Assembly (NCBI GenBank): GCA_021786315.1
Contig: JAJYNN010000002.1
Span: forward strand, 166,160 to 202,401
Source of the DNA: a bacterium
GTDB lineage: Bacteria > Patescibacteriota > Microgenomatia > Daviesbacterales > UBA10151
Length of the DNA: 36,242 nt
Reading direction: 5' to 3'
Shown here: piece by piece, positions 1 to 36,242 of the stretch
How the letters are laid out: the number at the start of each line of letters is the position of its first letter
Position numbering within the stretch: the first letter of the stretch is position 1
The notes under the pieces: generated by a model
What the model was told of the DNA's origin: nothing
Databases searched by the model: none
Seen by the model: the letters and a program-made list of their open reading frames with translations, nothing else
Program-made: the position numbers and the translations under genes

Positions 1-1007
1 CTCGCAGCGTTCGGGAGCAGCCTCCTTCCGCTAACGGCTCTGTACTTTATGTTGCAGGTGAAGAATCAGCCCAGCAGATTAAAATCCGGGCAGAAAGGAT
101 TGCCCCCAAAGCATCCCTGGATATATTGAATGAGATAGATATTGATATAGTTTGTGAGGTTTTGCAACGGGTTAAACCCTCCCTGGCAATTGTGGATTCC
201 ATTCAAACCATGGAAACCTCTGACCTTACCGGTATCGCCGGATCAGTAGGGCAAGTCAGGGAAACCGCCCATAGGCTGCAGCGGGTAGCCAAAGCTTTGC
301 AAATTCCGATTTTTATTGTGGGCCATGTCACCAAAGACGGTTCGATTGCCGGGCCGAAAACTTTGGAACATTTGGTGGATGTGGTGGTTTCTTTGGAAGG
401 GGAACAAAATACAAACTTCAGAGTTCTCCGCTCTTCCAAAAACCGGTTTGGCTCCACTGACGAGGTTGGTATCTTTGAAATGGAGGAGGGGGGGATGGTG
501 GAAGTCGGCAACCCTTCCAAAGTTTTCCTTGACCAAAAGGTGGAGGCTCCCGGCTCGGCGGTGGTGGTAACTATGACCGGGGTCAGGCCTTTACTGGTAG
601 AAATCCAGGCATTGGTTACAAAAACTTTCTCTCCGGTTCCTAGAAGAGTTGGGTCAGGAATTGATAACCAAAGGCTGCAGCTTTTGGTGGCGGTGTTATC
701 AAAAAGATTGGGTTTGCCACTGTTTGATCAGGATGTATTTGTTAATGTGACCGGAGGCTTGCGGCTTAATGAGCCGGCAGTAGATTTGGGGGTGGCTTTA
801 GCGATTATCTCCTCGTTTAAGGATTTGGTGATTACCCCGAAGACGGCTTTTGTAGGGGAGGTGGGGTTGTTGGGGGAATTGCGGCCGGTGAGGTTTTTGG
901 AAAAAAGGGAGAAGGAAGCCAAAAAGCTGGGGTTTACAAAGGTGGTCTCTTCTGAAAATGCCAAATCCCTTACAGAAGCAGTCAAACTAGCTCTTAGTAA
1001 GACATAA
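1..1007 (+). CDS. radA: DNA repair protein RadA/Sms, C-terminal part (5' end outside the window)
   Basis: The frame is open from base 3 (..VLYVAGEESAQQIKIRAERI..), upstream of the listed ORF. KNRFG motif present (SSKNRFGSTDEVGIFEM). Lon-like C-terminal domain (VFVNVTGGLRLNEPAVDLGVALAIISS). TAA stop at 1005-1007. Confidence 0.93.
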   Translation, partial: RSVREQPPSANGSVLYVAGEESAQQIKIRAERIAPKASLDILNEIDIDIVCEVLQRVKPSLAIVDSIQTMETSDLTGIAGSVGQVRETAHRLQRVAKALQIPIFIVGHVTKDGSIAGPKTLEHLVDVVVSLEGEQNTNFRVLRSSKNRFGSTDEVGIFEMEEGGMVEVGNPSKVFLDQKVEAPGSAVVVTMTGVRPLLVEIQALVTKTFSPVPRRVGSGIDNQRLQLLVAVLSKRLGLPLFDQDVFVNVTGGLRLNEPAVDLGVALAIISSFKDLVITPKTAFVGEVGLLGELRPVRFLEKREKEAKKLGFTKVVSSENAKSLTEAVKLALSKT

Positions 1008-1021
1008 AGATGCCTTTAAAA

Positions 1022-1056
1022 AAGGTGACGCCTCGGCGTATGCTAGGCGTCACCTT
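1022..1056. repeat. REP-like palindrome: two inverted AAGGTGACGCC arms around a 13-nt spacer
   Basis: aaggtgacgcc (1022-1032) pairs with ggcgtcacctt (1046-1056). The same core occurs in the hairpins flanking the Y1 transposase gene (24837-24873, 25649-25665) and in the palindrome at 2045-2110. Confidence 0.7.
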
Positions 1057-1085
1057 GTGTGTTGGAAAGTTAAGTTTTTTAGTAT

Positions 1086-1279
1086 GCGTCTTTGGTGGCA
1101 AAGACGCCCAAAGCCACTTTGACGGGAACGGTCCCTAAATTTGTCTGCGGTTTTGTCGGGGGAAAGCTGCCCCCTCGAACAGTTCGTCCGGCATCCCCCT
1201 GACGAAAACCTTGCCAAATTTTTAACGGGCTTGCGTTCCAGTCAAAGAGGAATAGGTCTGTGTTCCTGAGTGGGCAAAG
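1086..1279 (+). ncRNA. Structured intergenic element, copy 1 of 3 (unclassified candidate ncRNA or structured repeat)
   Basis: 5' hairpin gcgtcttt-GGTGGC-aaagacgc (1086-1107). Closing helix ctttgac (1117-1123) / gtcaaag (1241-1247). Inner helix ggttttgtcggggg (1149-1162) / ccccctgacgaaaacc (1195-1210). Alignable with 7741-7950 and 19841-20099, with compensatory changes in the helices. Confidence 0.5.
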
Positions 1280-1336
1280 ATACAGAAAGTAAGTTTTATC
1301 GCAGATTTATTGTGGGTTGGGGAATATAATCAGTGC

Positions 1337-1708
1337 ATGCCAGGGTTGATTGAAGACATTAACGGTCAGGCCAAGGATAACACCAATTTTCGCAAAGTTT
1401 TGGAAACCGGGAAATATACCCAGGTGGTAATTATGAGTATTATCCCGGGGGGAGAAATTGGGGAAGAGGTCCACCCGGATAACGACCAAATACTTTATTT
1501 AGTTGATGGGGAGGGGGTGGCAGTTTTAGACGGAGAGGAAAAACCCTTTGTTGCCGGGGACTTGGTTTTGGTAAAAGCCGGGACAAAACACAATTTTTTA
1601 AACAGGGGGGACAGTCCTTTGTCTATTATTACCACTTACTCACCCCCACACCACCCGGAAGGGACAATTCACCAGACAAAAGAAGATGCCGATAAGGCGG
1701 GTTATTAG
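1337..1708 (+). CDS. Cupin-domain protein
   Basis: Cupin motif pattern G(E)x(V)HPDNDQILYLVDGEG....GDLVLVKAGTKHNF. I prefer ATG 1337 over the TTG at 1310 because TATAAT (1325-1330) lies 6 nt upstream of the ATG. Confidence 0.8.
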   Translation: MPGLIEDINGQAKDNTNFRKVLETGKYTQVVIMSIIPGGEIGEEVHPDNDQILYLVDGEGVAVLDGEEKPFVAGDLVLVKAGTKHNFLNRGDSPLSIITTYSPPHHPEGTIHQTKEDADKAGY

Positions 1709-2044
1709 TCGGGGCAAGGGGCATATATTATGGGATAGGGGAAAAAGTCTTGTAGTTTCCGGTCCAATACTTCCAATTAGTGTAAACATTAACAATAACT
1801 CCCTGAGTTTTTCATTTTAGACCCTTATAAAAGAAATTAACCGCTAAATTTCTTAATTTTTGAAACTATCAAAAAAGTTACTTAGGCAATCCTTTTTAGA
1901 AGTTAGAATAAATAGATTACTCAAAATTTTTCCGGGAGAAAAATTTTAGTGATTTTCTAACAGGAAAAGGGGATTGGAACGGGTTGGAAAATATAAGGAA
2001 ACAGAGGGAAGATCCTTACTAATTATAGGGTATGATTTTAAGAA

Positions 2045-2110
2045 AAGGTGACGCCTTGCCGGATGGTAAGCAGAGCTTGCGACAACTTCGTTGTCTAATG
2101 CCGTCACCTT
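2045..2110. repeat. REP-like composite palindrome with AAGGTGACG arms
   Basis: aaggtgacg (2045-2053) pairs with cgtcacctt (2102-2110). Inner hairpin gacaa-cttcg-ttgtc (2081-2095). Same core as at 1022-1056 and the transposase flanks. Confidence 0.65.
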
Positions 2111-2130
2111 ATTATGACAAGAAATTGTTT

Positions 2131-2170
2131 AAGGCCACCCCTTGCCATACGGACAAGGAGGTGGCCTTTT
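2131..2170 (+). terminator. Orphan terminator-like GC-rich hairpin followed by TTTT
   Basis: aaggccaccccttg (2131-2144) pairs with caaggaggtggcctt (2152-2166), then tttt. The nearest upstream plus-strand CDS ends more than 400 nt away. Confidence 0.35.
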
Positions 2171-2367
2171 CTAGGGCGGATTGGTGTGGAAAAGGTGTGG
2201 ATAAGTGGTTATTTTGAGGCTGGTTTCGGGTCAATCTTCGGGTAAGGATTCGGGTAATGCCAAAAAATAAAAAGCCTTTGACTCCGCTTGTCTTATCGTG
2301 TTAATCTTTACGTATAGGGCTACTTTTGCTAACGCAAAAGATCCTGCAATTCTCGCAAGCTCGAATT

Positions 2368-3513
2368 ATGGACGAATATTTCTTACAGGTAATAAAAGAA
2401 GGTGAAGATCCGAAATGGCCTCGACCTGAAGCTGAATTGGTAGTTGGCCATCAATCCCTTGAAGGTGGTTATACCCAATATTGGGCTTATTCTTCCGATT
2501 CCGGCAAGGAAGCAGAAGATTTACCTCCGGCCGAAGTTTTGGCCTCCGAAAACAAAACCTCGGCCGCAGCTATCCTAATTGACCAAAAGACCCCTACGCT
2601 TTTAACTTTGGTCTTAGTTAAAGACGGCCACGCCTGGGCCCACACCGAATCCGATGAAAAGAACCTGGAAGACAGCATCTCCGAGATGCTGGATTTTGCC
2701 AAAAATAAGTTTGATTTGAATGTCCAACATTTTATGACCACCAGCCGGGTTTCCCCGGAGATAGAGGATAGGCTGGACAAGCTGGAGGGGGGAGAGGGAA
2801 CGGATCCGGATAAATCAGAGAAATCAGAAGATCAGTCCGTCGGTGAATCGGTGGGTCAGAATGTCAGTGAATCAGCAGAAGATGGTAAAGAAGAGGAGGA
2901 AGGTGGGAAGGCGATTAAGCATTTGAACAACTCCGGGGATGATTTTTCCTCTTTGGCCTCAAGTTATGGCAACAGGTTTAAGGCCCAGCCCGCCGCAAGA
3001 CCGGACCACGCAGCTCCCGGCCTCGTGGTTTCCCGGGATAATAATCCCAAGGGGAAGCTCTCAAAGATGGCGGTTATCCTGCCAATTATTTTATTATTAG
3101 TAGTTTTTGGAGGGGCGGTAAAATATAAAGACAAAATTTTAGGCAAGCTCAGCAGCTTCAACCAGCCTGCGGCCAAGGAGGTTACCGTGACTCCCACCCC
3201 CACGCCTTCTCCCACCCCCACGCCTTCCCTGGACAGGAGCAAATACCAGGTGAGGGTTTTAAACGGCACTACCAAAACCGGGGCTGCCGGAACCTTAGCT
3301 GATGACTTAAAGAGTAAAGGCTGGGAAATTTTATCCAAAGGGAACGCCCGAAACCAGGCCACGGAACAAACCACTGTCAGTGTCAAGAAGGGGACGGATG
3401 AACTGGTGGCCAAGACAATGATCTCCGACCTGTCTGACTTGGAAGCCACCCAGGGGGCAACCCTCTCAGCCACAGATAAGGCTGATGTGGAAGTGGTGAT
3501 TGGGAAGAAATAA
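2368..3513 (+). CDS. Membrane-anchored protein with C-terminal LytR_C-like domain
   Basis: Single TM (MAVILPIILLLVVFGGAV), a PT-rich linker (TPTPTPSPTPTPS), and a C-terminal YQVRVLNGTTKTGAAGTLADDLKSKGWEI...VEVVIGKK typical of LytR_C. ATG 2368 is preferred over TTG 2326. Confidence 0.7.
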   Translation: MDEYFLQVIKEGEDPKWPRPEAELVVGHQSLEGGYTQYWAYSSDSGKEAEDLPPAEVLASENKTSAAAILIDQKTPTLLTLVLVKDGHAWAHTESDEKNLEDSISEMLDFAKNKFDLNVQHFMTTSRVSPEIEDRLDKLEGGEGTDPDKSEKSEDQSVGESVGQNVSESAEDGKEEEEGGKAIKHLNNSGDDFSSLASSYGNRFKAQPAARPDHAAPGLVVSRDNNPKGKLSKMAVILPIILLLVVFGGAVKYKDKILGKLSSFNQPAAKEVTVTPTPTPSPTPTPSLDRSKYQVRVLNGTTKTGAAGTLADDLKSKGWEILSKGNARNQATEQTTVSVKKGTDELVAKTMISDLSDLEATQGATLSATDKADVEVVIGKK

Positions 3514-3600
3514 AATTTCCAATTTCTAATTTTCAATTTTTAATGAATTATCAATGTCAAAATGTTTAAAACATTGGAAATTAGTAATTAAGAGTTAAAA
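3514..3600. repeat. AT-rich intergenic word-repeat block (AATTTTCAA / TTTCTAAT words)
   Basis: aatttccaatttctaattttcaatttttaatgaattatcaatgtcaaaatgtttaaaacattgg. The segment taatgaatt.tc.atgtc..aatgtttaaaa.attgg is shared with 13813-13880. Confidence 0.6.
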
Positions 3601-3630
3601 ATTCCTTGAAAGGGAAGATTAGGGTAAGGC

Positions 3631-3659
3631 TTGACTTCCGGGGTGATCGTTACTATGGT
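3631..3659 (+). promoter_or_regulatory. Sigma-70-like promoter for the response-regulator operon
   Basis: TTGACT (3631-3636), 17-nt spacer, TATGGT (3654-3659). AGGAAA (3668-3673) precedes ATG 3681. Confidence 0.45.
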
Positions 3660-3680
3660 ATAGTAATAGGAAATAAACTT

Positions 3681-4319
3681 ATGGCTAAAGTGCTGCTGAT
3701 TGAAGATGAAAAAGCAATGTCCGACCTCATTGCCTTAAAGTTTAAGGTCGAGAACTTCGAAGTTGACCAGGCCTTTAATTTTGCTGAGGCTAAAGAGAAA
3801 CTGACTGCCGGGACCTACGACGCAATTCTGACTGATTACCTCCTTCCCGACGGGGATTTAACCGAGTTTTTAACCGGTGTCCGGGCTGATTCCAAATTCC
3901 AAAGTCTGCCTGTCATCGTTATGACCAATTACGTTGAGGATGTTAACCAGGAGAAGCTTAAATCTTTGGGGGTTTCGGAAATTATTGTGAAGTACCAGGT
4001 AGTGCCGGCCCAGATGGTTGATAAAATCAAGGCTTTGATCGTCAATACTGCTACAACTGCCCCGGCAGCCCCTGCCCCGAACCAGGGCGAAGCGATCGGT
4101 TCAGGGCCTGCAGCTGGGACGCCCGCTCCGGGAGTACCCCAAGCTGCACCCGCAGCTGCTGCACCTGCTCAACCAGTGGCTGCTCCCGCTCCGGTTGAGC
4201 CTGTAGCTCCAGCTGAACCAGTGGTTCCGGTGGCCGCGGCGCCTGCTCCTGAACCTGCTGCCACACCTGCACCTGCTCAACCTGCCTTAGATGTAAATCC
4301 CGAGCAGGTAAGTAATTAG
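3681..4319 (+). CDS. Response regulator with a receiver (REC) domain only and a ~95-aa Pro/Ala-rich C-terminal tail
   Basis: KVLLIEDEKAMSDL..., phospho-acceptor context AILTDYLLPDG, and VIVMTN..., followed by the low-complexity APAAPAP...PAPAQP tail. ATG 3681 is preferred over TTG 3606. Confidence 0.88.
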   Translation: MAKVLLIEDEKAMSDLIALKFKVENFEVDQAFNFAEAKEKLTAGTYDAILTDYLLPDGDLTEFLTGVRADSKFQSLPVIVMTNYVEDVNQEKLKSLGVSEIIVKYQVVPAQMVDKIKALIVNTATTAPAAPAPNQGEAIGSGPAAGTPAPGVPQAAPAAAAPAQPVAAPAPVEPVAPAEPVVPVAAAPAPEPAATPAPAQPALDVNPEQVSN

Positions 4320-4322
4320 CTC

Positions 4323-4592
4323 ATGGACCAGAATTCTCAATACCAAAACGTTTTGACTGATTTAATTAAAAAACAGATGGTCATGCTGGGGCCGAATGTG
4401 GCCTTGGGCCAGGCCAGGAAGGTTGCCGGAATTACCGTGGGGGATGACGGGACAGTAACCGCCATTTCCGGTGACCCCCAGGCAGTGCTTTCCGCCGTGG
4501 CCAAACAATACATCTCCCTTTCCGGAGCCATTGCCCAGATGACTTTGGACTCTTTAATTGCCAAATATCCGGATGTTAAGATTACTACATAG
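4323..4592 (+). CDS. Small hypothetical protein (89 aa), operonic between the response regulator and the histidine kinase
   Basis: ATG lies 3 nt after the response-regulator stop. No family recognised. Confidence 0.5.
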   Translation: MDQNSQYQNVLTDLIKKQMVMLGPNVALGQARKVAGITVGDDGTVTAISGDPQAVLSAVAKQYISLSGAIAQMTLDSLIAKYPDVKITT

Positions 4593-4595
4593 AGT

Positions 4596-4883
4596 ATGGG
4601 TACAGCAGAAATTATTGCCTGGATCGCGACTGTTTTAGCTTTGATTGTCAGCTTGCTGACAATGTTTAACGCGGCCAAATTAAAGACCGGGATTTTGGCT
4701 ATCTCCACTTATGCTTTTGGCGGGGGAATGCTCTTTTTGGCGGGATCCTTCCTACTGACGGCGCTTCCCTTAACGGTTGAGCCTGATTTGGCGGAACTGG
4801 TTTCCCGGATTTTATTCCTGGTGGGGTTTGTTCTCCTGGGCTTTGGTTCTTATAAGATCTATACCATGAGCCAAATAAAGTAG
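4596..4883 (+). CDS. Small integral membrane protein (95 aa, about 3 TM)
   Basis: ATG lies 3 nt after the previous stop. Three hydrophobic spans (IIAWIATVLALIVSLL, ILAISTYAFGGGMLFLAGSFLL, ILFLVGFVLLGFG). Confidence 0.55.
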   Translation: MGTAEIIAWIATVLALIVSLLTMFNAAKLKTGILAISTYAFGGGMLFLAGSFLLTALPLTVEPDLAELVSRILFLVGFVLLGFGSYKIYTMSQIK

Positions 4884-5005
4884 AATTTTAAATTTTAAAG
4901 CTCAAATTTTCAAATAATTTTCAAATTCAAATTTTAAAACATTCAAAATTTAGATTTCACTTAAAATTGAAAATTTAAAATTTAGATTTTCTAGTGTAAA
5001 CTAGA
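4884..5005. repeat. AT-rich intergenic word-repeat block
   Basis: ctcaaattttcaaataattttcaaattcaaattttaaaacattcaaaatttag...aaaattgaaaatttaaaatttag. Contains both forward (ttttcaaa) and inverted (ttgaaaa) words. Confidence 0.55.
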
Positions 5006-5008
5006 ATT

Positions 5009-6673
5009 ATGAACCCTGTGGCTCTGCTCGCCATTGTGCTCGGAAACCTGACCGTTTCCGTCATTGCCTACCGCTATTTTAAGAAATTCCAATCCACCGT
5101 GGCCTTGCATGACCTGGAAATGGCCAAGCGGGAAAAGGAACTCAAAAGAAGGGTTTTGGAGCTGCAGGTTTTGCGTTCCCTGGGGGAGCGGGCAGGGTAT
5201 TCTTTAGACCTCCGGCAGATTCTGGAAGTGATCACCGACAGCTTGACCGGGCTGGTGGAGTTTGCCACCGTGGCCTATATGCTTCCGGGCAAAGAAGGCA
5301 GGATTATCTTTAAGATCCGGGCTGCTGAGCCTGTTTCCCGTAAGTTTTTAACCCAAACCAAGTCCCAAATGCTCGAGGCCTTTTCCGCCATGACCGGAAC
5401 TTCTTTGCAGCCTGGTTTAATCGATGAAACAGCCTCAGGCAGCGCTATTGATGACACCTCGGACATTACTGTAGGCTCATTTTTCAACCTGCCGATTATT
5501 ATCGGGGGCAAGGTAGTAGCCTTGGTCAACGTTTCTTCCCCTAAGACTGGCCTTTACGGGGATGAGGAGACAACGATCCTTTATACCATCTTTAACCAAG
5601 TATCCACCCAGGTGGACAAGCTGGTTTCGGTGGTGGAGAACGAAAAACGCCGCCTTTCCGCCATGATCGGCTCTTTGACCGACGGGGTGGTGATGGTTGA
5701 CGGCAATTTTAACCTCATTGTGGCTAACCCTATTTTAGCCCCGCTTTTAGGGTTAACCCGGCCCGTTGCCAGCCTTTACGACCTGGTGGCGGCCATCGGC
5801 ACCAAAGTGGACCTTCAGGGAGCCATCTCCCAGGCCTTTACCAAGCAAAGCATGGTTTCTTTACCGGAAATCAGCCTGGGTGAGAAGGCGGTGCAAATTG
5901 ATGTGGAGCCGGTGAAAGACCGGTTCGGCTACCTTTTGGGGGTAGCCGTGGTTTTCCATGATGTCTCAGCCAGAAAAGCCCTGGAGAAGCTGCGGGAGGA
6001 GTTTACGGCGATGATGGTCCACGAACTCCGCACGCCTTTGACCACCATCACTTATTCCATCGACATGATGAAAACTGACTTGCCGAAGATGAAAACGGAG
6101 GATGTCAGCCAGAACCTGGGGATTATTAAGGGGACCACGGACAATATGCTTTCTTTGGTCAACGAGCTTTTGGATGTGGCTAAAATTGAGGCCGGGAAGT
6201 TTATCGTGGTCAAAAAGGAGGATGATTTGGCCGGGATGCTCAACGAAAAAGTCCAGGCATTTAAAGCTTTAACTGACCAGAAGCATATCTATTTGACTGC
6301 CCAGATTGATCCCCATCTGCCTAAAGTCAGCTTTGACCGCAATCGGCTTGGCCAGGTGGTCAACAACCTCCTTTCCAATGCCATTAAATACACTGACAAG
6401 GGCGGAGTGAGTATTCGGGCGGAGGGCAAGGATGGCCAGGTGGTGGTTTCGGTTTCCGATACCGGTGACGGCATCAAGCCGGAAGACCTAAATAAGCTTT
6501 TCTCCAAGTTTGAGCAGCTGGGCAAGGGTAAAACAGGGGAGAAGGGTGGAACGGGCTTGGGATTGGTGGTAACCAAAGGTATTGTTGAAGCCCACGGAGG
6601 CCGGATTTGGGTCACTTCCCCCGGTGAGGGCAAAGGGACAACATTTAGCTTCAGCCTGCCGCTGGGTCAGTAG
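5009..6673 (+). CDS. Sensor histidine kinase (TM, GAF/PAS-like sensor, HisKA, HATPase_c)
   Basis: H-box HELRTPLTTI, N-box NLLSNAIKYT, G1 DTGDGI and G2 GGTGLGL. N-terminal TM. Confidence 0.93.
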   Translation: MNPVALLAIVLGNLTVSVIAYRYFKKFQSTVALHDLEMAKREKELKRRVLELQVLRSLGERAGYSLDLRQILEVITDSLTGLVEFATVAYMLPGKEGRIIFKIRAAEPVSRKFLTQTKSQMLEAFSAMTGTSLQPGLIDETASGSAIDDTSDITVGSFFNLPIIIGGKVVALVNVSSPKTGLYGDEETTILYTIFNQVSTQVDKLVSVVENEKRRLSAMIGSLTDGVVMVDGNFNLIVANPILAPLLGLTRPVASLYDLVAAIGTKVDLQGAISQAFTKQSMVSLPEISLGEKAVQIDVEPVKDRFGYLLGVAVVFHDVSARKALEKLREEFTAMMVHELRTPLTTITYSIDMMKTDLPKMKTEDVSQNLGIIKGTTDNMLSLVNELLDVAKIEAGKFIVVKKEDDLAGMLNEKVQAFKALTDQKHIYLTAQIDPHLPKVSFDRNRLGQVVNNLLSNAIKYTDKGGVSIRAEGKDGQVVVSVSDTGDGIKPEDLNKLFSKFEQLGKGKTGEKGGTGLGLVVTKGIVEAHGGRIWVTSPGEGKGTTFSFSLPLGQ

Positions 6674-6789
6674 GCCAGAGTTTCGGCGTATCAGCGTTTC
6701 AGGGCATCAGAAATTCTGACATTCCGATGTTCTGATTTTCTGATCTCAGCTTGTCCTCCCACCCCTATCCAAGGTAAAATAAGCATAGG

Positions 6790-7698
6790 ATGATTAATAA
6801 GGCGCGTTTTTATTCAGCCATTACCTTGACTATCGCTCTCGGTCTTTTGGGCTACGCCTTAGGGGGAATCCTTCCCTTACCTGACCCCTTTACCACCACC
6901 AAAACCCGGGAAGTTTATGCCCTTCTGGGAGTTTTACTCAGTATTTTAATCTTTGCCCCCTTGTCTTCCTGGATCGTCAAAACCACCACCAAGCTGGCGG
7001 CTGAAGCCGTTTCTAAGGTTGCCTTGGAAATTATTAAGCACTTAACCACCCGCAGATTACCGGTCAATATTGAGACTGCAGCCCAGCTGGGGGTGCAGGA
7101 TGCCATAATCCTGGATACCTCAACTATTATTGACGGCAGGGTCCTGGAAGTGGCTAAAACGGGTTTTTTGTCAGGTTTGATACTGGTTCCCGACTTTGTT
7201 TTAAAGGAGCTGCAGCAGGTGGCAGATTCGGCTGACCACTTAAAAAGGTCCCGGGGAAGGCGGGGTTTTGAGGTTATGGGCGAGCTGAAAAAGATCAAGG
7301 GAATCAGGCTTCAGGTTTGGGAAGAGGCTTCCGCTACCTCTCCTTTAGGGAAAGAGGTGGATGATAAGTTGATGAATTTAGCCCAGACTGTCAAAGGAAA
7401 GATTTTAACCTGCGATTTCAACCTTTCCCAGGTGGCCAAAATCCGGGGGATCAAGGTTTTAAACCTGAACGAGCTTTCCAATTCCCTAAAGACTTTGCCT
7501 ATCCCCGGGGAAAAGTTGACCGTTAAAATCATGCACCAGGGAAAAGACCGTGACCAGGGGGTAGGGTATACCCTAGACGGGGTGATGATTGTAATTAAGG
7601 ATGGGGCAGCCTTTACCGGCAAAGAAATTGAGGCGGAAGTGACTAAAATTCTCCAGGGTTCCTCAGGCCGGATGATCTTCGGCAAAAAAGTTTCCTAG
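6790..7698 (+). CDS. PIN/TRAM-domain membrane protein (YacL-like)
   Basis: Two N-terminal TMs, a PIN-like IILDTSTIIDGRVLEVAKTGFLSG..VPDFVLKELQQVADS, and a C-terminal TRAM-like GEKLTVKIMHQGKDRDQGVGYTLDGVMIVIKDG. Confidence 0.82.
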   Translation: MINKARFYSAITLTIALGLLGYALGGILPLPDPFTTTKTREVYALLGVLLSILIFAPLSSWIVKTTTKLAAEAVSKVALEIIKHLTTRRLPVNIETAAQLGVQDAIILDTSTIIDGRVLEVAKTGFLSGLILVPDFVLKELQQVADSADHLKRSRGRRGFEVMGELKKIKGIRLQVWEEASATSPLGKEVDDKLMNLAQTVKGKILTCDFNLSQVAKIRGIKVLNLNELSNSLKTLPIPGEKLTVKIMHQGKDRDQGVGYTLDGVMIVIKDGAAFTGKEIEAEVTKILQGSSGRMIFGKKVS

Positions 7699-7740
7699 TT
7701 CAGATTAAATCTCTTGAATTGAAAAGGTATGTTTTTAAAT

Positions 7741-7950
7741 GCAACTTTGGTGGCAAAGTTGCGCAAAGCCACTTGCAGTGAAAGTCGACCTAAAACCTTC
7801 ATCAGTTGTCTAGCGGGAACTTTACCCTTCGGAAATTCGGCTACTTCGTAGCGTCAGTTTCCGCTTTCCCTGCTGCCAACTGACTTGGTTTTTTAACGGT
7901 CTTTGTTTCAATGCAAGGGGAATAGAAGTTTGAGTTCCAGTGGGCAAAAG
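7741..7950 (+). ncRNA. Structured intergenic element, copy 2 of 3
   Basis: Hairpin gcaacttt-GGTGGC-aaagttgc (7741-7762). Closing helix cttgca (7772-7777) / tgcaag (7912-7917). Helices cagttg (7803-7808) / caactg (7877-7882) and cggaaa (7830-7835) / tttccg (7858-7863). Small hairpin gcta-cttcg-tagc (7840-7852). Confidence 0.5.
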
Positions 7951-8114
7951 AAAACTTTATTGACTTATCCACATTAGCAGAAATCCCGGTGGAAAAGAAA
8001 AAGTGTGTCTTGGATTAGGGCTTTAGAACAAGATAAATAGTACCTAGTATCCTCCAAAATAAACTACAAGCCTATGGTTTTTTGCTAGTAAAAAAACTAT
8101 AAGGTTATAAAATG

Positions 8115-8143
8115 TTGACAAATAATTTTTTCTGTACTAATAT
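8115..8143 (+). promoter_or_regulatory. Strong sigma-70-like promoter with no CDS downstream
   Basis: TTGACA (8115-8120), 17-nt spacer, TAATAT (8138-8143). The next ORF of 60 aa or more starts more than 580 nt downstream and has its own promoter. Confidence 0.55.
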
Positions 8144-8149
8144 CTAATG

Positions 8150-8550
8150 GATGTTTAATTTTGGCCAAAAGTCAAAGGGGAGACTCACCAGAATTGCCCA
8201 AAAACGGATTGATCCGGGTTTGGAGCAAGTGAGAAAACTTTTGACGAGCAGCGACCAAAGGTTAATTCTGATGGTTCGAGGCTAAATCAAATTATAGGGG
8301 AGACATCGAAAAAGGTTCCTTGGAAGCAGACGGACCAAGGAATCTTTTTCGAGTACATTAAAAAAGACCACAAAAAAGAGCATTTAGATAGTTACTACCC
8401 GCCAGCAACTGCGTAGCTGTGGGCGGGGAACTATCGCAAGGCTCTTTTATTTGAGCACAAAAAAGAGCATTACTACCGCAGACGGACTCGAATAGCAATG
8501 CCCTTTATTAATTTCGAGAAGATGATTTTCGAGCAGAAAAATCATCTTTC
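8150..8550 (+). ncRNA. Candidate small RNA locus: a series of long hairpins downstream of the 8115 promoter
   Basis: Four hairpins: 8171-8245 (nested helices), 8306-8352 (18-bp stem), 8374-8448 (24 bp in 4 helices) and 8518-8549 (10-bp AT-rich stem followed by TTTC). No ORF of 60 aa or more. Confidence 0.4.
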
Positions 8551-8632
8551 TAAATAATAAGATTTCACATTTTGGAAGTCTTGTCAATAGGTCTTTTTAG
8601 GGAAAAAGGGAGTTGGGATTGTGATTTAGGTC

Positions 8633-8663
8633 GGGAATCCATCTAGGGCAGGGATGGGTTCCC
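8633..8663 (+). promoter_or_regulatory. Conserved hairpin with a GGGCAG loop upstream of the first LPxTG gene
   Basis: gggaatccatc-tagggcagg-gatgggttccc. A counterpart at 15454-15482 has compensatory stem changes. Confidence 0.45.
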
Positions 8664-8725
8664 AACTTGAGTCATAATCCCTTTTTTGTTTCTTAACCCA
8701 TAACCTCAAACACCCCAGATTTTAT

Positions 8726-8754
8726 TTGACAATGTGTGTGTCTTATAGTATTAT
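8726..8754 (+). promoter_or_regulatory. Sigma-70-like promoter abutting the A1 start codon
   Basis: TTGACA (8726-8731), 17-nt spacer, TATTAT (8749-8754), then 7 nt to ATG 8762. Confidence 0.55.
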
Positions 8755-8761
8755 AACTTCA

Positions 8762-9655
8762 ATGAAACGAGCAGTTCTTGCCTCTATTGCTTTAATTGCA
8801 GGCTCATTAGCCTTTGCCGGCGGTGTCAAAGCCGGTCTAGTCCCATATTTTGGTGGTGAATATACCAACCTTTACGGTTCAGGTACTAGCGCCACTGTCC
8901 ATACTGGCACCAATTGTGATCCTAATTCTGGTAGCTGTAGCGGTCCCGCGGTTTATAAGTACGTTTGTGATGGCCGCACTACCGACTGCCGTTCCAATGA
9001 AAGTTTTGGCACCAGCGGAAGCGTTTACACCTCTGAGTGCAACAAAACTGTCCAATTAGACGTCTTTAGCGGAAGCTGCAGGGGGGATAATAACCAATGG
9101 AACTGCGGCGACAATTCACTTATAGATTACATGGTTTGGTATTCCGGAGCTTGCAGTGCTCCGGCTCCTACTGCCGTGCCGACTGCAGTTCCGACCATCC
9201 CGGTAATCGTGGCTACACCAACCCCTACCCCTATAGTTGAAGCTCCTGCGCCTATAACTACCCAGGAATGTCCTGCCGGTACAGTTTACGGGGGAATTTC
9301 CGGATCCAATATTATTTGTGTCCAGCAGGTCCAAGAGCAGACCCAAAACGCCGTGGCCAACGCCAACGCAGCTACCGGAGCTATCACTATCAATGTCCCC
9401 AACAATAACTCACCGGTTATCCGTTCAGTCAGTTTTGTAGTTCCTACTCCACAAGTAGTTTTGGCTGCTACTGAGCAAAAAACTGCTGTAGTGACCACTA
9501 CCGAGCTTCCTAAGACCGGTTTACCATTTGCCGCCTGGGGTTTAACCGGCTTGGCTCCTGTAGGTTTTGGGCTGAGAAAATTCGGCGCCTTTAAGAAACT
9601 TGGCGCTGATACCGCTTCCTTCATCTGGCAGAAACGGGAGTTCGAAAGGAACTAA
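8762..9655 (+). CDS. Secreted Cys-rich LPxTG-type surface protein, paralog A1
   Basis: Signal peptide MKRAVLASIALIAGSLAFAGGVKA, Cys-rich head, PT linker, CPAG..GSNIICVQQ..QNAVANANAATGAITINVP module, then LPKTG + TM + RKFG + FIWQKREFERN tail. ATG 8762 is preferred over TTG 8726, which is the promoter -35 box itself. Confidence 0.8.
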   Translation: MKRAVLASIALIAGSLAFAGGVKAGLVPYFGGEYTNLYGSGTSATVHTGTNCDPNSGSCSGPAVYKYVCDGRTTDCRSNESFGTSGSVYTSECNKTVQLDVFSGSCRGDNNQWNCGDNSLIDYMVWYSGACSAPAPTAVPTAVPTIPVIVATPTPTPIVEAPAPITTQECPAGTVYGGISGSNIICVQQVQEQTQNAVANANAATGAITINVPNNNSPVIRSVSFVVPTPQVVLAATEQKTAVVTTTELPKTGLPFAAWGLTGLAPVGFGLRKFGAFKKLGADTASFIWQKREFERN

Positions 9656-9661
9656 CCTCCT

Positions 9662-10528
9662 ATGTCTAGAGAATCTGAGCAGAGATTCCAAAAAGCTATT
9701 GTTGTGGGAAGAATTGCCTCAGCTGTAGTGGCTCCTGCAATACCTTTAGTGCTTCCACATTTTGTTAATGCTGATACTTCCGCTTCCAGTTCCCATACTT
9801 ACAATATCGGCAGTGAGTCACCGGTAGAGAAGCTGATGCGTGAGCTGGGTGTGGTAAGTGTTGCTGAAGCTGCTGATCCAGTATGCACTTTAAGAGAGGT
9901 GGAAATTGCCGGTGATAAACTAAAGAAAAATCCCCGCACCGGACAAAATTTTGGCGTTTTTGTTGTTGGCAGGGATAAAAAAACCGTTCTTGCCCAAAGT
10001 CGATTAGATGATCAAGGACATGCCAGTATACGCTCTATTACTGCTGCTTGTGATATGGAGAATGGGACAGCTTTAGGTTATTGGGTTTTTCTTGAGGACA
10101 GAGATAGACAGGGGAAAGAATTTGTTACGCCGAATAACGCTAAAGAACAAATAGACTCCGCTCTAATAGCGTTATCCACCGATTTTGAGCCTAAGACACC
10201 TCCCTTACCAACTGTAACCCAGGCTGCTAGTAAATTAGAGCCTACTACCACTCCAACAAAGACTCCGGTTGTTGGACCTGTTAGACCGGTTGCGACTGTA
10301 ACACCTGCTCCAAGCGGACCAGTTGGTCCAAGAAATCCCGGAACTGGGCGAACGGATTGGCAGCAAACACTCCTTGATTTCGTTGATACTCCAGCTCGGA
10401 TCCTTGCTCCGAATGCCAACTCAGGAACCAAAGTGTGGATAGATATTTTGGGAGACATCATCCTGCTAAGTGGTGTAGGCTTTGTTGCTGCGGGGATGGT
10501 TTGGGGAATCAGAAGGATTTTTCATTAA
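9662..10528 (+). CDS. Membrane protein B1 (N-terminal signal/anchor, Pro-rich segment, C-terminal TM), partner of A1
   Basis: N-terminal hydrophobic IASAVVAPAIPLVLPHFVNA and C-terminal TM ILGDIILLSGVGFVAAGMVWGIRRIFH. Starts 6 nt after the A1 stop. Confidence 0.7.
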   Translation: MSRESEQRFQKAIVVGRIASAVVAPAIPLVLPHFVNADTSASSSHTYNIGSESPVEKLMRELGVVSVAEAADPVCTLREVEIAGDKLKKNPRTGQNFGVFVVGRDKKTVLAQSRLDDQGHASIRSITAACDMENGTALGYWVFLEDRDRQGKEFVTPNNAKEQIDSALIALSTDFEPKTPPLPTVTQAASKLEPTTTPTKTPVVGPVRPVATVTPAPSGPVGPRNPGTGRTDWQQTLLDFVDTPARILAPNANSGTKVWIDILGDIILLSGVGFVAAGMVWGIRRIFH

Positions 10529-10530
10529 TT

Positions 10531-11439
10531 ATGAAAAAGATATTATTGACCATTATTGCTTTAACTTTGATTTTGGTTTTTAAAAGCCCTAGTTCAGTTT
10601 TGGCTTTTGATTTACCCGATGGTGATGTATGGGGTGATGGAGGAGTGGCTTGTAATGAAGTTAAAAGAACCCCCTATCCTCAATGTGCCGGTACTGTTGG
10701 TTTAGAGGATAAAACGAAATATTCTGTGGGAGATACAATCTTAGTAACCCCAATCGAAGATTGTTATGGGAACCTCATCCGTTATGACACTCAAAATTAT
10801 GGAAACTTAGGTCAGTGTGGTGTGCCTGCTCCGGGAACCGGAAGCACGGGATCTCCTTCTACAGTAGTCTCTGCTCCGGGTAGCGGCAGTCCGATGACCA
10901 TTCCGGTGGTAGTGGCTCCTTCCCAAAACCAAGAATCAATGTCCATTCCAATAGTTGTGGCTCCGGCAGCCCCTAACCAAAATCAAAACACTACACCAAA
11001 CCAGGGTACTGTCCCTGGTGTAACTCCCACACCAACTTTGGGGGTTGTTTCTCCTGTAACTTCTAATATCCAGTCTTGTCCGGCCGGCACCGTTTGGGGT
11101 GGGGTAGAGGGCTCAAATATCATCTGTGTCCAGCAAAACCAATCCCAGACCCAAAATGCCGTGGCCAATGCCAACGCTTATACTGGTGCCATCACTATCA
11201 ATGTCCCCAATACCCAAAGCGGACCCCGGGTAGTGGAGAGTGTTAAAGTCCTGCCGGCCCAAAATGTCGTTTTGGCCGGGACAACCACCCTTCCGAAAAC
11301 CGGGTTGCCGTTTGCCGCCTGGGGTTTAACCGGACTTGCGCCTTTGGGGTTTAAGTTGCGCCGGTTTGGCGATTTAACTAAACCGGGTACAGGACTTGCT
11401 CAATATCTCTGGCAAAGCCGGGAATTTAACCGAGGCTAA
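10531..11439 (+). CDS. Secreted LPxTG-type surface protein, paralog A2
   Basis: Signal peptide MKKILLTIIALTLILVFKSPSSVLA, CPAGTVWGGVEGSNIICVQQ..QNAVANANAYTGAITINVP, then LPKTG + TM + YLWQSREFNRG. ATG lies 2 nt after the B1 stop, so the 10435 extension is rejected. Confidence 0.8.
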   Translation: MKKILLTIIALTLILVFKSPSSVLAFDLPDGDVWGDGGVACNEVKRTPYPQCAGTVGLEDKTKYSVGDTILVTPIEDCYGNLIRYDTQNYGNLGQCGVPAPGTGSTGSPSTVVSAPGSGSPMTIPVVVAPSQNQESMSIPIVVAPAAPNQNQNTTPNQGTVPGVTPTPTLGVVSPVTSNIQSCPAGTVWGGVEGSNIICVQQNQSQTQNAVANANAYTGAITINVPNTQSGPRVVESVKVLPAQNVVLAGTTTLPKTGLPFAAWGLTGLAPLGFKLRRFGDLTKPGTGLAQYLWQSREFNRG

Positions 11440-11512
11440 AGCTAACACTTCTAATAAAGTTATTACCTTTTCTTTCCTCTCCTCTTAAGATTATGGGTTA
11501 AGCTTGTAACTT

Positions 11513-12946
11513 GTGAAAGAGAGATCTGTTGGGCGTATAGTCAGCAGGGCGGTTGCCGTGGGGGCAATAACCGTAGGAATGGGGGCTTATGACTATCTCC
11601 ACCCTCCGGTAACGGATGCCGCCCCTGATCCCTTAAGCCCTGCTTCCACCTCCCGCCAATTCCGGGACTGTCTGACCGGTTTCCGGGTGATTTTACCTGC
11701 AGGCACCAGGGCGACCATCGATATGGAAGATGTAGCAACGGGCGAGAGGGTGGCTTCCCAAAGCGTAATTAACGACCAAAAAGTTTCCTTTAACGTCAAC
11801 TCCAACACCACTATGCCCGATGGGCGTCCGGGTTTTAGGGGCAGAATCTTTAACGATGCCATTCCGGAGACAAAACTGGATACCCTGGCTGCCTGTGGGG
11901 AGAGGGCGGTTGTCGAGTTTGGCCGAAGTCCGGGGGTCCCTCCTATCACACCTCCCGGAATTCCTACCCCCATCAATCCTTTTCCTCCCGGCCCGGAAAA
12001 TCCGGACATTAATATCAATTCCAACAGGGTGGATGTTAATGCTTCAAGCGTGGTGATTACCGCCACCAACCCGTTTACCGGAACCGGGACAACTATTGAA
12101 GCAGGGACTGCCGACAGCGGCGAAAATTTCCGCCGGTGGTGGTGGCTGCCGGCCAGTATTATAACTGCCGGCTTTTTGGCTGGCTGGTGGCATGTTTTGG
12201 GTGGAGGGAGAGAGACAGTGGTAGTCAGAAGACCTTACCCGCCAGGTGAAGCCCCGTCCCGGGCTCCGGGTGAACCAGTTCCCCCCCGCGGGCCTTATCC
12301 TCCGGAAAGGACTGCCCGCCCGGTGGTTGTCCCCGAAAAAGGAAGAAGGAGATGGAGGTGGCCTTGGGAAAAGAGGGAAGCGGTTGACGAAGAGACAATC
12401 AGGGAAACCGAAGTTCAAAAAACCACCGGCGAGAAAACGGCCGGTGTTAAAACCACGGAAAAGACTGTCAGGGTAGAGGACACGCAAAAGGAGAATGCTG
12501 ATTTGAAAAAAGACATCCAGACCAAGGATATCGCTGTCCAGAACTTGGAAAAGCAAAACCAAAACCAGAAAAAGATGATTGAGGAAACTATTGTATCCAA
12601 ACAGGATGTCCAGTCAAAGTTGGATGAGAAGGAAGAGGAGAACAGGAAGCTGAAGGCGACGATAGATAAGTTAAAGAAGACTCCGGGGAGTGCGGCGGCG
12701 AAAGAGCCAAAAGTCGCCAAGGAAACGGCCGGTAAAAATGCCGGGAAGGGAGCTGCCGGGAGGGGTAAAGAGCCTGCGAAGACGCAAACCAAGGCTGCCG
12801 GAAGCACAAACAAGGCTGTAGCCCAGGCAGGGCAGACAATAGAAAAGGCCGGAGAAAAAATATCCAAAGCCGGAGAAAAGATTGAAAAAACAGAGGAGAA
12901 AAGGACTGGCGGAACGAGGAGGCGACAAGGGAGAGGCCCGGCATGA
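11513..12946 (+). CDS. Bitopic membrane protein B2: exported domain, Trp-rich TM, Arg/Pro-rich then coiled-coil Lys/Glu-rich cytoplasmic tail
   Basis: GTG start. N-terminal anchor IVSRAVAVGAITVGMGAY, mid TM WWWLPASIITAGFLAGWWHVLGG, and a heptad-like ENADLKKDIQTKDIAVQNLEKQNQNQKKMIEE...KLKATIDKLKK. The TGA stop overlaps the A3 start (ATGA). Confidence 0.7.
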   Translation: MKERSVGRIVSRAVAVGAITVGMGAYDYLHPPVTDAAPDPLSPASTSRQFRDCLTGFRVILPAGTRATIDMEDVATGERVASQSVINDQKVSFNVNSNTTMPDGRPGFRGRIFNDAIPETKLDTLAACGERAVVEFGRSPGVPPITPPGIPTPINPFPPGPENPDININSNRVDVNASSVVITATNPFTGTGTTIEAGTADSGENFRRWWWLPASIITAGFLAGWWHVLGGGRETVVVRRPYPPGEAPSRAPGEPVPPRGPYPPERTARPVVVPEKGRRRWRWPWEKREAVDEETIRETEVQKTTGEKTAGVKTTEKTVRVEDTQKENADLKKDIQTKDIAVQNLEKQNQNQKKMIEETIVSKQDVQSKLDEKEEENRKLKATIDKLKKTPGSAAAKEPKVAKETAGKNAGKGAAGRGKEPAKTQTKAAGSTNKAVAQAGQTIEKAGEKISKAGEKIEKTEEKRTGGTRRRQGRGPA

Positions 12947-13812
12947 AGCTATTATTGGGGTTTTTAGTACTAATTTTAGGGTCTATTCCAACTACCGCCT
13001 TTGCCCAGCAGATAGGTACGGAACCGATAGACGGAACAGATTTGGTGCCGATTGCCCAAGTAGACAGCAATCCTTTTTCGGGAACGGACTTGGTGCCAAT
13101 TGGCCAGGTGGGGACAGAGCCTATTTCGGGAACTGGGGTGATCCCTGTGGGACAAGTGGGGACGGAAGTAATTCCTACGCCTATACCTCAGCCCCCGGTG
13201 ATCCAACCGCCCCCGGTGGTGGTTGTGCCTCAGCCGCTTCCCGCCCCCATTCCTATCAACAACACTTTTAATCCGACGATAAATAACTCACCCGCTTTTA
13301 ATAATGCCGTGGATATCAGTAATACGCTGGCCCAGGCTCAGTCCCAAAGGCAGGGCCAAAATGCCATTGCCAATGCCAATGCCAGAACAGGCCCCATCAC
13401 CATTAATGCCCCGGCTGCTCAGCCCCAGGTCGTGACTGCGGTCCAGCCGGTCCAACCCATACAAACTGTCCAGAGTGTTCCGGTGCAGGTAGTCCAAAGT
13501 GTTCCCCAGCCGGCGGAAACCATTCCGATTGTGGTGGCTCCGGCGACCCAGACTGTCCCGGTGCAAACTACCCAGCAGGTCCAAACAACGCCTGTTACCC
13601 AGGTAGCCCAAAAGACTCCGGTGGTAACTTCCACAGGAACTGCTCCGGTGGCGGTCCAGCAGCTGCCCCAAACCGGGCCTCCCGCAGCAGCCTGGGCGCT
13701 TTCAGGATTGATCCCCTTCGGGTTACGGTTACGCAGCTTTGGCAAAAAAGTTCAGGGGGATGAAAACAACCCCAGCTTTATCTGGCAAAAAAGGGAATTT
13801 GATAAAAATTAA
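12943..13812 (+). CDS. Secreted LPxTG-type surface protein, paralog A3
   Basis: Signal peptide MKLLLGFLVLILGSIPTTAFA, GT(E/D)(P/L)I repeats, QNAIANANARTGPITINAP, then LPQTG + TM + FIWQKREFDKN. Confidence 0.8.
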   Translation: MKLLLGFLVLILGSIPTTAFAQQIGTEPIDGTDLVPIAQVDSNPFSGTDLVPIGQVGTEPISGTGVIPVGQVGTEVIPTPIPQPPVIQPPPVVVVPQPLPAPIPINNTFNPTINNSPAFNNAVDISNTLAQAQSQRQGQNAIANANARTGPITINAPAAQPQVVTAVQPVQPIQTVQSVPVQVVQSVPQPAETIPIVVAPATQTVPVQTTQQVQTTPVTQVAQKTPVVTSTGTAPVAVQQLPQTGPPAAAWALSGLIPFGLRLRSFGKKVQGDENNPSFIWQKREFDKN

Positions 13813-13880
13813 ATTCTCAATTTTAAATTTCTAATGAATTTTCGATGTCTTAATGTTTAAAAATTGGTAATTAAAAATTT
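13813..13880. repeat. AT-rich intergenic word-repeat block
   Basis: attctcaattttaaatttctaatgaattttcgatgtcttaatgtttaaaaattggtaattaaaaattt. Shares a ~37-nt segment with 3541-3577. Confidence 0.6.
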
Positions 13881-13987
13881 ACATAACCCTTACCCTATCT
13901 TGTCAGTCTTCTTAAAGAATATAGCTACTCTTGTCCTAAAGCTATTTAAGGATGATAGCTGAAATTTATTGCTTTTTCTTTTGATTT

Positions 13988-15352
13988 ATGGGTAGACAAG
14001 AACAAGGCCAAGAGCAGGAACCAACCATAGCTTCCGTTTACGGCATTAAAAAAGACAGGAGTTTCAAACACGGGGCTATAGTGGCCTTAAGAATATTTCT
14101 TGGCGGCGTTTTGGCGACGGAGTTTGCCGCTGCTTCCGGCTGGAATCCTTTTGATGTATTTAATACCCAGCCCGATACCACACCTCGTGTTGCCTCGACT
14201 GACCCGCCAAAGGCAACCCCGGAGGGGTGGAGTTTGGCAAATACCGCTACACCAACGGCAACCGGCACCGCTTTGGCGGTCGCATCTTTGGCCGGGGATT
14301 GGGTTTCAGCTGTCGGTTATGCTGCTCCCCGGGGCGCGGAAGATATCCATGAATCTTCGAACTTTATCAACTTGGATTGTAGCAATATCGGCAACGGTGA
14401 CCCGGCAACGCCGGAGGAGCTGGTCCAGTGCATCCAGCAGAGTACCCTGGAAAGGGGTTTCTTTGAAGCTGCCGGAGCCAATGTCGACGAGTTTGATACA
14501 AGCAACGTTTTGAGTAAGGTTGCCTATAAGGATTTGGCGGAAGATTTGGCGGCCAAGGATTTAATTGATGAAGAGGCGGCCCGGGATATTTTAGGGGTAG
14601 TGGGGGAGACTAGGACGATGACTTTTAGGAAAATTCTTTCTGAGGGGAAGATAGTTTTGGGAACTGCGCCGGTAACCTTAGTTGATTACCCGACGACCAG
14701 GCGTGATGAACTGGATGTCAATGAGCTGTTTTGGGAAGTGATCTTTCAGGCCGGGGACGTCCGGAAGCTGGCTTTTGTGGAGGATCTCTGTGAAAATCCG
14801 ATGGGACTTATTATTACTGCTCCCGAAGTTACTCCCACCCCGACGCCAACTCCGACAGAAATACCGCCGGCCCCCGGACCAGGACCCGGACCCGGCCCAG
14901 GACCAGAAGCCACCGCTACACCCCAAACACCACCTGGGCCAACGGCAACGCCAACCCGGGAAGCAACTGCTACCCCACAGCCGGTGCCGGAAACACCAAC
15001 TCCTACGCCGCCTACGGGGGCTCCAACTCCTACCCGCGAAGCCACTGCCACACCTCAGCCCCGGCCTGAAGTGACAGCCACCAGAGAGGCGACTGCCACC
15101 CCTCAACCTGTACCGGATACTCCGGTGCCTACCTCTGTGCCAACCAGGGAAGCAACTGCTACCCCTGATCCGCCAACTCCGGTTCCCACCACCGCTCCGG
15201 CCCCGACATCTGTTCCCACTTCTGCCCCGACGAAAGAACCCACCGCCGTTCCAATCCCCACGGCTGTGCCGACTTCTGCGCCGACTGCAGTCCCAACTAC
15301 CGCCCCGACAGCGGCGCCAACCAGGGAGCCTGGTGCCACCCCCAGCCATTAG
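13988..15352 (+). CDS. Membrane-anchored protein B3 with a long Pro/Thr-rich repetitive C-terminal half
   Basis: N-terminal TM GAIVALRIFLGGVLATEFAAA, a globular domain, (GP)x5, and four REATATP(Q/D)P repeats. Confidence 0.7.
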   Translation: MGRQEQGQEQEPTIASVYGIKKDRSFKHGAIVALRIFLGGVLATEFAAASGWNPFDVFNTQPDTTPRVASTDPPKATPEGWSLANTATPTATGTALAVASLAGDWVSAVGYAAPRGAEDIHESSNFINLDCSNIGNGDPATPEELVQCIQQSTLERGFFEAAGANVDEFDTSNVLSKVAYKDLAEDLAAKDLIDEEAARDILGVVGETRTMTFRKILSEGKIVLGTAPVTLVDYPTTRRDELDVNELFWEVIFQAGDVRKLAFVEDLCENPMGLIITAPEVTPTPTPTPTEIPPAPGPGPGPGPGPEATATPQTPPGPTATPTREATATPQPVPETPTPTPPTGAPTPTREATATPQPRPEVTATREATATPQPVPDTPVPTSVPTREATATPDPPTPVPTTAPAPTSVPTSAPTKEPTAVPIPTAVPTSAPTAVPTTAPTAAPTREPGATPSH

Positions 15353-15453
15353 GTGGCTCTTTCTCACAAGATTATTACATGAATTTTGTTTTATTTTTAT
15401 CTAGAGATAGTAATCTGATATCTAGCGAAGAAAGGAACATGAAAATTGTCTAG

Positions 15454-15482
15454 GGAGTTCATCCCGGGCAGTGATGAGCTCC
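15454..15482 (+). promoter_or_regulatory. Conserved hairpin with a GGGCAG loop upstream of the fourth LPxTG gene
   Basis: ggagttcatc-ccgggcagt-gatgagctcc, 22 nt upstream of ATG 15505. Counterpart of 8633-8663. Confidence 0.45.
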
Positions 15483-15504
15483 TTAAACAATCTTCATATA
15501 TATA

Positions 15505-16569
15505 ATGATTAGCAAAATATTACGTAAAAAGATTTTTCCTTTAATAGCAGCCGCTTTATTTACTTTGGGTATTGGAGGTACTCAGTTTTTAAATGCTACC
15601 CCGGCATATGCCAACACCACATTCCAGGGCGGTAACTTTTACCTTGATTCCAATACCAATAGCCCGGCCTGGGTTGATCCGGTAACAGCCAATGTGGGGG
15701 ATATTATTGAATTCCATATGGAGATCGATAATACGGGAGCGGAGACGGCCCAGTATGTCAAAGTCCAGGCGACATTCCCAGCTAATGTTTCGGGTACCCA
15801 GTTGGTGTCTACAGCCACGGTGACGGCGGACAACGCCTCCTCGATGACCGATACGGCCACGATTAACGTCAACTCTTCCTCGATTCCGTCGGGAGCCACC
15901 ATAAGCCTGGTTTATTTCCCCGGCCATGCGACCTTGATTACCCATCCGGGGAATGTAACTTCCTCGATTGAGCAAATCGGCACAGGCGGTGTGACTTCCA
16001 TCGGCAGCCTTAATGCAGGTTCAAATGTCTTTGCCGAGGTGCTTTTCAAGGCTCAGATTGTGGCTAACGTCAGCCCGACTGAGACGCCGACACCTACCCC
16101 GACTATAACCGTAACCCCGACTGTAACCGTAACGCCGACTCCCACCGGAACCATCGCTCCAACCCCGACTACCGGTCAAGGTAATGTGGTTTCCTGTCCG
16201 GAAGGCTTTGTCTCGGTAGTGTCCGGATCCAACATTATCTGTATGCAGCAGGTAAACAACCAGTCGGTCAATGTGACCAACAACAATAATAATACCAACA
16301 ACAACAGCGCCACCGGGGGGTCGTCTAACAACACCAACAACATTACCGTGAAGGCTGCAGCCGCTGCCGCAGCAGCTCCTACCCCGGCGCCCGTTGCCTC
16401 TTCAGTCCCTGCTGTTACCCAGTTGCCCAGAACCGGGCTTCCGATGGGGGCATGGCTGCTTTCAGGACTTTTACCGGGAGGGCTTGGCATTAGAAGGTTA
16501 ACCAAGAGGGGACAAGGGAATTCCGACAGCGCCACTTATATCTGGCAAAAAAGAGACTTCGACAAGTAA
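15505..16569 (+). CDS. Secreted LPxTG-type surface protein, paralog A4 (DUF11-like N-terminal domain)
   Basis: Signal peptide ...LNATPAYA. NVGDIIEFHMEIDNTGAETAQYVKVQATFP resembles the DUF11 conserved repeat domain. Then CPEGFVSVVSGSNIICMQQ, an Asn-rich run, and LPRTG + TM + YIWQKRDFDK. Confidence 0.8.
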   Translation: MISKILRKKIFPLIAAALFTLGIGGTQFLNATPAYANTTFQGGNFYLDSNTNSPAWVDPVTANVGDIIEFHMEIDNTGAETAQYVKVQATFPANVSGTQLVSTATVTADNASSMTDTATINVNSSSIPSGATISLVYFPGHATLITHPGNVTSSIEQIGTGGVTSIGSLNAGSNVFAEVLFKAQIVANVSPTETPTPTPTITVTPTVTVTPTPTGTIAPTPTTGQGNVVSCPEGFVSVVSGSNIICMQQVNNQSVNVTNNNNNTNNNSATGGSSNNTNNITVKAAAAAAAAPTPAPVASSVPAVTQLPRTGLPMGAWLLSGLLPGGLGIRRLTKRGQGNSDSATYIWQKRDFDK

Positions 16570-16659
16570 TAATTTAATTCTCAATTTTACAATTTTCAAT
16601 TTTTAAATAATTTTCAAAATCTAAATTTCCAAACAGCTTGAAAATTCGGTCATTGAAAA
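16570..16659. repeat. AT-rich word-repeat block between convergent genes
   Basis: ctcaattttacaattttcaatttttaaataattttcaaaatctaaattt...cttgaaaattcggtcattgaaaatt. The forward and inverted words can pair, so it could act as a bidirectional terminator. Confidence 0.55.
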
Positions 16660-17535
16660 TTACGCTTCCTTCGCAATCCTGTGGCCTTTTCTATGGATGA
16701 GCTTGATTGTTATAAAGAAGAAGATAATGGCGTACAAGACCCCGCTTAAAATGTCTGAAACGTAATGTTCCCCTAAATAGACAACTGAAAACCAAACCCC
16801 CAAGACATAGGGGATAAAGAGGAGGCCTTTTTTGCCGAAGATGGAAACGGCAAAAAGCAGGACCAGGAAGGGATAGGCGGCATGCATGGAAGGGACAGCC
16901 GCCACCATATTGGGGTTCATGTTGTGGTAAAAGGTCGGCAGATCAGCCACCGCCGGGAAAGCGCCTAAAGTCTGGTCCATGATTTTAGTGAGCCCGGTTA
17001 AAAGCCCTTTTTGGGCAGCCATCCAGGGGGGAGCGGCAGGAAAAATAACATAAGTAGCCCAGGCGGCATAGGACATTAGAGATATTCCGGTAATAAATTC
17101 CTTAAAAAATTGGCGTTTGTAGAGCCAAAGCGCGTAGCCAAAAGCCAGGGGCAGGGCAAAGTGGAGGAAATAAAAGATGGTGGCCGTGTAGTCGTACCAG
17201 GCTAAAGACCCGGGATGGAAGATGTGGGATTGCAGCCAGACGGAAGGATTAACCCCAAAAATAATCTGGTCAAATTGAAGCTGGGGAAGGTAATTGACCC
17301 GGGGGTTTAAGACCCCGGCAAATCCCCGCAGCCAATCATAAGAGAGGATTAAAAACAAAAAAGGTATCCAGTCCAAGACAAATGACTTGACCCTTTTAAT
17401 AAAGACGGCGGAAATCAGAAGGACAAACATATAGCGGTCGGGGGCAATGCCAATCCCGAGCTTAATCATCAAAGCTGTGGTGGCTACAATATAGACCACA
17501 AAGAGGGCAATAATAAAGGCGTGGTGCTTTTGCAT
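16660..17535 (-). CDS. PAP2-superfamily polytopic membrane protein (PAP2_3 / Aur1-like)
   Basis: Multiple TMs. The motifs PSMHAAYP and GEHYVSDILSG match the C2/C3 phosphatase motifs of PAP2-type enzymes. Confidence 0.72.
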   Translation of the reverse strand: MQKHHAFIIALFVVYIVATTALMIKLGIGIAPDRYMFVLLISAVFIKRVKSFVLDWIPFLFLILSYDWLRGFAGVLNPRVNYLPQLQFDQIIFGVNPSVWLQSHIFHPGSLAWYDYTATIFYFLHFALPLAFGYALWLYKRQFFKEFITGISLMSYAAWATYVIFPAAPPWMAAQKGLLTGLTKIMDQTLGAFPAVADLPTFYHNMNPNMVAAVPSMHAAYPFLVLLFAVSIFGKKGLLFIPYVLGVWFSVVYLGEHYVSDILSGVLYAIIFFFITIKLIHRKGHRIAKEA

Positions 17536-17620
17536 TAATGATAATGATACTACATATTCGACAAGACCTTGGACTGTGAGGGTGAATCTTGAGTGCCAAG
17601 AATTTGGGGAAGCCTATAAG

Positions 17621-17649
17621 TTTACAAAGGAGTAAACAATTTGTATAAT
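17621..17649 (+). promoter_or_regulatory. Near-consensus sigma-70 promoter abutting the start codon at 17661
   Basis: TTTACA (17621-17626), 17-nt spacer, TATAAT (17644-17649), then 11 nt to the ATG. Confidence 0.6.
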
Positions 17650-17660
17650 CCATCACTATA

Positions 17661-18242
17661 ATGATCAGGGAAAATGAAAGGGGATTTTTCAAGTCAGCCC
17701 AAAAAATTATTTTTAACCCCAGGTCCTGGTTTTTGGCCTCCATTTTTGGAGCCGGGCTTTGTGGTGTGGACATATTAAACGGGGTCAAACCCCATTCTAC
17801 CGATGATACCTGTCGCCAGGGAAATGTCCTGGAAAATGTTTACAGACCTCAAAGGCTGCATGTTTTTTCTCCTTGTATGCGGGCAAAGGGAACGGTTATA
17901 GCATCTTTACCCAATGAGGAGGATGGAGATTGGGATATCGTTATATGGCCTGATCCGGGAAGTTTTGGCCTGTTAGATCTTGGTAATTACCGTCTTGCGG
18001 GAGGATTAATGGTTGAAGTTATTCCCCCAGACCAGGATTCGCTTCATTTGCCGAAAATTGGTGAGCGTATCGCTGTGACGGGAGCTTTTGTTAAGGATAT
18101 CTCGAATGGTTGGAATGAAATCCATCCAACTTGGGGATTGTATATATTAAGCAATAGCCCTCTACCGGAAAGTTTCACCGATGGAGTTCGTGGGGCCATT
18201 CCAAGATTAGAAGAGCTTTTTTATAAACTCCCGCGGCCTTAG
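17661..18242 (+). CDS. Exported hypothetical protein (193 aa)
   Basis: N-terminal hydrophobic segment WFLASIFGAGLCGV. No family recognised and no sortase TLxTC motif. Confidence 0.6.
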   Translation: MIRENERGFFKSAQKIIFNPRSWFLASIFGAGLCGVDILNGVKPHSTDDTCRQGNVLENVYRPQRLHVFSPCMRAKGTVIASLPNEEDGDWDIVIWPDPGSFGLLDLGNYRLAGGLMVEVIPPDQDSLHLPKIGERIAVTGAFVKDISNGWNEIHPTWGLYILSNSPLPESFTDGVRGAIPRLEELFYKLPRP

Positions 18243-18340
18243 AAGAGGATATCCTTTCTTTATCCGAATGGTCGAGATGCCAGCTTGACATCTACTATAA
18301 GATGTGAAATACTATACACAGGTTAAGAAGAGGTCTCCGG

Positions 18341-18452
18341 TTGCAATTTTCAATTTCTAAGACTCAATTTTCAATGAATTTTCAAGGCTATAATTTATAA
18401 ATTTCCTTTTGAGAATTTAGTAATTGGTCCTTCAGTGAAAATTGGTAATTGT
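18341..18452. repeat. AT-rich word-repeat block in the rho upstream region
   Basis: ttgcaattttcaatttctaagactcaattttcaatgaattttcaagg...gaatttagtaattggtcc..gtgaaaattggtaattg. Confidence 0.55.
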
Positions 18453-18471
18453 TACTTGAACATTTTTCCAT

Positions 18472-19830
18472 ATGCCTACGCGTTCATTTAAACCAGCACA
18501 GACTAATGATGATGAGACTAAAGCCCCGAAAGAGGTGGAGGAATTCGTGGGTTCAGATGACCAGAATGTCGGAGTATCAGAGTCTCGGAATAGCGAATCA
18601 GGGGATTCTGACATGCCGGCACGCCGATACTCTGACCAACCGTCCCGTTACGGGAGAGGTGGTTACTCTGACCGGGGATATTCCGAACGTGAGCGGGATG
18701 TGCCGACAGAAGCCGTTTCCGGTGTCTTAGACTTAATGCCGGAAGGACACGGGTTTTTGCGCCCGAAATACACCCCTTCCAACAAGGATGTTTACATCTC
18801 GGCTTCCCAAATCCGCCGTTTTAACATGCGCCCGGGGGATTTAGTGGAAGGTATGGCCAGGCTTCCCAAAGAAAATGAAAGATACCTGGGACTTTTACAG
18901 GTTGATAAAATCAATGGGGTCAGCTCAGAAAAATTTGTTTCCGAGGGGACAACCAAGGTTAAACGGACCCGTTTTGAAGACCTGACTGCCATTTATCCCA
19001 ACAAACATCTCAAATTAGAAACCGGCAAAGCCCCGCTTTCCCAGCGGGTGATCGATTTAGTGGCCCCGATTGGTTTTGGCCAAAGAGGCTTGATTGTGTC
19101 ACCGCCTAAAGCCGGCAAAACCACGATTTTGAAAGATATTGCCGCCGGCATTACCGCCAATCATCCGGATGTAGTTTTAATGGCTGTTTTGGTAGGTGAG
19201 CGCCCGGAAGAGGTGACTGACCTTTCCCGGTCTATCAAAGGTGATGTCATTGCCTCTAACTTTGATGAACCGGCAGAAGCCCAAACAGCAGCCGCTGAGG
19301 TGGCCTTAGAGCGGGCAAAAAGGCTGGTGGAGGAAGGTAAAGACGTAGTCATCCTTTTGGATTCCATTACCCGTTTGGGCCGGGCTTACAACTTATCTGT
19401 TCCGCCTTCCGGAAGGACACTTTCCGGAGGTTTTGATCCGGTCGCGCTTTATCCGCCGAAGAAATTCTTTGGGGCCGCGCGTAACTGTGAAGAGGGAGGA
19501 TCCCTTACTATCATTGGAACAGCCTTGGTGGATACCGGTTCCCGGATGGATGATCTGATCTATGAAGAGTTTAAAGGTACCGGGAACATGGAGCTTCACC
19601 TTGACCGCTCATTGGCGGAAAGAAGGACCTTCCCGGCTATCGACATCGAAGCTTCCGGAACCCGTCAGGAGCAGCTGATGTTTAATGAGGAAACCTACAA
19701 GAAGATGGTGGTCATGCGCCGGATGCTCGGGCTCCTTTCTCCGGGGGAGAGAACCGAAGTATTTTTGGAAAGACTCTCCAAGGCCGGAACTAATGCCGAT
19801 TTCCTCGAATCCCTTAAGGAAGTTAAGTAA
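18472..19830 (+). CDS. rho: Transcription termination factor Rho with a disordered acidic/RGG-like N-terminal extension
   Basis: RNA-binding domain [14 protein letters not shown]...[16 protein letters not shown], Walker [16 protein letters not shown], and C-terminal ...[19 protein letters not shown]. Confidence 0.95.
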
Positions 19831-19840
19831 TTTTTGTATT

Positions 19841-20099
19841 CACGCTTTTGGCCGCAAAAGCGTGGTAAAACTCTGCTCGCAGAAAGTCGCCCTCAGGCTT
19901 TGCCTGGCACTCACTTCGTTCGTACTAAACCTCGTCGTTTTCTAGTCGGGGGCTCACCCCCTCGGAAATTCTCTCGCTTCGCTCGGTCAGTTTCCGGTTC
20001 CCCCTGACAGAAAACTCCTCGGTTTTTAACGGGCTTGGTTTCAAAGCGAGCAAAAATTACGCTCCTAGTGGCTTTGGGCGTCTTTGCCATCAAAGACGC
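19841..20099 (+). ncRNA. Structured intergenic element, copy 3 of 3, carrying an extra inverted terminal module
   Basis: Hairpin cacgctttt-GGCCGC-aaaagcgtg (19841-19864). Closing helix gctcgc (19875-19880) / gcgagc (20046-20051). Helices gttttct..gtc ggggg (19937-19952) / ccccc tgac agaaaac (20000-20015) and cggaaa (19963-19968) / tttccg (19991-19996). The 3' 32 nt (20068-20099) are the reverse complement of 1086-1117 at 31/32 positions. Confidence 0.5.
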
Positions 20100-20121
20100 A
20101 ATCCGTTTTGTGATAAAATAG

Positions 20122-21255
20122 TTGCTGCCTGTGAACTCTTGGCACCGCGACCTTCGAACCTTTATTAAATTCCTGACCACATACCTTAGAAGTAGGGTGG
20201 TGCTGTTTGCCTTCTACTTTGAAAAACTTAAAAATCACCTGGTTGATTTATTAATGTTTAAACGCGGGGCGTTTCAAAAGAAGGCTTGGCATACAAGCAT
20301 GATCGGTCTTTCCGCTGTGGGGATTGTGACTTCCGGCATCTTCGGCTCCCAGACAATTATCTCGTCCTCTTACCCCGGAGTGGGGGGGCAGGATCCCAGA
20401 TTTGTCAACAACTATGTTTCGGAAGTGAGCAAGGATGACCCGGTCCTCAACTCCCTTTATGATACCCATACCAACGTCTCCAATATCCGGTCGGAAACTA
20501 TCGATTATGAGGTTAAAAGCGGAGACACCTTATCGTCAATTGCCAAACAGTTTGATATTTCCATTGATACCATTAAATGGGCCAATGATTTGGACAACAT
20601 TCACAGCATTAAGCCCGGAGAAAAGTTAAAGATTTTACCGATCACAGGTGTAGTCCATACTGTCAAATCAGGCGATACCTTGGAATCTGTAGCCAAAAAG
20701 TACTCAGCTTCTGCCCAGGCCATTATGGATTATCCGTTCAATGATGTTCCGGATGACATGAGCCTAAAAGTTGGCCAGGTGCTTTACATTCCTGACGGAG
20801 CTCCTCCGGAAAAGCCGGCCCCGGTTCGTGCCAAGCCCACATCGTCATACCTGGCTGAAGGCCCGGCTTCGATTACCTTTAGCGCTCCCGGAGGGGGAAA
20901 CTTCATTTGGCCAACTAAAGGAGTACTTACCCAATACTTCTCCTGGTACCATCCTGGGTTGGATATCGCCAACCCCTCGGGGCCGGTGGATGTGGCCTCG
21001 GATGGAGGTCGGGTAGTGGTGGCCGGCTGGCCGGATAATTGGGGCTTTGGCAACCGGGTGGTGATCGACCACGGAAACGGCTATACCACCACTTATGCCC
21101 ACCTTTCCAATATTTATGTTACCGTTGGCCAGGTTGTCTCCCGGGGGCAGCCAATCGGCCAGATGGGTTCAACCGGCAGGTCAACCGGAACCCACACCCA
21201 CTTTGAAATCAGGTACAAAGGCATTGCGGTTAATCCTCTGGCTATTCTAAAATAA
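20122..21255 (+). CDS. LysM (x2) + M23 family metallopeptidase
   Basis: Two LysM domains (YEVKSGDTLSSIAKQF..., HTVKSGDTLESVAKKY...). M23 motifs HPGLDIA and GSTGRSTGTHTHFEI. The start is uncertain: TTG 20122, GTG 20131 or ATG 20254. An extended -10 TGATAAAAT at 20111-20119 argues against TTG 20122. Confidence 0.88.
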   Translation: MLPVNSWHRDLRTFIKFLTTYLRSRVVLFAFYFEKLKNHLVDLLMFKRGAFQKKAWHTSMIGLSAVGIVTSGIFGSQTIISSSYPGVGGQDPRFVNNYVSEVSKDDPVLNSLYDTHTNVSNIRSETIDYEVKSGDTLSSIAKQFDISIDTIKWANDLDNIHSIKPGEKLKILPITGVVHTVKSGDTLESVAKKYSASAQAIMDYPFNDVPDDMSLKVGQVLYIPDGAPPEKPAPVRAKPTSSYLAEGPASITFSAPGGGNFIWPTKGVLTQYFSWYHPGLDIANPSGPVDVASDGGRVVVAGWPDNWGFGNRVVIDHGNGYTTTYAHLSNIYVTVGQVVSRGQPIGQMGSTGRSTGTHTHFEIRYKGIAVNPLAILK

Positions 21256-21264
21256 AACCCTAGG

Positions 21265-22161
21265 ATGAGCCGAACGAAACTGGGAATATTAACATTGCTT
21301 GGGCTGGGAGTTTTGGTGGGAATTGCCCATCTTATGGGCGGAGGAAAGGTTTTAGGGACTAAGACTTACAGCTTCCAATTTAGAAGCCCCGGACTTTCGT
21401 CGGTAGTCCAAAAGGATCTGCAGGGCAAACAGGGGGACTTTGCTGTCTATATTGAAGACCTAACTTCGGGGGAAAAGTATGATTACAACGGCGCTAAAGT
21501 TTTTCCTGCAGCTTCGCTTTATAAACTGGTGCTCATGGCTGCCGTCTTAAAGGAGGTGGAGGGGGGAAGGATCAAGCTGGATGATACCTTATCTTCCAAT
21601 AAAGCCCACCTTACCCAGGTTTTGGGAGGTGAAGATTTTGGCTATGAAGATGCCCCGGATCCAATCAGCTACTCGGTGGATGAGGCTTTGTCCCGGGTGG
21701 GGAGGATTTCGGACAACTTTGCGGCAATTATGCTCACTGAAAAGCTCAGGCAACTTCCTGATGACGGCTTGCTTTATAAAATGGCTAAGGATTTAGGCAT
21801 GGACCAGACGGATTTTTCAGCTGACCCCATTAATACTACCGCCTTGGATGTTGGCCACTACTTTGGGTTACTTTATCAGGGTAAGGTAGTCTCGCCTTCG
21901 ATTTCGGAAAAGATTGTTGGATATTTAGGTTTATCTAAAATTAATGACCGGATACCGGCGGGGGTGCCGGATAATGTCCGGGTGGTGCACAAAACGGGGG
22001 AGTTGGCCCATGTCAGGCATGATGCCGGGATAGTTTACCTGGAAGGAAGGCCATATATTTTGGTCATGCTCAGCCAGAATATTCCCTATGAGGATGACGG
22101 AATTGATAACCTGGTCCAAATATCTAAAGACGTTTACAATTACTTTGCCCAAAAGCACTAA
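21265..22161 (+). CDS. Class A beta-lactamase-like serine hydrolase
   Basis: SxxK (ASLYK), SDN (ISDNFAA) and KTG (HKTGEL) motifs in canonical order. N-terminal signal anchor. Confidence 0.8.
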   Translation: MSRTKLGILTLLGLGVLVGIAHLMGGGKVLGTKTYSFQFRSPGLSSVVQKDLQGKQGDFAVYIEDLTSGEKYDYNGAKVFPAASLYKLVLMAAVLKEVEGGRIKLDDTLSSNKAHLTQVLGGEDFGYEDAPDPISYSVDEALSRVGRISDNFAAIMLTEKLRQLPDDGLLYKMAKDLGMDQTDFSADPINTTALDVGHYFGLLYQGKVVSPSISEKIVGYLGLSKINDRIPAGVPDNVRVVHKTGELAHVRHDAGIVYLEGRPYILVMLSQNIPYEDDGIDNLVQISKDVYNYFAQKH

Positions 22162-22185
22162 TTTCTGGTAAAATATCAAGGTTAA

Positions 22186-22257
22186 GGGCCCGTGGTCTAG
22201 CGGTACGACGTCTCTATGGCATAGAGAAGGTGAGGGGTTCGACTCCCCTCGGGTCCA
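22186..22257 (+). tRNA. tRNA-Ala (anticodon GGC)
   Basis: Manual cloverleaf fold. Acceptor GGGCCCG/CGGGTCC with the G3:U70 alanine identity pair. Anticodon arm TCTCT-ATGGCAT-AGAGA. T arm AGGGG-TTCGACT-CCCCT. No encoded CCA. Confidence 0.88.
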
Positions 22258-22261
22258 CCCA

Positions 22262-22332
22262 GGGCTTGTAGGTAAACGGCATACCGGTACATTCGCATTG
22301 TACAGTTCCGGGTCCAATTCCCGGCAAGTCCA
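22262..22332 (+). tRNA. tRNA-Ala (anticodon CGC)
   Basis: Acceptor GGGCTTG/CAAGTCC with G3:U70. D arm GGTA-AACGGCA-TACC. Anticodon arm GTACA-TTCGCAT-TGTAC. T arm CCGGG-TCCAATT-CCCGG, an unusual T loop. Lies 4 nt after the previous tRNA. Confidence 0.8.
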
Positions 22333-22401
22333 CAAATACTTGTTTGTTGAGAAATACAGAAGGATTTACCCTAACTACTTACTGCTGATCCCTTAATACT
22401 A

Positions 22402-24732
22402 CTACTGTTCCTTTTTAACCGCCGGGGGAGTGGCGACGTTTTCCGGTTTGGGCAGATCCAGGACATTAGGAAGGTTCTTGTTTTGTAAAGCGGAACTGGG
22501 GGTTTGGGCGGCCGGAGCCTGGATCTTCTGTTGGGCCTCCTGTTCGGCCTGTTGCTTGGCAGCAGCGCTGGCAATCTGGTCCTTCAGGCTCTTGAGCAAG
22601 TCGGAAGCAACCTGATAATCCTGGCTTCCCGGATCAAGCAGGGAAACTGTCCTTTCAGCACTGGTGGCAGCCCCCACCAAATCACCTTTATCCTTTAAGG
22701 CTACGGCCAAGTTGAAGTAGGCGTTGGCAAAATCCGGCTTTAAGTTGACCGCGTCAGAGAAGAACCTGATGGCCATATCGTAGTTTTTAACAGAGTAATA
22801 GATGCCTCCCACAGTCAGCCTTAAGCTGGGGTTCATCGGGTCTTGCTGGATAGCCCGTCCGTAGGAATCCAGGGAAAAGGTCAGGGCATTTTGAGCCACA
22901 CCGGAAATTTGTCTATAGATTGATCCCAGGATTTCCCAGTTTAAAGGGTTGCGGGGGTTTAAAGCTGCAGCAGCTTGGCCCTCGGCGATTGCCTGGGAAA
23001 GGAGGGTTTGGATATTTTGTTTATCGGCATCGGTTAGGGACCCGGAAGGGGAAGCCTCAGTTGGGCCTTTAGCAGCAGCGATGGCATTAGCCAGGGCAAA
23101 GTTGGTTTGGGCCATATCGGAGCGGTAAAGGTCAACGCTGGAATTAAGCTTCTCGGCGGCAATTAGTTGGTTGTAGGCATCAAGCCCCCGGCCGGCGGCT
23201 ACAGATTGGAGGGCCTGGCGGTGATAGAAGTCAGCCAAAACAAGTTTCCCGGTGAAGTAATAGGTTGTGCCGACTAAAGCCAGGACAATCAGCAAAATGA
23301 TGGCCGGAAGAGCATCGAAGTGCAAGTGAACGCCATCCTGTAGGGTTTGGGTGGTGGTTAAGCCGATCTGTATGTTGTTATTCTGCCTTTTCCCACTGGC
23401 CATAAAAGCAGCCAGGAGGATAATTCCGATAACCATCAAAGGTAGGGTGGAGGTGTGCAGGGCGAGTAATACAAATAAGGTAATACCGGAAATAGCCAGG
23501 GAAAGGTTAATGCTGCCACTAGGTGCAGCGAGAGCTTTGAAAGCCTGAGAAACAAAGACCACAGTCAGGAGGATCAAAGCGATAAGTCCCAAAGCTCCCA
23601 AGGTGGCCAATGTCTGCAGGTATTCATTGAAAGCAGTATCAAAGCGGATATTCCATAATTTGGTGGCGTTAAATTCAGCCGGCTTGTAAGTTGTAAAGTC
23701 GGAAAGGTAAGAGGCGGGACCTGTTCCCCAAAAAGGTGCATCGCGGAAAGTGGAGATGGACACTTTCCAGGAGGTTTGGAATGGCAATTGAACCTCGCGG
23801 GGGAAGTTTTGGGCTTGGTTGTACAAAGGATTCTTAGTTTTGGCCATCGGAACCAAGGAAACAAAGATTAAGACTACCGCCAAGGCCAAAGGAGCCAAAA
23901 CAAAAGCGGCATTCTTTTTAATAAGTAGGGGGGAGGTGGTAAAGAAAGCCAGGGCAAAAGCGGCAGCTGCGGCGATATAGGTTGCCCATGATCCGATTAA
24001 GGCGATGGTGGCGGTAAACAGGACTAATACCAGTGTCAGTAAAACCTTGTTAAAAATTTGGGCTGGGAAAAACTGGCTAAAAGCGCTCTTGGAAGCCTGC
24101 ATTCTCGGAATAGAGTTCATATTGCCCAAGACCTCTTTTTCTCCATCCTGGAGGATGATCATTAGAGGGAACGGCAAAAGCAAGGCCAAAATAGCGGCAG
24201 TGGAAAAGCTTGACCCGGTGGGGGTAAAGTTTAATCCGGCTGTCCAGGGCAAAGTTAAAACATTAACCCCAAAATAGGAGAGGAGGGAAAGGATTGATAG
24301 CACTACCCCGGAACCCAAAAGTAAATAGATTAGCTGTTTGATGACGCTGATTTGCTTAAAATTGGAAACCAGGGTGAAGTATAAAATAATGTAGGCGGCA
24401 AAAGTTGCCAAGCCTCCGTGAATCCGCGGTAGGTTGCCTAGAATTGAAACTGTTTTGGTGGGGGAAAAGAAGGTGGAAATACCAAATACTGCCAAAAGCA
24501 ATATAAACGGCAGGTCCAATGAGGTGCGGGCAACTGTTAATTTACCTGCAAATACACCTTTAGCTATCCAAAGTACCAATAGGATGCCGGTGATGGCTAT
24601 TAAAAGGATAAACTTGGGAGTTTCGTAGAACTCGGAAGTTAAATTCCAAAAGAAAAATGGGGTGAGTAGAGCCAAAGCCATGACCCCAAAGTTAAAAATA
24701 ATGTTTAGCCAGTAATTGACCCTTTCTGTCAT
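22402..24732 (-). CDS. Polytopic O-antigen-ligase-like (Wzy_C-type) membrane protein with C-terminal TPR repeats
   Basis: About 12 or more hydrophobic spans in the N-terminal 480 aa. C-terminal TPR-like repeats (YYSVKNYDMAIRFFSDAVNLKPDFANAYFNLAVALKDKGD). Confidence 0.65.
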   Translation of the reverse strand: MTERVNYWLNIIFNFGVMALALLTPFFFWNLTSEFYETPKFILLIAITGILLVLWIAKGVFAGKLTVARTSLDLPFILLLAVFGISTFFSPTKTVSILGNLPRIHGGLATFAAYIILYFTLVSNFKQISVIKQLIYLLLGSGVVLSILSLLSYFGVNVLTLPWTAGLNFTPTGSSFSTAAILALLLPFPLMIILQDGEKEVLGNMNSIPRMQASKSAFSQFFPAQIFNKVLLTLVLVLFTATIALIGSWATYIAAAAAFALAFFTTSPLLIKKNAAFVLAPLALAVVLIFVSLVPMAKTKNPLYNQAQNFPREVQLPFQTSWKVSISTFRDAPFWGTGPASYLSDFTTYKPAEFNATKLWNIRFDTAFNEYLQTLATLGALGLIALILLTVVFVSQAFKALAAPSGSINLSLAISGITLFVLLALHTSTLPLMVIGIILLAAFMASGKRQNNNIQIGLTTTQTLQDGVHLHFDALPAIILLIVLALVGTTYYFTGKLVLADFYHRQALQSVAAGRGLDAYNQLIAAEKLNSSVDLYRSDMAQTNFALANAIAAAKGPTEASPSGSLTDADKQNIQTLLSQAIAEGQAAAALNPRNPLNWEILGSIYRQISGVAQNALTFSLDSYGRAIQQDPMNPSLRLTVGGIYYSVKNYDMAIRFFSDAVNLKPDFANAYFNLAVALKDKGDLVGAATSAERTVSLLDPGSQDYQVASDLLKSLKDQIASAAAKQQAEQEAQQKIQAPAAQTPSSALQNKNLPNVLDLPKPENVATPPAVKKEQ

Positions 24733-24836
24733 ATGTATTTAGTTTGAGGGATTAAAAAATCTTTATCAACTAGGATCATCTATATCATTACGGAACTCAA
24801 CTACATCACTTTTGAGGAGGTTGTATGTGCCGTCGT

Positions 24837-24890
24837 GCAAGGTGACGCCTTGCGCCGCAAGGTGACGCCTTGCGTGGAGCTTGCGTGGAG
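24837..24890 (+). repeat. Two tandem REP-like hairpins plus an 11-nt direct duplication
   Basis: gcaaggtgacgccttgc twice (24837-24853, 24857-24873), then cttgcgtggag twice (24869-24879, 24880-24890). Confidence 0.75.
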
Positions 24891-24930
24891 GCTAAGACGT
24901 TACCTCAAGTTTTCTTGGAAAATTACCGGG

Positions 24931-25617
24931 TTACTCTTCGATTACTAAGGGGTAAATCAAATTTGAGATTTCATTGTTATCTGTTTGCCCTACAAAGGAT
25001 TTATAGGAAAGCTTGGGATTTGTTTGGGAAAAGAATGCCAGAATCTCATCTGGTTTAACCCAAGCCCCTTGATGACTACCCAAATATGCTGGGTAGGAAG
25101 ATGGTTGGCCTTGGCCGCTTAAACTATATTTGTCAAAGGATTGTTTATGGATATAGCGGGAAAGTTCCAAAAGCTGGGCATCTGTTTGGACTAAAACAGC
25201 TTTGTAGGTCCCCTGGTAGAGTGCTCCCACCCGCTTGTATTTTTTATTAAAGTACATGGTATATCTTGTACCTAAAGAGTTCATAAACTTATCAATAGCT
25301 CCGGCACTTTTTTGTTTAACCAAAAGGTGAAAATGGTTGGGCATTAGGCAATAGGCGAGAAGGGTAATATCATCTGCAAAGTTATTCATCCTGATCTGTT
25401 TTCTTAGCCCGTCTCTTTCGGGAATGGGTGTTCGGGGGTTTGCTAATTGTTCCATTAAGGAAACACTATCCTTGGGTGTCAGATAAGTTTTTAGGTAGGA
25501 GATAAAGACTGAATAGTCCTGTTGGTCCTGGAAGATGGAGCGCTTTTCAACCCCTCTATTATATATATGGTAGTAACCCTCTTCGACATATTGTTTAACT
25601 ACATTTTTTGCTGGCAT
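24931..25617 (-). CDS. HUH / Y1 tyrosine transposase (IS200-like or REP-associated RAYT-like), 228 aa
   Basis: YHIYNRG N-terminal motif, HUH motif in LLAYCLMPNHFHLLV, and a catalytic-Tyr context SRYIHKQ. Confidence 0.82.
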   Translation of the reverse strand: MPAKNVVKQYVEEGYYHIYNRGVEKRSIFQDQQDYSVFISYLKTYLTPKDSVSLMEQLANPRTPIPERDGLRKQIRMNNFADDITLLAYCLMPNHFHLLVKQKSAGAIDKFMNSLGTRYTMYFNKKYKRVGALYQGTYKAVLVQTDAQLLELSRYIHKQSFDKYSLSGQGQPSSYPAYLGSHQGAWVKPDEILAFFSQTNPKLSYKSFVGQTDNNEISNLIYPLVIEE

Positions 25618-25645
25618 AATAACAAAATAACATGGATGCTAGCCT

Positions 25646-25671
25646 CGTGCAAGGTGACGCCTTGCGTGGAG
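25646..25671 (+). repeat. REP-like hairpin upstream of the transposase gene
   Basis: cgtgcaaggtgacgccttgcgtggag. It combines the 5' flank of the first downstream copy with the 3' flank of the second. Confidence 0.75.
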
Positions 25672-25681
25672 ATCGAGGGAA

Positions 25682-28600
25682 TTAAGGGGCTCCTGTTGCC
25701 GGAGCAAAGTTAATGGCTCCGTTGTTATAGACGTTTTTGACCTGGCTAGCTGTTAAGGCATAGTTATAAATCCTTACATCATCAATCTGGCCGGGAAATA
25801 ATTGCCCCGCTCCGTTACCATAACTGCCAATATTGGCAACTTCTCCCGCGGTGGATGTCGGCGTTCCGGAATCGCTGGTGGTACTAACTAAAACCCCGTT
25901 AACATATAATTTTGTAGTTGTGCCATCCCAAGTACCTACCACATAACTCCAGGTATTGATTGCCGCATCGTCAGTACTGTAGGTCCAGCTGCCGCTGGCA
26001 TCGGGATTAAAAGCCCATTTGCTGGTGTTGCTAATTTTTAGGCGGTATCCGTTGGGGGTTCCGTCTCCTCTCTGGAAAATTACATACCAACCAGTGTTAT
26101 TAGTAGGGTAAACCCAGGCGGAAACGCTAACCTGGCTTGTTTGATCCAAGCTGGTACCGCTACCTATGTTTACATAATCATCAGTCCCGTTAAAGTAGAG
26201 GGAAGAATTTCTTTTTCCGGTTGCTCCTTTACTCCAAGCGGTGGTATTAGTTCCGTCGCTGCAAGTTCCCATAGTCGTGCTTCCACTATGGGTACCGGAA
26301 TTGTTATTGCCGGAAGAATCATGCAAAGTGTCTCCCTGGCATTCATCAAACTTCCACCAGCCAACAGGCCCACCCCGGTTATAATCATAGGCAATTTGGG
26401 CAGGAGTACGAAGGTATTTATAAATTCTCATTTGGTCAATTGACCCGTTGAGCCAGTTGCCGTTGCCGTTTCCGCCTAGAAGGGCTGACAGGCTATTGTC
26501 TATGTTTCCACTGCGGCTGGCTATAGAGGTGGGGGTGCCGTCCTGTTTACCGTCAATGTAAATTGTCCCGTTCCCATCCCTGTCAAATGCGGCAACTACA
26601 AAATGCCATTTGTTATTATCAATCCTTGATGTTGAGGTAAAGGTTGTAAATCCTAAACTGTCTTCAATTGTCGGATTTAACGTACCGTCACTCTTAATTG
26701 TCAAGCGCCAACCGATATCTCCTCCGTAACCCGCGCCTTTTCTGATAATTGCTTTTTCCTCAGAAACTGTCCCTGTTTTTACCCAGGCCTGCACAGTAAA
26801 ATCTCCGGTTCCCATATCCAAATCTCCACTGGCAGGGTCTCCCAAATCCACATAATCATCAGTGCCATTAAATTTCCCAGCTTTACCTACTTTGCCAGAA
26901 GTCCAATGGGAACCGGTTCCGTTCCAGGCTCCGTCATTACCTGACCCGGAAGTGTCACAAACATCATTTGTTCCGCCAGAACAGGTATCATCCTTGCCTT
27001 CCTCAAAGTCCAAACGGGCTACCGGGGGAGCACAGGAAGTTGAATCTCCGGGCACGCAGTATTCCTGGTTGGCAGAATTTTTGTCATAAGAAGAATTGCT
27101 TCCCAAAGCCCCCATTTGTAAAGATGAACCATGATTGTACTCAAGTTTGACCTCATCAGCCGTTAAGGCATAGTTGTACATTTTTACTTCATCCATTGTA
27201 CCGGCAAAATATTCATTGGCGATATTGTAGCCAATAGTGACATCGGTGTTGTTGTCGGTAATTGAGACGGTGGCCGCGGTACTATTATTCAGAGCCCCAT
27301 CCAGGTAAAGTTTCAAGGTTGCTCCGTCCCAGGTTAAGACCAGATGGTGCCAGACACCAGCCGGAAGTTGGGCTGGACTTTGAGTAGAATAGACAACTGT
27401 GTCATTACCTTTGACGATTCCTCTAATGGCGTAAGAGTCGGTACTTCTTTGATATTGGAGCTCGAAGGGAATGCCGGTTGTACTCCAGGCGGAACGCTTG
27501 GAAATAATTGTTCTCCAGCAGGTGGCGACCGAACAATATGAATCCAACTTGGTCCAGGCGGAAATGGTAAAGCCGGTTAGCCCGTCAAAGGTCGATTCAT
27601 TTGATGTACTGACATAATCGTCGGTCCCGTCAAAGATTAAACCTTTCCCGTATTTACCTGCTTGGGTCCAGCCGGAGGTGGCAGTGGCAGGGGAGGTCAT
27701 GTTGGTTAAAGTGCCATTTAGAGCCGAACCGCCGTTGCCGGAGTTGTGAGCGGTTGTACCTTGTCCCTCATCAAATTTCCAATAACCAAGAGGGGATCCC
27801 ACTGGTGAACCCACGTTAGGATGGGATCCGTTCATATCCGAGACAATTTGTTTTGATGTCCGGGCATAATTATAAATTTTAATATCATCAAGCAAGCCAT
27901 TATAAGGGTAGGCTCCGTTGGTATAGGCACCAATTAAGATGGGATTGGCACCAAGATCCATACTTTTGTTTAAGGTAGTGCTATTGATCTGGACACCGTT
28001 TTGATAGGATCTAAGCACTGATCCATCATAAGTAAAGGTAATATAAGTCCAGGTATTATTACTAAGATTATTCGTTACTACGCTGTTGCCTCCGCTGTTA
28101 CCGCCGCTTTTGAAATACATCACTAAATTGCTGGCAGTATTAGCTTTCCAGATTCCCCAGCTGGTACCCCACTTAGTGATGAGGTCCTGTTCATTTCCGC
28201 TAAAAGCTTTGGGATTCATCCAGAAAGAAACAGTTAACATTCCTGTATCCAAGCTATTGGCATCAGCCACTGATACATAATCATCCGTACCATCAAATGA
28301 ACAGGCACCTCCGTATTTACCCTGGGCTTGAGAACAGTCAGTATGGTTATAGGTAGTCCCGTTGTTACCGTTACCTGAAATATCAACAATAGTCTGGGAA
28401 GCCCCTTTAACATGATCATCCATCTTCCAGTATCCCACTGGTCCCGGTGCCCAATTGTAGAGGTTGGAAACCTCAGTAGGTGAAAGGGCCCGGTTATAAA
28501 TCCTGACTTCATCAAGTTTGCCGTTAAAATCCCGGTTGGCCGTGGGGCTCCCGTAACGGGCGCCAAGGTAAAGATTATTGGCGCTGGAATCAATGGCGCC

Positions 28601-31048
28601 GCTTGCAGCATCGCTGTTTTCCAAAACGCCGTTTAAGTAAATCTTCATCATTGATCCGTCGTAAACCCCTACAAGGTGATACCAGGTACCAGTGGAAAGA
28701 GACGTAGAAGTGTATTTAGAGTAAGCTTTTGTGCCTGATTGATAAATGGCAAACTCAACCTTATTGCCGTTAATCCACATAGCGTAAGCTCCCGAGGCTT
28801 CGCTTGAATCCTCACCCTTGCTGATGATCCGGTCATAAGAGTTTGCATCAACGCTGGCGGATAAGTTAATCCAGGCAGAGACAGTAATGTTACCGGTAAT
28901 ATCTAAGGAAGAACCGGTCCCGGCATCAACATATTGGGTGCCGTCAAAAGAACCTCCGTTGCCGAACTTACCTGTGGCAGCGCCTGCAGGTTTAGTGCAA
29001 CCTACACCCGCGCAGCCTGCTGTACCATTATTGCTGTTACCTGAAGCATCTAAAACATCTGCAGAGGAGCCGGACCAGGAAGCCTCATCCATTTTCCAGT
29101 AACCTACTAGGCCATTGGATAAATAATCTTGGGTGGAGGCCCCCAAAACCGCTCCTGCGCCTGAATGGGCAGAGGCATTGGCTTTACCGGCTAAATAATC
29201 AGTTTTAATCTGGGCTGCACTTCTGGCATAGGGATAAATCTTGGGTTCATCAATAAAACCACCAAAGTAATCTTGGTGAGCAGCTGATACAAGTCTGTCA
29301 CCAAACTCAAGCGGATCATTATTGGCTGAATAGACATAGCTTGGTGTTAACAATGATCCTTGGTCAAGTTTTCCATCGATATAGATTGTGATATTTTGGT
29401 TGGCTGCAACAGCAGTATCAGTTGTTATTGTTACAGAATAATAATGCCATTTATTATCGTTAACATCACTACTACTAGCCCTTTGAACATTTTGACCAGA
29501 ACCATTTTTAATTTGTACGCCTAATTTATTGGCAGTGGTATTATTGACATTAATTAACCACCCAGCTCCTTTGGCCATTAAGTATCCACCTGAGGTTTGG
29601 CCAGTTCTAAACCAACCAGAAGCAGTGAAGGTAGTATTGGCAAAATCAAAATTAGACTCGTTTGCATTAGATATATAACTACTTGATCCATCAAAATATA
29701 AACATTTGCCGGCCACACACCTGTCTTCCGGCTGCCAGGTGGGGAGGGTGGCTCCCGATAATGTTCCATCATTATTAGAAGATGAAGAATCTTGGGCATT
29801 AGTGCCTTGGCCGTCGTCAAATTTCCAGTATCCTACCGGTCCCGGGCCTTGTTCCTCAGTCCCTGCTGAGGTTGTGGGCTTGGAAATGGTTGAGGCATAA
29901 CTGGCAAGATTGCCGGGACTGGAATAAAGCTGGGAGATTTCGGAGGTAGACAATGCCCGGTTGTAGACCCTGACATCATCAATTGACCCTGACCAGCCCC
30001 GGTTACCCATGCTTTCGTTGTCCATGCCAATCCTGACACCTGAGGATTCGGTCAGGGTAGCCCCGGCAGTGGTATCGGTAGCCGAGCCTTCCTGAACCCC
30101 GTTAACATAAATGTAGAGTTTATTGTCAGAAGTACTCCTGACACCCATGACATGGATCCAGGCATTGGAAGAGGCGTCGGTGGTAGACTCCACATACGGG
30201 GAATTGGTGCCGTCAGTAATTTGGAAAACGATATGCCCCGAAGGGGTAGTTTCAAAAAACCGGTAACCTTTGGTGCTGTATTTATTGACAATATACCGGT
30301 AATCGTCCTTGACTGAAGTTTTAATCCAGGCACTGACTGTCATGGAACTGGTGGTAATGTCGGCGGCACTGGTAGGGGAAACACTGACGTATTGGGAAGT
30401 GGTACTGCCGTTGCCTGCAGCTCCTCCTGTAAGGCTGGCGGCATTGCTGTATTTGCCTGCAGCTCCTCCTGTGGGGACAGTACAGCCTGTATAATAGCAA
30501 CTGGCTGTGCCGTTGCCCCCGCTTATTGAATTATCTTTAACTTCTCCGGCAGTCCCATTCCAGGAAGCCTCATTTAGAGCCCAATAGCCAACTAAACCGT
30601 TAAATAACCTGAATTTATTACTATCCGAGGCAGCCGGTGCTGTGGGGTTGCCGTAGTACATATACATGGTATAGGTGGTGGTGTTTTTAGGGACCAAATC
30701 AGCCATCACCCAGACTTTGGTGGAGGCGGTGCCGCACCCGGAATCTATATAGTAGGGGAGCAGCTTTCCCCCCTGGTTGGTAAACCTCAAATCCTGGCAG
30801 GAAGATTGGAATTTACCGGTGGCGGAAGTATCAACGGTGACCAGGGTTTCCAAATCAGTGATATCGTTGGCGCTGGAGGTGATAGTCAAAGTAATGGCTT
30901 TCCGGTAAAGCCAATTTTCATTAAACCAGGCAGCCATTGCGGGTTTGGAAAAATATGAGTAAATAAATATCCCAATTCCGGCAACCAAGAAGGCAGACAA
31001 AAGAAAGAGAACACTCTTAATTTTCAATTTAAAATTTACAATTTTCAT
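25682..31048 (-). CDS. Giant surface protein G1: signal anchor, DUF2341-like domain, seven LamG (Laminin_G_3) repeats
   Basis: N-terminal MKIVNFKLKIKSVLFLLSAFLVAG. WLYRKAITLT...LRFTN is DUF2341-like. Seven repeats each end in (I/L/M)D(D/E)(V/P/I)(R/K)(I/V/M)Y(N/P/K)(R/Y)(A/L)(L/R)(S/T)xxxx, e.g. DDVRVYNRALSTSEISQLY. The ATG at 31046-31048 is preferred over 31066. Confidence 0.88.
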   Translation of the reverse strand: MKIVNFKLKIKSVLFLLSAFLVAGIGIFIYSYFSKPAMAAWFNENWLYRKAITLTITSSANDITDLETLVTVDTSATGKFQSSCQDLRFTNQGGKLLPYYIDSGCGTASTKVWVMADLVPKNTTTYTMYMYYGNPTAPAASDSNKFRLFNGLVGYWALNEASWNGTAGEVKDNSISGGNGTASCYYTGCTVPTGGAAGKYSNAASLTGGAAGNGSTTSQYVSVSPTSAADITTSSMTVSAWIKTSVKDDYRYIVNKYSTKGYRFFETTPSGHIVFQITDGTNSPYVESTTDASSNAWIHVMGVRSTSDNKLYIYVNGVQEGSATDTTAGATLTESSGVRIGMDNESMGNRGWSGSIDDVRVYNRALSTSEISQLYSSPGNLASYASTISKPTTSAGTEEQGPGPVGYWKFDDGQGTNAQDSSSSNNDGTLSGATLPTWQPEDRCVAGKCLYFDGSSSYISNANESNFDFANTTFTASGWFRTGQTSGGYLMAKGAGWLINVNNTTANKLGVQIKNGSGQNVQRASSSDVNDNKWHYYSVTITTDTAVAANQNITIYIDGKLDQGSLLTPSYVYSANNDPLEFGDRLVSAAHQDYFGGFIDEPKIYPYARSAAQIKTDYLAGKANASAHSGAGAVLGASTQDYLSNGLVGYWKMDEASWSGSSADVLDASGNSNNGTAGCAGVGCTKPAGAATGKFGNGGSFDGTQYVDAGTGSSLDITGNITVSAWINLSASVDANSYDRIISKGEDSSEASGAYAMWINGNKVEFAIYQSGTKAYSKYTSTSLSTGTWYHLVGVYDGSMMKIYLNGVLENSDAASGAIDSSANNLYLGARYGSPTANRDFNGKLDEVRIYNRALSPTEVSNLYNWAPGPVGYWKMDDHVKGASQTIVDISGNGNNGTTYNHTDCSQAQGKYGGACSFDGTDDYVSVADANSLDTGMLTVSFWMNPKAFSGNEQDLITKWGTSWGIWKANTASNLVMYFKSGGNSGGNSVVTNNLSNNTWTYITFTYDGSVLRSYQNGVQINSTTLNKSMDLGANPILIGAYTNGAYPYNGLLDDIKIYNYARTSKQIVSDMNGSHPNVGSPVGSPLGYWKFDEGQGTTAHNSGNGGSALNGTLTNMTSPATATSGWTQAGKYGKGLIFDGTDDYVSTSNESTFDGLTGFTISAWTKLDSYCSVATCWRTIISKRSAWSTTGIPFELQYQRSTDSYAIRGIVKGNDTVVYSTQSPAQLPAGVWHHLVLTWDGATLKLYLDGALNNSTAATVSITDNNTDVTIGYNIANEYFAGTMDEVKMYNYALTADEVKLEYNHGSSLQMGALGSNSSYDKNSANQEYCVPGDSTSCAPPVARLDFEEGKDDTCSGGTNDVCDTSGSGNDGAWNGTGSHWTSGKVGKAGKFNGTDDYVDLGDPASGDLDMGTGDFTVQAWVKTGTVSEEKAIIRKGAGYGGDIGWRLTIKSDGTLNPTIEDSLGFTTFTSTSRIDNNKWHFVVAAFDRDGNGTIYIDGKQDGTPTSIASRSGNIDNSLSALLGGNGNGNWLNGSIDQMRIYKYLRTPAQIAYDYNRGGPVGWWKFDECQGDTLHDSSGNNNSGTHSGSTTMGTCSDGTNTTAWSKGATGKRNSSLYFNGTDDYVNIGSGTSLDQTSQVSVSAWVYPTNNTGWYVIFQRGDGTPNGYRLKISNTSKWAFNPDASGSWTYSTDDAAINTWSYVVGTWDGTTTKLYVNGVLVSTTSDSGTPTSTAGEVANIGSYGNGAGQLFPGQIDDVRIYNYALTASQVKNVYNNGAINFAPATGAP

Positions 31049-31074
31049 TAAATTTTCAAAACACAATTTTCAGT
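31018..31074. repeat. AT-rich word-repeat block overlapping the G1 start
   Basis: ttaattttcaatttaaaatttacaattttcattaaattttcaaaacacaattttcag. The first 11 codons of G1 (MKIVNFKLKIK) are encoded by it. Confidence 0.5.
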
Positions 31075-31449
31075 CTAGTCTCTTAAGGAAGAAACAATTT
31101 TCTGAAATATCATTGTTAATTCTTGTGCTTCTTGTCCTAGCAGCTCAATTTCTGTTTTCTTCTCTGGAAAACAAACAACCATCATTCTTAGCCAGTGTTT
31201 AGTTTCCTGGGCTTCTTTCTTGCAGATAAAAATCTTATTTTGAAAGTCTTTTTTTGAGCTTGCGCCGTTTGCTTCCATATAATTGGCTCCAATACTGGTT
31301 CCCGACCTAATAATTTGGCTTATAATTGGTGTTGAAATTAAATCTGATCTTAAGTTTTTACAAAAATTGATGATTTGTTCCCCAAACCGGCTTGTGCGTT
31401 CTTCAAGATCGTATTTTTTGGATTGTGAATTGTTTAATTGGTAATTCAT
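31075..31449 (-). CDS. Four-helix-bundle protein (TIGR02436 family, the so-called 23S rRNA intervening-sequence protein)
   Basis: Family-typical motifs RSGTSIGANYMEANGASSKKDFQNKIFICKKEAQETKHWL. Markedly AT-rich relative to the flanking genes. Confidence 0.82.
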   Translation of the reverse strand: MNYQLNNSQSKKYDLEERTSRFGEQIINFCKNLRSDLISTPIISQIIRSGTSIGANYMEANGASSKKDFQNKIFICKKEAQETKHWLRMMVVCFPEKKTEIELLGQEAQELTMIFQKIVSSLRD

Positions 31450-31483
31450 TGTAAATTAAAAATTAATAATTGAAAATTAGCTC

Positions 31484-34400
31484 TCATGGATTTCCTCCTG
31501 TTGTTGGGCCGTAACGGACCGCAAAGCCCTCGTTGTAAACATTCTTAATTTGGGTAGCAGTTAAGGCATAGTTGTAAAACCTGACATCATCAATCTGGCC
31601 ATTGAAGTAGCTGTTCATTGTGCCTGTATTCCCGATATGGAAGTGGGTGTAAGAGAAGTTGCCGGAAGTTTGGGAGTCGGAAGTATCCAAAACACCGTTA
31701 ATATATAGCTTCCTTGAGGAATTGGGGGAATCCTGGATCGCCGCAAAATTGTACCAGGTGCTGTTTGAAACTGTTTTGTTGCTGCACAATTCATGGTCAC
31801 CCGCATTATAAATATGCATGCATAACTTATTGCTCCCATTAACATAAACCCTAAAGTTATAGTCATTATTGGCATCGGGGGAGTCGGAAATAATTGTTCT
31901 CAAGCCTGAGCCTGCCGCATAAAACCACCCGGTGGCGGAATAAGTCTGGGTGGAGGCATTGGTGGAGGGGCCGGAGGTATTAACATAATCATCAGTGCCG
32001 TCAAAGTTAAGTGATGCTCCGTATTTGCCGTTTCTGCCGGTATACCAGGCGGTGGTGCCGGAAGATGAGCAGGTTCCGGCACTAGTTTGAGTGCCTGTAC
32101 CGCCGATACTAATTGATCCGCTGTAGCCGTTACCTGAAGCATCATTGGCTGTTAGTCCCTGGCATTCATTAAACTTCCACCAGGCCAAAGGCCCACCCTT
32201 ATTGTAGTCATAGGCCACCTGGGCAGCAGTCCGGGCATAATTAAATATCCTGATTCCGTCAAGTTGACCATTAAGAGGATAGGCTGACCCAGCTACATCT
32301 CTGCCAAGATATAAAGTATTGTTATTAGTACCAAAAGAAACAGTGGCGCTGGTATTGGTGGTTTGTAAAACTCCGTCAACGTAAATTTTCATAGTATCGC
32401 TGGTGTCGTCAAAGGTGCCTGCCACATAGTGCCATTTACCATCAGCTACAGAAGTTGTACCATCAGTATAATAAACTGAAGTAGTTGCCCACGCAGCTCC
32501 TGTCCCAATGAGCATTGTTATAGATCCGTTTACGGCTCCGCCTACATCAGCAGAACTAACAACACTTAGCTGATAAGCATTAGTTTTTCTGGCAACTACC
32601 TGAGTGCTGGTGGAATTTGTTTTTACCCAACCTTCTATTGTTATACCTCCGGTTATATCAAGGTCGTTGATGGCAACCGAATCATCTGTGCCATTGAAGT
32701 TTCCTGCCCAACCGGATTTTCCTGGTACCCAGTGTTTAGTGCCGGTTCCGTTCCAGGCTCCGTCATTACCGTTGCCGGAAGTGTCACAAACATCATTTGA
32801 GCCTCCGGCGCAGGTATTATCCCGGCCTTCGTTAAAGTTCCATTCAGCAACCGGCGCCGCACAGGAAGTGGAATCCCCGGGCACGCAATATTCCTGGTTG
32901 GCAGCGCCCTGGGCGTAAGTTGTATTAGTCCCGCCGGCCCCCAGCGTTATGCTTTTACCCTGGTTCATATCCAGTTTGACCTCATCGGCAGTTAGGGGAT
33001 ACTCATAAACTTTAACCTCATCGGCTGATCCCACCAGGTAGTTGCTGGCTACCCAGGAATCCCGGCCTATCTTTAAGGATGACTGGTACTGGGTGGTTTC
33101 TGTGGCCTGCATGTTAGAAAACGTCCGGGTTTCACAAAGCTTGCCGTTTAAGTAGAGGGACATGGTTTGGCCGCTCCAATCCCTGACGGCGGCAATGTGC
33201 ACCCATTGGCTGGTATATCCCGAGTAATTACATTGGGCGTAGCCGACTGTTCCGCTTCCTACGAATTGATAGTCAAAATTAATATACCCGGATTTGGCTC
33301 CCCACCATTGGTTAATTGAATAAAATCCGATATTCCAGCCACGGGAGCCGGCTCCCCAGGCGCCTTCGGAAAGGACGGTTTCTCCGGTGGTGGCGCTGCC
33401 GACATTTATCCAGAATGTGGCGGAGAAGCTTTTTTGGGTAAAGAGGTTGGTGGGTTCGGAAGTGTCAACATAATCCCCGCCGTCAAAACTTAAGGCCCTG
33501 CCGTATTTGGCGTTGGGAGTCCAGGCCGGGTCATCGGTGGAGGCGTTAGCGTCTGCACCCCGGGTTCCGTTGTATCCCGATCCGGCGCTGCCAGCATTAT
33601 TGACAACTTGTCCCTGGCCCTCGTCAAACTTCCACCAGGTAGCAGGTGAACCCACAGGTGAGCCAACAGAGGGATGCCCTCCGTTCATATCCGAGACAAT
33701 TTGTTTTGGTGTCCGGGCATAGTTATAAATTTTCAAGTCATCAATTAGGCCGTTAAAATAACTCCAGCCGCTACTTGATGGAGAATAATATCCAATGACA
33801 GCATTTCCTGAATTACTGACACTACTAGTTACAGTAGTGATGCTTTGAGGTGTGCCGTTTGGGGAACCGTCAACGTAAACAGCGCTGTTACCGCTTCTGT
33901 CAAATGTAGCTGTTATGTGATGCCATTTACCGTCTGTGACTGTGGAGGAGGATTTGGTGGTAACGGCAGTGGTACCGTCTTTGACAAATGCCCAAACAAG
34001 ATTATCGTTGCCAACCCCAAGCAGATATCCGGTATTACCATCTGATGATCTTTTATCAATAATATCTTGGTAGGCTCCTGTGGCGCTGGTTTTGATCCAG
34101 GCGGAGATGGTAAAACTACTAATGCCAAAATCCAGGCTACCGTTTGCTGGATCAGTCACATCTACATGGTCGTCTGTGCCGTTAAAACTACAGCTCCCAC
34201 CATATTTTCCGGGAGATTTCGAACAGTCAATACCTGTGCCGGCAGTTGTCCCATTGTTGCCGTTACCTGAAGAATCAACAATGGTTTTGGAGGCCCCTTT
34301 TATTCCATCATCCATCTTCCAATAACCAACAGGTCCCGGTGCCCAATTGTAGAGGTTGGAAACCTCAGAAGGGGAGAGGGCCCGGTTATAAATGCGGATC

Positions 34401-36242
34401 TCATCCATTAGACCAGTAAAACCGTATCTGCCGTTATATCCGTCTTCCCCGATATATACATCGGAACTGGATGTGGCGATTGTGGAAATTGATCCTGTTA
34501 GGGTACCGGCCTGGTTAACTCCATTAAAGTAAATGTTGGACACCCCGTTATTAAAAGTTGCGACTATGTGGGTCCAGGTAGAGAGTGGAAGAGTGGAGGT
34601 GGTGGTGAGGTTTTGCTTGGTATCTACTCCATTACTTAAAGATAAAGTAACTGTTTTATCACTTTCGACACGCAGCTCATATTGGCTGCCGGAATATCCT
34701 CCAGCGATTGTTCCTTTGGTGAGAATACCGGCTTTACTGGAAGGAGCGCTCGTCAAATTAACCCAGGCAGAAAGGGTGACTTGAGAGGTTGGAGTATTTA
34801 AGCTGTCACTGCTTGTGACCTGAACATACTGGCCATTAGTGTCTGTAGGATAGGCTCCGTCTCCGGTAAAACTCCCCCCGTTGCCAAATTCACCGGTAGC
34901 GGTAGTGGGGATGCCGTTGCCTGTGCCGGTTTGTTTGGCCTGACCGTTGTTGCCGTTGCCGGAGGAATCAATGACTTCCCCGGTAGTGCCATTCCAGGAA
35001 GCCTCATCCATCTTCCAGTAACCCACCAGGCCGTTGGAAAGGTAATCCTGGGTTTTGGCACCTAAAACTGTGCTGGTCCCGGCATGGTTGGCAGCTCCCA
35101 TCTTCCCGGCATCATAATCTGTCTTAACCTGGGCTGCACTCCGGGCATAGGGATAAACTTTGGGTTCGTCAATGAAACCGCCGAAGAAATATGCCCCCGG
35201 AGCCGAGGTGACGGTAGCTCTGGTTGCGATAGTAAAAGGCTCAGTGGTGGTGACCTGGGTGCCGCTGAAAGTAGCCGTTGTTTCACCAACCTTGCCGTTG
35301 ACATAAACCCTTAAGGTAGTGCCGTCAAAATCCCCGACCACATAAGCCCAGTTGTTCAAGGATAAAGCCCCGGTGTATTTGGCGATATAGACCGTTGTGC
35401 CGGTATTGACGGTTAAAAACTCTACGTCCGTTCCGTTAGTGCGGAGTTCGTATTGGGTTCCGGCGGTATTCCCGTTACTTTTGGCCATGATGACATGGTA
35501 GGAGGTGAGGTTGGTGGGCCTAATCCAGGCGCTTAAGGTTATGGCTCCGGTAACATTTAAGCTTGAACCGGTGCCGGCATTAATATAGTTACGTGTCCCG
35601 TCAAAGCTTAAGCATTTTCCGGAAATACACTGGCTTTCCGGCTGCCAGGTGGCACCAATAATTTGGCCATCATTGCCATAATCACAAGTGGAGGTGGAAG
35701 CGTGAGCAGTCCCATTCCATTTGTGTAGACCATTGCCGGTCAAGGATCCATCACAATAGGGAGTAGCGGATGAGGCTTGTTCCAACTGGACTCCGTCAAG
35801 ATAAATAGTTCCTGCATAAGTGCCTCTGGTATTGATATATATCACCACACTCGTATCTGTTGCCCCGGTGGTAAAAGTTACGGTTTTTTTAGTCCAGGCG
35901 CTGGTGGCGGAGAAATTATTGCTATCGGAGAGGATGTTACTGCTGCTGCCGTTAACCTGGATTTTAAAGTAACCATTAGGATCTTTATAAAATGTAGTAA
36001 AAGTGTAGGTGGTGTTTATGGAGGTGGAAATTGATACATAAGTTCCTTTATAGGCAGTAGCCGGGGATAAGGTGACACTCATAGCATAGTTTCCAAAAAG
36101 GCCGCCGCTGACTTGGGCAATACTGGAGTTGGCGCTGTCAGTATTCCATCCTGTTGTATTTGTTTCAAAAGAAGGGTTAGTAACTAAGTTGGTGGTAGTC
36201 CCGGTTTTTTGCCAAGCGGTGTTTTTGGCGGCATAACCTTGT
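31484..36242 (-). CDS. Giant surface protein G2 (5' end outside the window): CBM4_9-like N-terminal region plus six LamG repeats, colinear paralog of G1
   Basis: The frame stays open upstream of the listed ATG through base 36241 (..NLVTNPSFETNTTGWNTDSANSSIAQVSGGLFGNYAMSVTL..). Six LamG repeat ends (e.g. MDEIRIYNRALSPSEVSNLY) occur in the same order as G1 repeats 2-7. Confidence 0.88.
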   Translation of the reverse strand, partial: QGYAAKNTAWQKTGTTTNLVTNPSFETNTTGWNTDSANSSIAQVSGGLFGNYAMSVTLSPATAYKGTYVSISTSINTTYTFTTFYKDPNGYFKIQVNGSSSNILSDSNNFSATSAWTKKTVTFTTGATDTSVVIYINTRGTYAGTIYLDGVQLEQASSATPYCDGSLTGNGLHKWNGTAHASTSTCDYGNDGQIIGATWQPESQCISGKCLSFDGTRNYINAGTGSSLNVTGAITLSAWIRPTNLTSYHVIMAKSNGNTAGTQYELRTNGTDVEFLTVNTGTTVYIAKYTGALSLNNWAYVVGDFDGTTLRVYVNGKVGETTATFSGTQVTTTEPFTIATRATVTSAPGAYFFGGFIDEPKVYPYARSAAQVKTDYDAGKMGAANHAGTSTVLGAKTQDYLSNGLVGYWKMDEASWNGTTGEVIDSSGNGNNGQAKQTGTGNGIPTTATGEFGNGGSFTGDGAYPTDTNGQYVQVTSSDSLNTPTSQVTLSAWVNLTSAPSSKAGILTKGTIAGGYSGSQYELRVESDKTVTLSLSNGVDTKQNLTTTSTLPLSTWTHIVATFNNGVSNIYFNGVNQAGTLTGSISTIATSSSDVYIGEDGYNGRYGFTGLMDEIRIYNRALSPSEVSNLYNWAPGPVGYWKMDDGIKGASKTIVDSSGNGNNGTTAGTGIDCSKSPGKYGGSCSFNGTDDHVDVTDPANGSLDFGISSFTISAWIKTSATGAYQDIIDKRSSDGNTGYLLGVGNDNLVWAFVKDGTTAVTTKSSSTVTDGKWHHITATFDRSGNSAVYVDGSPNGTPQSITTVTSSVSNSGNAVIGYYSPSSSGWSYFNGLIDDLKIYNYARTPKQIVSDMNGGHPSVGSPVGSPATWWKFDEGQGQVVNNAGSAGSGYNGTRGADANASTDDPAWTPNAKYGRALSFDGGDYVDTSEPTNLFTQKSFSATFWINVGSATTGETVLSEGAWGAGSRGWNIGFYSINQWWGAKSGYINFDYQFVGSGTVGYAQCNYSGYTSQWVHIAAVRDWSGQTMSLYLNGKLCETRTFSNMQATETTQYQSSLKIGRDSWVASNYLVGSADEVKVYEYPLTADEVKLDMNQGKSITLGAGGTNTTYAQGAANQEYCVPGDSTSCAAPVAEWNFNEGRDNTCAGGSNDVCDTSGNGNDGAWNGTGTKHWVPGKSGWAGNFNGTDDSVAINDLDITGGITIEGWVKTNSTSTQVVARKTNAYQLSVVSSADVGGAVNGSITMLIGTGAAWATTSVYYTDGTTSVADGKWHYVAGTFDDTSDTMKIYVDGVLQTTNTSATVSFGTNNNTLYLGRDVAGSAYPLNGQLDGIRIFNYARTAAQVAYDYNKGGPLAWWKFNECQGLTANDASGNGYSGSISIGGTGTQTSAGTCSSSGTTAWYTGRNGKYGASLNFDGTDDYVNTSGPSTNASTQTYSATGWFYAAGSGLRTIISDSPDANNDYNFRVYVNGSNKLCMHIYNAGDHELCSNKTVSNSTWYNFAAIQDSPNSSRKLYINGVLDTSDSQTSGNFSYTHFHIGNTGTMNSYFNGQIDDVRFYNYALTATQIKNVYNEGFAVRYGPTTGGNP

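Follow-up and report, generated by a model that had tools for sequence, protein, structure and literature searches.

Genomic setting of the repeated element

The window analysed in this study is a 36,242-nt stretch of DNA whose Rho protein has its best matches in Candidatus Daviesbacteria (Microgenomates, CPR), with the nearest relative just 82% identical. Members of the CPR (Patescibacteria) have small, densely packed genomes, and to our knowledge little has been written about the repeats and non-coding RNAs in them. Three copies (c1, c2 and c3) of a non-coding element with a core of ~165-215 nt lie on the plus strand of the window, downstream of radA (stop codon ending at 1007), a PIN-TRAM yacL-like gene (7698) and rho (19830), respectively (Table 1). 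All three plus-strand segments named in a preliminary description of this DNA were recovered, which corresponds to a density of three copies per 36 kb.

Two further copies, found with a pattern taken from c1-c3, bring the number of independent copies to five. The first (L003) is in a Candidatus Daviesbacteria MAG, between convergent genes and 3' of a gene for a ferric-reductase-like membrane protein. A separate long hairpin (GGGGTAGGA...TCCTACCCC) is found in this locus at ~3090-2985 (minus strand), between the upstream gene and the element. The second (L007, the same as L093) is on a Daviesbacteria-like metagenome contig, 11 nt past pth. All five copies begin 10-200 nt past a stop codon, and four of the five are co-oriented with that gene.

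Table 1. Positions and properties of the element copies and associated features in the window
Feature	Position	Strand	Description
c1 core	1085-1247	+	Downstream of radA
c1 P0 hairpin	1085-1108	+	Arms 1085-1094/1099-1108; TGCGTCTTTG-GTGG-CAAAGACGCC; 5' module type A
c1 rod P1-P6	1117-1247	+	P1 1117-1123/1241-1247; covariance model 126.5 bits; conserved 3' block TTTTTAACGGGCTTGCGTTC at 1219-1238; P6 in short form (CGAA/TTCG)
c1 3' tail	1248-1284	+	GGAATAG..GTTCC hairpin, then AGTGGGCAAAG; homologous to c2 tail only
c1 direct repeat, upstream arm	1065-1078	+	GAAAGTTAAGTTTT; same motif upstream of c2 and c3
c1 direct repeat, downstream arm	1285-1297	+	GAAAGTAAGTTTT
c2 core	7740-7917	+	Downstream of yacL-like gene
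c2 P0 hairpin	7740-7763	+	Arms 7740-7749/7754-7763; TGCAACTTTG-GTGG-CAAAGTTGCG; 5' module type A
c2 rod P1-P6	7772-7917	+	P1 7772-7777/7912-7917; covariance model 137.1 bits; additional apical hairpin GCTAC/GTAGC; P5 is GGGAA/TTCCC, compensatory relative to GGGGG/CCCCC in other copies
c2 3' tail	7918-7955	+	Homologous to c1 tail
c3 core	19841-20052	+	Downstream of rho
c3 P0 hairpin	19841-19864	+	Arms 19841-19850/19855-19864; CACGCTTTTG-GCCG-CAAAAGCGTG; 5' module type B
c3 rod P1-P6	19874-20052	+	P1 19874-19880/20046-20052; covariance model 80.1 bits; 34-nt insertion specific to c3 at 19893-19926
Inverted partial type-A 5' module (P0 + linker)	20067-20100	-	Abuts c3; 27.7 bits, E 3e-6
Extra segment of rho-M23 spacer relative to related genomes	19831-20105	+	From spacer comparison

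Several other features of these loci were recorded. An AT-rich intergenic repeat family (AATTTTCAATTTTTAATGAATTTTCAA...) occurs at 3514-3570, 4884-4972, 13805-13861, 16577-16633, 18345-18401 and 31019-31075, at 575-635 of L007, in the rho-M23 spacer of the relative L092, and in many spacers of this genome and its relatives. Logan contig L001 starts inside a copy of this repeat, which could be a promoter, UP element or terminator region. Downstream of c2, a non-coding stretch at ~8290-8700 is conserved at the DNA level in three relatives, with identities of 81% to L060 (over 154 nt), 77% to L059 and 79% to L061. Several hairpins are present in this stretch, which lacks an Rfam match and may be an undescribed RNA or leader. 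The 44-aa ORF that precedes it (8151-8285) is conserved with a 45-aa gene in L061. A 620-nt ORF-free spacer with a REP-like motif and a long hairpin at ~2131-2168 (AAGGCCACC...GGTGGCCTT) separates a LytR_C gene from a cupin gene (spacer at 1708-2326), and in L060 and L061 no cupin gene lies between radA and the adjoining genes. The window also has two adjacent tRNA-Ala genes, 2 nt apart (22186-22259, GGC; 22262-22333, CGC), and two giant minus-strand ORFs with many internal repeats (25682-31066 and 31484-36082; 1794 and 1532 aa). The giant ORFs are 71-82% similar to each other in blocks, and a 23S_rRNA_IVP-family gene (31075-31449) lies between them.

Divergent copies share a single fold

The copies had been described as strongly diverged in primary sequence while retaining their relatedness, and both parts of this description hold. 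Identity in the structural alignment is 53-60%, and pairwise blastn, which is independent of any model trained on the copies, gave E values of 1e-6 and 3e-6 for c1-c2, 2e-8 for c2-c3, and 1e-4 for c1-c3. Copy c3 is 76% identical to L007, which comes from a different organism and a different locus, compared to 55-58% for c3 against c1 and c2.

Separate minimum-free-energy folds of the five copies gave one common architecture, consisting of a P0 hairpin of 9-10 bp followed by a long irregular rod (P1, P2a, P2b, P3, P4, P5 and P6). Folding-energy z-scores of the window copies were -3.8, -3.8 and -4.5, and none of 200 shuffles was as good. The P0 hairpin, the closing helix and the inner helices proposed in the preliminary description could each be located by coordinate, and the proposed cggaaa/tttccg helix is present. 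The three segments had also been said to align over their full length. However, positions 20052-20100, the final ~50 nt of the third, lack homology to the tails of c1 and c2. The c1 and c2 tails share ~40 nt (shuffle test, p=0; c1 tail versus c3, p=0.26), and L003 and L007 end at P1, without a 3' tail.

Covariation was assessed on an alignment of five sequences (c1, c2, c3, L003 and L007) fitted to the structure by hand. We used this hand alignment, with N padding (A5), because MAFFT alignments (A1-A3) mis-registered helices. On the hand alignment, 250 of 257 cells pair, and a double change is seen in 33 of 55 columns. MAFFT still displaced four P0 bases in two rows of A5, so the outer four P0 pairs were excluded from the count made with a counting tool. 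For the 51 pairs counted in this way, 97.5% of cells were paired compared to 78.8% in shuffles, and 29 pairs had changes on both sides compared to 12.5 in shuffles; none of 500 shuffles reached the observed values. On this hand-fitted alignment the helices are thus maintained via double substitutions, as had been claimed. When the partner was slid by +/-1 to 3 columns as a control, pairing fell to 38-58%. Given the independent folds and the slid controls, an artefact of hand fitting is unlikely. The stems vary in sequence yet stay Watson-Crick, and the fold is under selection.

Conserved blocks and exchangeable 5' modules

The rod contains near-invariant internal-loop blocks, namely GAAAGTCGMCCTAAA, TTTTTAACGGKCTTNGTTTC and YCGGGGG...CCCCCU...CCCCCUGR. 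The block TTTTTAACGGKCTT, which had been noted as conserved and single-stranded, is indeed conserved. However, it is half paired: its GGKC pairs with the GMCC of an equally conserved 5' block, GAAAGTCGMCC (GAAAGTCGMCCTAAA). The K and M positions covary, forming A-U in c2 and L007 and C-G in c1, c3 and L003.

It had further been suggested that a GGGGG run in c1 and c3 could pair with either of two CCCCC runs, as in a switch. The runs themselves are present in c1, c3, L003 and L007, and c2 has a weaker version (GGGAA / ACCCT / TTCCC), but the alternative structure finds no support in covariation. In c2, the sole informative copy, GGGAA covaries with the distal run (TTCCC) alone, and the proximal ACCCT did not follow the change, which leaves the switch idea unsupported. 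With the single covarying copy backing the distal pairing alone, we rejected this G5/C5/C5 switch. The proximal C-run (CCCCCU) is a conserved unpaired motif in the apical loop.

Two types of 5' module are found. In type A, the loop GGTGGC is followed by AAAGCCAC; this type is present in c1, c2, L007 and the inverted fragment that abuts c3, which is a 97% reverse-complement of 1085-1118 (shuffle test, p=0). In type B, found in c3 and L003, the loop GGCCGC is followed by AAAACTCT. The type of 5' module is independent of the type of body, as c3 (type B) and L007 (type A) are the pair that is 76% identical overall. Comparison of the copies shows an exchange of modules, both among copies and across organisms. 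A pseudoknot between the P0 loop and the linker (GUGGC/GCCAC) was also considered. It was dropped, being confined to type A, without a type B counterpart and sterically doubtful.

Pairing pattern and strand

G.U pairs account for 6 of 250 pairs (2.4%). One of them is in a doubtful terminal pair, one is in the broken P4 of L003, and three represent a single U.G position kept in c2, c3 and L007. All of the G.U pairs are on the plus strand, and there are no A.C mismatches. Among changed cells, 2 are one-sided and 47 are two-sided, and the changes in pair type (24 transition-type versus 36 flip-type) are close to a random mix. This pairing pattern is unusual for a structured RNA and is as in DNA hairpin elements. 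In REPIN hairpins, which are mobilised as single-stranded DNA, compensatory changes are common (PMC3116915).

We rejected folding energy as a means of assigning the strand, as the folding energies of the two strands are equal. The plus strand is also G-rich along the whole window, and the directions of transcription and replication are therefore inseparable here. No sigma-70-like promoter or intrinsic terminator common to the copies was found, and CPR promoters may differ from that consensus; if transcribed, the element would be part of the upstream message. The confinement of wobbles to the plus strand and the co-orientation of four of the five copies fit a role as RNA. With G.U pairs very rare, one-sided changes scarce and the two strands equal, the folded molecule could as well be single-stranded DNA as RNA.

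Searches for known families and further copies

The element had been reported to resemble no known RNA family, and a check against the Rfam 15 covariance models agrees with this. At the gathering score, the whole window gave two tRNAs only, and the best sub-threshold E values in permissive scans of each copy were 0.05-0.07, for snoRNA and riboswitch models that are unrelated. We conclude that this is a genuine structured family, and one that is new to Rfam. 6S RNA, attC, a plasmid single-strand origin and a group II intron remnant were rejected on architecture, context or the lack of an Rfam match.

A strict sequence pattern run over public collections returned one genome, that of L003. A looser pattern returned 55 metagenome loci, of which L007 alone is a member of the family. 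About 25 of the 55 belong to an unrelated, highly repeated family (...TTTTTAACGGGCTTTTGTTCCAATCGATCC...) that matched through chance sharing of a 22-mer. This family comes from a few metagenome projects and resembles an interspersed repeat of one large genome (loci L005, L008, L010, L012, L014, L016, L018-L020, L024, L030, L033, L035, L038, L040, L041, L043, L047, L053-L055 and L057).

The viral contigs scanned held no copies, and none were found by blastn against plasmids and phages. A covariance model (R1) detected no new full copy in the loci searched. The model likewise found no copy in sampled loci of other Daviesbacteria and Microgenomates (L059-L061, L091, L092, L094 and L099-L104), compared to three in 36 kb here. 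A search of the literature on repeats and non-coding RNAs of Daviesbacteria or Patescibacteria returned nothing relevant.

Copies are absent from orthologous sites

The tie to radA, yacL and rho drawn in the preliminary description is not conserved, as relatives with the same gene order lack the copies. Five relatives retain the order rho, M23/LysM peptidase, beta-lactamase-like gene. Their rho-M23 spacers are 146 nt (L059), 97 nt (L060), 48 nt (L061), 23 nt (L091) and 95 nt (L092), and that of the window is ~300 nt. Neither nhmmer nor the covariance model detected an element in these five rho-M23 loci. The entire 23-nt spacer of L091 (TTCTGTGTTAAAATAGG...) aligns with 20106-20121 of the window (TTTTGTGATAAAATAG), just right of c3, and the extra DNA in the window is therefore the segment from 19831 to 20105. 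After radA and yacL, the next gene begins within 5-157 nt in relatives. Between pth and DUF3105, L007 and L093 have the element, and the spacer of a 62% relative, L094, is empty. These comparisons of gene neighbourhoods show the copies to be insertions, not conserved parts of the adjoining genes.

In assemblies of independent samples, contigs with 100% identity to the window break off within each of the three copies. Contigs end inside copies at 7769, 7880 and 19866 (two samples), with further breaks at 1101 and at a contig start at 20008 (two samples). The simplest cause would be that stretches of at least 30 nt recur at other places in this genome or population, and it is very likely that further near-identical pieces exist there. 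Strain variation could also explain the breaks.

The 18-20 nt upstream of P0 are alike in c1-c3, with GRAAAGKTAWG, a T-run and then ~4 nt (c1-c3, p=0.002; c1-c2, p=0.012). In c3 this motif is the native end of rho, where it encodes KEVK-stop, and it is kept in relatives without the element, which points to a target preference and not a carried flank. A 13/14-nt direct repeat brackets c1 (p=0.007). No significant direct repeat flanks c2, c3, L003 or L007, and the c3 flanks TTTTTGTAT and TTTTGTGAT are merely loosely alike. Neither TA nor a fixed-length target duplication was seen at the insertion sites; 8-13 nt upstream of P0, the five sites read TTAAG (c1), TTAAG..TAA (c3), GTATG (c2), CTAAC (L003) and TTAAT (L007).

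Comparison of the reverse complement of the 3' tail with the 5' end gave no indication of terminal inverted repeats in c1 or c2 (p 0.3-0.8, with p=0.31 for c1 and p=0.42 for c2). The inverted 5' module next to c3 matches the c1 type and not c3's own end (p=0.88). We also considered AGTGGGCAAAG as a deleted inverted P0, which would make it a terminal inverted repeat of c1 and c2; this was rejected, as the shuffle test was unsupportive.

A resident Y1 transposase with its own hairpins

The only mobile-element gene in the window encodes a 228-aa Y1 (IS200/RAYT-like) transposase and is located 5 kb from c3, at 24931-25617 on the minus strand (PF01797, E 2.8e-13; weak match to NF047646 REP_Tyr_transpos). 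The gene is flanked by copies of the hairpin CCACGCAAGGCGTCACCTTGC (also GCAAGGCGTCACCTTGC) at 25650-25663, 24858-24871 and 24838-24851. The same REP motif forms an inverted pair at 1021-1034/1044-1057, right after radA and upstream of c1, and occurs again at 2044-2057. No significant similarity was detected between the Y1-flanking hairpins and P0 or the conserved blocks of the element.

In L099-L101, a 79% homologue of the Y1 protein is encoded among the same neighbouring genes and next to the same hairpin, which suggests that Y1 is a resident, single-copy gene. A 63% homologue is found elsewhere (L102, L104), flanked by a different hairpin, CAGGGCCTCGCCCTG, and the enzyme family is widespread in Microgenomates. 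In the relatives with the Y1 gene and the same REP (L099-L101), no structured element was found in the 5.5 kb sampled. We regard the Y1 locus as an ordinary REP/RAYT-like system, and as a candidate partner of the element only in the loosest sense.

Discussion

Our preferred reading, which we hold with evenly divided confidence, is that the copies form a lineage-restricted, dispersed, non-coding and non-autonomous REPIN/MITE-like family in Candidatus Daviesbacteria, the folded single strand of which is recognised in trans. The element would spread via this folded single strand, and we lean towards DNA because nearly all pairs are Watson-Crick and the two strands pair alike. The conserved loop blocks, together with the P0 loop, may be what a trans-acting protein recognises on this strand. 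The landing site would be T-rich sequence just 3' of genes, preceded by a GAAAGTTAAG-like motif. After insertion, the element is probably co-transcribed with the upstream gene as 3' UTR, where it would form a very stable rod and a possible barrier to 3' exonucleases. Against mobility, the element has no transposase or other gene linked to it, terminal inverted repeats are inconsistent, and a target-site duplication is seen at c1 only.

Several known types of element share part of these properties. ERIC/IRU, Correia, RUP and BOX elements are intergenic and often co-transcribed, and they are imperfect palindromes that form long stem-loops and are absent from the orthologous sites of relatives. 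The Daviesbacteria element is likewise intergenic, stem-loop-forming and absent at orthologous sites, but it is without consistent terminal inverted repeats or target duplication. As in a classical MITE, it is small, non-coding, multi-copy and missing from orthologous sites; the terminal inverted repeats that a classical MITE has at both ends of every copy were not found. Typical MITE copies are similar in sequence, whereas copies of this element within one genome are 55-60% identical and the fold is nevertheless kept. The attC sites of integrons conserve structure over sequence, are found directly after ORFs in the same orientation, and act as folded single-stranded DNA. The element resembles them in conserving structure and not sequence and in its position 3' of ORFs. 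In contrast to attC sites, its neighbours are syntenic housekeeping genes and not cassettes, there is no integrase, and it lacks an R''/R' core pair, is larger and has an additional hairpin.

A possible but doubtful alternative is that the element is a host-functional structured RNA, either a 3'-UTR-derived small RNA or a cis-acting stability or termination element, which has been duplicated and folds on the plus strand only. The strong covariation, here on a hand-fitted alignment, is as expected for a structured RNA gene or cis-regulatory RNA, and the invariant loop blocks suggest a specific partner. Position and orientation (starts 10-200 nt past stop codons, four of five co-oriented), the wobbles (G.U on the plus strand, one U.G kept in c2, c3 and L007, no A.C), the conserved unpaired CCCCCU in the apical loop and the absence from Rfam are also consistent with such an RNA. 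However, a conserved genomic position across related species, also expected for such RNAs, is not seen: orthologous positions are empty in six relatives and the distribution is patchy. A candidate structured RNA was the reading of the preliminary description, which had named MITE-like behaviour as what would speak against it, and the copies largely behave as dispersed insertions, absent at orthologous sites. The copies also have no promoter or terminator in common, G.U pairs are at 2.4% with one-sided changes nearly absent, the minus strand folds equally well, and a partial inverted copy adjoins c3. The two readings are compatible, as a mobile element that also encoded a functional RNA would unite them.

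It is improbable that the element is an orphan guide-RNA module, that is, an omega-RNA of an IS200/IS605 TnpB or IscB, or a bridge or seek RNA of IS110/IS1111, without its protein gene. Its size (170-215 nt), its multi-helix fold with conserved internal loops and its 5' hairpin fit such a module. The similarity of the c1-c3 upstream flanks (GRAAAGKTAWG..TTTTT) is as expected for a sequence-specified target, and a clear duplication is missing at four of the five sites. An IS200/IS605 element with a TnpB/IscB omega-RNA would similarly combine a subterminal 5' hairpin, insertion beside a similar short motif and a structured body of ~200 nt. However, neither the window nor the loci of L003 and L007 contain a TnpB, IscB or IS110-type gene, and there is no match in Rfam 15, as far as that library covers guide-RNA families. 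The 3' ends vary among copies, leaving no fixed scaffold-to-guide junction, and covarying complementarity between loop and flank was not seen by eye. Both end hairpins of IS200/IS605 elements are in the same orientation, whereas this element has a 3' hairpin only in c3, and there it points the opposite way to P0.

We consider it similarly improbable that the element is of REPIN type and is mobilised as single-stranded DNA by the Y1 enzyme of 24931-25617 or by another enzyme of this kind encoded in the same genome. The proximity of a Y1_Tnp gene, 5 kb from c3 in the same window, speaks for this explanation, as do the breadth of the enzyme family in Microgenomates and the apparent residence of Y1 next to the same genes in the 79% homologue's locus. 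In common with REPINs, the element is short, non-coding, extragenic and multi-copy and forms a long hairpin, and the plus strand is G-rich along the window. In its Watson-Crick stems, a less conserved, paired spacer with compensatory changes is closed at the base by two conserved blocks that are inverted relative to each other, as described for REPINs (PMC3116915). On the other hand, it is 2-3 times longer (170-215 nt) and more complex than described REPINs, with an additional 5' hairpin and a conserved apical domain. It is not built from the REP that flanks the resident Y1 gene (GCAAGGCGTCACCTTGC), and those flanking hairpins are unrelated to P0 or the conserved blocks. Furthermore, L099-L101 have Y1 and the same REP with no element in the 5.5 kb sampled.

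The fold has been kept through ~45% divergence, with three copies in 36 kb, and the loci occupied differ between organisms. The family is therefore either a new type of intragenomic replicator that has persisted for long or the vehicle of a functional RNA. We think it unlikely, although worth stating, that the element represents a new class of functional structured nucleic acid on a CPR mobile element. Such a molecule could, for example, serve a recombinase or nuclease as guide RNA, recognition RNA or single-stranded DNA substrate, and its P0 loop types and invariant internal loops would specify protein binding and target choice. In practical terms, assemblies of these genomes break within the element. 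Should a partner protein come to light, the conserved loops together with the two types of P0 loop would provide a ready-made candidate recognition code.

Follow-up and report, generated by a model that had tools for sequence, protein, structure and literature searches.

Several described systems resemble, in part, the locus analyzed here. The par locus of the Enterococcus faecalis plasmid pAD1 (RNA I/Fst and RNA II) and the txpA/RatA and bsrG/SR4 loci of Bacillus subtilis are type I pairs. ColE1 RNA I/RNA II and R1 CopA/CopT are antisense controls of copy number that work with kissing hairpins. The B. subtilis gene sda encodes a 46-amino acid checkpoint protein that inhibits sporulation histidine kinases, and its promoter is under the control of DnaA boxes. 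In enterobacteria, AgvB/AsxR and 3'ETS-leuZ are anti-sRNAs, or RNA sponges. Regulatory RNAs of candidate-phyla-radiation bacteria appear to be little studied, and our literature search found nothing relevant on them or on this locus.

The locus lies in a gap between annotated genes in a 36,242-nucleotide stretch of a Daviesbacterales genome (class Microgenomatia, ultra-small members of the candidate phyla radiation), hereafter the window. The initial annotation, which was made from the sequence alone, had correctly reported no ORF of 60 or more amino acids between positions 7699 and 8725 and had proposed a candidate sRNA locus there. It had also suggested an Rfam search and a check for conservation. 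Against Rfam 15, neither the window region nor any of 14 homologous loci reached a gathering score, with only chance matches at E values up to 10, and 40 of 61 relatives keep the locus. The gap does contain a genuine, conserved, and structured RNA locus without an Rfam match, but not a single sRNA. We put a probability of roughly 0.6 on the reading that it comprises two conserved transcription units that face each other, convergent and overlapping, as judged from promoters, folds, and their conservation. A typical locus of the class has, in order, radA, a DnaA box, the plus promoter, the antisense of the sRNA, and the H4 terminator. Both strands of positions 8150–8700 are predicted to fold stably (plus strand, −200.9 kcal/mol, z = −11.4; minus strand, z = −8.7).

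The plus-strand unit begins with the promoter recognized in the initial annotation at 8115–8143, which our promoter scan recovered. Its TTGACA −35 element, 17-nucleotide spacer, and TAATAT −10 element match the consensus at 10 of 12 positions, and the promoter is conserved: TTGACAAATA is kept in 57 of 58 sequences (the window and 57 Daviesbacteria loci, referred to below as the Daviesbacteria set; the 58 class-level loci discussed separately were sampled outside that set). The conserved block upstream opens with the DnaA-box consensus TTATCCACA on the plus strand (7965–7973). In an alignment of 55 sequences of the Daviesbacteria set, GTTATCCACA shows at least 75% conservation at all positions and at least 90% at nine of ten. 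The exact 9-mer sits about 150 nucleotides upstream of the plus −35 element in most Daviesbacteria loci. Among other families, the box is carried by 20 of the 32 loci with a detectable plus promoter, in most of these 20 at 104–109 nucleotides upstream of the −35 element. A consensus box at a conserved position is the pattern of a DnaA-regulated promoter, and DnaA binding is predicted on this basis. Just upstream of the −35 element, two direct repeats on the plus strand within 8063–8104, ACTACAAG (8063–8070) and ACTATAAGG (8096–8104), are candidate transcription-factor sites. At the corresponding positions, ACTACAGG and CTATNGG are conserved in Daviesbacteria, and a CTAYNGG motif lies no more than 30 nucleotides from the −35 element in 21 of the 32 class-level loci with a detectable plus promoter.

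The initial annotation had this promoter driving four hairpins as one noncoding sRNA, a proposal that fails at the outset, as the promoter is first followed by a putative leaderless ORF of 44 amino acids (MFNFGQKSKGRLTRIAQKRIDPGLEQVRKLLTSSDQRLILMVRG; 8151–8285, plus strand), recognized by its coding signature and its homologues. The ATG typically falls 6–11 nucleotides past the plus −10 element. Entropies at codon positions 1, 2, and 3 are 0.82, 0.52, and 1.38, respectively, a third-position wobble signature accompanied by codon switching at Arg, Val, and Ile. Sequence comparison indicates that the small protein is under purifying selection where it is present. At least 380 homologues of ~45 amino acids were found, all of them unnamed or annotated as "hypothetical", and neither Pfam nor NCBIfam holds a matching family. 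The nested hairpin noted earlier at 8171–8245 is present, but it falls within this conserved ORF, and its cgga-ttga-tccg tip corresponds to K-R-I-D-P codons. Similarly, 16-mers around the reported GGGGAGAC repeat do occur at 8169 and 8289 (81% identical), but the 8-mer pair itself is no more than chance would give, and relatives do not share it.

The encoded protein is basic and hydrophilic, with a hydrophobic stretch of only five residues (LILMV) and no transmembrane segment. This character is shared: Lys and Arg are abundant in the 49 distinct sequences of the Daviesbacteria set, that of the window among them, and in those of classes A and B, and the longest hydrophobic run is about five residues across all three groups. 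An AlphaFold2 model, of low confidence (pLDDT 63.5), shows a single helix spanning residues 22–43. Outside the Daviesbacteria set, the small ORF was found in 14 of 58 class-level loci, a lower bound set by strict criteria. Many lineages keep both RNAs without a detectable ORF, and in these ORF-less families the plus transcription start is predicted only ~30 nucleotides ahead of the sRNA terminator. The placement of a gene for so small a protein behind a conserved DnaA box recalls sda, as does a histidine kinase gene that lies two genes upstream in Daviesbacteria. In contrast to sda, the ORF of this cassette is not universal, and no sequence similarity to Sda was detected; antisense RNA control is, to our knowledge, not a described feature of sda. 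We treat this analogy only as a lead.

Downstream of the ORF lie three further hairpins that we designate H1, H2, and H4. H1 (8306–8352) is terminator-like and contains the 18-bp stem of the initial annotation (8306–8323/8335–8352), which is 94% complementary. The sRNA described below has an apical GUCCGUCUGC that is complementary to the H1 loop, AAGCAGACGGA. In 38 of 58 sequences, H1 can be recognized by a GCAGACGG motif upstream of the core, and the stems differ between the listed genomes while GCAGACGG stays. The plus strand gives H1 its better fold in 26 sequences and the minus strand in 4 (in the window, −26.4 versus −22.2 kcal/mol). GCAGACGGAC was located at 8326 and 8478, as previously noted, and the gcagacggac loop motif is indeed conserved in relatives.

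H2 (8369–8453, plus strand) is the long hairpin reported earlier, and it proves to duplicate part of the core, with an apical hairpin that varies. It accounts for the "internal tandem duplication", whose 19-nucleotide copies at 8366–8384 and 8453–8471 are 95% identical. Of the 58 sequences, 7 have the module AAAAGAGC-AUUUA-GA[variable]UC-GCAAG-GCUCUUUU, and folding energies on the two strands (−32.0 versus −32.6 kcal/mol) do not favor either strand.

H4 (8615–8687, plus strand) consists of a 29-bp hairpin at 8615–8681 followed by U6, with the conserved loop UAGGGCAGG at 8644–8652. Its features identify it as a predicted plus-strand terminator whose loop is complementary to the loop of H3, the 5' hairpin of the sRNA. 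The plus-strand fold (−45.5 kcal/mol, z = −8.2) is far more stable than that of the minus strand (−29.0 kcal/mol). Across 52 distinct sequences read on the plus strand, we counted 523 Watson–Crick pairs, 62 G·U pairs, and 11 A·C mismatches, with two to six pair types per position. H4 folds better on the plus strand in 44 sequences and on the minus strand in 4, and it does so in 11 of 12 cases in distant genomes, where it lies within a longer stem and is followed by a U-run. It is present in 40 of 58 class-level loci. Most variants of the H3 loop (CUGCUC, CUGCCC, CUGUCC, CUGCCU, and UUGCCC) differ by C↔U changes, which leave pairing with the invariant GGGCAG of H4 intact, and where a family lacks a separate H4, UAGGGCAG is found in the antisense of H3 itself. 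This argument for kissing is suggestive rather than conclusive, because C↔U opposite G is also the commonest kind of mutation. Moreover, a read-through plus RNA would already be fully complementary to the sRNA, which leaves the extra loops of H1 and H4 unexplained.

The initial annotation had placed all hairpins on the plus strand; the better fold of the core and of the AT-rich hairpin is instead that of the minus strand, where a conserved promoter precedes them. Covariance modeling, folding, and covariation define a putative sRNA of ~94 nucleotides running from 8552 to 8459 on that strand, with a covariance-model match at 8456–8553 of 95.8 bits. Its predicted fold is more stable on the minus strand (−32.3 kcal/mol, z = −5.8) than on the plus strand (−21.4 kcal/mol). 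The 5' hairpin, H3 (8548→8519), corresponds to the AT-rich stem (8519–8529/8538–8548, 100% complementary), presents the loop CUGCUC, and is followed by an A/U-rich linker, a single-stranded segment that is not conserved between families. H3 folds better on the minus strand in 51 of 55 sequences and shows compensatory changes at 10 of 11 pairs, and none of 500 shuffles scored as high.

The 3' terminator hairpin of the sRNA (8503→8465), followed by U6, is the core of the locus. Both distinct core sequences fold better on the minus strand. The exact 39-mer at 8465–8503 is invariant in 57 Candidatus Daviesbacteria species and is the most conserved element of the cassette. Among 28 class-level sequences, G·U, A-U, and G-C alternate in its stem on the minus strand, A·C is absent, and roughly half of the sequences have G·U at pairs 2, 7, and 8. 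The hairpin combines conserved sequence, an internal loop (5'-YUCG/GCGR-3'), a covarying upper stem, and a variable apex. Invariance over 39 nucleotides exceeds what antisense pairing needs and, together with the YUCG/GCGR loop, points to a protein or other partner. The core is flanked by AAAAAA upstream and UUUAUUAAUUU downstream, with U6 following on the minus strand, as in an intrinsic bidirectional terminator; these features leave the sequence invariance and the conserved promoter unexplained. Queried with the sRNA, blastn-short found no complementarity of 15 nucleotides or more elsewhere in the genome, the longest off-locus match being 14 nucleotides (E = 0.2, chance level).

The promoter predicted for this sRNA (8559–8587, minus strand) has a TTGACA −35 element at 8587→8582, a 17-nucleotide spacer with TGn, and a weak −10 element, AATCTT, at 8564→8559. 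A simple scan missed it because the −10 hexamer in the window matches the consensus at only three of six positions. The TTGACA was found in all 55 loci where the motif was sought, and its plus-strand complement lies 73–83 nucleotides past the core in nearly all loci, mostly at 77–79. Distant homologues have TGn followed by TAATCT, TATTGT, TATTTT, or similar hexamers, and 51 of 58 class-level loci contain TTGAC[AT]. Every family examined has TTGACA, TGn, and a hexamer at a nearly fixed distance.

With the sRNA covariance model, we obtained matches in 199 of 301 Microgenomatia genomes and in 160 of 235 genera, about once per genome; this two-thirds share of the sampled genomes is a lower bound because the filters were strict. 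In a search of 151 genomes of the phylum, only two marginal matches fell outside the class, compared with three inside it. The genome of the window carries one copy of the locus. The cassette is usually found just downstream of radA, which is no more than 3 kb away in 45 of the 58 class-level loci. A connection to the downstream LPxTG cluster, a neighbor pointed out in the initial annotation, is not conserved; the conserved neighbors are radA and an upstream PIN-TRAM gene. The association with both radA and a DnaA box suggests that the cassette is linked to the control of replication or repair.

The locus is best read as a mutually antisense RNA switch, possibly one that responds to DnaA. We infer transcription of the two units, pairing of their RNAs, DnaA binding, and any phenotype from the elements described above. 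The plus RNA would start near 8150, from the promoter behind the DnaA box and the two short direct repeats, and in Daviesbacteria its leaderless translation would yield the basic 44-amino acid protein. It would stop at H1 or read on, in which case it would be antisense across the whole sRNA gene and the sRNA promoter and would end at H4. From the opposite side, the TTGACA/TGn extended −10 promoter would produce the ~94-nucleotide sRNA with H3 and the invariant 3' terminator hairpin. The two RNAs may neutralize each other, with loop–loop kissing as the first contact: the apical GUCCGUCUGC of the sRNA would pair with GCAGACGGAC of H1 or of the antisense copy of the core, and the sRNA loop CUGYCY with GGGCAG of H4. 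Spreading of this contact would give a duplex of ~95 bp, a substrate for double-strand RNases, and convergent transcription would also interfere with the sRNA promoter. Plus-strand transcription, with the small protein where there is one, would be set against the level of the sRNA, and DnaA and a putative repeat-binding factor would control the plus promoter. The small ORF, seen in only 14 of the 58 class-level loci, cannot serve as the target throughout the class. As in ColE1 and R1, a short, highly structured, and probably constitutive antisense RNA would meet a longer, regulated transcript through hairpin loops, although here there is no replicon, rep gene, or origin.

A fuller version of this switch, specific to Microgenomatia, would have a DnaA-controlled plus RNA next to radA and a class-wide sRNA with a conserved binding partner, one of the two RNAs titrating the other; we regard it as quite doubtful. 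If true, a downstream response would be tied to the state of replication or repair by RNA–RNA kissing rather than by a protein regulator, and in some lineages the plus RNA would additionally have acquired a small effector protein.

Among the alternatives, we consider it possible, if doubtful, that the sRNA acts mainly by binding a protein or in trans, that the plus RNA is a dedicated anti-sRNA, sponge, or transcriptional-interference off-switch, and that the ORF is a lineage-specific passenger. The sRNA is the universal element of the cassette (199 of 301 genomes, about one copy each), and the sequence, internal loop, covarying upper stem, and free apex of its 3' hairpin are typical of a protein site, but our analysis found no candidate partner protein. 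Action in trans fits poorly with a linker that varies between families and a genome that offers no complementarity of at least 15 nucleotides elsewhere. In favor of this alternative, the ORF is absent from many families, and the invariant loop of H4 is complementary to that of H3; as with AgvB/AsxR and 3'ETS-leuZ, an exposed short complement of the functional loop of another sRNA could titrate it. Both RNAs here, however, come from opposite strands of one locus and would overlap fully upon read-through, and purifying selection where the ORF is present indicates that it is not a mere passenger in those lineages. A type I toxin–antitoxin pair, in which the small protein is a toxin and its mRNA is checked by the convergent sRNA through a shared bidirectional terminator, is unlikely. 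Its architecture is matched closely, as in par, txpA/RatA, and bsrG/SR4: an ORF of no more than 60 amino acids, a convergent sRNA over its 3' end with a predicted promoter of its own, a shared terminator hairpin with complementary loops, and further complementary repeats, for which loop–loop contact followed by a duplex is the expected mode. Unlike the peptides of those systems, the protein here is basic and does not look membrane-active. The cassette is also chromosomal, single-copy, syntenic, and vertically inherited across the class rather than patchy or multicopy, and a DnaA box and direct repeats precede its plus promoter. A type I pair would, moreover, always include the ORF, whereas here many lineages have both RNAs and no detectable ORF.

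The single noncoding sRNA of the initial annotation, ~540 nucleotides from about 8150 on the plus strand with all hairpins and acting as a leader or regulator of the LPxTG cluster, appears very unlikely. The promoter and the H4 terminator do bracket exactly the 8150–8700 span with its plus-strand z of −11.4, and a read-through plus transcript belongs to the convergent model as well. Nevertheless, a conserved coding ORF takes up the first 135 nucleotides, selection acts on the minus-strand folds of H3 and the core, which lie behind a conserved promoter of that strand, the downstream genes vary among relatives, and the LPxTG gene of the window has a promoter of its own (8726–8754). Even less credible, and highly improbable in our judgment, is the absence of any RNA gene, with the gap holding a bidirectional terminator and REP/MITE-like hairpin insertions or an origin-like, DnaA-binding element at the DNA level. 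An A-run upstream and a T-rich run downstream of the core, the extra H4-like or H2-like copies seen in some relatives, and the conserved DnaA box are consistent with this possibility. Dispersed, variably present elements would not, however, occur once per genome in synteny with radA across ~160 genera, nor would they explain the fixed TTGACA and TGn spacing and strand-specific selection of the folds. The cumulative GC-skew minimum and a cluster of four DnaA boxes place oriC elsewhere, at C3 ~50–57 kb; the locus lies at 174 kb, 120 kb away, where the skew climbs steadily.

Established RNA identities were considered as well. A tmRNA was prompted by GGGGAGAC and by the lack of an ARAGORN tmRNA in the genome, but Rfam places tmRNA at C3:76775-77173. 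SRP RNA was suggested by a missing SRP match and by GGAAGCAG- and AGGGCAGG-like strings; the locus gives no SRP match even at E values up to 10, and its hairpin apex is variable. The SRP and 6S models match nowhere in this genome, and 6S RNA was likewise rejected for the locus. RF00169 matches none of 121 genomes phylum-wide, so that absence of SRP is not class-specific. RNase P RNA, also rejected as an identity for the locus, is located at C1:38192.

Nothing in Rfam, Pfam, or NCBIfam matches the cassette, which defines a new small-protein family and one or more new families of RNA. Its cis-elements are unusually clear and testable (two promoters, a DnaA box whose spacing is fixed, and two complementary loop pairs), and it offers a defined entry point to gene regulation in organisms with genomes of ~0.8 Mb. 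The initial annotation had passed over the 44-amino acid ORF, which falls under its 60-amino acid cutoff, the minus promoter at 8587–8559, and the 29-bp terminator hairpin at 8615–8681; a "gene-free" gap can conceal a leaderless small ORF and an RNA gene on the opposite strand.

The locus at 7951-8725 of the window (G000:C3:166160-202401, where C3 is a contig of the window's own 781 kb genome, G000) is present in a single copy in that genome. Proposed in the initial annotation as one promoter-driven sRNA locus, the region is conserved: a DNA search matched it in 40 of 61 relatives, including most same-family genomes, which represent one genus each, with the strongest conservation (90-97% identity) in the block 8459-8520. 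The 39-mer core at 8465-8503, GAGCATTACTACCGCAGACGGNCTCGAATAGCAATGCCC, has an exact match once per genome in 57 species-level genomes; the informative titles among these are Candidatus Daviesbacteria, Microgenomates, or Patescibacteria, and many others are the generic "uncultured Gammaproteobacteria". A strand-corrected alignment, together with a survey of 58 sequences (the window and the 57 loci), reveals a fixed order of parts, running from a DnaA box through the promoter TTGACAAATA (8115-8143 in the window), a small ORF, an optional hairpin H1 with the loop GCAGACGG (8306-8352; 38 of 58 sequences), a variable insert, the invariant core, the hairpin H3 (8548 to 8519, minus strand), and TTGTCAA, mostly 77-79 nt past the core, to the hairpin H4 with the loop GGGCAGG (8615-8681).

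The promoter, stems, and repeats first described are all found in the window, and 7699-8725 is indeed free of ORFs reaching 60 aa. The plus strand of 8150-8700 folds to -200.9 kcal/mol (z = -11.4 versus shuffled sequence); the fold z of the minus strand is -8.7. Rfam 15, which the initial annotation had recommended searching, gave no match to a known RNA family at gathering score, and chance hairpin matches only at E up to 10. In the window, ARAGORN detected just two tRNA-Ala genes, both outside the locus. Because a G·U pair on one strand is an A·C mismatch on the other, we compared the fold energies of both strands to locate selection. The core is ~10 kcal/mol more stable on the minus strand, and H3 folds better there in 51 of 55 distinct sequences. 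For H4, the plus strand gives the more stable fold in 44 of 49, and H1 favors the plus strand in 26 sequences versus the minus strand in 4. In the window, 8459-8552 reaches -32.3 kcal/mol (z = -5.8) on the minus strand and -21.4 kcal/mol on the plus strand, and H4 reaches -29.0 and -45.5 kcal/mol, respectively. Compensatory changes occur at 10 of 11 H3 pairs, and 0 of 500 shuffles attain the covariation score of the real alignment. On the plus strand, H4 comprises 523 Watson-Crick, 62 G·U, and only 11 A·C pairs, with 2-6 pair types at each position. In distant genomes, H4 is embedded in a longer stem with a U-run after it, indicating that it acts as a plus-strand terminator.

The TTGTCAA beyond the core becomes TTGACA when read on the minus strand, and is followed there, 14-15 nt on, by TGn and a -10-like hexamer. 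The window hexamer, AATCTT, is weak, which explains why this promoter is absent from a simple promoter scan; distant homologues carry TAATCT, TATTGT, TATTTT, TAATTC, and similar hexamers. The predicted sRNA would begin near 8552, within a conserved AGAAA, and end near 8459, containing H3, an A/U-rich linker, the hairpin GGGCAUUGCUA[UUCGAGUCCGUCUGCGG]UAGUAAUGCUC, and then U6. Among 28 class-level sequences, the lower stem of this 3' hairpin shows G·U, A-U, and G-C interchange at pairs 2, 7, and 8, compensatory changes at pairs 1, 9, 10, and 11, and no A·C on the minus strand. It is topped by an internal loop that is conserved (5'-YUCG / GCGR-3'), an upper stem that covaries, and an apex that varies. 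The H1 loop, AAGCAGACGGA, is complementary to the sRNA apical GUCCGUCUGC and is kept while the stems vary between genomes. The H4 loop GGGCAG is complementary to the H3 loop, whose variants (CUGCUC, CUGCCC, CUGUCC, CUGCCU, and UUGCCC) are mostly pyrimidine exchanges opposite G; in families that lack a separate H4, the strand antisense to H3 itself reads UAGGGCAG. The loop complementarity is compatible with kissing-loop recognition, but is not proof of it.

The proposed sRNA locus stands as to its conserved hairpins, but not as "gene-free" DNA, since a 44-aa ORF occupies 8151-8285, and the core and H3 favor the minus strand. In Daviesbacteria-set loci, the ATG usually lies 6-11 nt past the -10 of the plus promoter and opens a frame of 41-62 codons with the C-terminal end ...EQVKKVLxxxDQKLILMVRG*. 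The entropy at codon positions 1/2/3 (0.82/0.52/1.38 over the final 19 codons) and codon switching at invariant Ile (ATA, ATT, ATC) and at Arg (AGA, CGG, AGG, CGC, CGA) indicate a protein under purifying selection, its predicted mRNA being leaderless. In genomes without H1, 5-17 nt separate the ORF end from the core. A profile search returned 380 proteins of ~45 aa, every one unnamed or "hypothetical" and none with a Pfam domain. Pfam and NCBIfam scans of the small protein itself gave no match, and its AlphaFold2 model is a low-confidence helix only (pLDDT 63.5).

A covariance model of the sRNA, built from 24 sequences and searched with strict filters, matches 199 of 301 class genomes and 160 of 235 genera, nearly always singly and at full length. 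Across the phylum (151 genomes), two matches fell outside the class, both marginal, versus three within it. Strict patterns applied to 58 further loci from many families gave, as lower bounds, a minus-strand promoter in 51, the H3 loop CUGYYY in 45, H4 in 40, a detectable plus promoter in 32, a small ORF of at least 30 aa in 14, and a PIN-TRAM gene in 10. The small ORFs take two related forms, class A ending ...EQIKKLGSLGQELVIMRMG and class B ending ...EQFVKLKEKGLSIPVVTL. radA lies within 3 kb in 45, usually ending 150-500 nt upstream and co-directional with the plus RNA, and a DnaA box (TT[AT]TCCACA) precedes the plus promoter, mostly by 104-109 nt, in 20 of the 32 loci with a detectable promoter. 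In several families, the plus promoter stands only ~30 nt before the sRNA terminator or ahead of an ORF-less leader. From these counts and the ORF-less families, the ancestral cassette appears to have been radA – DnaA box – plus promoter – antisense of sRNA – H4 terminator; the small ORF is a frequent yet dispensable part. The truncated ORF that opens the window (3-1007) is radA, separated from the locus by a cupin gene, a LytR_C-domain gene, a response regulator, a histidine kinase, and a PIN-TRAM gene. At three loci in distant genomes (L105, L106, and L109), radA is adjacent yet inverted; at L042 (Microgenomates), the PIN-TRAM gene is adjacent but divergent from the cassette, not co-directional.

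The best-supported reading is that the locus specifies a putative mutually antisense RNA pair, the plus member of which would be under DnaA and repeat-factor control and in Daviesbacteria would also code for a small basic protein; transcription of both units is a deduction from sequence. The hydrophilic peptide, the single-copy, syntenic cassette, and the frequent lack of the ORF make a classical type I toxin-antitoxin system unlikely. Both the core's invariance and its internal loop suggest a further partner; the sRNA may therefore instead be the effector, with the plus RNA as its anti-sRNA.

Several other identities were examined and dropped, namely RNase P RNA, SRP RNA, 6S RNA, oriC, and a dispersed repeat, the last given the single copy in G000 and about one match in each of the 199 class genomes with a match. 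tmRNA was likewise dropped, as Rfam RF00023 places it at G000:C3:76775-77173 (full-length, 96.6 bits). ARAGORN reports no tmRNA in G000 despite this full-length match; the tmRNA of this lineage escapes it. RF00169 (bacterial small SRP RNA) had no matches in G000, 30 relatives, or 120 other phylum genomes, and matched 12 of 14 control genomes; RF01854 (large SRP) and RF00013 (6S) found nothing in G000. The explanation is either high divergence of the CPR SRP RNAs or a prefilter that overlooks them.

Second H4-like copies lie downstream of H4 in some Daviesbacteria (loci L027, L029, L034, L055, L057, L067, and L071). This set also includes H4 copies with a hairpin inserted in the loop, e.g., GGGGACUAAUC-AGCACACCCUUUUGGCUUCGCCAAAAGCAGGUCAGG-GAUUAG, and extra fragments that resemble the core or H2 (the hairpin at 8369-8453). 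This makes the locus a local duplication hot-spot for its hairpin modules.

Directly after the PIN-TRAM gene, a structured stretch at 7731-7894 contains an inverted repeat (7802-7819/7866-7883) and then TTTTTT, and is probably the terminator of that gene; it lacks conservation in relatives, and its resemblance to the c-di-GMP-I-UAU riboswitch is not significant (E = 0.29, 19.5 bits; gathering score 65.9). Three ORFs of 309, 288, and 334 aa follow the locus (8726-11439). The 309- and 334-aa ORFs, neither with a Pfam match, share a C-terminal module, CPAGTV(Y/W)GG..GSNIICVQQ...NAVANANA.TGAITINVPN followed by LPKTGLPFAAWGLTGLAP, and look like paralogous sortase-anchored surface proteins. Two very large minus-strand ORFs (1794 aa and at least 1532 aa) take up the window's final 10 kb (25682-36241), and tandem tRNA-Ala genes with anticodons GGC and CGC lie at 22186-22333, separated by a 2-nt gap.

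Follow-up and report, generated by a model that had tools for sequence, protein, structure and literature searches.

The 36-kb stretch of DNA analysed here (the window) comes from a genome of Candidatus Daviesbacteria (CPR/Microgenomates) and carries seven plus-strand genes in alternating order, A1-B1-A2-B2-A3-B3-A4 (Table 1). Gene coordinates bear out this order and strand, as read in an earlier note on the same DNA, together with the three tight junctions it had listed: a gap of 6 nt between A1 and B1, one of 2 nt between B1 and A2, and an ATGA overlap between B2 and A3. The remaining gaps measure 73 nt (A2/B2), 175 nt (A3/B3) and 152 nt (B3/A4).

Table 1. Features of the array and of its upstream border (positions in the window).
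Feature	Position	Strand	Remarks
Two-hairpin small RNA candidate	8459..8556	-	Upstream border of the island
Sigma-70-type promoter	8726..8754	+	TTGACA, 17 nt, TATTAT; ends 7 nt before A1 ATG
A1	8762..9655	+	ATG start; longest ORF begins at TTG 8726
A1 extended sorting signal	9506..9655	+	LPKTG, GLPFAAW...GL (18 hydrophobic residues), RKFG, spacer, FIWQKREFERN
B1	9662..10528	+	Upstream partner of A2; 288 codons
A2	10531..11439	+	Starts 2 nt past B1 stop
A2 extended sorting signal	11290..11439	+	LPKTG ... YLWQSREFNRG
B2	11513..12946	+	Upstream partner of A3; 477 codons
A3	12943..13812	+	ATGA overlap with B2 stop
A3 extended sorting signal	13663..13812	+	LPQTG ... FIWQKREFDKN
B3	13988..15352	+	Upstream partner of A4; 7 homologs in other loci
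A4	15505..16569	+	DUF11/CLIPPER-like Ig head, PT linker, stalk, LPRTG signal
A4 extended sorting signal	16423..16569	+	LPRTG ... YIWQKRDFDK

A variable set of A-type genes occupies this same site, between a PIN/TRAM gene and rho, in 92 related loci, and the flanking order is kept: radA, LytR_C, a response regulator, a histidine kinase and PIN/TRAM on one side, and rho, an M23 peptidase and a beta-lactamase on the other. Most related loci hold one or two A genes only, and rho is the gene directly after 32 of the 77 distinct A genes. The 41 homologs of A1 are nearly all from Daviesbacteria. No integrase, direct repeats or mobility genes were found in the island. We read the array region as a surface island, hypervariable in content, that sits at a conserved hotspot in the chromosome of Candidatus Daviesbacteria; it would be bordered by the PIN/TRAM membrane-protein gene and a conserved small RNA on one side and by rho on the other. 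Other large surface proteins, two LamG-repeat giants, also lie near the array, without partners.

The promoter of A1 is the best match of its type between positions 7600 and 17000 (11/12), and the arrangement TTGAC(A/T)...ATAGT..TA(T/A)AAT, 6-9 nt, ATG precedes the first island gene, whether A or B, in at least nine other loci. Since it ends so close to the start codon, the A1 mRNA would be leaderless or near-leaderless. The small RNA candidate, of ~100 nt, marks the start of the island in 50 loci; its 3' hairpin is invariant in sequence and followed by a U-run, and its 5' hairpin combines a covarying stem with a conserved loop. Against Rfam ncr1015 it scores 24.7 bits, under the gathering threshold of 60 bits, the likeness being a generic one of two hairpins and a terminator.

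The paralogy of the four A proteins is confined to their C-terminal ~140 aa, where it is far above chance (BLASTP E 3e-52 to 4e-11), and their heads give no BLASTP match to each other; a common sorting region behind unrelated heads is what the earlier note had described. The common part consists of a Cys-loop/Q-N stalk, followed by LPxTG, a membrane segment and a long tail. A signal peptide, likewise proposed for all four, is recognized by hydropathy in each, with an M-K/R-rich start, 15-20 hydrophobic residues and an AxA-like site. Two further traits described as shared are so in part: IP(V/I)VVAP linkers (repeat family D8) are present in A1-A3, and the conserved stalk module keeps its Cys pair in A1, A2 and A4 but is degenerate in A3. 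The exported parts of A1, A2, A4, B1 and B2 each have an even number of Cys.

In A1, which has orthologs in Daviesbacteria, the signal peptide is followed by a Cys-rich head (10 Cys), a PT linker, the Cys-loop/Q-N stalk and an extended LPKTG signal. The head (residues ~30-135) is predicted by AF2 to be beta-rich, with a pLDDT of 85-95, and its model has no Foldseek match in PDB and BFVD. A2 has a small Cys-module head, resembling L068_8369 (E 3e-11) and L077_268 (E 8e-10), then two IPVVVAP linkers, the stalk and an LPKTG signal. The head of A3 is made of short acidic GT(E/D)xI/VP repeats (D10 repeat) and a P/V/Q-rich region, ahead of a stalk devoid of Cys and an LPQTG signal; an analogous head, with GF(A/V)GEQIPL repeats, is found in L005_11700. 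The 354-aa A4 had been called DUF11-like on account of its head, which does match DUF11 (PF01345) with an E-value of 2.5e-4, but at 21.8 bits, below the Pfam gathering threshold of 24.6 bits. The relative L001_4155 bears the PF01345 annotation; the A4 head is likely a distant, if unconfirmed, member of that family. Its cluster numbers 18 members, and identity among A4-type heads falls to about 31%. Searches of the A heads for a toxin, nuclease, peptidase or lipase domain found none.

The sorting signal itself departs from the usual form. In A1-A4 the pentapeptide is followed by 18 hydrophobic residues and then by RK, RR or RS. Throughout the family the pentapeptide is LPKTG in 71 of 75 signals, the hydrophobic segment has 18 aa and opens with a conserved GLPxxAW, and the tail past it measures 19-46 residues (median 27 over 75 members; 25-26 in the window) and carries the conserved end motif (F/Y)(I/L)W(Q/E)x(R/K)(E/Q)F. 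PF00746 and TIGR01167 leave the isolated C-termini of the A proteins unmatched even at E<=10, and the full proteins have no match to either at E<=1. The signal is a clade-specific extended variant that standard anchor models miss, and is previously undescribed.

Neither a Sortase domain nor a TLxTC motif is present in any ORF of the window, in agreement with the earlier note. This absence is no anomaly, because housekeeping sortases are normally unlinked and a sortase lies nearby in only one of the 92 related loci. There, an ORF (L051 4074-4763; PF04203, E 4.5e-21) is located 51 nt upstream of an A-type gene. A sortase has also been reported to be encoded in a Microgenomates genome (PMC7143001). 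We infer that A1-A4 are secreted proteins cleaved by a sortase encoded elsewhere, which would most likely link them covalently to the cell wall.

Concerning the B proteins, each has a hydrophobic N-terminal segment and Pro/Thr-rich stretches, and a second membrane segment is present in B1 (aa ~262) and B2 (aa ~212), all as previously noted. B1 is predicted to comprise the N-terminal hydrophobic segment, an AEAADPVC motif, a beta-rich ectodomain with two Cys (75/130), a Pro/Thr linker, and a C-terminal membrane helix with a short basic tail behind it. A word-index search left B1 an orphan, and its single relative is P0044 (E 4e-6, colinear and of like architecture); its AF2 model, unusable at pLDDT 37, displays an all-beta ectodomain and a C-terminal helix. 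In B2, a two-Cys ectodomain (53/128) follows the N-terminal segment, and a Trp-rich membrane segment lies at the centre; the cytoplasmic tail of 245 aa is Pro-rich at first, then Lys/Glu-rich and coiled-coil-like. No homologs of B2 were found among 5.8e9 proteins, and its architectural analog L005_10375 lies upstream of the A3-like gene L005_11700. B3 combines an N-terminal membrane anchor and a conserved ~180-aa alpha/beta-type domain (aa ~100-285, conserved Cys) with a 170-aa Pro/Thr-rich tail carrying TREATATPQP repeats (D4) and devoid of a C-terminal membrane segment.

Matches of the B proteins to well-known unrelated families, which the earlier note had said would count against its reading, did not appear: B1-B3 have no significant match to known families. 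Nor are they significantly similar to each other (best E 0.64; hhalign probability <1%). A Cys...AAC domain had been suggested to be common to B1 and B2; both have exactly two Cys, the second in an AAC context, but the resemblance by eye lacks statistical support. Nor is homology established within the B1 class, where hhalign probabilities are at most 70%; those of B2 are <14% against everything. By predicted layout, B1-B3 fall into at least two architectural classes, a two-Cys type-I class (B1/B2-like) and an N-anchored class with a long Pro/Thr tail (B3-like). The B1 class is recognised by xE(A/S)A-x0-4-C behind the N-terminal segment, together with two Cys, a PT linker and a membrane segment at the C-terminal end. 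Its motif has 11 matches among 603 ORFs, nine of them in genes abutting an A gene; the members L049, L058 and L090 were found after the motif had been defined, and all three abut an A gene. The twin-arginine motif of Tat-exported proteins (S/T-R-R-x-F-L-K, ahead of the hydrophobic region) is not present, RR being absent from the first 60 residues of B1, B2 and B3; in other loci, several partner-position proteins carry RRxFL-like motifs.

The survey of the 92 related loci confirmed that A/B adjacency is conserved, lack of which in any related genome had been named as evidence against the module. However, the recurring unit is B followed by A rather than A followed by B: the tight, often overlapping junction is that between the B stop and the A start. 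A non-A gene lies within 60 nt upstream on the same strand in 28 of the 77 distinct A genes, many at -4 to 25 nt, and another A gene precedes only five of the 77, whereas gaps from A to the next gene are mostly above 60 nt and usually 70-180 nt. The pairs in the window are thus B1-A2, B2-A3 and B3-A4, with A1 as an unpaired first gene. The B3/A4 junction is loose here and tightens to 12-27 nt in relatives.

Partner type also follows head type. All eight B3-family genes lie upstream of A4-type heads, the seven homologs of B3 immediately so, as do all five genes of a second Pro/Thr-rich cluster, and a Pro/Thr-rich gene is tightly upstream of 15 of the 18 A4-type heads. B1-like two-Cys type-I membrane proteins precede small Cys-module heads like that of A2, and in one relative an A3-like repeat head has a B2-like protein before it. 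B1 and B2 being near-orphans, it is analogs in architecture, not orthologs, that support their pairing. About half of the A genes of relatives have no tightly linked partner, which indicates that a partner is not required for A function. Moreover, part of the co-variation could stem from neighbouring genes being inherited together across a short evolutionary distance, despite the ~31% identity of A4-type heads. Of the duplicated two-gene module proposed earlier, the part that stands is that the array is more than a series of paralogs; descent of B1-B3 from one ancestral partner is unsupported.

As far as sequence can tell, the gene pairs recurring in relatives are probably functional two-protein surface modules. 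Since the pairs recur and partner type tracks head type, each B would work with the head of its downstream A, and the interpretation that we favour, with fair though far from full confidence, is an island of translationally coupled membrane-partner/wall-protein modules, hypervariable and placed at a conserved hotspot. It brings together the observed anatomy, paralogy, synteny, pair conservation, co-variation and non-standard sorting signal. The A proteins would combine interchangeable heads with a conserved rear end, in which a PT linker leads to a Cys loop, closed by a disulfide and with a Q/N-rich stalk, and then to LPKTG, the 18-residue membrane segment and a ~27-residue cytoplasmic tail. 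B1-B3 would be bitopic membrane proteins whose exported domain sits on a Pro/Thr-rich stalk; in each pair the B gene would come first and be coupled in translation to its A gene, and A1 would stand alone behind a strong, probably leaderless promoter. At the cell surface a B protein might, for instance, be a co-receptor tethered to the membrane, or a factor for docking or assembly, and be produced in fixed proportion to its A protein, and the island would supply the variable attachment or recognition surface of the cell. The adhesin with a dedicated membrane partner proposed in the earlier note gains from the co-variation of partner and head, but we infer both the adhesive role and the physical A-B interaction from sequence patterns.

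Alternatively, A and B may be functionally independent, co-regulated envelope proteins that share operons at a recombination hotspot, their tight junctions reflecting compaction of a ~1-Mb CPR genome. The several unrelated classes of B proteins, the many A genes without a partner, the short intergenic distances common in compact CPR genomes and the unpaired LamG-repeat giants nearby would all suit such a situation, which we find possible but rather unlikely: partner class tracks head class across many genomes, with 13 of 13 B3-family or cluster-1 genes found upstream of A4-type heads; within the same operons the step from B to A is systematically tighter than that from A to the next gene; and the B1-class motif is nearly confined to genes that abut an A gene. 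It is hardly credible that B1 and B2 are no real genes but ORFs arisen by chance, or decayed leftovers, between the true A genes, although both lack homologs in the 5.8-billion-protein database and the C-terminal half of B2 is of low complexity, with long ORFs on the opposite strand. Their reading frames run for 288 and 477 codons with starts and stops coupled to their neighbours, they show a coherent membrane topology and carry exactly two Cys in their exported part, B1 has its colinear relative, and analogs hold the same position in other genomes.

Two more specific functions can be considered for the array. A sortase-assembled pilus or fibre, in which A1-A4 would be pilin-like subunits polymerised via LPxTG and the B proteins membrane assembly or base factors, might be suggested by the tandem LPxTG genes, by the sortase beside an A gene in one related locus and by the CnaA-type (DUF11/CLIPPER) Ig head of A4, a domain frequent in fibrillar adhesins and pilins (PMC12617251). 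We regard it as very unlikely, given that A1-A4 lack the pilin motif (Y/F)PK, that the window and 91 of the 92 loci lack a pilus-type sortase, that the A heads are mutually unrelated and that most relatives have just one or two A genes. The conserved delivery/anchor part, variable part and co-varying neighbour also recall the logic of polymorphic toxin/immunity pairs, whose variable part bears a recognisable toxin domain and whose small cognate immunity gene lies downstream. The A heads would then be contact-dependent effectors or self-binding adhesins, and B a cognate membrane protector against self-action. This is, if anything, a shade less probable than a pilus, as effector domains were undetected in the heads, structure searches matched nothing to the A1 head, the head of A3 consists of a short repeat region and is not a globular effector, and the partner differs from typical immunity proteins in being upstream, large (288-477 aa) and exported.

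CPR/Patescibacteria account for a large part of bacterial diversity, and their cultivated members live attached to other microbes; to our knowledge, little is known of their attachment molecules beyond type IV pili. This locus offers a clade-wide family of putatively wall-anchored proteins with swappable heads, and conserved membrane-partner/wall-protein gene pairs that diversify together, in ultra-small bacteria that are probably host-dependent. As a speculation to which we give a small chance, the favoured membrane-partner/wall-protein modules might be co-evolving recognition devices, in which A head and B ectodomain form one receptor that chooses and holds partner cells or surfaces; the unusually conserved GLPxxAW ... 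WQKREF, on the part cleaved off, would be a signal of its own, to which a dedicated sortase or the syntenic histidine kinase/response regulator might respond, and the invariant, divergent small RNA a control element or a recombination landmark for cassette exchange. Should the pairs be receptor modules, host range in an uncultured phylum could be approached directly through them; otherwise the locus keeps its use as a marker, both of a hypervariable surface island and of a new small RNA.

The A proteins most resemble the LPXTG sortase substrates of Gram-positive bacteria, with which they share the signal peptide, the succession of LPxTG, ~18 hydrophobic residues and basic residues, heads that are Ig-like or Cys-rich and stand on Pro/Thr-rich stalks, and a sortase that is usually unlinked. 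However, the C-terminal charged tail of those substrates is typically of 5-10 residues, whereas A tails are longer, with a conserved end motif and a GLPxxAW opening to the membrane segment, and escape the curated anchor models; they also have the conserved Cys-loop/Q-N stalk ahead of the signal, in a family restricted to Daviesbacteria and neighbouring Microgenomates. SusC/SusD pairs of Bacteroidota, many paralogous two-gene modules whose members diversify together and form a surface complex, offer an analogy only: the pairs co-diversify alike, but the proteins have no relation to SusC/SusD, the envelope is of another type and a B-A complex is presumed. Genomic islands integrated next to tRNA/tmRNA genes are likewise an analogy only: here too, a fixed chromosomal site combines variable genes with the neighbouring gene of an invariant small RNA, though this RNA is neither tRNA nor tmRNA and the hallmarks of mobility are absent. 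Gram-positive pilus islands, which join pilin genes to a class C sortase, likewise have tandem LPxTG genes in one operon, and one A head is CnaA-like (DUF11/CLIPPER); by contrast, the array has no pilin motif and no adjacent pilus sortase, its heads are mutually unrelated, and the genes between its A genes encode non-enzymatic bitopic membrane proteins. CLIPPER/DUF11 domains are stalk domains of fibrillar adhesins (PMC12617251), which A4 resembles in its DUF11-like head and in its layout of signal peptide, head, stalk and sorting signal; unlike them, it is short, has a single sub-threshold DUF11-like domain and is paired with a conserved upstream membrane protein.

The A/B genes lie between a PIN/TRAM membrane protein gene and rho, an interval that we compared across 24 genome and 64 metagenome loci, each encoding an A-type C-terminus (77 distinct A-type genes); groundwater datasets such as those of Hainich and Rifle are the source of related contigs. 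Both flanks are syntenic in the relatives, with genes for a RadA-like protein, LytR_C, a response regulator, a histidine kinase and the PIN/TRAM protein upstream, and rho, a LysM-M23 peptidase and a beta-lactamase-family gene downstream; for 32 of the 77 A genes, the gene that follows is rho. Between PIN/TRAM and rho, gene content differs in number and kind from one genome to another, and we therefore consider the interval an island of variable content whose site is fixed. No mobile-element genes are present inside the A/B island itself, the IS200-like Y1 transposase gene of the window, syntenic also in the related locus L003, sitting outside. It adjoins two genes for giant proteins with 6-7 LamG/concanavalin-like repeats (PF13385, E 1e-195 and 6e-153). 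The giants, which match neurotoxin receptor-binding-N and sialidase-N lectin folds less strongly, are probably additional large surface-binding proteins close to the island; they are separated by a gene of the 23S-rRNA-IVP family. Concerning the upstream flank, the RadA-like ORF of the window has only 293 aa (the ChlI/Lon_C part), against 444-473 aa for its counterparts in relatives, which include a Zn-ribbon at the N-terminus and an AAA domain; at the window edge the gene may have been truncated or frameshifted, or its start misassigned.

Some relatives carry other genes at this site. A family of 305-348 aa, absent from the window, directly follows PIN/TRAM, and several of its members have canonical twin-arginine-like signals (TRRRFLEG, NRRQFLKG). 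Islands with a small DUF11-type A head contain the A gene, then an N-anchored protein, then polytopic proteins of ~990 aa with 10 or more membrane segments, which could be glycosyltransferase-like; these islands may be of a different flavour, possibly linked to glycosylation of Pro/Thr stalks.

Coordinates of features in the window and in related loci
Feature	Position	Strand	Remark
RadA-like ORF	126-1007
Conserved blocks around small RNA candidate	8046-8700
Second promoter-like site	8115-8143		TTGACA-17-TAATAT
44-aa ORF	8151-8285
Additional spacer hairpins	8306-8352; 8609-8687
Small RNA candidate	8459-8556	-	two hairpins (3' invariant, 5' covarying); divergent from A1
TTGACA box of small RNA candidate	8591-8586	-
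First-gene promoter region	8726-8762
A1	8762-9655	+	signal peptide begins at ATG 8762; longest ORF from TTG 8726
B1	9662-10528	+
A2	10531-11439	+
B2	11513-12946	+
A3	12943-13812	+
B3	13988-15352	+
A4	15505-16569	+
28-nt elements 3' of A3 and A4	13803-13830; 16567-16594
Y1 transposase gene	24931-25617	-
LamG giant, 1794 aa	25682-31066	-
23S-rRNA-IVP-family gene	31075-31449
LamG giant, 1532 aa	31484-36082	-
47-aa ORF of L003	7674-7817
First-gene promoters in relatives	L001 4120; L010 399; L016 10384; L040 1848; L052 6420; L078 2973
PIN/TRAM-following family	L016 6532-7449; L021 5264-6253; L019 6832-7878; L011 6750-7754; L012 7214-8182
Small-DUF11-head islands	L001 5994-8975; L007 11454-16033; L009 12377-14221

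The ORF coordinates bear out the plus-strand alternation of four LPxTG surface-protein genes (A1-A4) with three membrane partner genes (B1-B3) described in an earlier note on this DNA, together with its tight junctions at A1/B1 (6 nt), B1/A2 (2 nt) and B2/A3 (an ATGA overlap); the other gaps are of 73 nt (A2/B2), 175 nt (A3/B3) and 152 nt (B3/A4). To that note the alternation suggested a duplicated two-gene module, for example an adhesin plus a dedicated membrane partner. In substance the module stands, as the pairs are coupled and B/A adjacency recurs in related loci, but its orientation is B then A. A non-A gene ends at most 60 nt upstream on the same strand for 28 of the 77 A genes, only 5 are preceded by another A, and B-to-A spacings are typically -4 to 25 nt (L023 and L049, -4; L025 and L058, 3; L011 and L016, 4; L005, 5; L090, 9; L013, 12; L002, 17), with gaps 3' of A genes mostly above 60 nt. 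B1/A2 and B2/A3 (-4 nt) match this pattern; B3/A4 is looser in the window, and its orthologous pairs are tight. The evidence supports conserved B-then-A modules that would be translationally coupled, of at least two or three kinds and in variable number at one hotspot.

The first island gene appears to have its own promoter. Downstream of a ~1-kb spacer, a near-consensus TTGACA-17-TATTAT ends 7 nt before the A1 ATG, and a like arrangement precedes the first island gene, be it A or B, in at least nine further loci; the window and nine loci give the consensus TTGAC(A/T)...ATAGT..TA(T/A)AAT, 6-9 nt before the ATG. This spacing suggests strong leaderless expression of that gene, and because the promoter abuts the ATG, the 'MTxxLSYSII' N-terminal extensions of ORF calls and database entries (e.g. 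the protein P0007) are spurious.

The spacer itself holds an element conserved far above any protein in the region. Fifty of 94 loci contain the 37-mer GAGCATTACTACCGCAGACGGACTCGAATAGCAATGC, each as a single exact copy that always lies 150-450 nt upstream of the first island gene and in constant orientation; it is absent from viral contigs, which argues against a phage origin. It makes an invariant hairpin, next to which lies a second one with a conserved loop and a covarying stem: in a set of 41 distinct sequences, whose 5' arms come in 25 variants, 10.9 of 12 pairs are canonical, versus 7.5 of 12 if the two arms are taken from different sequences. Plus-strand mismatches of the A.C/C.A kind that read as G.U pairs on the minus strand number 36, as opposed to 5 for the converse; folding is also more favourable for the minus strand (-33.1 kcal/mol, z -5.6, versus -21.7, z -3.0), which carries a U7 run 3' of the invariant hairpin and a conserved upstream TTGACA box. 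Together these features point to a putative minus-strand small RNA of ~100 nt. We could not find any Rfam family for it at threshold (best ncr1015, 24.7 versus 60 bits), and a riboswitch or known RNA upstream of A1 was rejected likewise, as no Rfam hit reached threshold.

Other elements share the spacer. A second promoter-like site stops 7 nt short of an ORF of 44 aa, whose C-terminus DQRLILMVRG matches a 47-aa ORF in L003; the 44-aa ORF may be a conserved gene for a leaderless micro-protein. Of two additional hairpins, one has 18-nt arms with 94% complementarity and the loop AAGCAGACGGA, which has GCAGACGGA in common with the apex of the invariant hairpin, and the other has the loop CUAGGGCAGGGAUGG followed by T6. 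GCAG/GGA loop motifs repeat among the spacer hairpins, and one idea would be a loop-binding protein such as CsrA.

The A proteins combine unrelated heads with a common rear part, as had been proposed, being significantly alike only over the C-terminal ~140 residues (BLASTP E 3e-52 to 4e-11). In this part we recognise a linker of the PT/IPVVVAP type; a loop of the form Cys-x16-Cys (CPxG......GSNIIC), which is degenerate in A3; a stretch rich in Q and N (QQxQxQTQNAxANANAxTGxITIN); the LPxTG motif; 18 hydrophobic residues that start with GLPxxAW; R/K-R/K-F-G; and a spacer with a terminal (F/Y)(I/L)WQ(K/S)R(E/D)F. Across 75 family members, LPKTG occurs in 71, median lengths are 18 residues for the hydrophobic segment and 27 for the tail (range 19-46), and the strict ending W[QE]x[RK][EQ][FWY] is present in 40, most others being off by one residue. 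The heads are Cys-rich in A1 (10 Cys), a small Cys module in A2 and short acidic repeats in A3, and that of A4 has a below-threshold DUF11/CLIPPER match. A1 has 41 homologs, nearly all labelled Candidatus Daviesbacteria; its head was modelled by AlphaFold2 from a 22-sequence alignment as a confident beta-rich domain (residues ~30-135, pLDDT 85-95), with low confidence for stalk and tail, and Foldseek found no match to this fold, the best E being 0.42 in PDB and 0.15 in BFVD. The common modules are only 64-84% identical in DNA, which argues against recent duplication or gene conversion among the A genes. The 3' flanks of A3 and A4 have in common a 28-nt AT-rich element, TAA(A/T)AATT(A/T)AATTCTCAATTTTA (86% identity), possibly a common 3' end or terminator.

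The partners are of distinct classes. Neither BLASTP nor hhalign gives significant similarity among B1-B3, and we therefore rejected mutual homology; statistics do not support the B1/B2 resemblance noted by eye, nor the implied copying of one module three times. Searches of Pfam, NCBIfam and PDB sequences likewise assigned none of them to a known family, a weak TrbI match of B2 (E 0.0033, 17.7 versus 35 bits) being dismissed.

Each class goes with a kind of head. B3 is anchored at its N-terminus and continues with a conserved domain of ~180 aa, which has conserved Cys, and a long Pro/Thr tail; its seven homologs (L002, L005, L013, L029, L030, L080, L085) are 28-59% identical where BLAST aligns. 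Together with five genes of a second Pro/Thr-rich cluster (L027, L032, L053, L059, L076), all 13 lie immediately upstream of A4-type heads. These heads form a cluster of 18 members, down to 31% identical to A4, 15 of which have such a partner, the rest being mostly at contig ends. Kinship of the two partner groups is suggestive only; we do not rely on their 98.8% profile-profile match, because the alignment takes in the biased Pro/Thr tails.

In the B1 class, an N-terminal hydrophobic segment and the short motif xE(A/S)A-x0-4-C are followed by an all-beta ectodomain that contains a second Cys, then by a PT linker, a C-terminal membrane helix and a tail rich in basic residues. A search of 1.8 billion representative proteins gives B1 a single relative, P0044 (E 4e-6), and the two are colinear from the signal through to the tail. 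The architecture and motif are found in L016_10414, L017_7665, L023_5751, L025_7853, L049_1245, L058_191, L090_7868 and L068_7159. Among 603 distinct ORFs of at least 150 aa from all loci the motif occurs 11 times, nine of them in this class; three members turned up only once the motif was defined, and all three abut an A gene. The heads downstream carry small Cys modules, and that of A2 matches L068_8369 (E 3e-11) and L077_268. A single superfamily for the whole class is not established, the best profile-profile probabilities being 70% (B1 and P0044 versus the L016/L023/L068 group) and 67% (L005_10375 versus the L025/L049/L058/L090 group), both with linker regions within the alignment. The AlphaFold2 model of B1, from two sequences, has a pLDDT of 37, and only its secondary-structure pattern is usable.

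For B2 we could not find any homolog at all. Its layout recurs in L005_10375, where an ectodomain with two Cys precedes a central membrane segment rich in Trp, and the cytoplasmic tail is long, charged and Pro-rich. L005_10375 lies 5 nt upstream of L005_11700, whose A3-like head has short acidic GF(A/V)GEQIPL repeats and a P/V/Q-rich region. The island of L005 thus reads [B3-like, A4-like][B2-like, A3-like], and that of the window A1 [B1, A2][B2, A3][B3, A4]. We treat a 'WEKRE' in the cytoplasmic tail of B2, reminiscent of 'WQKRE' in the A tails, as a coincidence, because the other partner proteins are without it.

On the basis of this coupling and co-variation, the simplest reading is that each B would act with its A head at the surface. 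The main rival holds that these are independent surface proteins merely sharing operons. A pilus locus is less likely, since the A proteins have no pilin motif and there is no pilus sortase, as is an effector/protector system, for which no toxin domain is present.

The window does lack a sortase, as the earlier note remarked, neither the domain nor a TLxTC motif being present in any of its ORFs; this is not unusual, since none is encoded in 91 of the 92 related loci either. In the exception, L051, a bona fide sortase gene (PF04203, E 4.5e-21) precedes an A-type gene by 51 nt, which, along with the sortase reported in a complete Microgenomates genome (PMC7143001), supports sortase processing of the A proteins. 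Because PF00746 and TIGR01167 fail to match their sorting signals even at E<=10, we describe these proteins as likely working in the manner of LPXTG substrates but with an extended, clade-specific signal. The locus, of moderate interest for CPR cell-surface biology, is in our view a putative clade-specific variant of sortase-anchored surface proteins, with co-varying membrane partners, at a hypervariable hotspot.

Follow-up and report, generated by a model that had tools for sequence, protein, structure and literature searches.

What does the C-terminal end of a sortase-type surface protein do on the inner side of the membrane? In prokaryotic C-terminal sorting signals, the cytoplasmic end is regarded as no more than a passive means of retention, and in the Candidate Phyla Radiation surface proteins are believed to serve in host attachment. 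The stretch of DNA analysed here (36,242 nucleotides, hereafter the window) raises the question through four paralogous genes, whose products carry an LPxTG motif, a hydrophobic segment and a pair of basic residues, and then continue into a second conserved block. Our analysis identified this extended tail as a genuine variant of the LPXTG sorting signal, specific to one lineage and not modelled before, that includes a fourth conserved, probably cytoplasmic, element.

We translated four forward-strand stretches, each including its stop codon (9506-9655, 11290-11439, 13663-13812, and 16423-16569). The resulting peptides, counted from the first residue of LPxTG up to the stop codon, are 49, 49, 49, and 48 residues long and identical to those quoted in an earlier reading made from the DNA letters (the sequence-only reading), whose tail positions and lengths were thus exact. 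The starts of the four paralogs were taken from public gene calls (Table 1), and paralog 1 is 100% identical to the 297-aa public gene call P0157. A hidden Markov model of the family tail scored all four window tails at E = 1e-21 to 1e-24, with tail 1 at E = 1.6e-24. A degenerate DNA pattern for the tail matched the window twice, compared with 0.00 matches expected from shuffled sequence.

Table 1. Positions of the tail genes, the parts of tail 1 and neighbouring features in the window.
Feature	Position	Strand	Description
Syntenic histidine kinase	5009-6673	+	N-terminal transmembrane (TM) segment at ~residues 4-22; cytoplasmic GAF, HisKA, HATPase
PIN/TRAM gene	6790-7698	+	Upstream boundary of tail-gene locus; conserved across loci
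Paralog 1, secreted surface protein	8762-9655	+	297 aa; ORF and translation; signal peptide, Cys-rich N-domain, PT linker, Cys-loop stalk, extended LPKTG tail
Cys-loop stalk element	~9295-9360		In paralog 1; residues 235-248 in paralog 4
Tail 1	9506-9652	+	49 aa; LPKTGLPFAAWGLTGLAPVGFGLRKFGAFKKLGADTASFIWQKREFERN
LPKTG pentapeptide, tail 1	9506-9520	+	Sortase-type recognition motif
Hydrophobic segment, tail 1	9521-9574	+	Tail residues 6-23; LPFAAWGLTGLAPVGFGL
Basic stop-transfer pair plus FG, tail 1	9575-9586	+	RKFG
Spacer, tail 1	9587-9613	+	Tail residues 28-36; low-information, hydrophilic
Terminal motif, tail 1	9614-9649	+	[AP]x[YF][IL]W[EQ]xR[EQ]FxK; ASFIWQKREFER; putatively on the cytoplasmic side
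Interleaved unannotated ORFs	9662-10528, 11513-12946, 13988-15352		Three ORFs, each with an N-terminal TM anchor
Paralog 2	10531-11439	+	302 aa (P0002); tail 11290-11436
Paralog 3	12943-13812	+	289 aa; tail 13663-13809, LPQTG
Paralog 4	15505-16569	+	354 aa (P0156); tail 16423-16566, LPRTG, 48 aa
rho	18472-19830	+	Downstream boundary of tail-gene locus; conserved across loci
Tandem tRNA-Ala genes	22186-22259, 22262-22333	+	GGC and CGC anticodons
Wzy_C (O-antigen-ligase-like) and TPR protein	22402-24732	-	776 aa; conserved in block
IS200-like Y1 transposase	24931-25617	-	Beside Wzy_C gene
Two giant proteins	25682-31066, 31484-36241	-	1,794 aa and >1,530 aa; 6-7 Laminin_G_3 repeats, without LPxTG tail
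ORF	31075-31446		

At the N-terminus of all four paralogs, the sequence itself shows a basic n-region followed by a hydrophobic core and an AxA-like site, an arrangement that resembles a Sec signal peptide. After it come a variable passenger, a PT-rich linker, a Cys loop that three of the four share, and a Q/N-rich stretch that leads into the tail. In paralog 4, the passenger is a DUF11/CLIPPER-like beta-sandwich. Paralogs 1, 2, and 4 and many other family members share a conserved stalk element, C-P-x-G-x8-GSNIIC-VQQ-x-QNQ, on the N-terminal side of LPxTG; AlphaFold2 predicted it as a beta-hairpin in paralog 4 (pLDDT ~80), and its two cysteines could form a disulfide.

Using only the four window tails as a profile, we searched 1.84 billion representative proteins exhaustively. 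With clusters defined at 50% identity, the search identified 345 cluster representatives at E ≤ 1e-3, of which 85 reached E ≤ 1e-10, and nearly all matches cover profile positions 1-48 and lie at the extreme C-terminus. The tail is a distinct conserved module, as the sequence-only reading had proposed; its conservation goes beyond recent common descent, and it occurs in homologs far outside the locus of the window. Among the best 149 matches, 144 measure 46-53 residues from L to the C-terminus, with a mode of 49, and the pentapeptide is LPKTG in 122 and LPRTG in 13. One protein of 3,888 aa (P0001), which gave 13 partial matches to profile positions 9-32, was left out because it is probably a low-complexity false positive. 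Word-indexed searches with tail profiles returned either zero matches or only nine unnamed fragments.

An alignment of 146 family tails (alignment A3) resolved two conserved blocks. The first, at positions 1-27, reads LPKTGLP-x-x-A-W-x-x-x-G-L-x-P-x-G-x-x-L-[RK]-[RK]-F-G; the second, at positions 37-48, reads [AP]-x-[YF]-[IL]-W-[EQ]-x-R-[EQ]-F-x-K and places a further conserved block beyond the basic stop-transfer residues, as had been claimed from the window alone. Residues P2, T4, G5, P18, and G20 are invariant, and L1, L6, P7, W11, W41, and R44 are at least 90% conserved. Within the pentapeptide, L is constrained at 99% and P, T, and G at 100% each, and the X position is variable (K 82%, R 8%, the rest others). 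Basic residues (R/K) occupy position 24 in 98% of tails and position 25 in 92%, and F follows at position 26 in 84%. The 22-25 residues after the basic pair comprise FG, a spacer and the second block, in which W41, R44, and F46 are conserved at 75-96%. The spacer is rich in K, S, E, N, D, and G, has a net charge of ~0 and measures 9±1 residues in 87% of members; the Trp of the motif falls at position 41 in 86 of 135 tails and at positions 40-42 in 119 of them. The hydrophobic segment is 18 residues long, with a mean Kyte-Doolittle value of 1.49 (range 0.79-2.34). By the same measure, the control tails of protein A and M6 gave 1.73 and 1.83, in the order listed. It had been described as a short TM segment, but at this length and hydrophobicity it is not unusually short for an LPXTG signal.

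Codon comparisons among the four paralogs, and also among 19 genomes, showed many synonymous differences in the conserved blocks, whereas change in the spacer is mostly non-synonymous. The abundance of synonymous differences indicates that constraint acts on the peptide, and it ruled out the tail as a DNA or RNA element or as the product of recent gene conversion. In three second-copy tails, Trp41 is replaced by Cys and the Q/E-x-R is kept (locus L012, positions 3-380; L019, 6850-7530; L021, 1901-3775); their endings read …DNLCQERIV…, …DNVCQERVV…, and …NYICEERKF…, and Pro7 is also lost in two of these Cys41 variants.

Curated models did not recognise the tail. Neither the tails, nor a tail truncated after RKFG, nor the four whole proteins matched any Pfam or NCBIfam model at E ≤ 10, and 40 family members matched no sorting-signal model in these collections. 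The positive controls were recognised: the tails of Staphylococcus aureus protein A and M6 scored 25.9 and 31.3 bits against TIGR01167 (cutoff 15.9) and 38.6 and 60 bits against PF00746. The sequence-only reading, which had seen no named family in the tail, thus agrees with the lack of a full-length match to an existing sorting-signal model in Pfam or NCBIfam. Because the anchor models overlook these proteins, their annotation goes no further than hypothetical; every named relative carries the label “hypothetical protein [Candidatus Daviesbacteria bacterium].” Our literature searches found no description of the extended tail. A hidden Markov model built from alignment A3 would repair this annotation and enable phylogenetic profiling for a partner.

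Related loci (designated here by L numbers) were located with hand-made degenerate DNA patterns, the 146-tail alignment having no stretch conserved enough for back-translation. A specific pattern applied to GTDB species genomes identified 21 loci in 21 assemblies, and a relaxed pattern identified 40 metagenome contigs. The 21 assemblies are named as Candidatus Daviesbacteria, Microgenomates, Patescibacteria and, in some cases, “uncultured Gammaproteobacteria” metagenome-assembled genomes (MAGs). Third-party MAGs labelled “uncultured Gammaproteobacteria bacterium” (L007, L011, L012, L016, L018, L019, L021, and L023) have the Microgenomates gene order together with the tail family, and this label is probably a placeholder or an error. 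The tail family belongs to Candidatus Daviesbacteria and related Microgenomates.

In essentially all loci, one to four tail genes occupy a single conserved site between the PIN/TRAM gene and rho, and in most genomes a tail gene lies directly upstream of rho. The genes follow one another as RadA, LytR_C, (response regulator, histidine kinase), PIN/TRAM, zero to two unannotated membrane or secreted proteins, the tail gene or genes, and rho, with an M23/LysM peptidase, (a beta-lactamase-like gene), and Wzy_C/TPR further downstream. The beta-lactamase-like gene has a weak Peptidase_S11 match. Together, these genes form a conserved cell-envelope block around the tail genes in Daviesbacteria and Microgenomates (window 126-24732; L004-L070). 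Other genomes have one or two copies of the tail gene; in the window, three genes for membrane proteins with an N-terminal anchor alternate with four tail genes. One contig (L025, ENA k141_410043, 471 kb) breaks off right behind its PIN/TRAM gene, where the paralog array would begin, probably because the repeated tails and stalks broke the assembly.

Each of the 21 GTDB assemblies and each of the 40 metagenome contigs, four of which are 1.0-1.15 Mb long, contains a single tail stretch. The DNA patterns detect 34-40% of family members, and even at this sensitivity the occurrence of a single stretch everywhere makes dispersed extra copies unlikely. Within 247 kb of related DNA, no genuine ORF with LPxTG and a TM segment ends in a classical short tail; all of them carry the extension. 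The tail is thus the conserved anchor of one surface-protein family that is positionally conserved and fast-evolving at its N-terminus. With one locus per genome and one to four copies, it does not behave as a tag shared by multiple cargos. Of the earlier proposal of a sorting-domain subclass, the distinct module stands; a class with many cargos does not, as the tail marks one family at one locus beside rho.

Is the family processed by sortase? A free X in an otherwise invariant L-P-x-T-G, combined with a hydrophobic segment, a basic pair, a signal peptide and a stalk, is, as judged from the protein sequences, the anatomy of a sortase substrate. No sortase was detected in the window or within ±10 kb of ~65 related loci, either with Pfam models on the pooled neighbours or with a scan for the TLxTC motif, and an adjacent dedicated sortase was rejected on this basis. 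A sortase family is reported to be near-ubiquitous in Microgenomates (PMC6744442). Because no curated LPXTG model recognises even the truncated part comprising LPKTG, the TM segment and RK, we regard cleavage by sortase as putative.

An exported N-terminus, a single TM segment and the positive-inside rule would together place the last ~25 residues in the cytoplasm. We modelled paralog 4 with AlphaFold2, using an alignment of 40 family sequences. The model contains the beta-sandwich passenger (pLDDT >90) and an N-terminal helix at residues 2-25; the hydrophobic segment is of low confidence and forms no helix. A terminal helix at residues 343-353 covers exactly ATYIWQKRDFD, with pLDDT ~75. Foldseek with the whole model returned weak Ig-like matches only (RbmA, a CLIPPER domain, and the S-layer protein SlpX).

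Among 1,206 ORFs of the related loci, the terminal motif matched 67 times within the family and 0 times elsewhere, and with no occurrence outside the family we rejected the idea that it addresses membrane proteins in general. The hydrophobic moment of the motif is no greater than that of shuffles, which excluded an amphipathic helix on the membrane surface. A predicted helix that is non-amphipathic and exclusive to the family favours specific docking over generic binding to the membrane. Likewise, a flexible linker of fixed length followed by a non-amphipathic helix with conserved W, R, and F is best read as a docking peptide.

On balance, we lean towards a lineage-specific extended sortase sorting signal in which a cytoplasmic motif docks with a membrane-proximal partner, and we rate this reading slightly above even. 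For it, we infer the topology, the sortase cleavage, the docking, the identity of the partner and the timing at which the motif acts. The precursor would be exported through Sec by its N-terminal signal peptide, and export would halt at the hydrophobic segment, kinked by Pro and Gly, and its [RK][RK] pair. The halted precursor would then present LPKTG at the outer face of the membrane and its last ~25 residues in the cytoplasm, and a sortase encoded elsewhere in the genome would cut between T and G and join the protein to the wall. The flexible, length-constrained linker of ~9 residues and the helical motif of 11-12 residues ([YF][IL]W[EQ]xR[EQ]FxK) would serve for docking in the cytoplasm: kept at a set distance from the membrane, this peptide would bind a partner close to the membrane. 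This putative partner may retain or position the precursor for processing, or may handle the leftover C-peptide.

Two kinds of partner are candidates. One may be the single-TM GAF histidine kinase of the block, which would sense processing through the leftover C-peptide; the other may be a cytoplasmic factor that licenses or positions sortase substrates. The proposition that the conserved cytoplasmic end is a dedicated recognition peptide for a partner other than sortase is one that we hold tentatively and consider improbable. A strongly conserved cytoplasmic motif at a fixed distance implies that something intracellular reads sortase-type substrates or their remnants, and such reading would concern a major group of the Candidate Phyla Radiation.

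A first alternative moves the function to the time after cleavage. Here, sortase would cleave at LPKT/G as usual, and the 45-residue membrane C-peptide would be a signal or a regulated remnant, for instance one sensed by a membrane-anchored histidine kinase that reports on surface-protein processing or one cleared by a protease. To our knowledge, the C-terminus of the tail is unlike known C-terminal degrons, which counts against this alternative. The sensing version has a parallel in Streptococcus gordonii, where, according to PMC11502775 (citing Hall 2019), the C-peptide of LPXTG adhesins signals by binding the TM domain of a histidine kinase. At many loci, the syntenic block that holds the tail genes also encodes a response regulator paired with a histidine kinase, and the block kinase combines one N-terminal TM helix and a cytoplasmic GAF domain with the lack of an extracellular loop. 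Residues within the TM segment (P7, W11, P18, and G20) are conserved along with the cytoplasmic motif, as would be expected of a peptide recognised in and under the membrane. However, several tail-bearing loci, L027, L033, and L052 among them, are missing the kinase pair, and adjacency is itself weak evidence because gene order is broadly conserved in small genomes. We regard a function after cleavage as unlikely.

The second alternative dispenses with sortase: LPKTG, the TM segment and the tail would form a permanent membrane anchor whose cytoplasmic helix ties the protein to an intracellular structure or partner. Confinement to one locus is relevant here, as the tail could be a family-specific structural anchor and not a processing signal. 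The generic LPXTG models miss the region and recognise the control tails, the gene occupies a single locus and is not a multi-cargo signal, and the neighbourhoods of the loci lack a sortase within ±10 kb. Conservation of all 49 residues, including the intramembrane Pro, Gly, and Trp, also fits a structural module. Against these points, an L-P-x-T-G in which only X is free is the signature of sortase recognition and is hard to explain for a simple anchor. In addition, the position of LPxTG just outside the membrane, below a wall-spanning stalk rich in Q/N and PT, is typical of wall-anchored proteins, and the reported near-ubiquity of sortase in Microgenomates weighs the same way. A permanent anchor seems quite doubtful to us.

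A reinforced stop-transfer signal, in which bulk and interfacial aromatics would block slippage of the C-terminus in an ultra-small cell and no specific partner would be involved, would account for an aromatic and basic cluster ([YF][IL]W..R..F.K) that all family members keep and that could sit at the membrane interface, but we consider it very unlikely, as the motif lacks amphipathicity, it is parted from the membrane by a hydrophilic spacer whose length is fixed, the position-specific conservation of W41, R44, and F46 exceeds generic needs for bulk or charge, and a few basic residues suffice in classical signals (bioRxiv 10.1101/2023.06.07.544157).

Several neighbours of the tail genes deserve description in their own right. 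Of the three unannotated ORFs interleaved with the tail genes, one encodes a 288-aa protein with a further TM segment at its end, followed by RRIFH; another encodes a 477-aa protein with a further TM segment, “RRWWWLPASIITAGFLAGWW,” followed by a long Lys/Glu-rich tail; and the third is PT-rich. Weakly related genes adjoin tail genes elsewhere (L022, 4218-5603; L023, 3-1139; and L016, 5751-6428, the last with “NWWMLPAAILAGVGL...RRNRR”). These interleaved TM-anchored proteins may be a partner family of the tail proteins. The syntenic histidine kinase is anchored in the membrane in a way that leaves no room for an extracellular sensor domain.

Downstream of rho, the block encodes the protein with Wzy_C and TPR domains. 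Enzymes of the Wzy_C family include protein O-oligosaccharyltransferases, and the combination of such enzymes with the long PT-rich linkers of the tail proteins raises the possibility of O-glycosylation of surface proteins. The IS200-like Y1 transposase beside the Wzy_C gene occurs at the same position in several genomes (L028, 10043-10720; L034), which suggests a fixed or domesticated copy and not an active insertion. The two tRNA-Ala genes are only two bases apart. In related loci, giant proteins begin with a MerR-like HTH, which a TM segment separates from a huge extracellular part (L045, 2,538 aa; L025, 1-5782, 3,559 aa, with Peptidase_S74). A large recurrent neighbour cluster that we had considered as a partner of the tail genes was rejected, as it consists of these flanking giant proteins with the MerR-like N-terminus. 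The ORF at 31075-31446 had no match on the public record.

Compared with known systems, the tail is closest in layout to the classical LPXTG signal (TIGR01167, LPXTG_anchor; PF00746, Gram_pos_anchor). Both have the same constraint on the pentapeptide, a hydrophobic segment of ~18 residues and a basic pair, and both terminate surface proteins that have a signal peptide and a low-complexity stalk spanning the wall. The classical pentapeptide lies ~30-40 residues from the C-terminus, whereas the extended tail spans 46-53; the classical signal ends at the basic cluster or a few residues after it, whereas the extended tail adds 22-25 residues. The extended tail also has its own conserved P7, W11, P18, and G20 in the hydrophobic segment and is confined to one to four proteins at a single locus per genome.

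In S. gordonii, C-peptide signalling follows processing by sortase A (Hall et al. 2019, PMC6662179, as cited in PMC11502775). In that circuit, the membrane-retained remnant of an LPXTG signal has a function; the block around the tail genes encodes a membrane-anchored histidine kinase. The S. gordonii remnant is an ordinary short C-peptide with an intramembrane interaction, whereas the extended tail adds a conserved cytoplasmic motif; the kinase of the tail block, a candidate counterpart, is not always adjacent.

Prokaryotic C-terminal sorting signals are described as tripartite, with a motif ahead of a TM segment and a basic cluster behind it (bioRxiv 10.1101/2023.06.07.544157). Haft-type domains (PEP-CTERM, GlyGly-CTERM, PGF-CTERM, and MYXO-CTERM, among others) follow the same three-part plan at the extreme C-terminus, starting from a short signature motif, and are lineage-restricted. 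They stop at an Arg-rich cluster and tag many unrelated cargos per genome, whereas the extended tail has a fourth conserved element and belongs to one syntenic family. If the proposed partner other than sortase does read this end, the tail would add a fourth, cytoplasm-facing element to the tripartite plan of these signals.

Follow-up and report, generated by a model that had tools for sequence, protein, structure and literature searches.

A rod-less inverted head hairpin behind rho points to a reduced doublet of a structured repeat family in Candidatus Daviesbacteria

The BOX elements of pneumococci, the Correia elements (CREE) of Neisseria and the ERIC sequences of enterobacteria are non-autonomous repeats of mosaic or modular build which form long stem-loops when transcribed. 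They lie between genes, where they can provide terminators or promoters, and deleted or rearranged variants of them are common; Correia elements duplicate a TA at their target. BOX and Correia-type structured repeats, together with the REP/BIME repeats and the hairpin-ended single-strand elements, are the closest in kind to the family of elements described here, which nevertheless departs from them in defining features.

The window analysed comprises 36,242 nt (G000:C3:166160-202401) of a 780-kb genome, G000, that consists of three contigs, and carries copies 1 to 3 of the element. A member consists of a G-poor, T-rich tract of about 9 nt, a head hairpin of 9-11 bp, an A-rich linker and a rod of about 150 nt, and the whole unit measures about 170-260 nt, typically about 190 nt. 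The rod is made up of nested helices P0-P6, in which conserved unpaired motifs, CUAAA and UUUUUAAC, face each other and a U is bulged out of a G5/C5 helix. It also has a second C-run that is conserved; the terminal hairpin is variable, and the P0 arms differ among copies (CTTTGAC, CTTGCA, TGCTCGC, GCCCAC, GGTCAC). Copies 1 and 2 both lie on the plus strand, the former at 1086-1251 (head 1086-1107, linker 1108-1117, rod to 1251; G000:C3:167268-167410) and the latter at 7741-7921 (head of the GCAAC subtype at 7741-7762, rod to 7921; G000:C3:173923-174080).

For genome searches, a covariance model, R1, was built from the rod. It found exactly 10 rods in G000, nine of them on the plus strand of C3 (113-238 kb) and one on the minus strand of C1. 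These copies are 4-38 kb apart among housekeeping genes, and all 10 have the same polarity relative to GC skew, as do most genes, a polarity that thus does not discriminate between mechanisms. Within the same GTDB family, R1 detected rods in 42 of 96 genomes and 23 of 63 genera, at 1-24 copies per genome and with a presence that is patchy even inside one genus; the search of 16 genomes from other families of the class found no rods. Rfam, searched at gathering and permissive thresholds, yielded no family match to the element, the permissive hits for copies 1 and 3 being at chance level, and a gathering search of the whole window returned two tRNAs only. Full-text literature searches brought up no description of such an element for CPR/Microgenomates. 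The hairpin-plus-rod family appears to be undescribed and confined to one family of Candidatus Daviesbacteria, whose tiny CPR genomes are tightly packed, yet keep up to two dozen copies of about 190 nt.

The fold of the element is preserved through compensatory changes across at least 23 genera. In an alignment of 107 copies that favours the structure, having been fitted by the model, 84.9% of cells were paired as compared with 60.1% after shuffling and about 50% with partners slid, a margin that is still large; 40 of the 45 pairs had changed on both sides. The helices had first been spotted by eye in unaligned sequence. The counts of G-U and A-C, 148 and 111, give no indication of the strand or the molecule (RNA or DNA) in which the fold matters.

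Practically all of the 107 copies have a head hairpin at their start. The core of this hairpin, CTTTTG-loop-CAAAAG, is conserved, and its outer 3-5 pairs covary and distinguish the subtypes GCGTC, CACGC, GTAC, GCAAC, CACAC, GATAC and others. The 9 nt on its 5' side are 60-80% T and G-poor (95 copies), and CAAAACTC, or a variant of it, comes after the hairpin. In nine loop types, 3-4 nt of the linker are complementary to the loop and lie at a constant distance from it (loop and linker: GTGG/CCAC, TAAC/GTT, GCAG/CTGC, ACAG/CTGT, GGAA/TTCC, GGAG/CTC, TGAC as well as GGAC with GTC, and TCAG/CTG). The mean loop-linker match was 2.86 against 2.10 in permuted pairings, and none of 500 permutations reached the observed value, a comparison which ignores relatedness. 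The commonest loops (NCCG) showed no loop-linker match. Head and linker, the latter being CCAAAGCCAC in the inverted head discussed below, probably form one folded module that is pseudoknotted (there GUGG with CCAC), and would for this reason be conserved as a block.

Members of the family adjoin gene 3' ends, usually right after the stop codon and oriented with the upstream gene. As scored by open-frame heuristics on the flanks, the upstream gene lies on the same strand in 62 cases and on the opposite strand in 19, compared with 42 and 39 for the downstream gene. The 62 resolved sites comprise 31 co-directional sense, 15 convergent and 15 co-directional antisense sites and a single divergent one, and where the upstream gene is clear, its stop codon is 2-18 nt 5' of the head in about half of the cases. 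A role as 5' leader or riboswitch of the downstream gene was rejected, as three of the ten G000 copies lie between convergent genes and the orientation tracks the upstream gene.

Between convergent genes, members are arranged tail to tail as doublets whose heads face outward. At least seven such pairs, their rods 6-60 nt apart, were found in G002, G016, G023, G073 (three) and G089, and further ones on metagenome contigs. Paired ends, on whose existence elsewhere the sequence-only reading of this DNA had made its proposal of a mobile module depend, are in this way present in the family. The two halves of a doublet belong to different subtypes and share 45-55% identity. At the convergent junction of a membrane protein gene with rplA-rplK-nusG, G000 and G018 carry a single element and G023, G016 and G073 carry doublets. 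A doublet of the CACGC and GCGTC subtypes is also present in G089 and L180, at yet another locus. Directly after rho, members were found in G000, in G089 (CACGC subtype, as in copy 3) and in G075 (GCAAC subtype).

Like REP/BIME and REPIN sequences, the hairpin-plus-rod elements are extragenic palindromic repeats at gene 3' ends that are hardly ever found between divergent genes, form single units or inverted doublets, lack a target duplication and vary in copy number among relatives. They differ from REP sequences (20-40 nt) in their length of about 190 nt and in the combination of a head hairpin with a long multi-helix rod, and from REPINs in that the doublet halves are different subtypes without mutual pairing. 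Unlike REPIN-RAYT systems they have no cognate RAYT: a Y1 gene is lacking from genomes that contain as many as 24 copies. The window itself has a Y1 gene (24934-25617). The Y1 domain PF01797 was detected in 83 of the 96 genomes; it was missing in 10 of the 42 genomes with elements, among them G073 with its 24 copies, and present in 51 of the 54 without. Mobilisation of the RAYT/REPIN type was rejected for this lack of co-occurrence.

With BOX, Correia and ERIC sequences the family shares the modular build, the intergenic position and the frequent rearranged variants, whereas it has neither sequence-conserved terminal inverted repeats (TIRs) nor a target-site duplication, is asymmetric with a dedicated 5' head and is restricted to one CPR family. 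The same two features set it apart from MITEs: the P0 arms vary and copy 3 ends in two head subtypes, and target sites are not duplicated. The search for target-site duplications that had been proposed for this element found none over 95 copies, the longest direct repeat of the flanks averaging 5.2 nt against 5.0 nt in permuted controls. Pairing of the T-rich tract with the 3' flank in an outer helix did not rise above permuted controls either. The PATE elements, which derive from IS200/IS605 and move by single-strand 'peel and paste' with a Y1 transposase supplied in trans, likewise have hairpin-defined ends, no duplication and a strand-specific orientation. In contrast to PATE, the hairpins lie at the very termini and are not subterminal, no conserved target word of 4-5 nt was found, and there is no co-occurrence with Y1. 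Integron attC sites are similar in being imperfect palindromes placed right after the stop codon in gene orientation, with structure conserved over sequence and with conserved unpaired bases, and the UUUUUAAC motif of the rod recalls their RYYYAAC box; unlike attC sites, the copies are dispersed and form no cassette array, and the AAC motif is internal, without an apparent GTTRRRY partner at the other end.

Copy 3 lies between rho (18472-19830, plus strand, stop codon TAA at 19828-19830; Pfam Rho_RNA_bind and ATP-synt_ab, PF07497 with an ATPase domain) and a LysM/Peptidase_M23 gene (20254-21255, plus strand), the Pfam domains confirming both gene assignments made by the sequence-only reading. 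The LysM/M23 protein starts with the conserved MFKRG at 20254, where its N-terminus aligns with those of G090 and L184, and not with the TTG at 20122. Rho followed by LysM/M23 is the common gene order in the family. The distance from the rho stop to the M23 start is 146-180 nt in many relatives, as against 423 nt in G000. The extended -10 TGATAAAAT reported at 20111-20119 (plus strand) is present and recurs as TGnTAnAAT, 2-30 nt past the rho stop, in at least 20 relatives; GTGAAYTC stands 6-10 nt further there, and its counterpart in G000, the conserved GTGAACTCT, is found at the same relative position (20136-20144, plus strand). Because the position past rho is conserved in relatives, TGATAAAAT is to be read as a conserved promoter element of the M23 gene.

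The stretch 19841-20099 is flanked by the pyrimidine-rich TTTTTGTATT (10 nt, 19831-19840, plus strand) and by AATCCGTTTTG (11 nt, 20100-20110, plus strand). Joined, these flanks correspond to the spacers of 21-22 nt in G090 and L184, of which they would be the left and right halves; they can also be read as a split form of spacers such as TTTGATTCCATC. As relatives have an empty rho-M23 spacer that matches the G000 flanks, 19841-20099 is best read as one 259-base insertion whose ends are the two head hairpins, in agreement with its earlier treatment as one unit. Its junction can be placed only to within a few bases, because the spacers have diverged. A same-genus comparison of G089 with the empty sites of G023/G090 gave no clean junction, the region 3' of rho being rearranged. 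In other relatives unrelated repeats occupy the rho-M23 spacer, which therefore tolerates insertions. TTTTTGTATT is at the same time the T-rich tract found before every head, and this tract may be pre-existing target sequence and not a part of the element. The idea that GATAAAAT (20112-20119) is the reverse complement of the T-rich tract of the inverted head was dropped, as element-free relatives have the same extended -10.

The insertion begins with the 5' head hairpin of copy 3, CACGCTTTTG-GCCG-CAAAAGCGTG (19841-19864, plus strand), and continues with the A-rich linker GTAAAACTC (19865-19873, plus strand), of the kind that follows the head in essentially all of the 107 copies. The rod extends from TGCTCGC to GCGAGCA (19874-20052, plus strand); its nested helices P0-P6 are supported by the covariance model R1, by the covariation counts and by a fold z-score of -4.7, and it has the conserved CUAAA/UUUUUAAC internal loop and the G5/C5 helix. 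The insertion of about 33 nt that had been noticed in copy 3 is real and specific to this copy. Alignments to its closest paralogue, G000:C3:237669, and to L184 place it at the P2/CUAAA junction, at 19893-19925 (plus strand) and not at 19891-19923 as first given, and it contains a small hairpin, CAGGC-TTT-GCCTG. A spacer of 14 nt (20053-20066) leads from the rod to a second head, which belongs to a GCGTC-subtype member of the family, lies on the minus strand at 20067-20101 and forms the right terminus of the insertion. This inverted head consists of the linker CCAAAGCCAC(T) at 20067-20077 and the hairpin at 20078-20099; on the plus strand it reads as a hairpin followed by AAUCCGUUUU.

The minus strand of 20068-20099 is identical at 31 of 32 positions to the 32-mer GCGTCTTTGGTGGCAAAGACGCCCAAAGCCAC at 1086-1117 (plus strand), and the single difference falls into the hairpin loop. 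The near-identical inverted module in copy 3 was thus correctly recognised, and 100 dinucleotide shuffles produced no match to the 32-mer. The inverted arms reach 34 nt (1085-1118 and 20067-20100) at 97% identity. Searched in both orientations throughout G000 with up to 8 mismatches, as had been suggested, the 32-mer occurs five times, four times forward at the 5' ends of full elements and once inverted. A generic hairpin scan of the genome found 10 intact head hairpins; an eleventh head, G000:C3:227171, is broken by a loop insertion. There are accordingly 11 heads and 10 rods in G000, and only the head at 20078-20099 lacks its own rod.

The 31/32 identity had been taken as a sign of recent movement of this module alone, an argument that fails on comparison with other genomes. 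The 32-mer of the GCGTC head is found with 32 of 32 positions identical twice in G023 and twice in G089, two genomes of another genus that carry it on full elements, and also at six places on metagenome contigs from two samples; the named records with the same module are MAGs of Daviesbacteria or Microgenomates. Because the GCGTC head subtype is invariant across genera, near identity within G000 is no proof of recent movement. The ends of copy 3 resemble TIRs in so far as the unit is bounded by two inverted head hairpins, but these are of different subtypes (CACGC and GCGTC) and are not true inverted repeats.

An intact counterpart was found on the metagenome contig L184, which is syntenic with the window. 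Its rho and M23 proteins share 74% and 72.5% identity with those of G000 and the next ORF 56%, and these are followed, as in the window, by a 758-aa gene and a 1748-aa gene on the minus strand. The rho-M23 spacer of L184 is empty, and an intact tail-to-tail doublet of the CACAC and GCGTC subtypes lies about 2.3 kb further on, beside tRNA genes and directly past the stop of the 758-aa gene. The left half of this doublet aligns closely with copy 3 except for the 33-nt insertion of the latter, and the two are related by compensatory changes both in the head (CACGC/GCGTG in copy 3, CACAC/GTGTG in L184; G-C to A-T) and in P0 (TGCTCGC/GCGAGCA in copy 3, TGCTCAC/GTGAGCA in L184). Its right half is a GCGTC-type member whose head matches 20067-20103 of the window except for one loop base. 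Between the left rod and its partner there are 14 nt in L184 as in G000; the lengths agree, the sequences hardly do. On either side of the partner rod, L184 has near-direct repeats, GTGCTTTTG and GTGGCTTTGG. The elements of G000 and L184 are far better conserved than the flanking proteins, yet they are located at different loci.

Partners in various states of reduction were observed elsewhere. In L183, a full element is followed by a partner with a mini-rod of 64 nt and the 32-mer. The partner in G023 (L178) is cut to the head, the linker and the first rod strands (P0/P1) and faces a full element, with an unrelated repeat between them, and in G089 (L177) a rod has its interior deleted. At the rho-M23 site itself an intact doublet was found in none of the genomes examined; the elements of G089 and G075 at this site are single.

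Because L184 has an intact same-subtype doublet whose left half is close to copy 3, we favour, with some reservation, the reading that copy 3 is a reduced doublet, which was copied whole and only afterwards lost the second of its rods. The segment 20067-20101 would be the head of a second, minus-strand GCGTC member that formerly stood in a doublet with copy 3. The second rod was probably lost by a slippage deletion across the base of the rod hairpin; slippage between GTGCTTTTG and GTGGCTTTGG-like repeats would yield the G000 arrangement and leave a unit bounded by two inverted hairpins. The unit may have propagated via folded single strands and without target duplication, and its surviving inverted hairpin would now constitute a terminator-like stop on the plus strand just 5' of the M23 promoter. 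Alternatively, a rod-less head could be the original short form. If copy 3 is a reduced doublet, its inverted head provides a rare view of the build-up and decay of such an element: it marks the ends of the insertion to within a few bases, ties the insertion to an intact doublet in a relative and suggests that rods are lost while heads survive.

Exchange between copies is also apparent at other loci. Near-identical pairs occur at different positions in G000 (99% and 98% identity), G073 (95%) and G056 (93%). The interiors of G000:C3:151645 and G000:C1:50787 are about 99% identical, while the head, the linker and both P0 strands differ, which indicates that modules have been swapped by gene conversion. 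The near-identical copies at different G000 loci and the swapped modules bear out recent copying or gene conversion, as the sequence-only reading had invoked. Copying is further indicated by the patchy distribution of the family and by the different loci of the well-conserved elements in G000 and L184. Whether these features amount to a new kind of bacterial mobile element is doubtful but conceivable; such an element would be delimited by hairpins, insert at gene 3' ends without duplication, depend on an enzyme other than RAYT/Y1, use doublets as composite units and the loop-linker pseudoknot as a recognition device. If the family is mobile without a Y1 transposase, a hairpin-recognising activity remains to be found. 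Domestication of some copies as insulators or 3'-end modules of transcription units is conceivable as well, and if transcribed, the hairpin-plus-rod elements would represent a new class of 3'-end RNA module.

The inverted hairpin might also owe its presence to selection as an intrinsic terminator or insulator of the plus strand, which would stop the rho/copy-3 transcript 11 nt short of the M23 promoter. We regard this as unlikely; it would be compatible with a relic origin, as a case of exaptation. The stem of the hairpin measures 9 bp, 5 of them G-C, and its loop 4 nt; the hairpin is followed by AATCCGTTTT and is called terminator-like in a scan, but the U-run is short and starts 5 nt past the stem, and shuffled sequence yields 1.1 such sites per region. 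Similarly, the stem is stable in short- and long-context folds, whereas the local fold z-score is only -1.25. The single difference from copy 1 keeps the linker-loop pairing of the plus strand (G-U) and breaks that of the minus strand (A-C), and the hairpin is located exactly at the -35 region of the conserved M23 promoter; most relatives, however, have no hairpin between rho and this promoter, and single elements elsewhere are without such a 3' hairpin.

It appears still less probable that only the 34-nt module arrived at this site and that a second full element was never present. Gene conversion, or a replication template switch at a 6-nt microhomology (AGTGGC/GCCACT) that the copy-3 tail shares with the linker of a GCGTC head, would account for the fact that the homology to copy 1 begins exactly at AGTGGC and stops 1 nt beyond the hairpin. 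The plus-strand tails of copies 1 and 2, ...TTCC(TG)AGTGGGC, resemble the ...CTCCTAGTGGC of copy 3, and the pair G000:C3:151645 and G000:C1:50787 provides a precedent for the swapping of modules. Gene conversion, however, requires a pre-existing inverted homologue at the site, and the inserted block as a whole terminates in this module. The intact doublets that combine these two subtypes, and the intermediates in which the partner rod has shrunk, argue for the loss of a second rod from a doublet rather than for the arrival of a head alone. Finally, that the members are stable small RNAs from mRNA 3' ends, and that the tail of a copy-3 RNA is antisense over 32 nt to the heads of copy 1 and C3:151645 and so links the copies in trans, is very improbable in spite of the strong structural covariation, the position right after stop codons in the orientation of the upstream gene, the occupation of shared syntenic sites in several genera (membrane protein / rplA; 3' of rho) and the 31/32 complementarity, since the family is patchily distributed even inside single genera, elements are commonly deleted internally, truncated or interrupted by nested insertions, a solo tail this close was seen in only 1 of about 107 copies inspected with 330-nt downstream flanks, and no Rfam family was hit.

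Two ORFs, 19685-19945 and 19911-20180, overlap copy 3 and are spurious. Gene callers will mis-annotate hairpin-plus-rod elements in this manner, whether these are mobile or transcribed.

Copies of the hairpin-plus-rod element, a non-coding repeat, are unevenly distributed. In the source genome G000 and in G023 and G089, two relatives from the same family, they are clustered in a single stretch of 45-150 kb per genome (G000 contig C3, 113-238 kb; G023 C1, 1.015-1.087 Mb and 68 kb; G089 C1, 30-75 kb). The GC-skew minimum of G000 was located at ~50 kb, and the cluster of copies begins about 60 kb away.

In four G000 copies, an AATAG-containing spacer is followed by another, second group of 3′ rod strands (window 1252-1290, 7922-7955 and 20053-20066; C3:237850-237883). 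These additional strands, which read GTTCC..AGTGGGC or GTTTC..GCGAGCA and do not match the 5′ strands of the copies carrying them, are partial duplications or recombination scars. The head-hairpin loop of the copy at C3:227171-227241 holds a 47-nt multi-hairpin insertion, outside which this copy is 98% identical to the one at C3:217353. A repeat of ~110 nt with inverted ends ATGACGGGT...ACCCGTCAT has been inserted at three places in G023, beside or inside hairpin-plus-rod elements (stretch L178, 6380-6500; downstream flanks of L033 and L044).

Distinct from this family is the palindrome AAGGTGACGCC...GGCGTCACCTT, identified at window 1022-1057 and at ~20 further G000 loci. Genome-wide, it lies immediately 3′ of stop codons; directly upstream of hairpin-plus-rod copies in G000 it occurs four times in exact form and a further three times as a variant. 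Tandem copies of a related word, GCAAGGCGTCACCTTGC, lie close to the gene for the Y1 transposase (C3:190998-191820; window ~24840-25660).

Downstream of several copies, genes display a -10-like hexamer (TATAAT or TATACT) 6-8 nt upstream of ATG (window 1325-1339; C3:113957-113970 and 151832-151845), and TATACTnnATTTATG is common to two copies whose downstream genes are unrelated. This may reflect leaderless transcripts or a promoter sequence travelling with the hairpin-plus-rod element. Outside the window, the pilin-like gene 3′ of another copy (C3:151843-151960) reads ...GFTLISLLLRRKRSCQGFTLIELL; it appears that a small hairpin, AAGTCTACTTTTGCGACGCAAAAGATCTTG, was inserted in frame and that GFTLI was duplicated. 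A similar hairpin is located upstream of the copy on contig C1 of G000. A mechanical ORF scan returned reading frames of 86 and 89 aa (window 19685-19945, plus strand, and 19911-20180, minus strand), which are contained in the non-coding element or run across it and almost certainly do not represent genes.

The extended -10 of the LysM/M23 cell-wall hydrolase gene, TGnTAnAAT, is conserved in the window (20111-20253) and downstream of rho in L127-L155, stretches from relatives, as are GTGAAYTC ~6-10 nt further downstream and a hairpin within the leader of ~130 nt. Rfam gave no match there, and the ~130-nt region may represent an undescribed leader of this cell-wall hydrolase gene. The short spacer between rho and the M23 gene is a spot tolerating insertions. 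In the relatives' stretches L130, L131, L132, L133, L150 and L152 it contains other insertions unrelated to the hairpin-plus-rod element, namely a long palindrome in L131 and AT-rich repeats of the AAAACTTAAAAC type in the remaining stretches.
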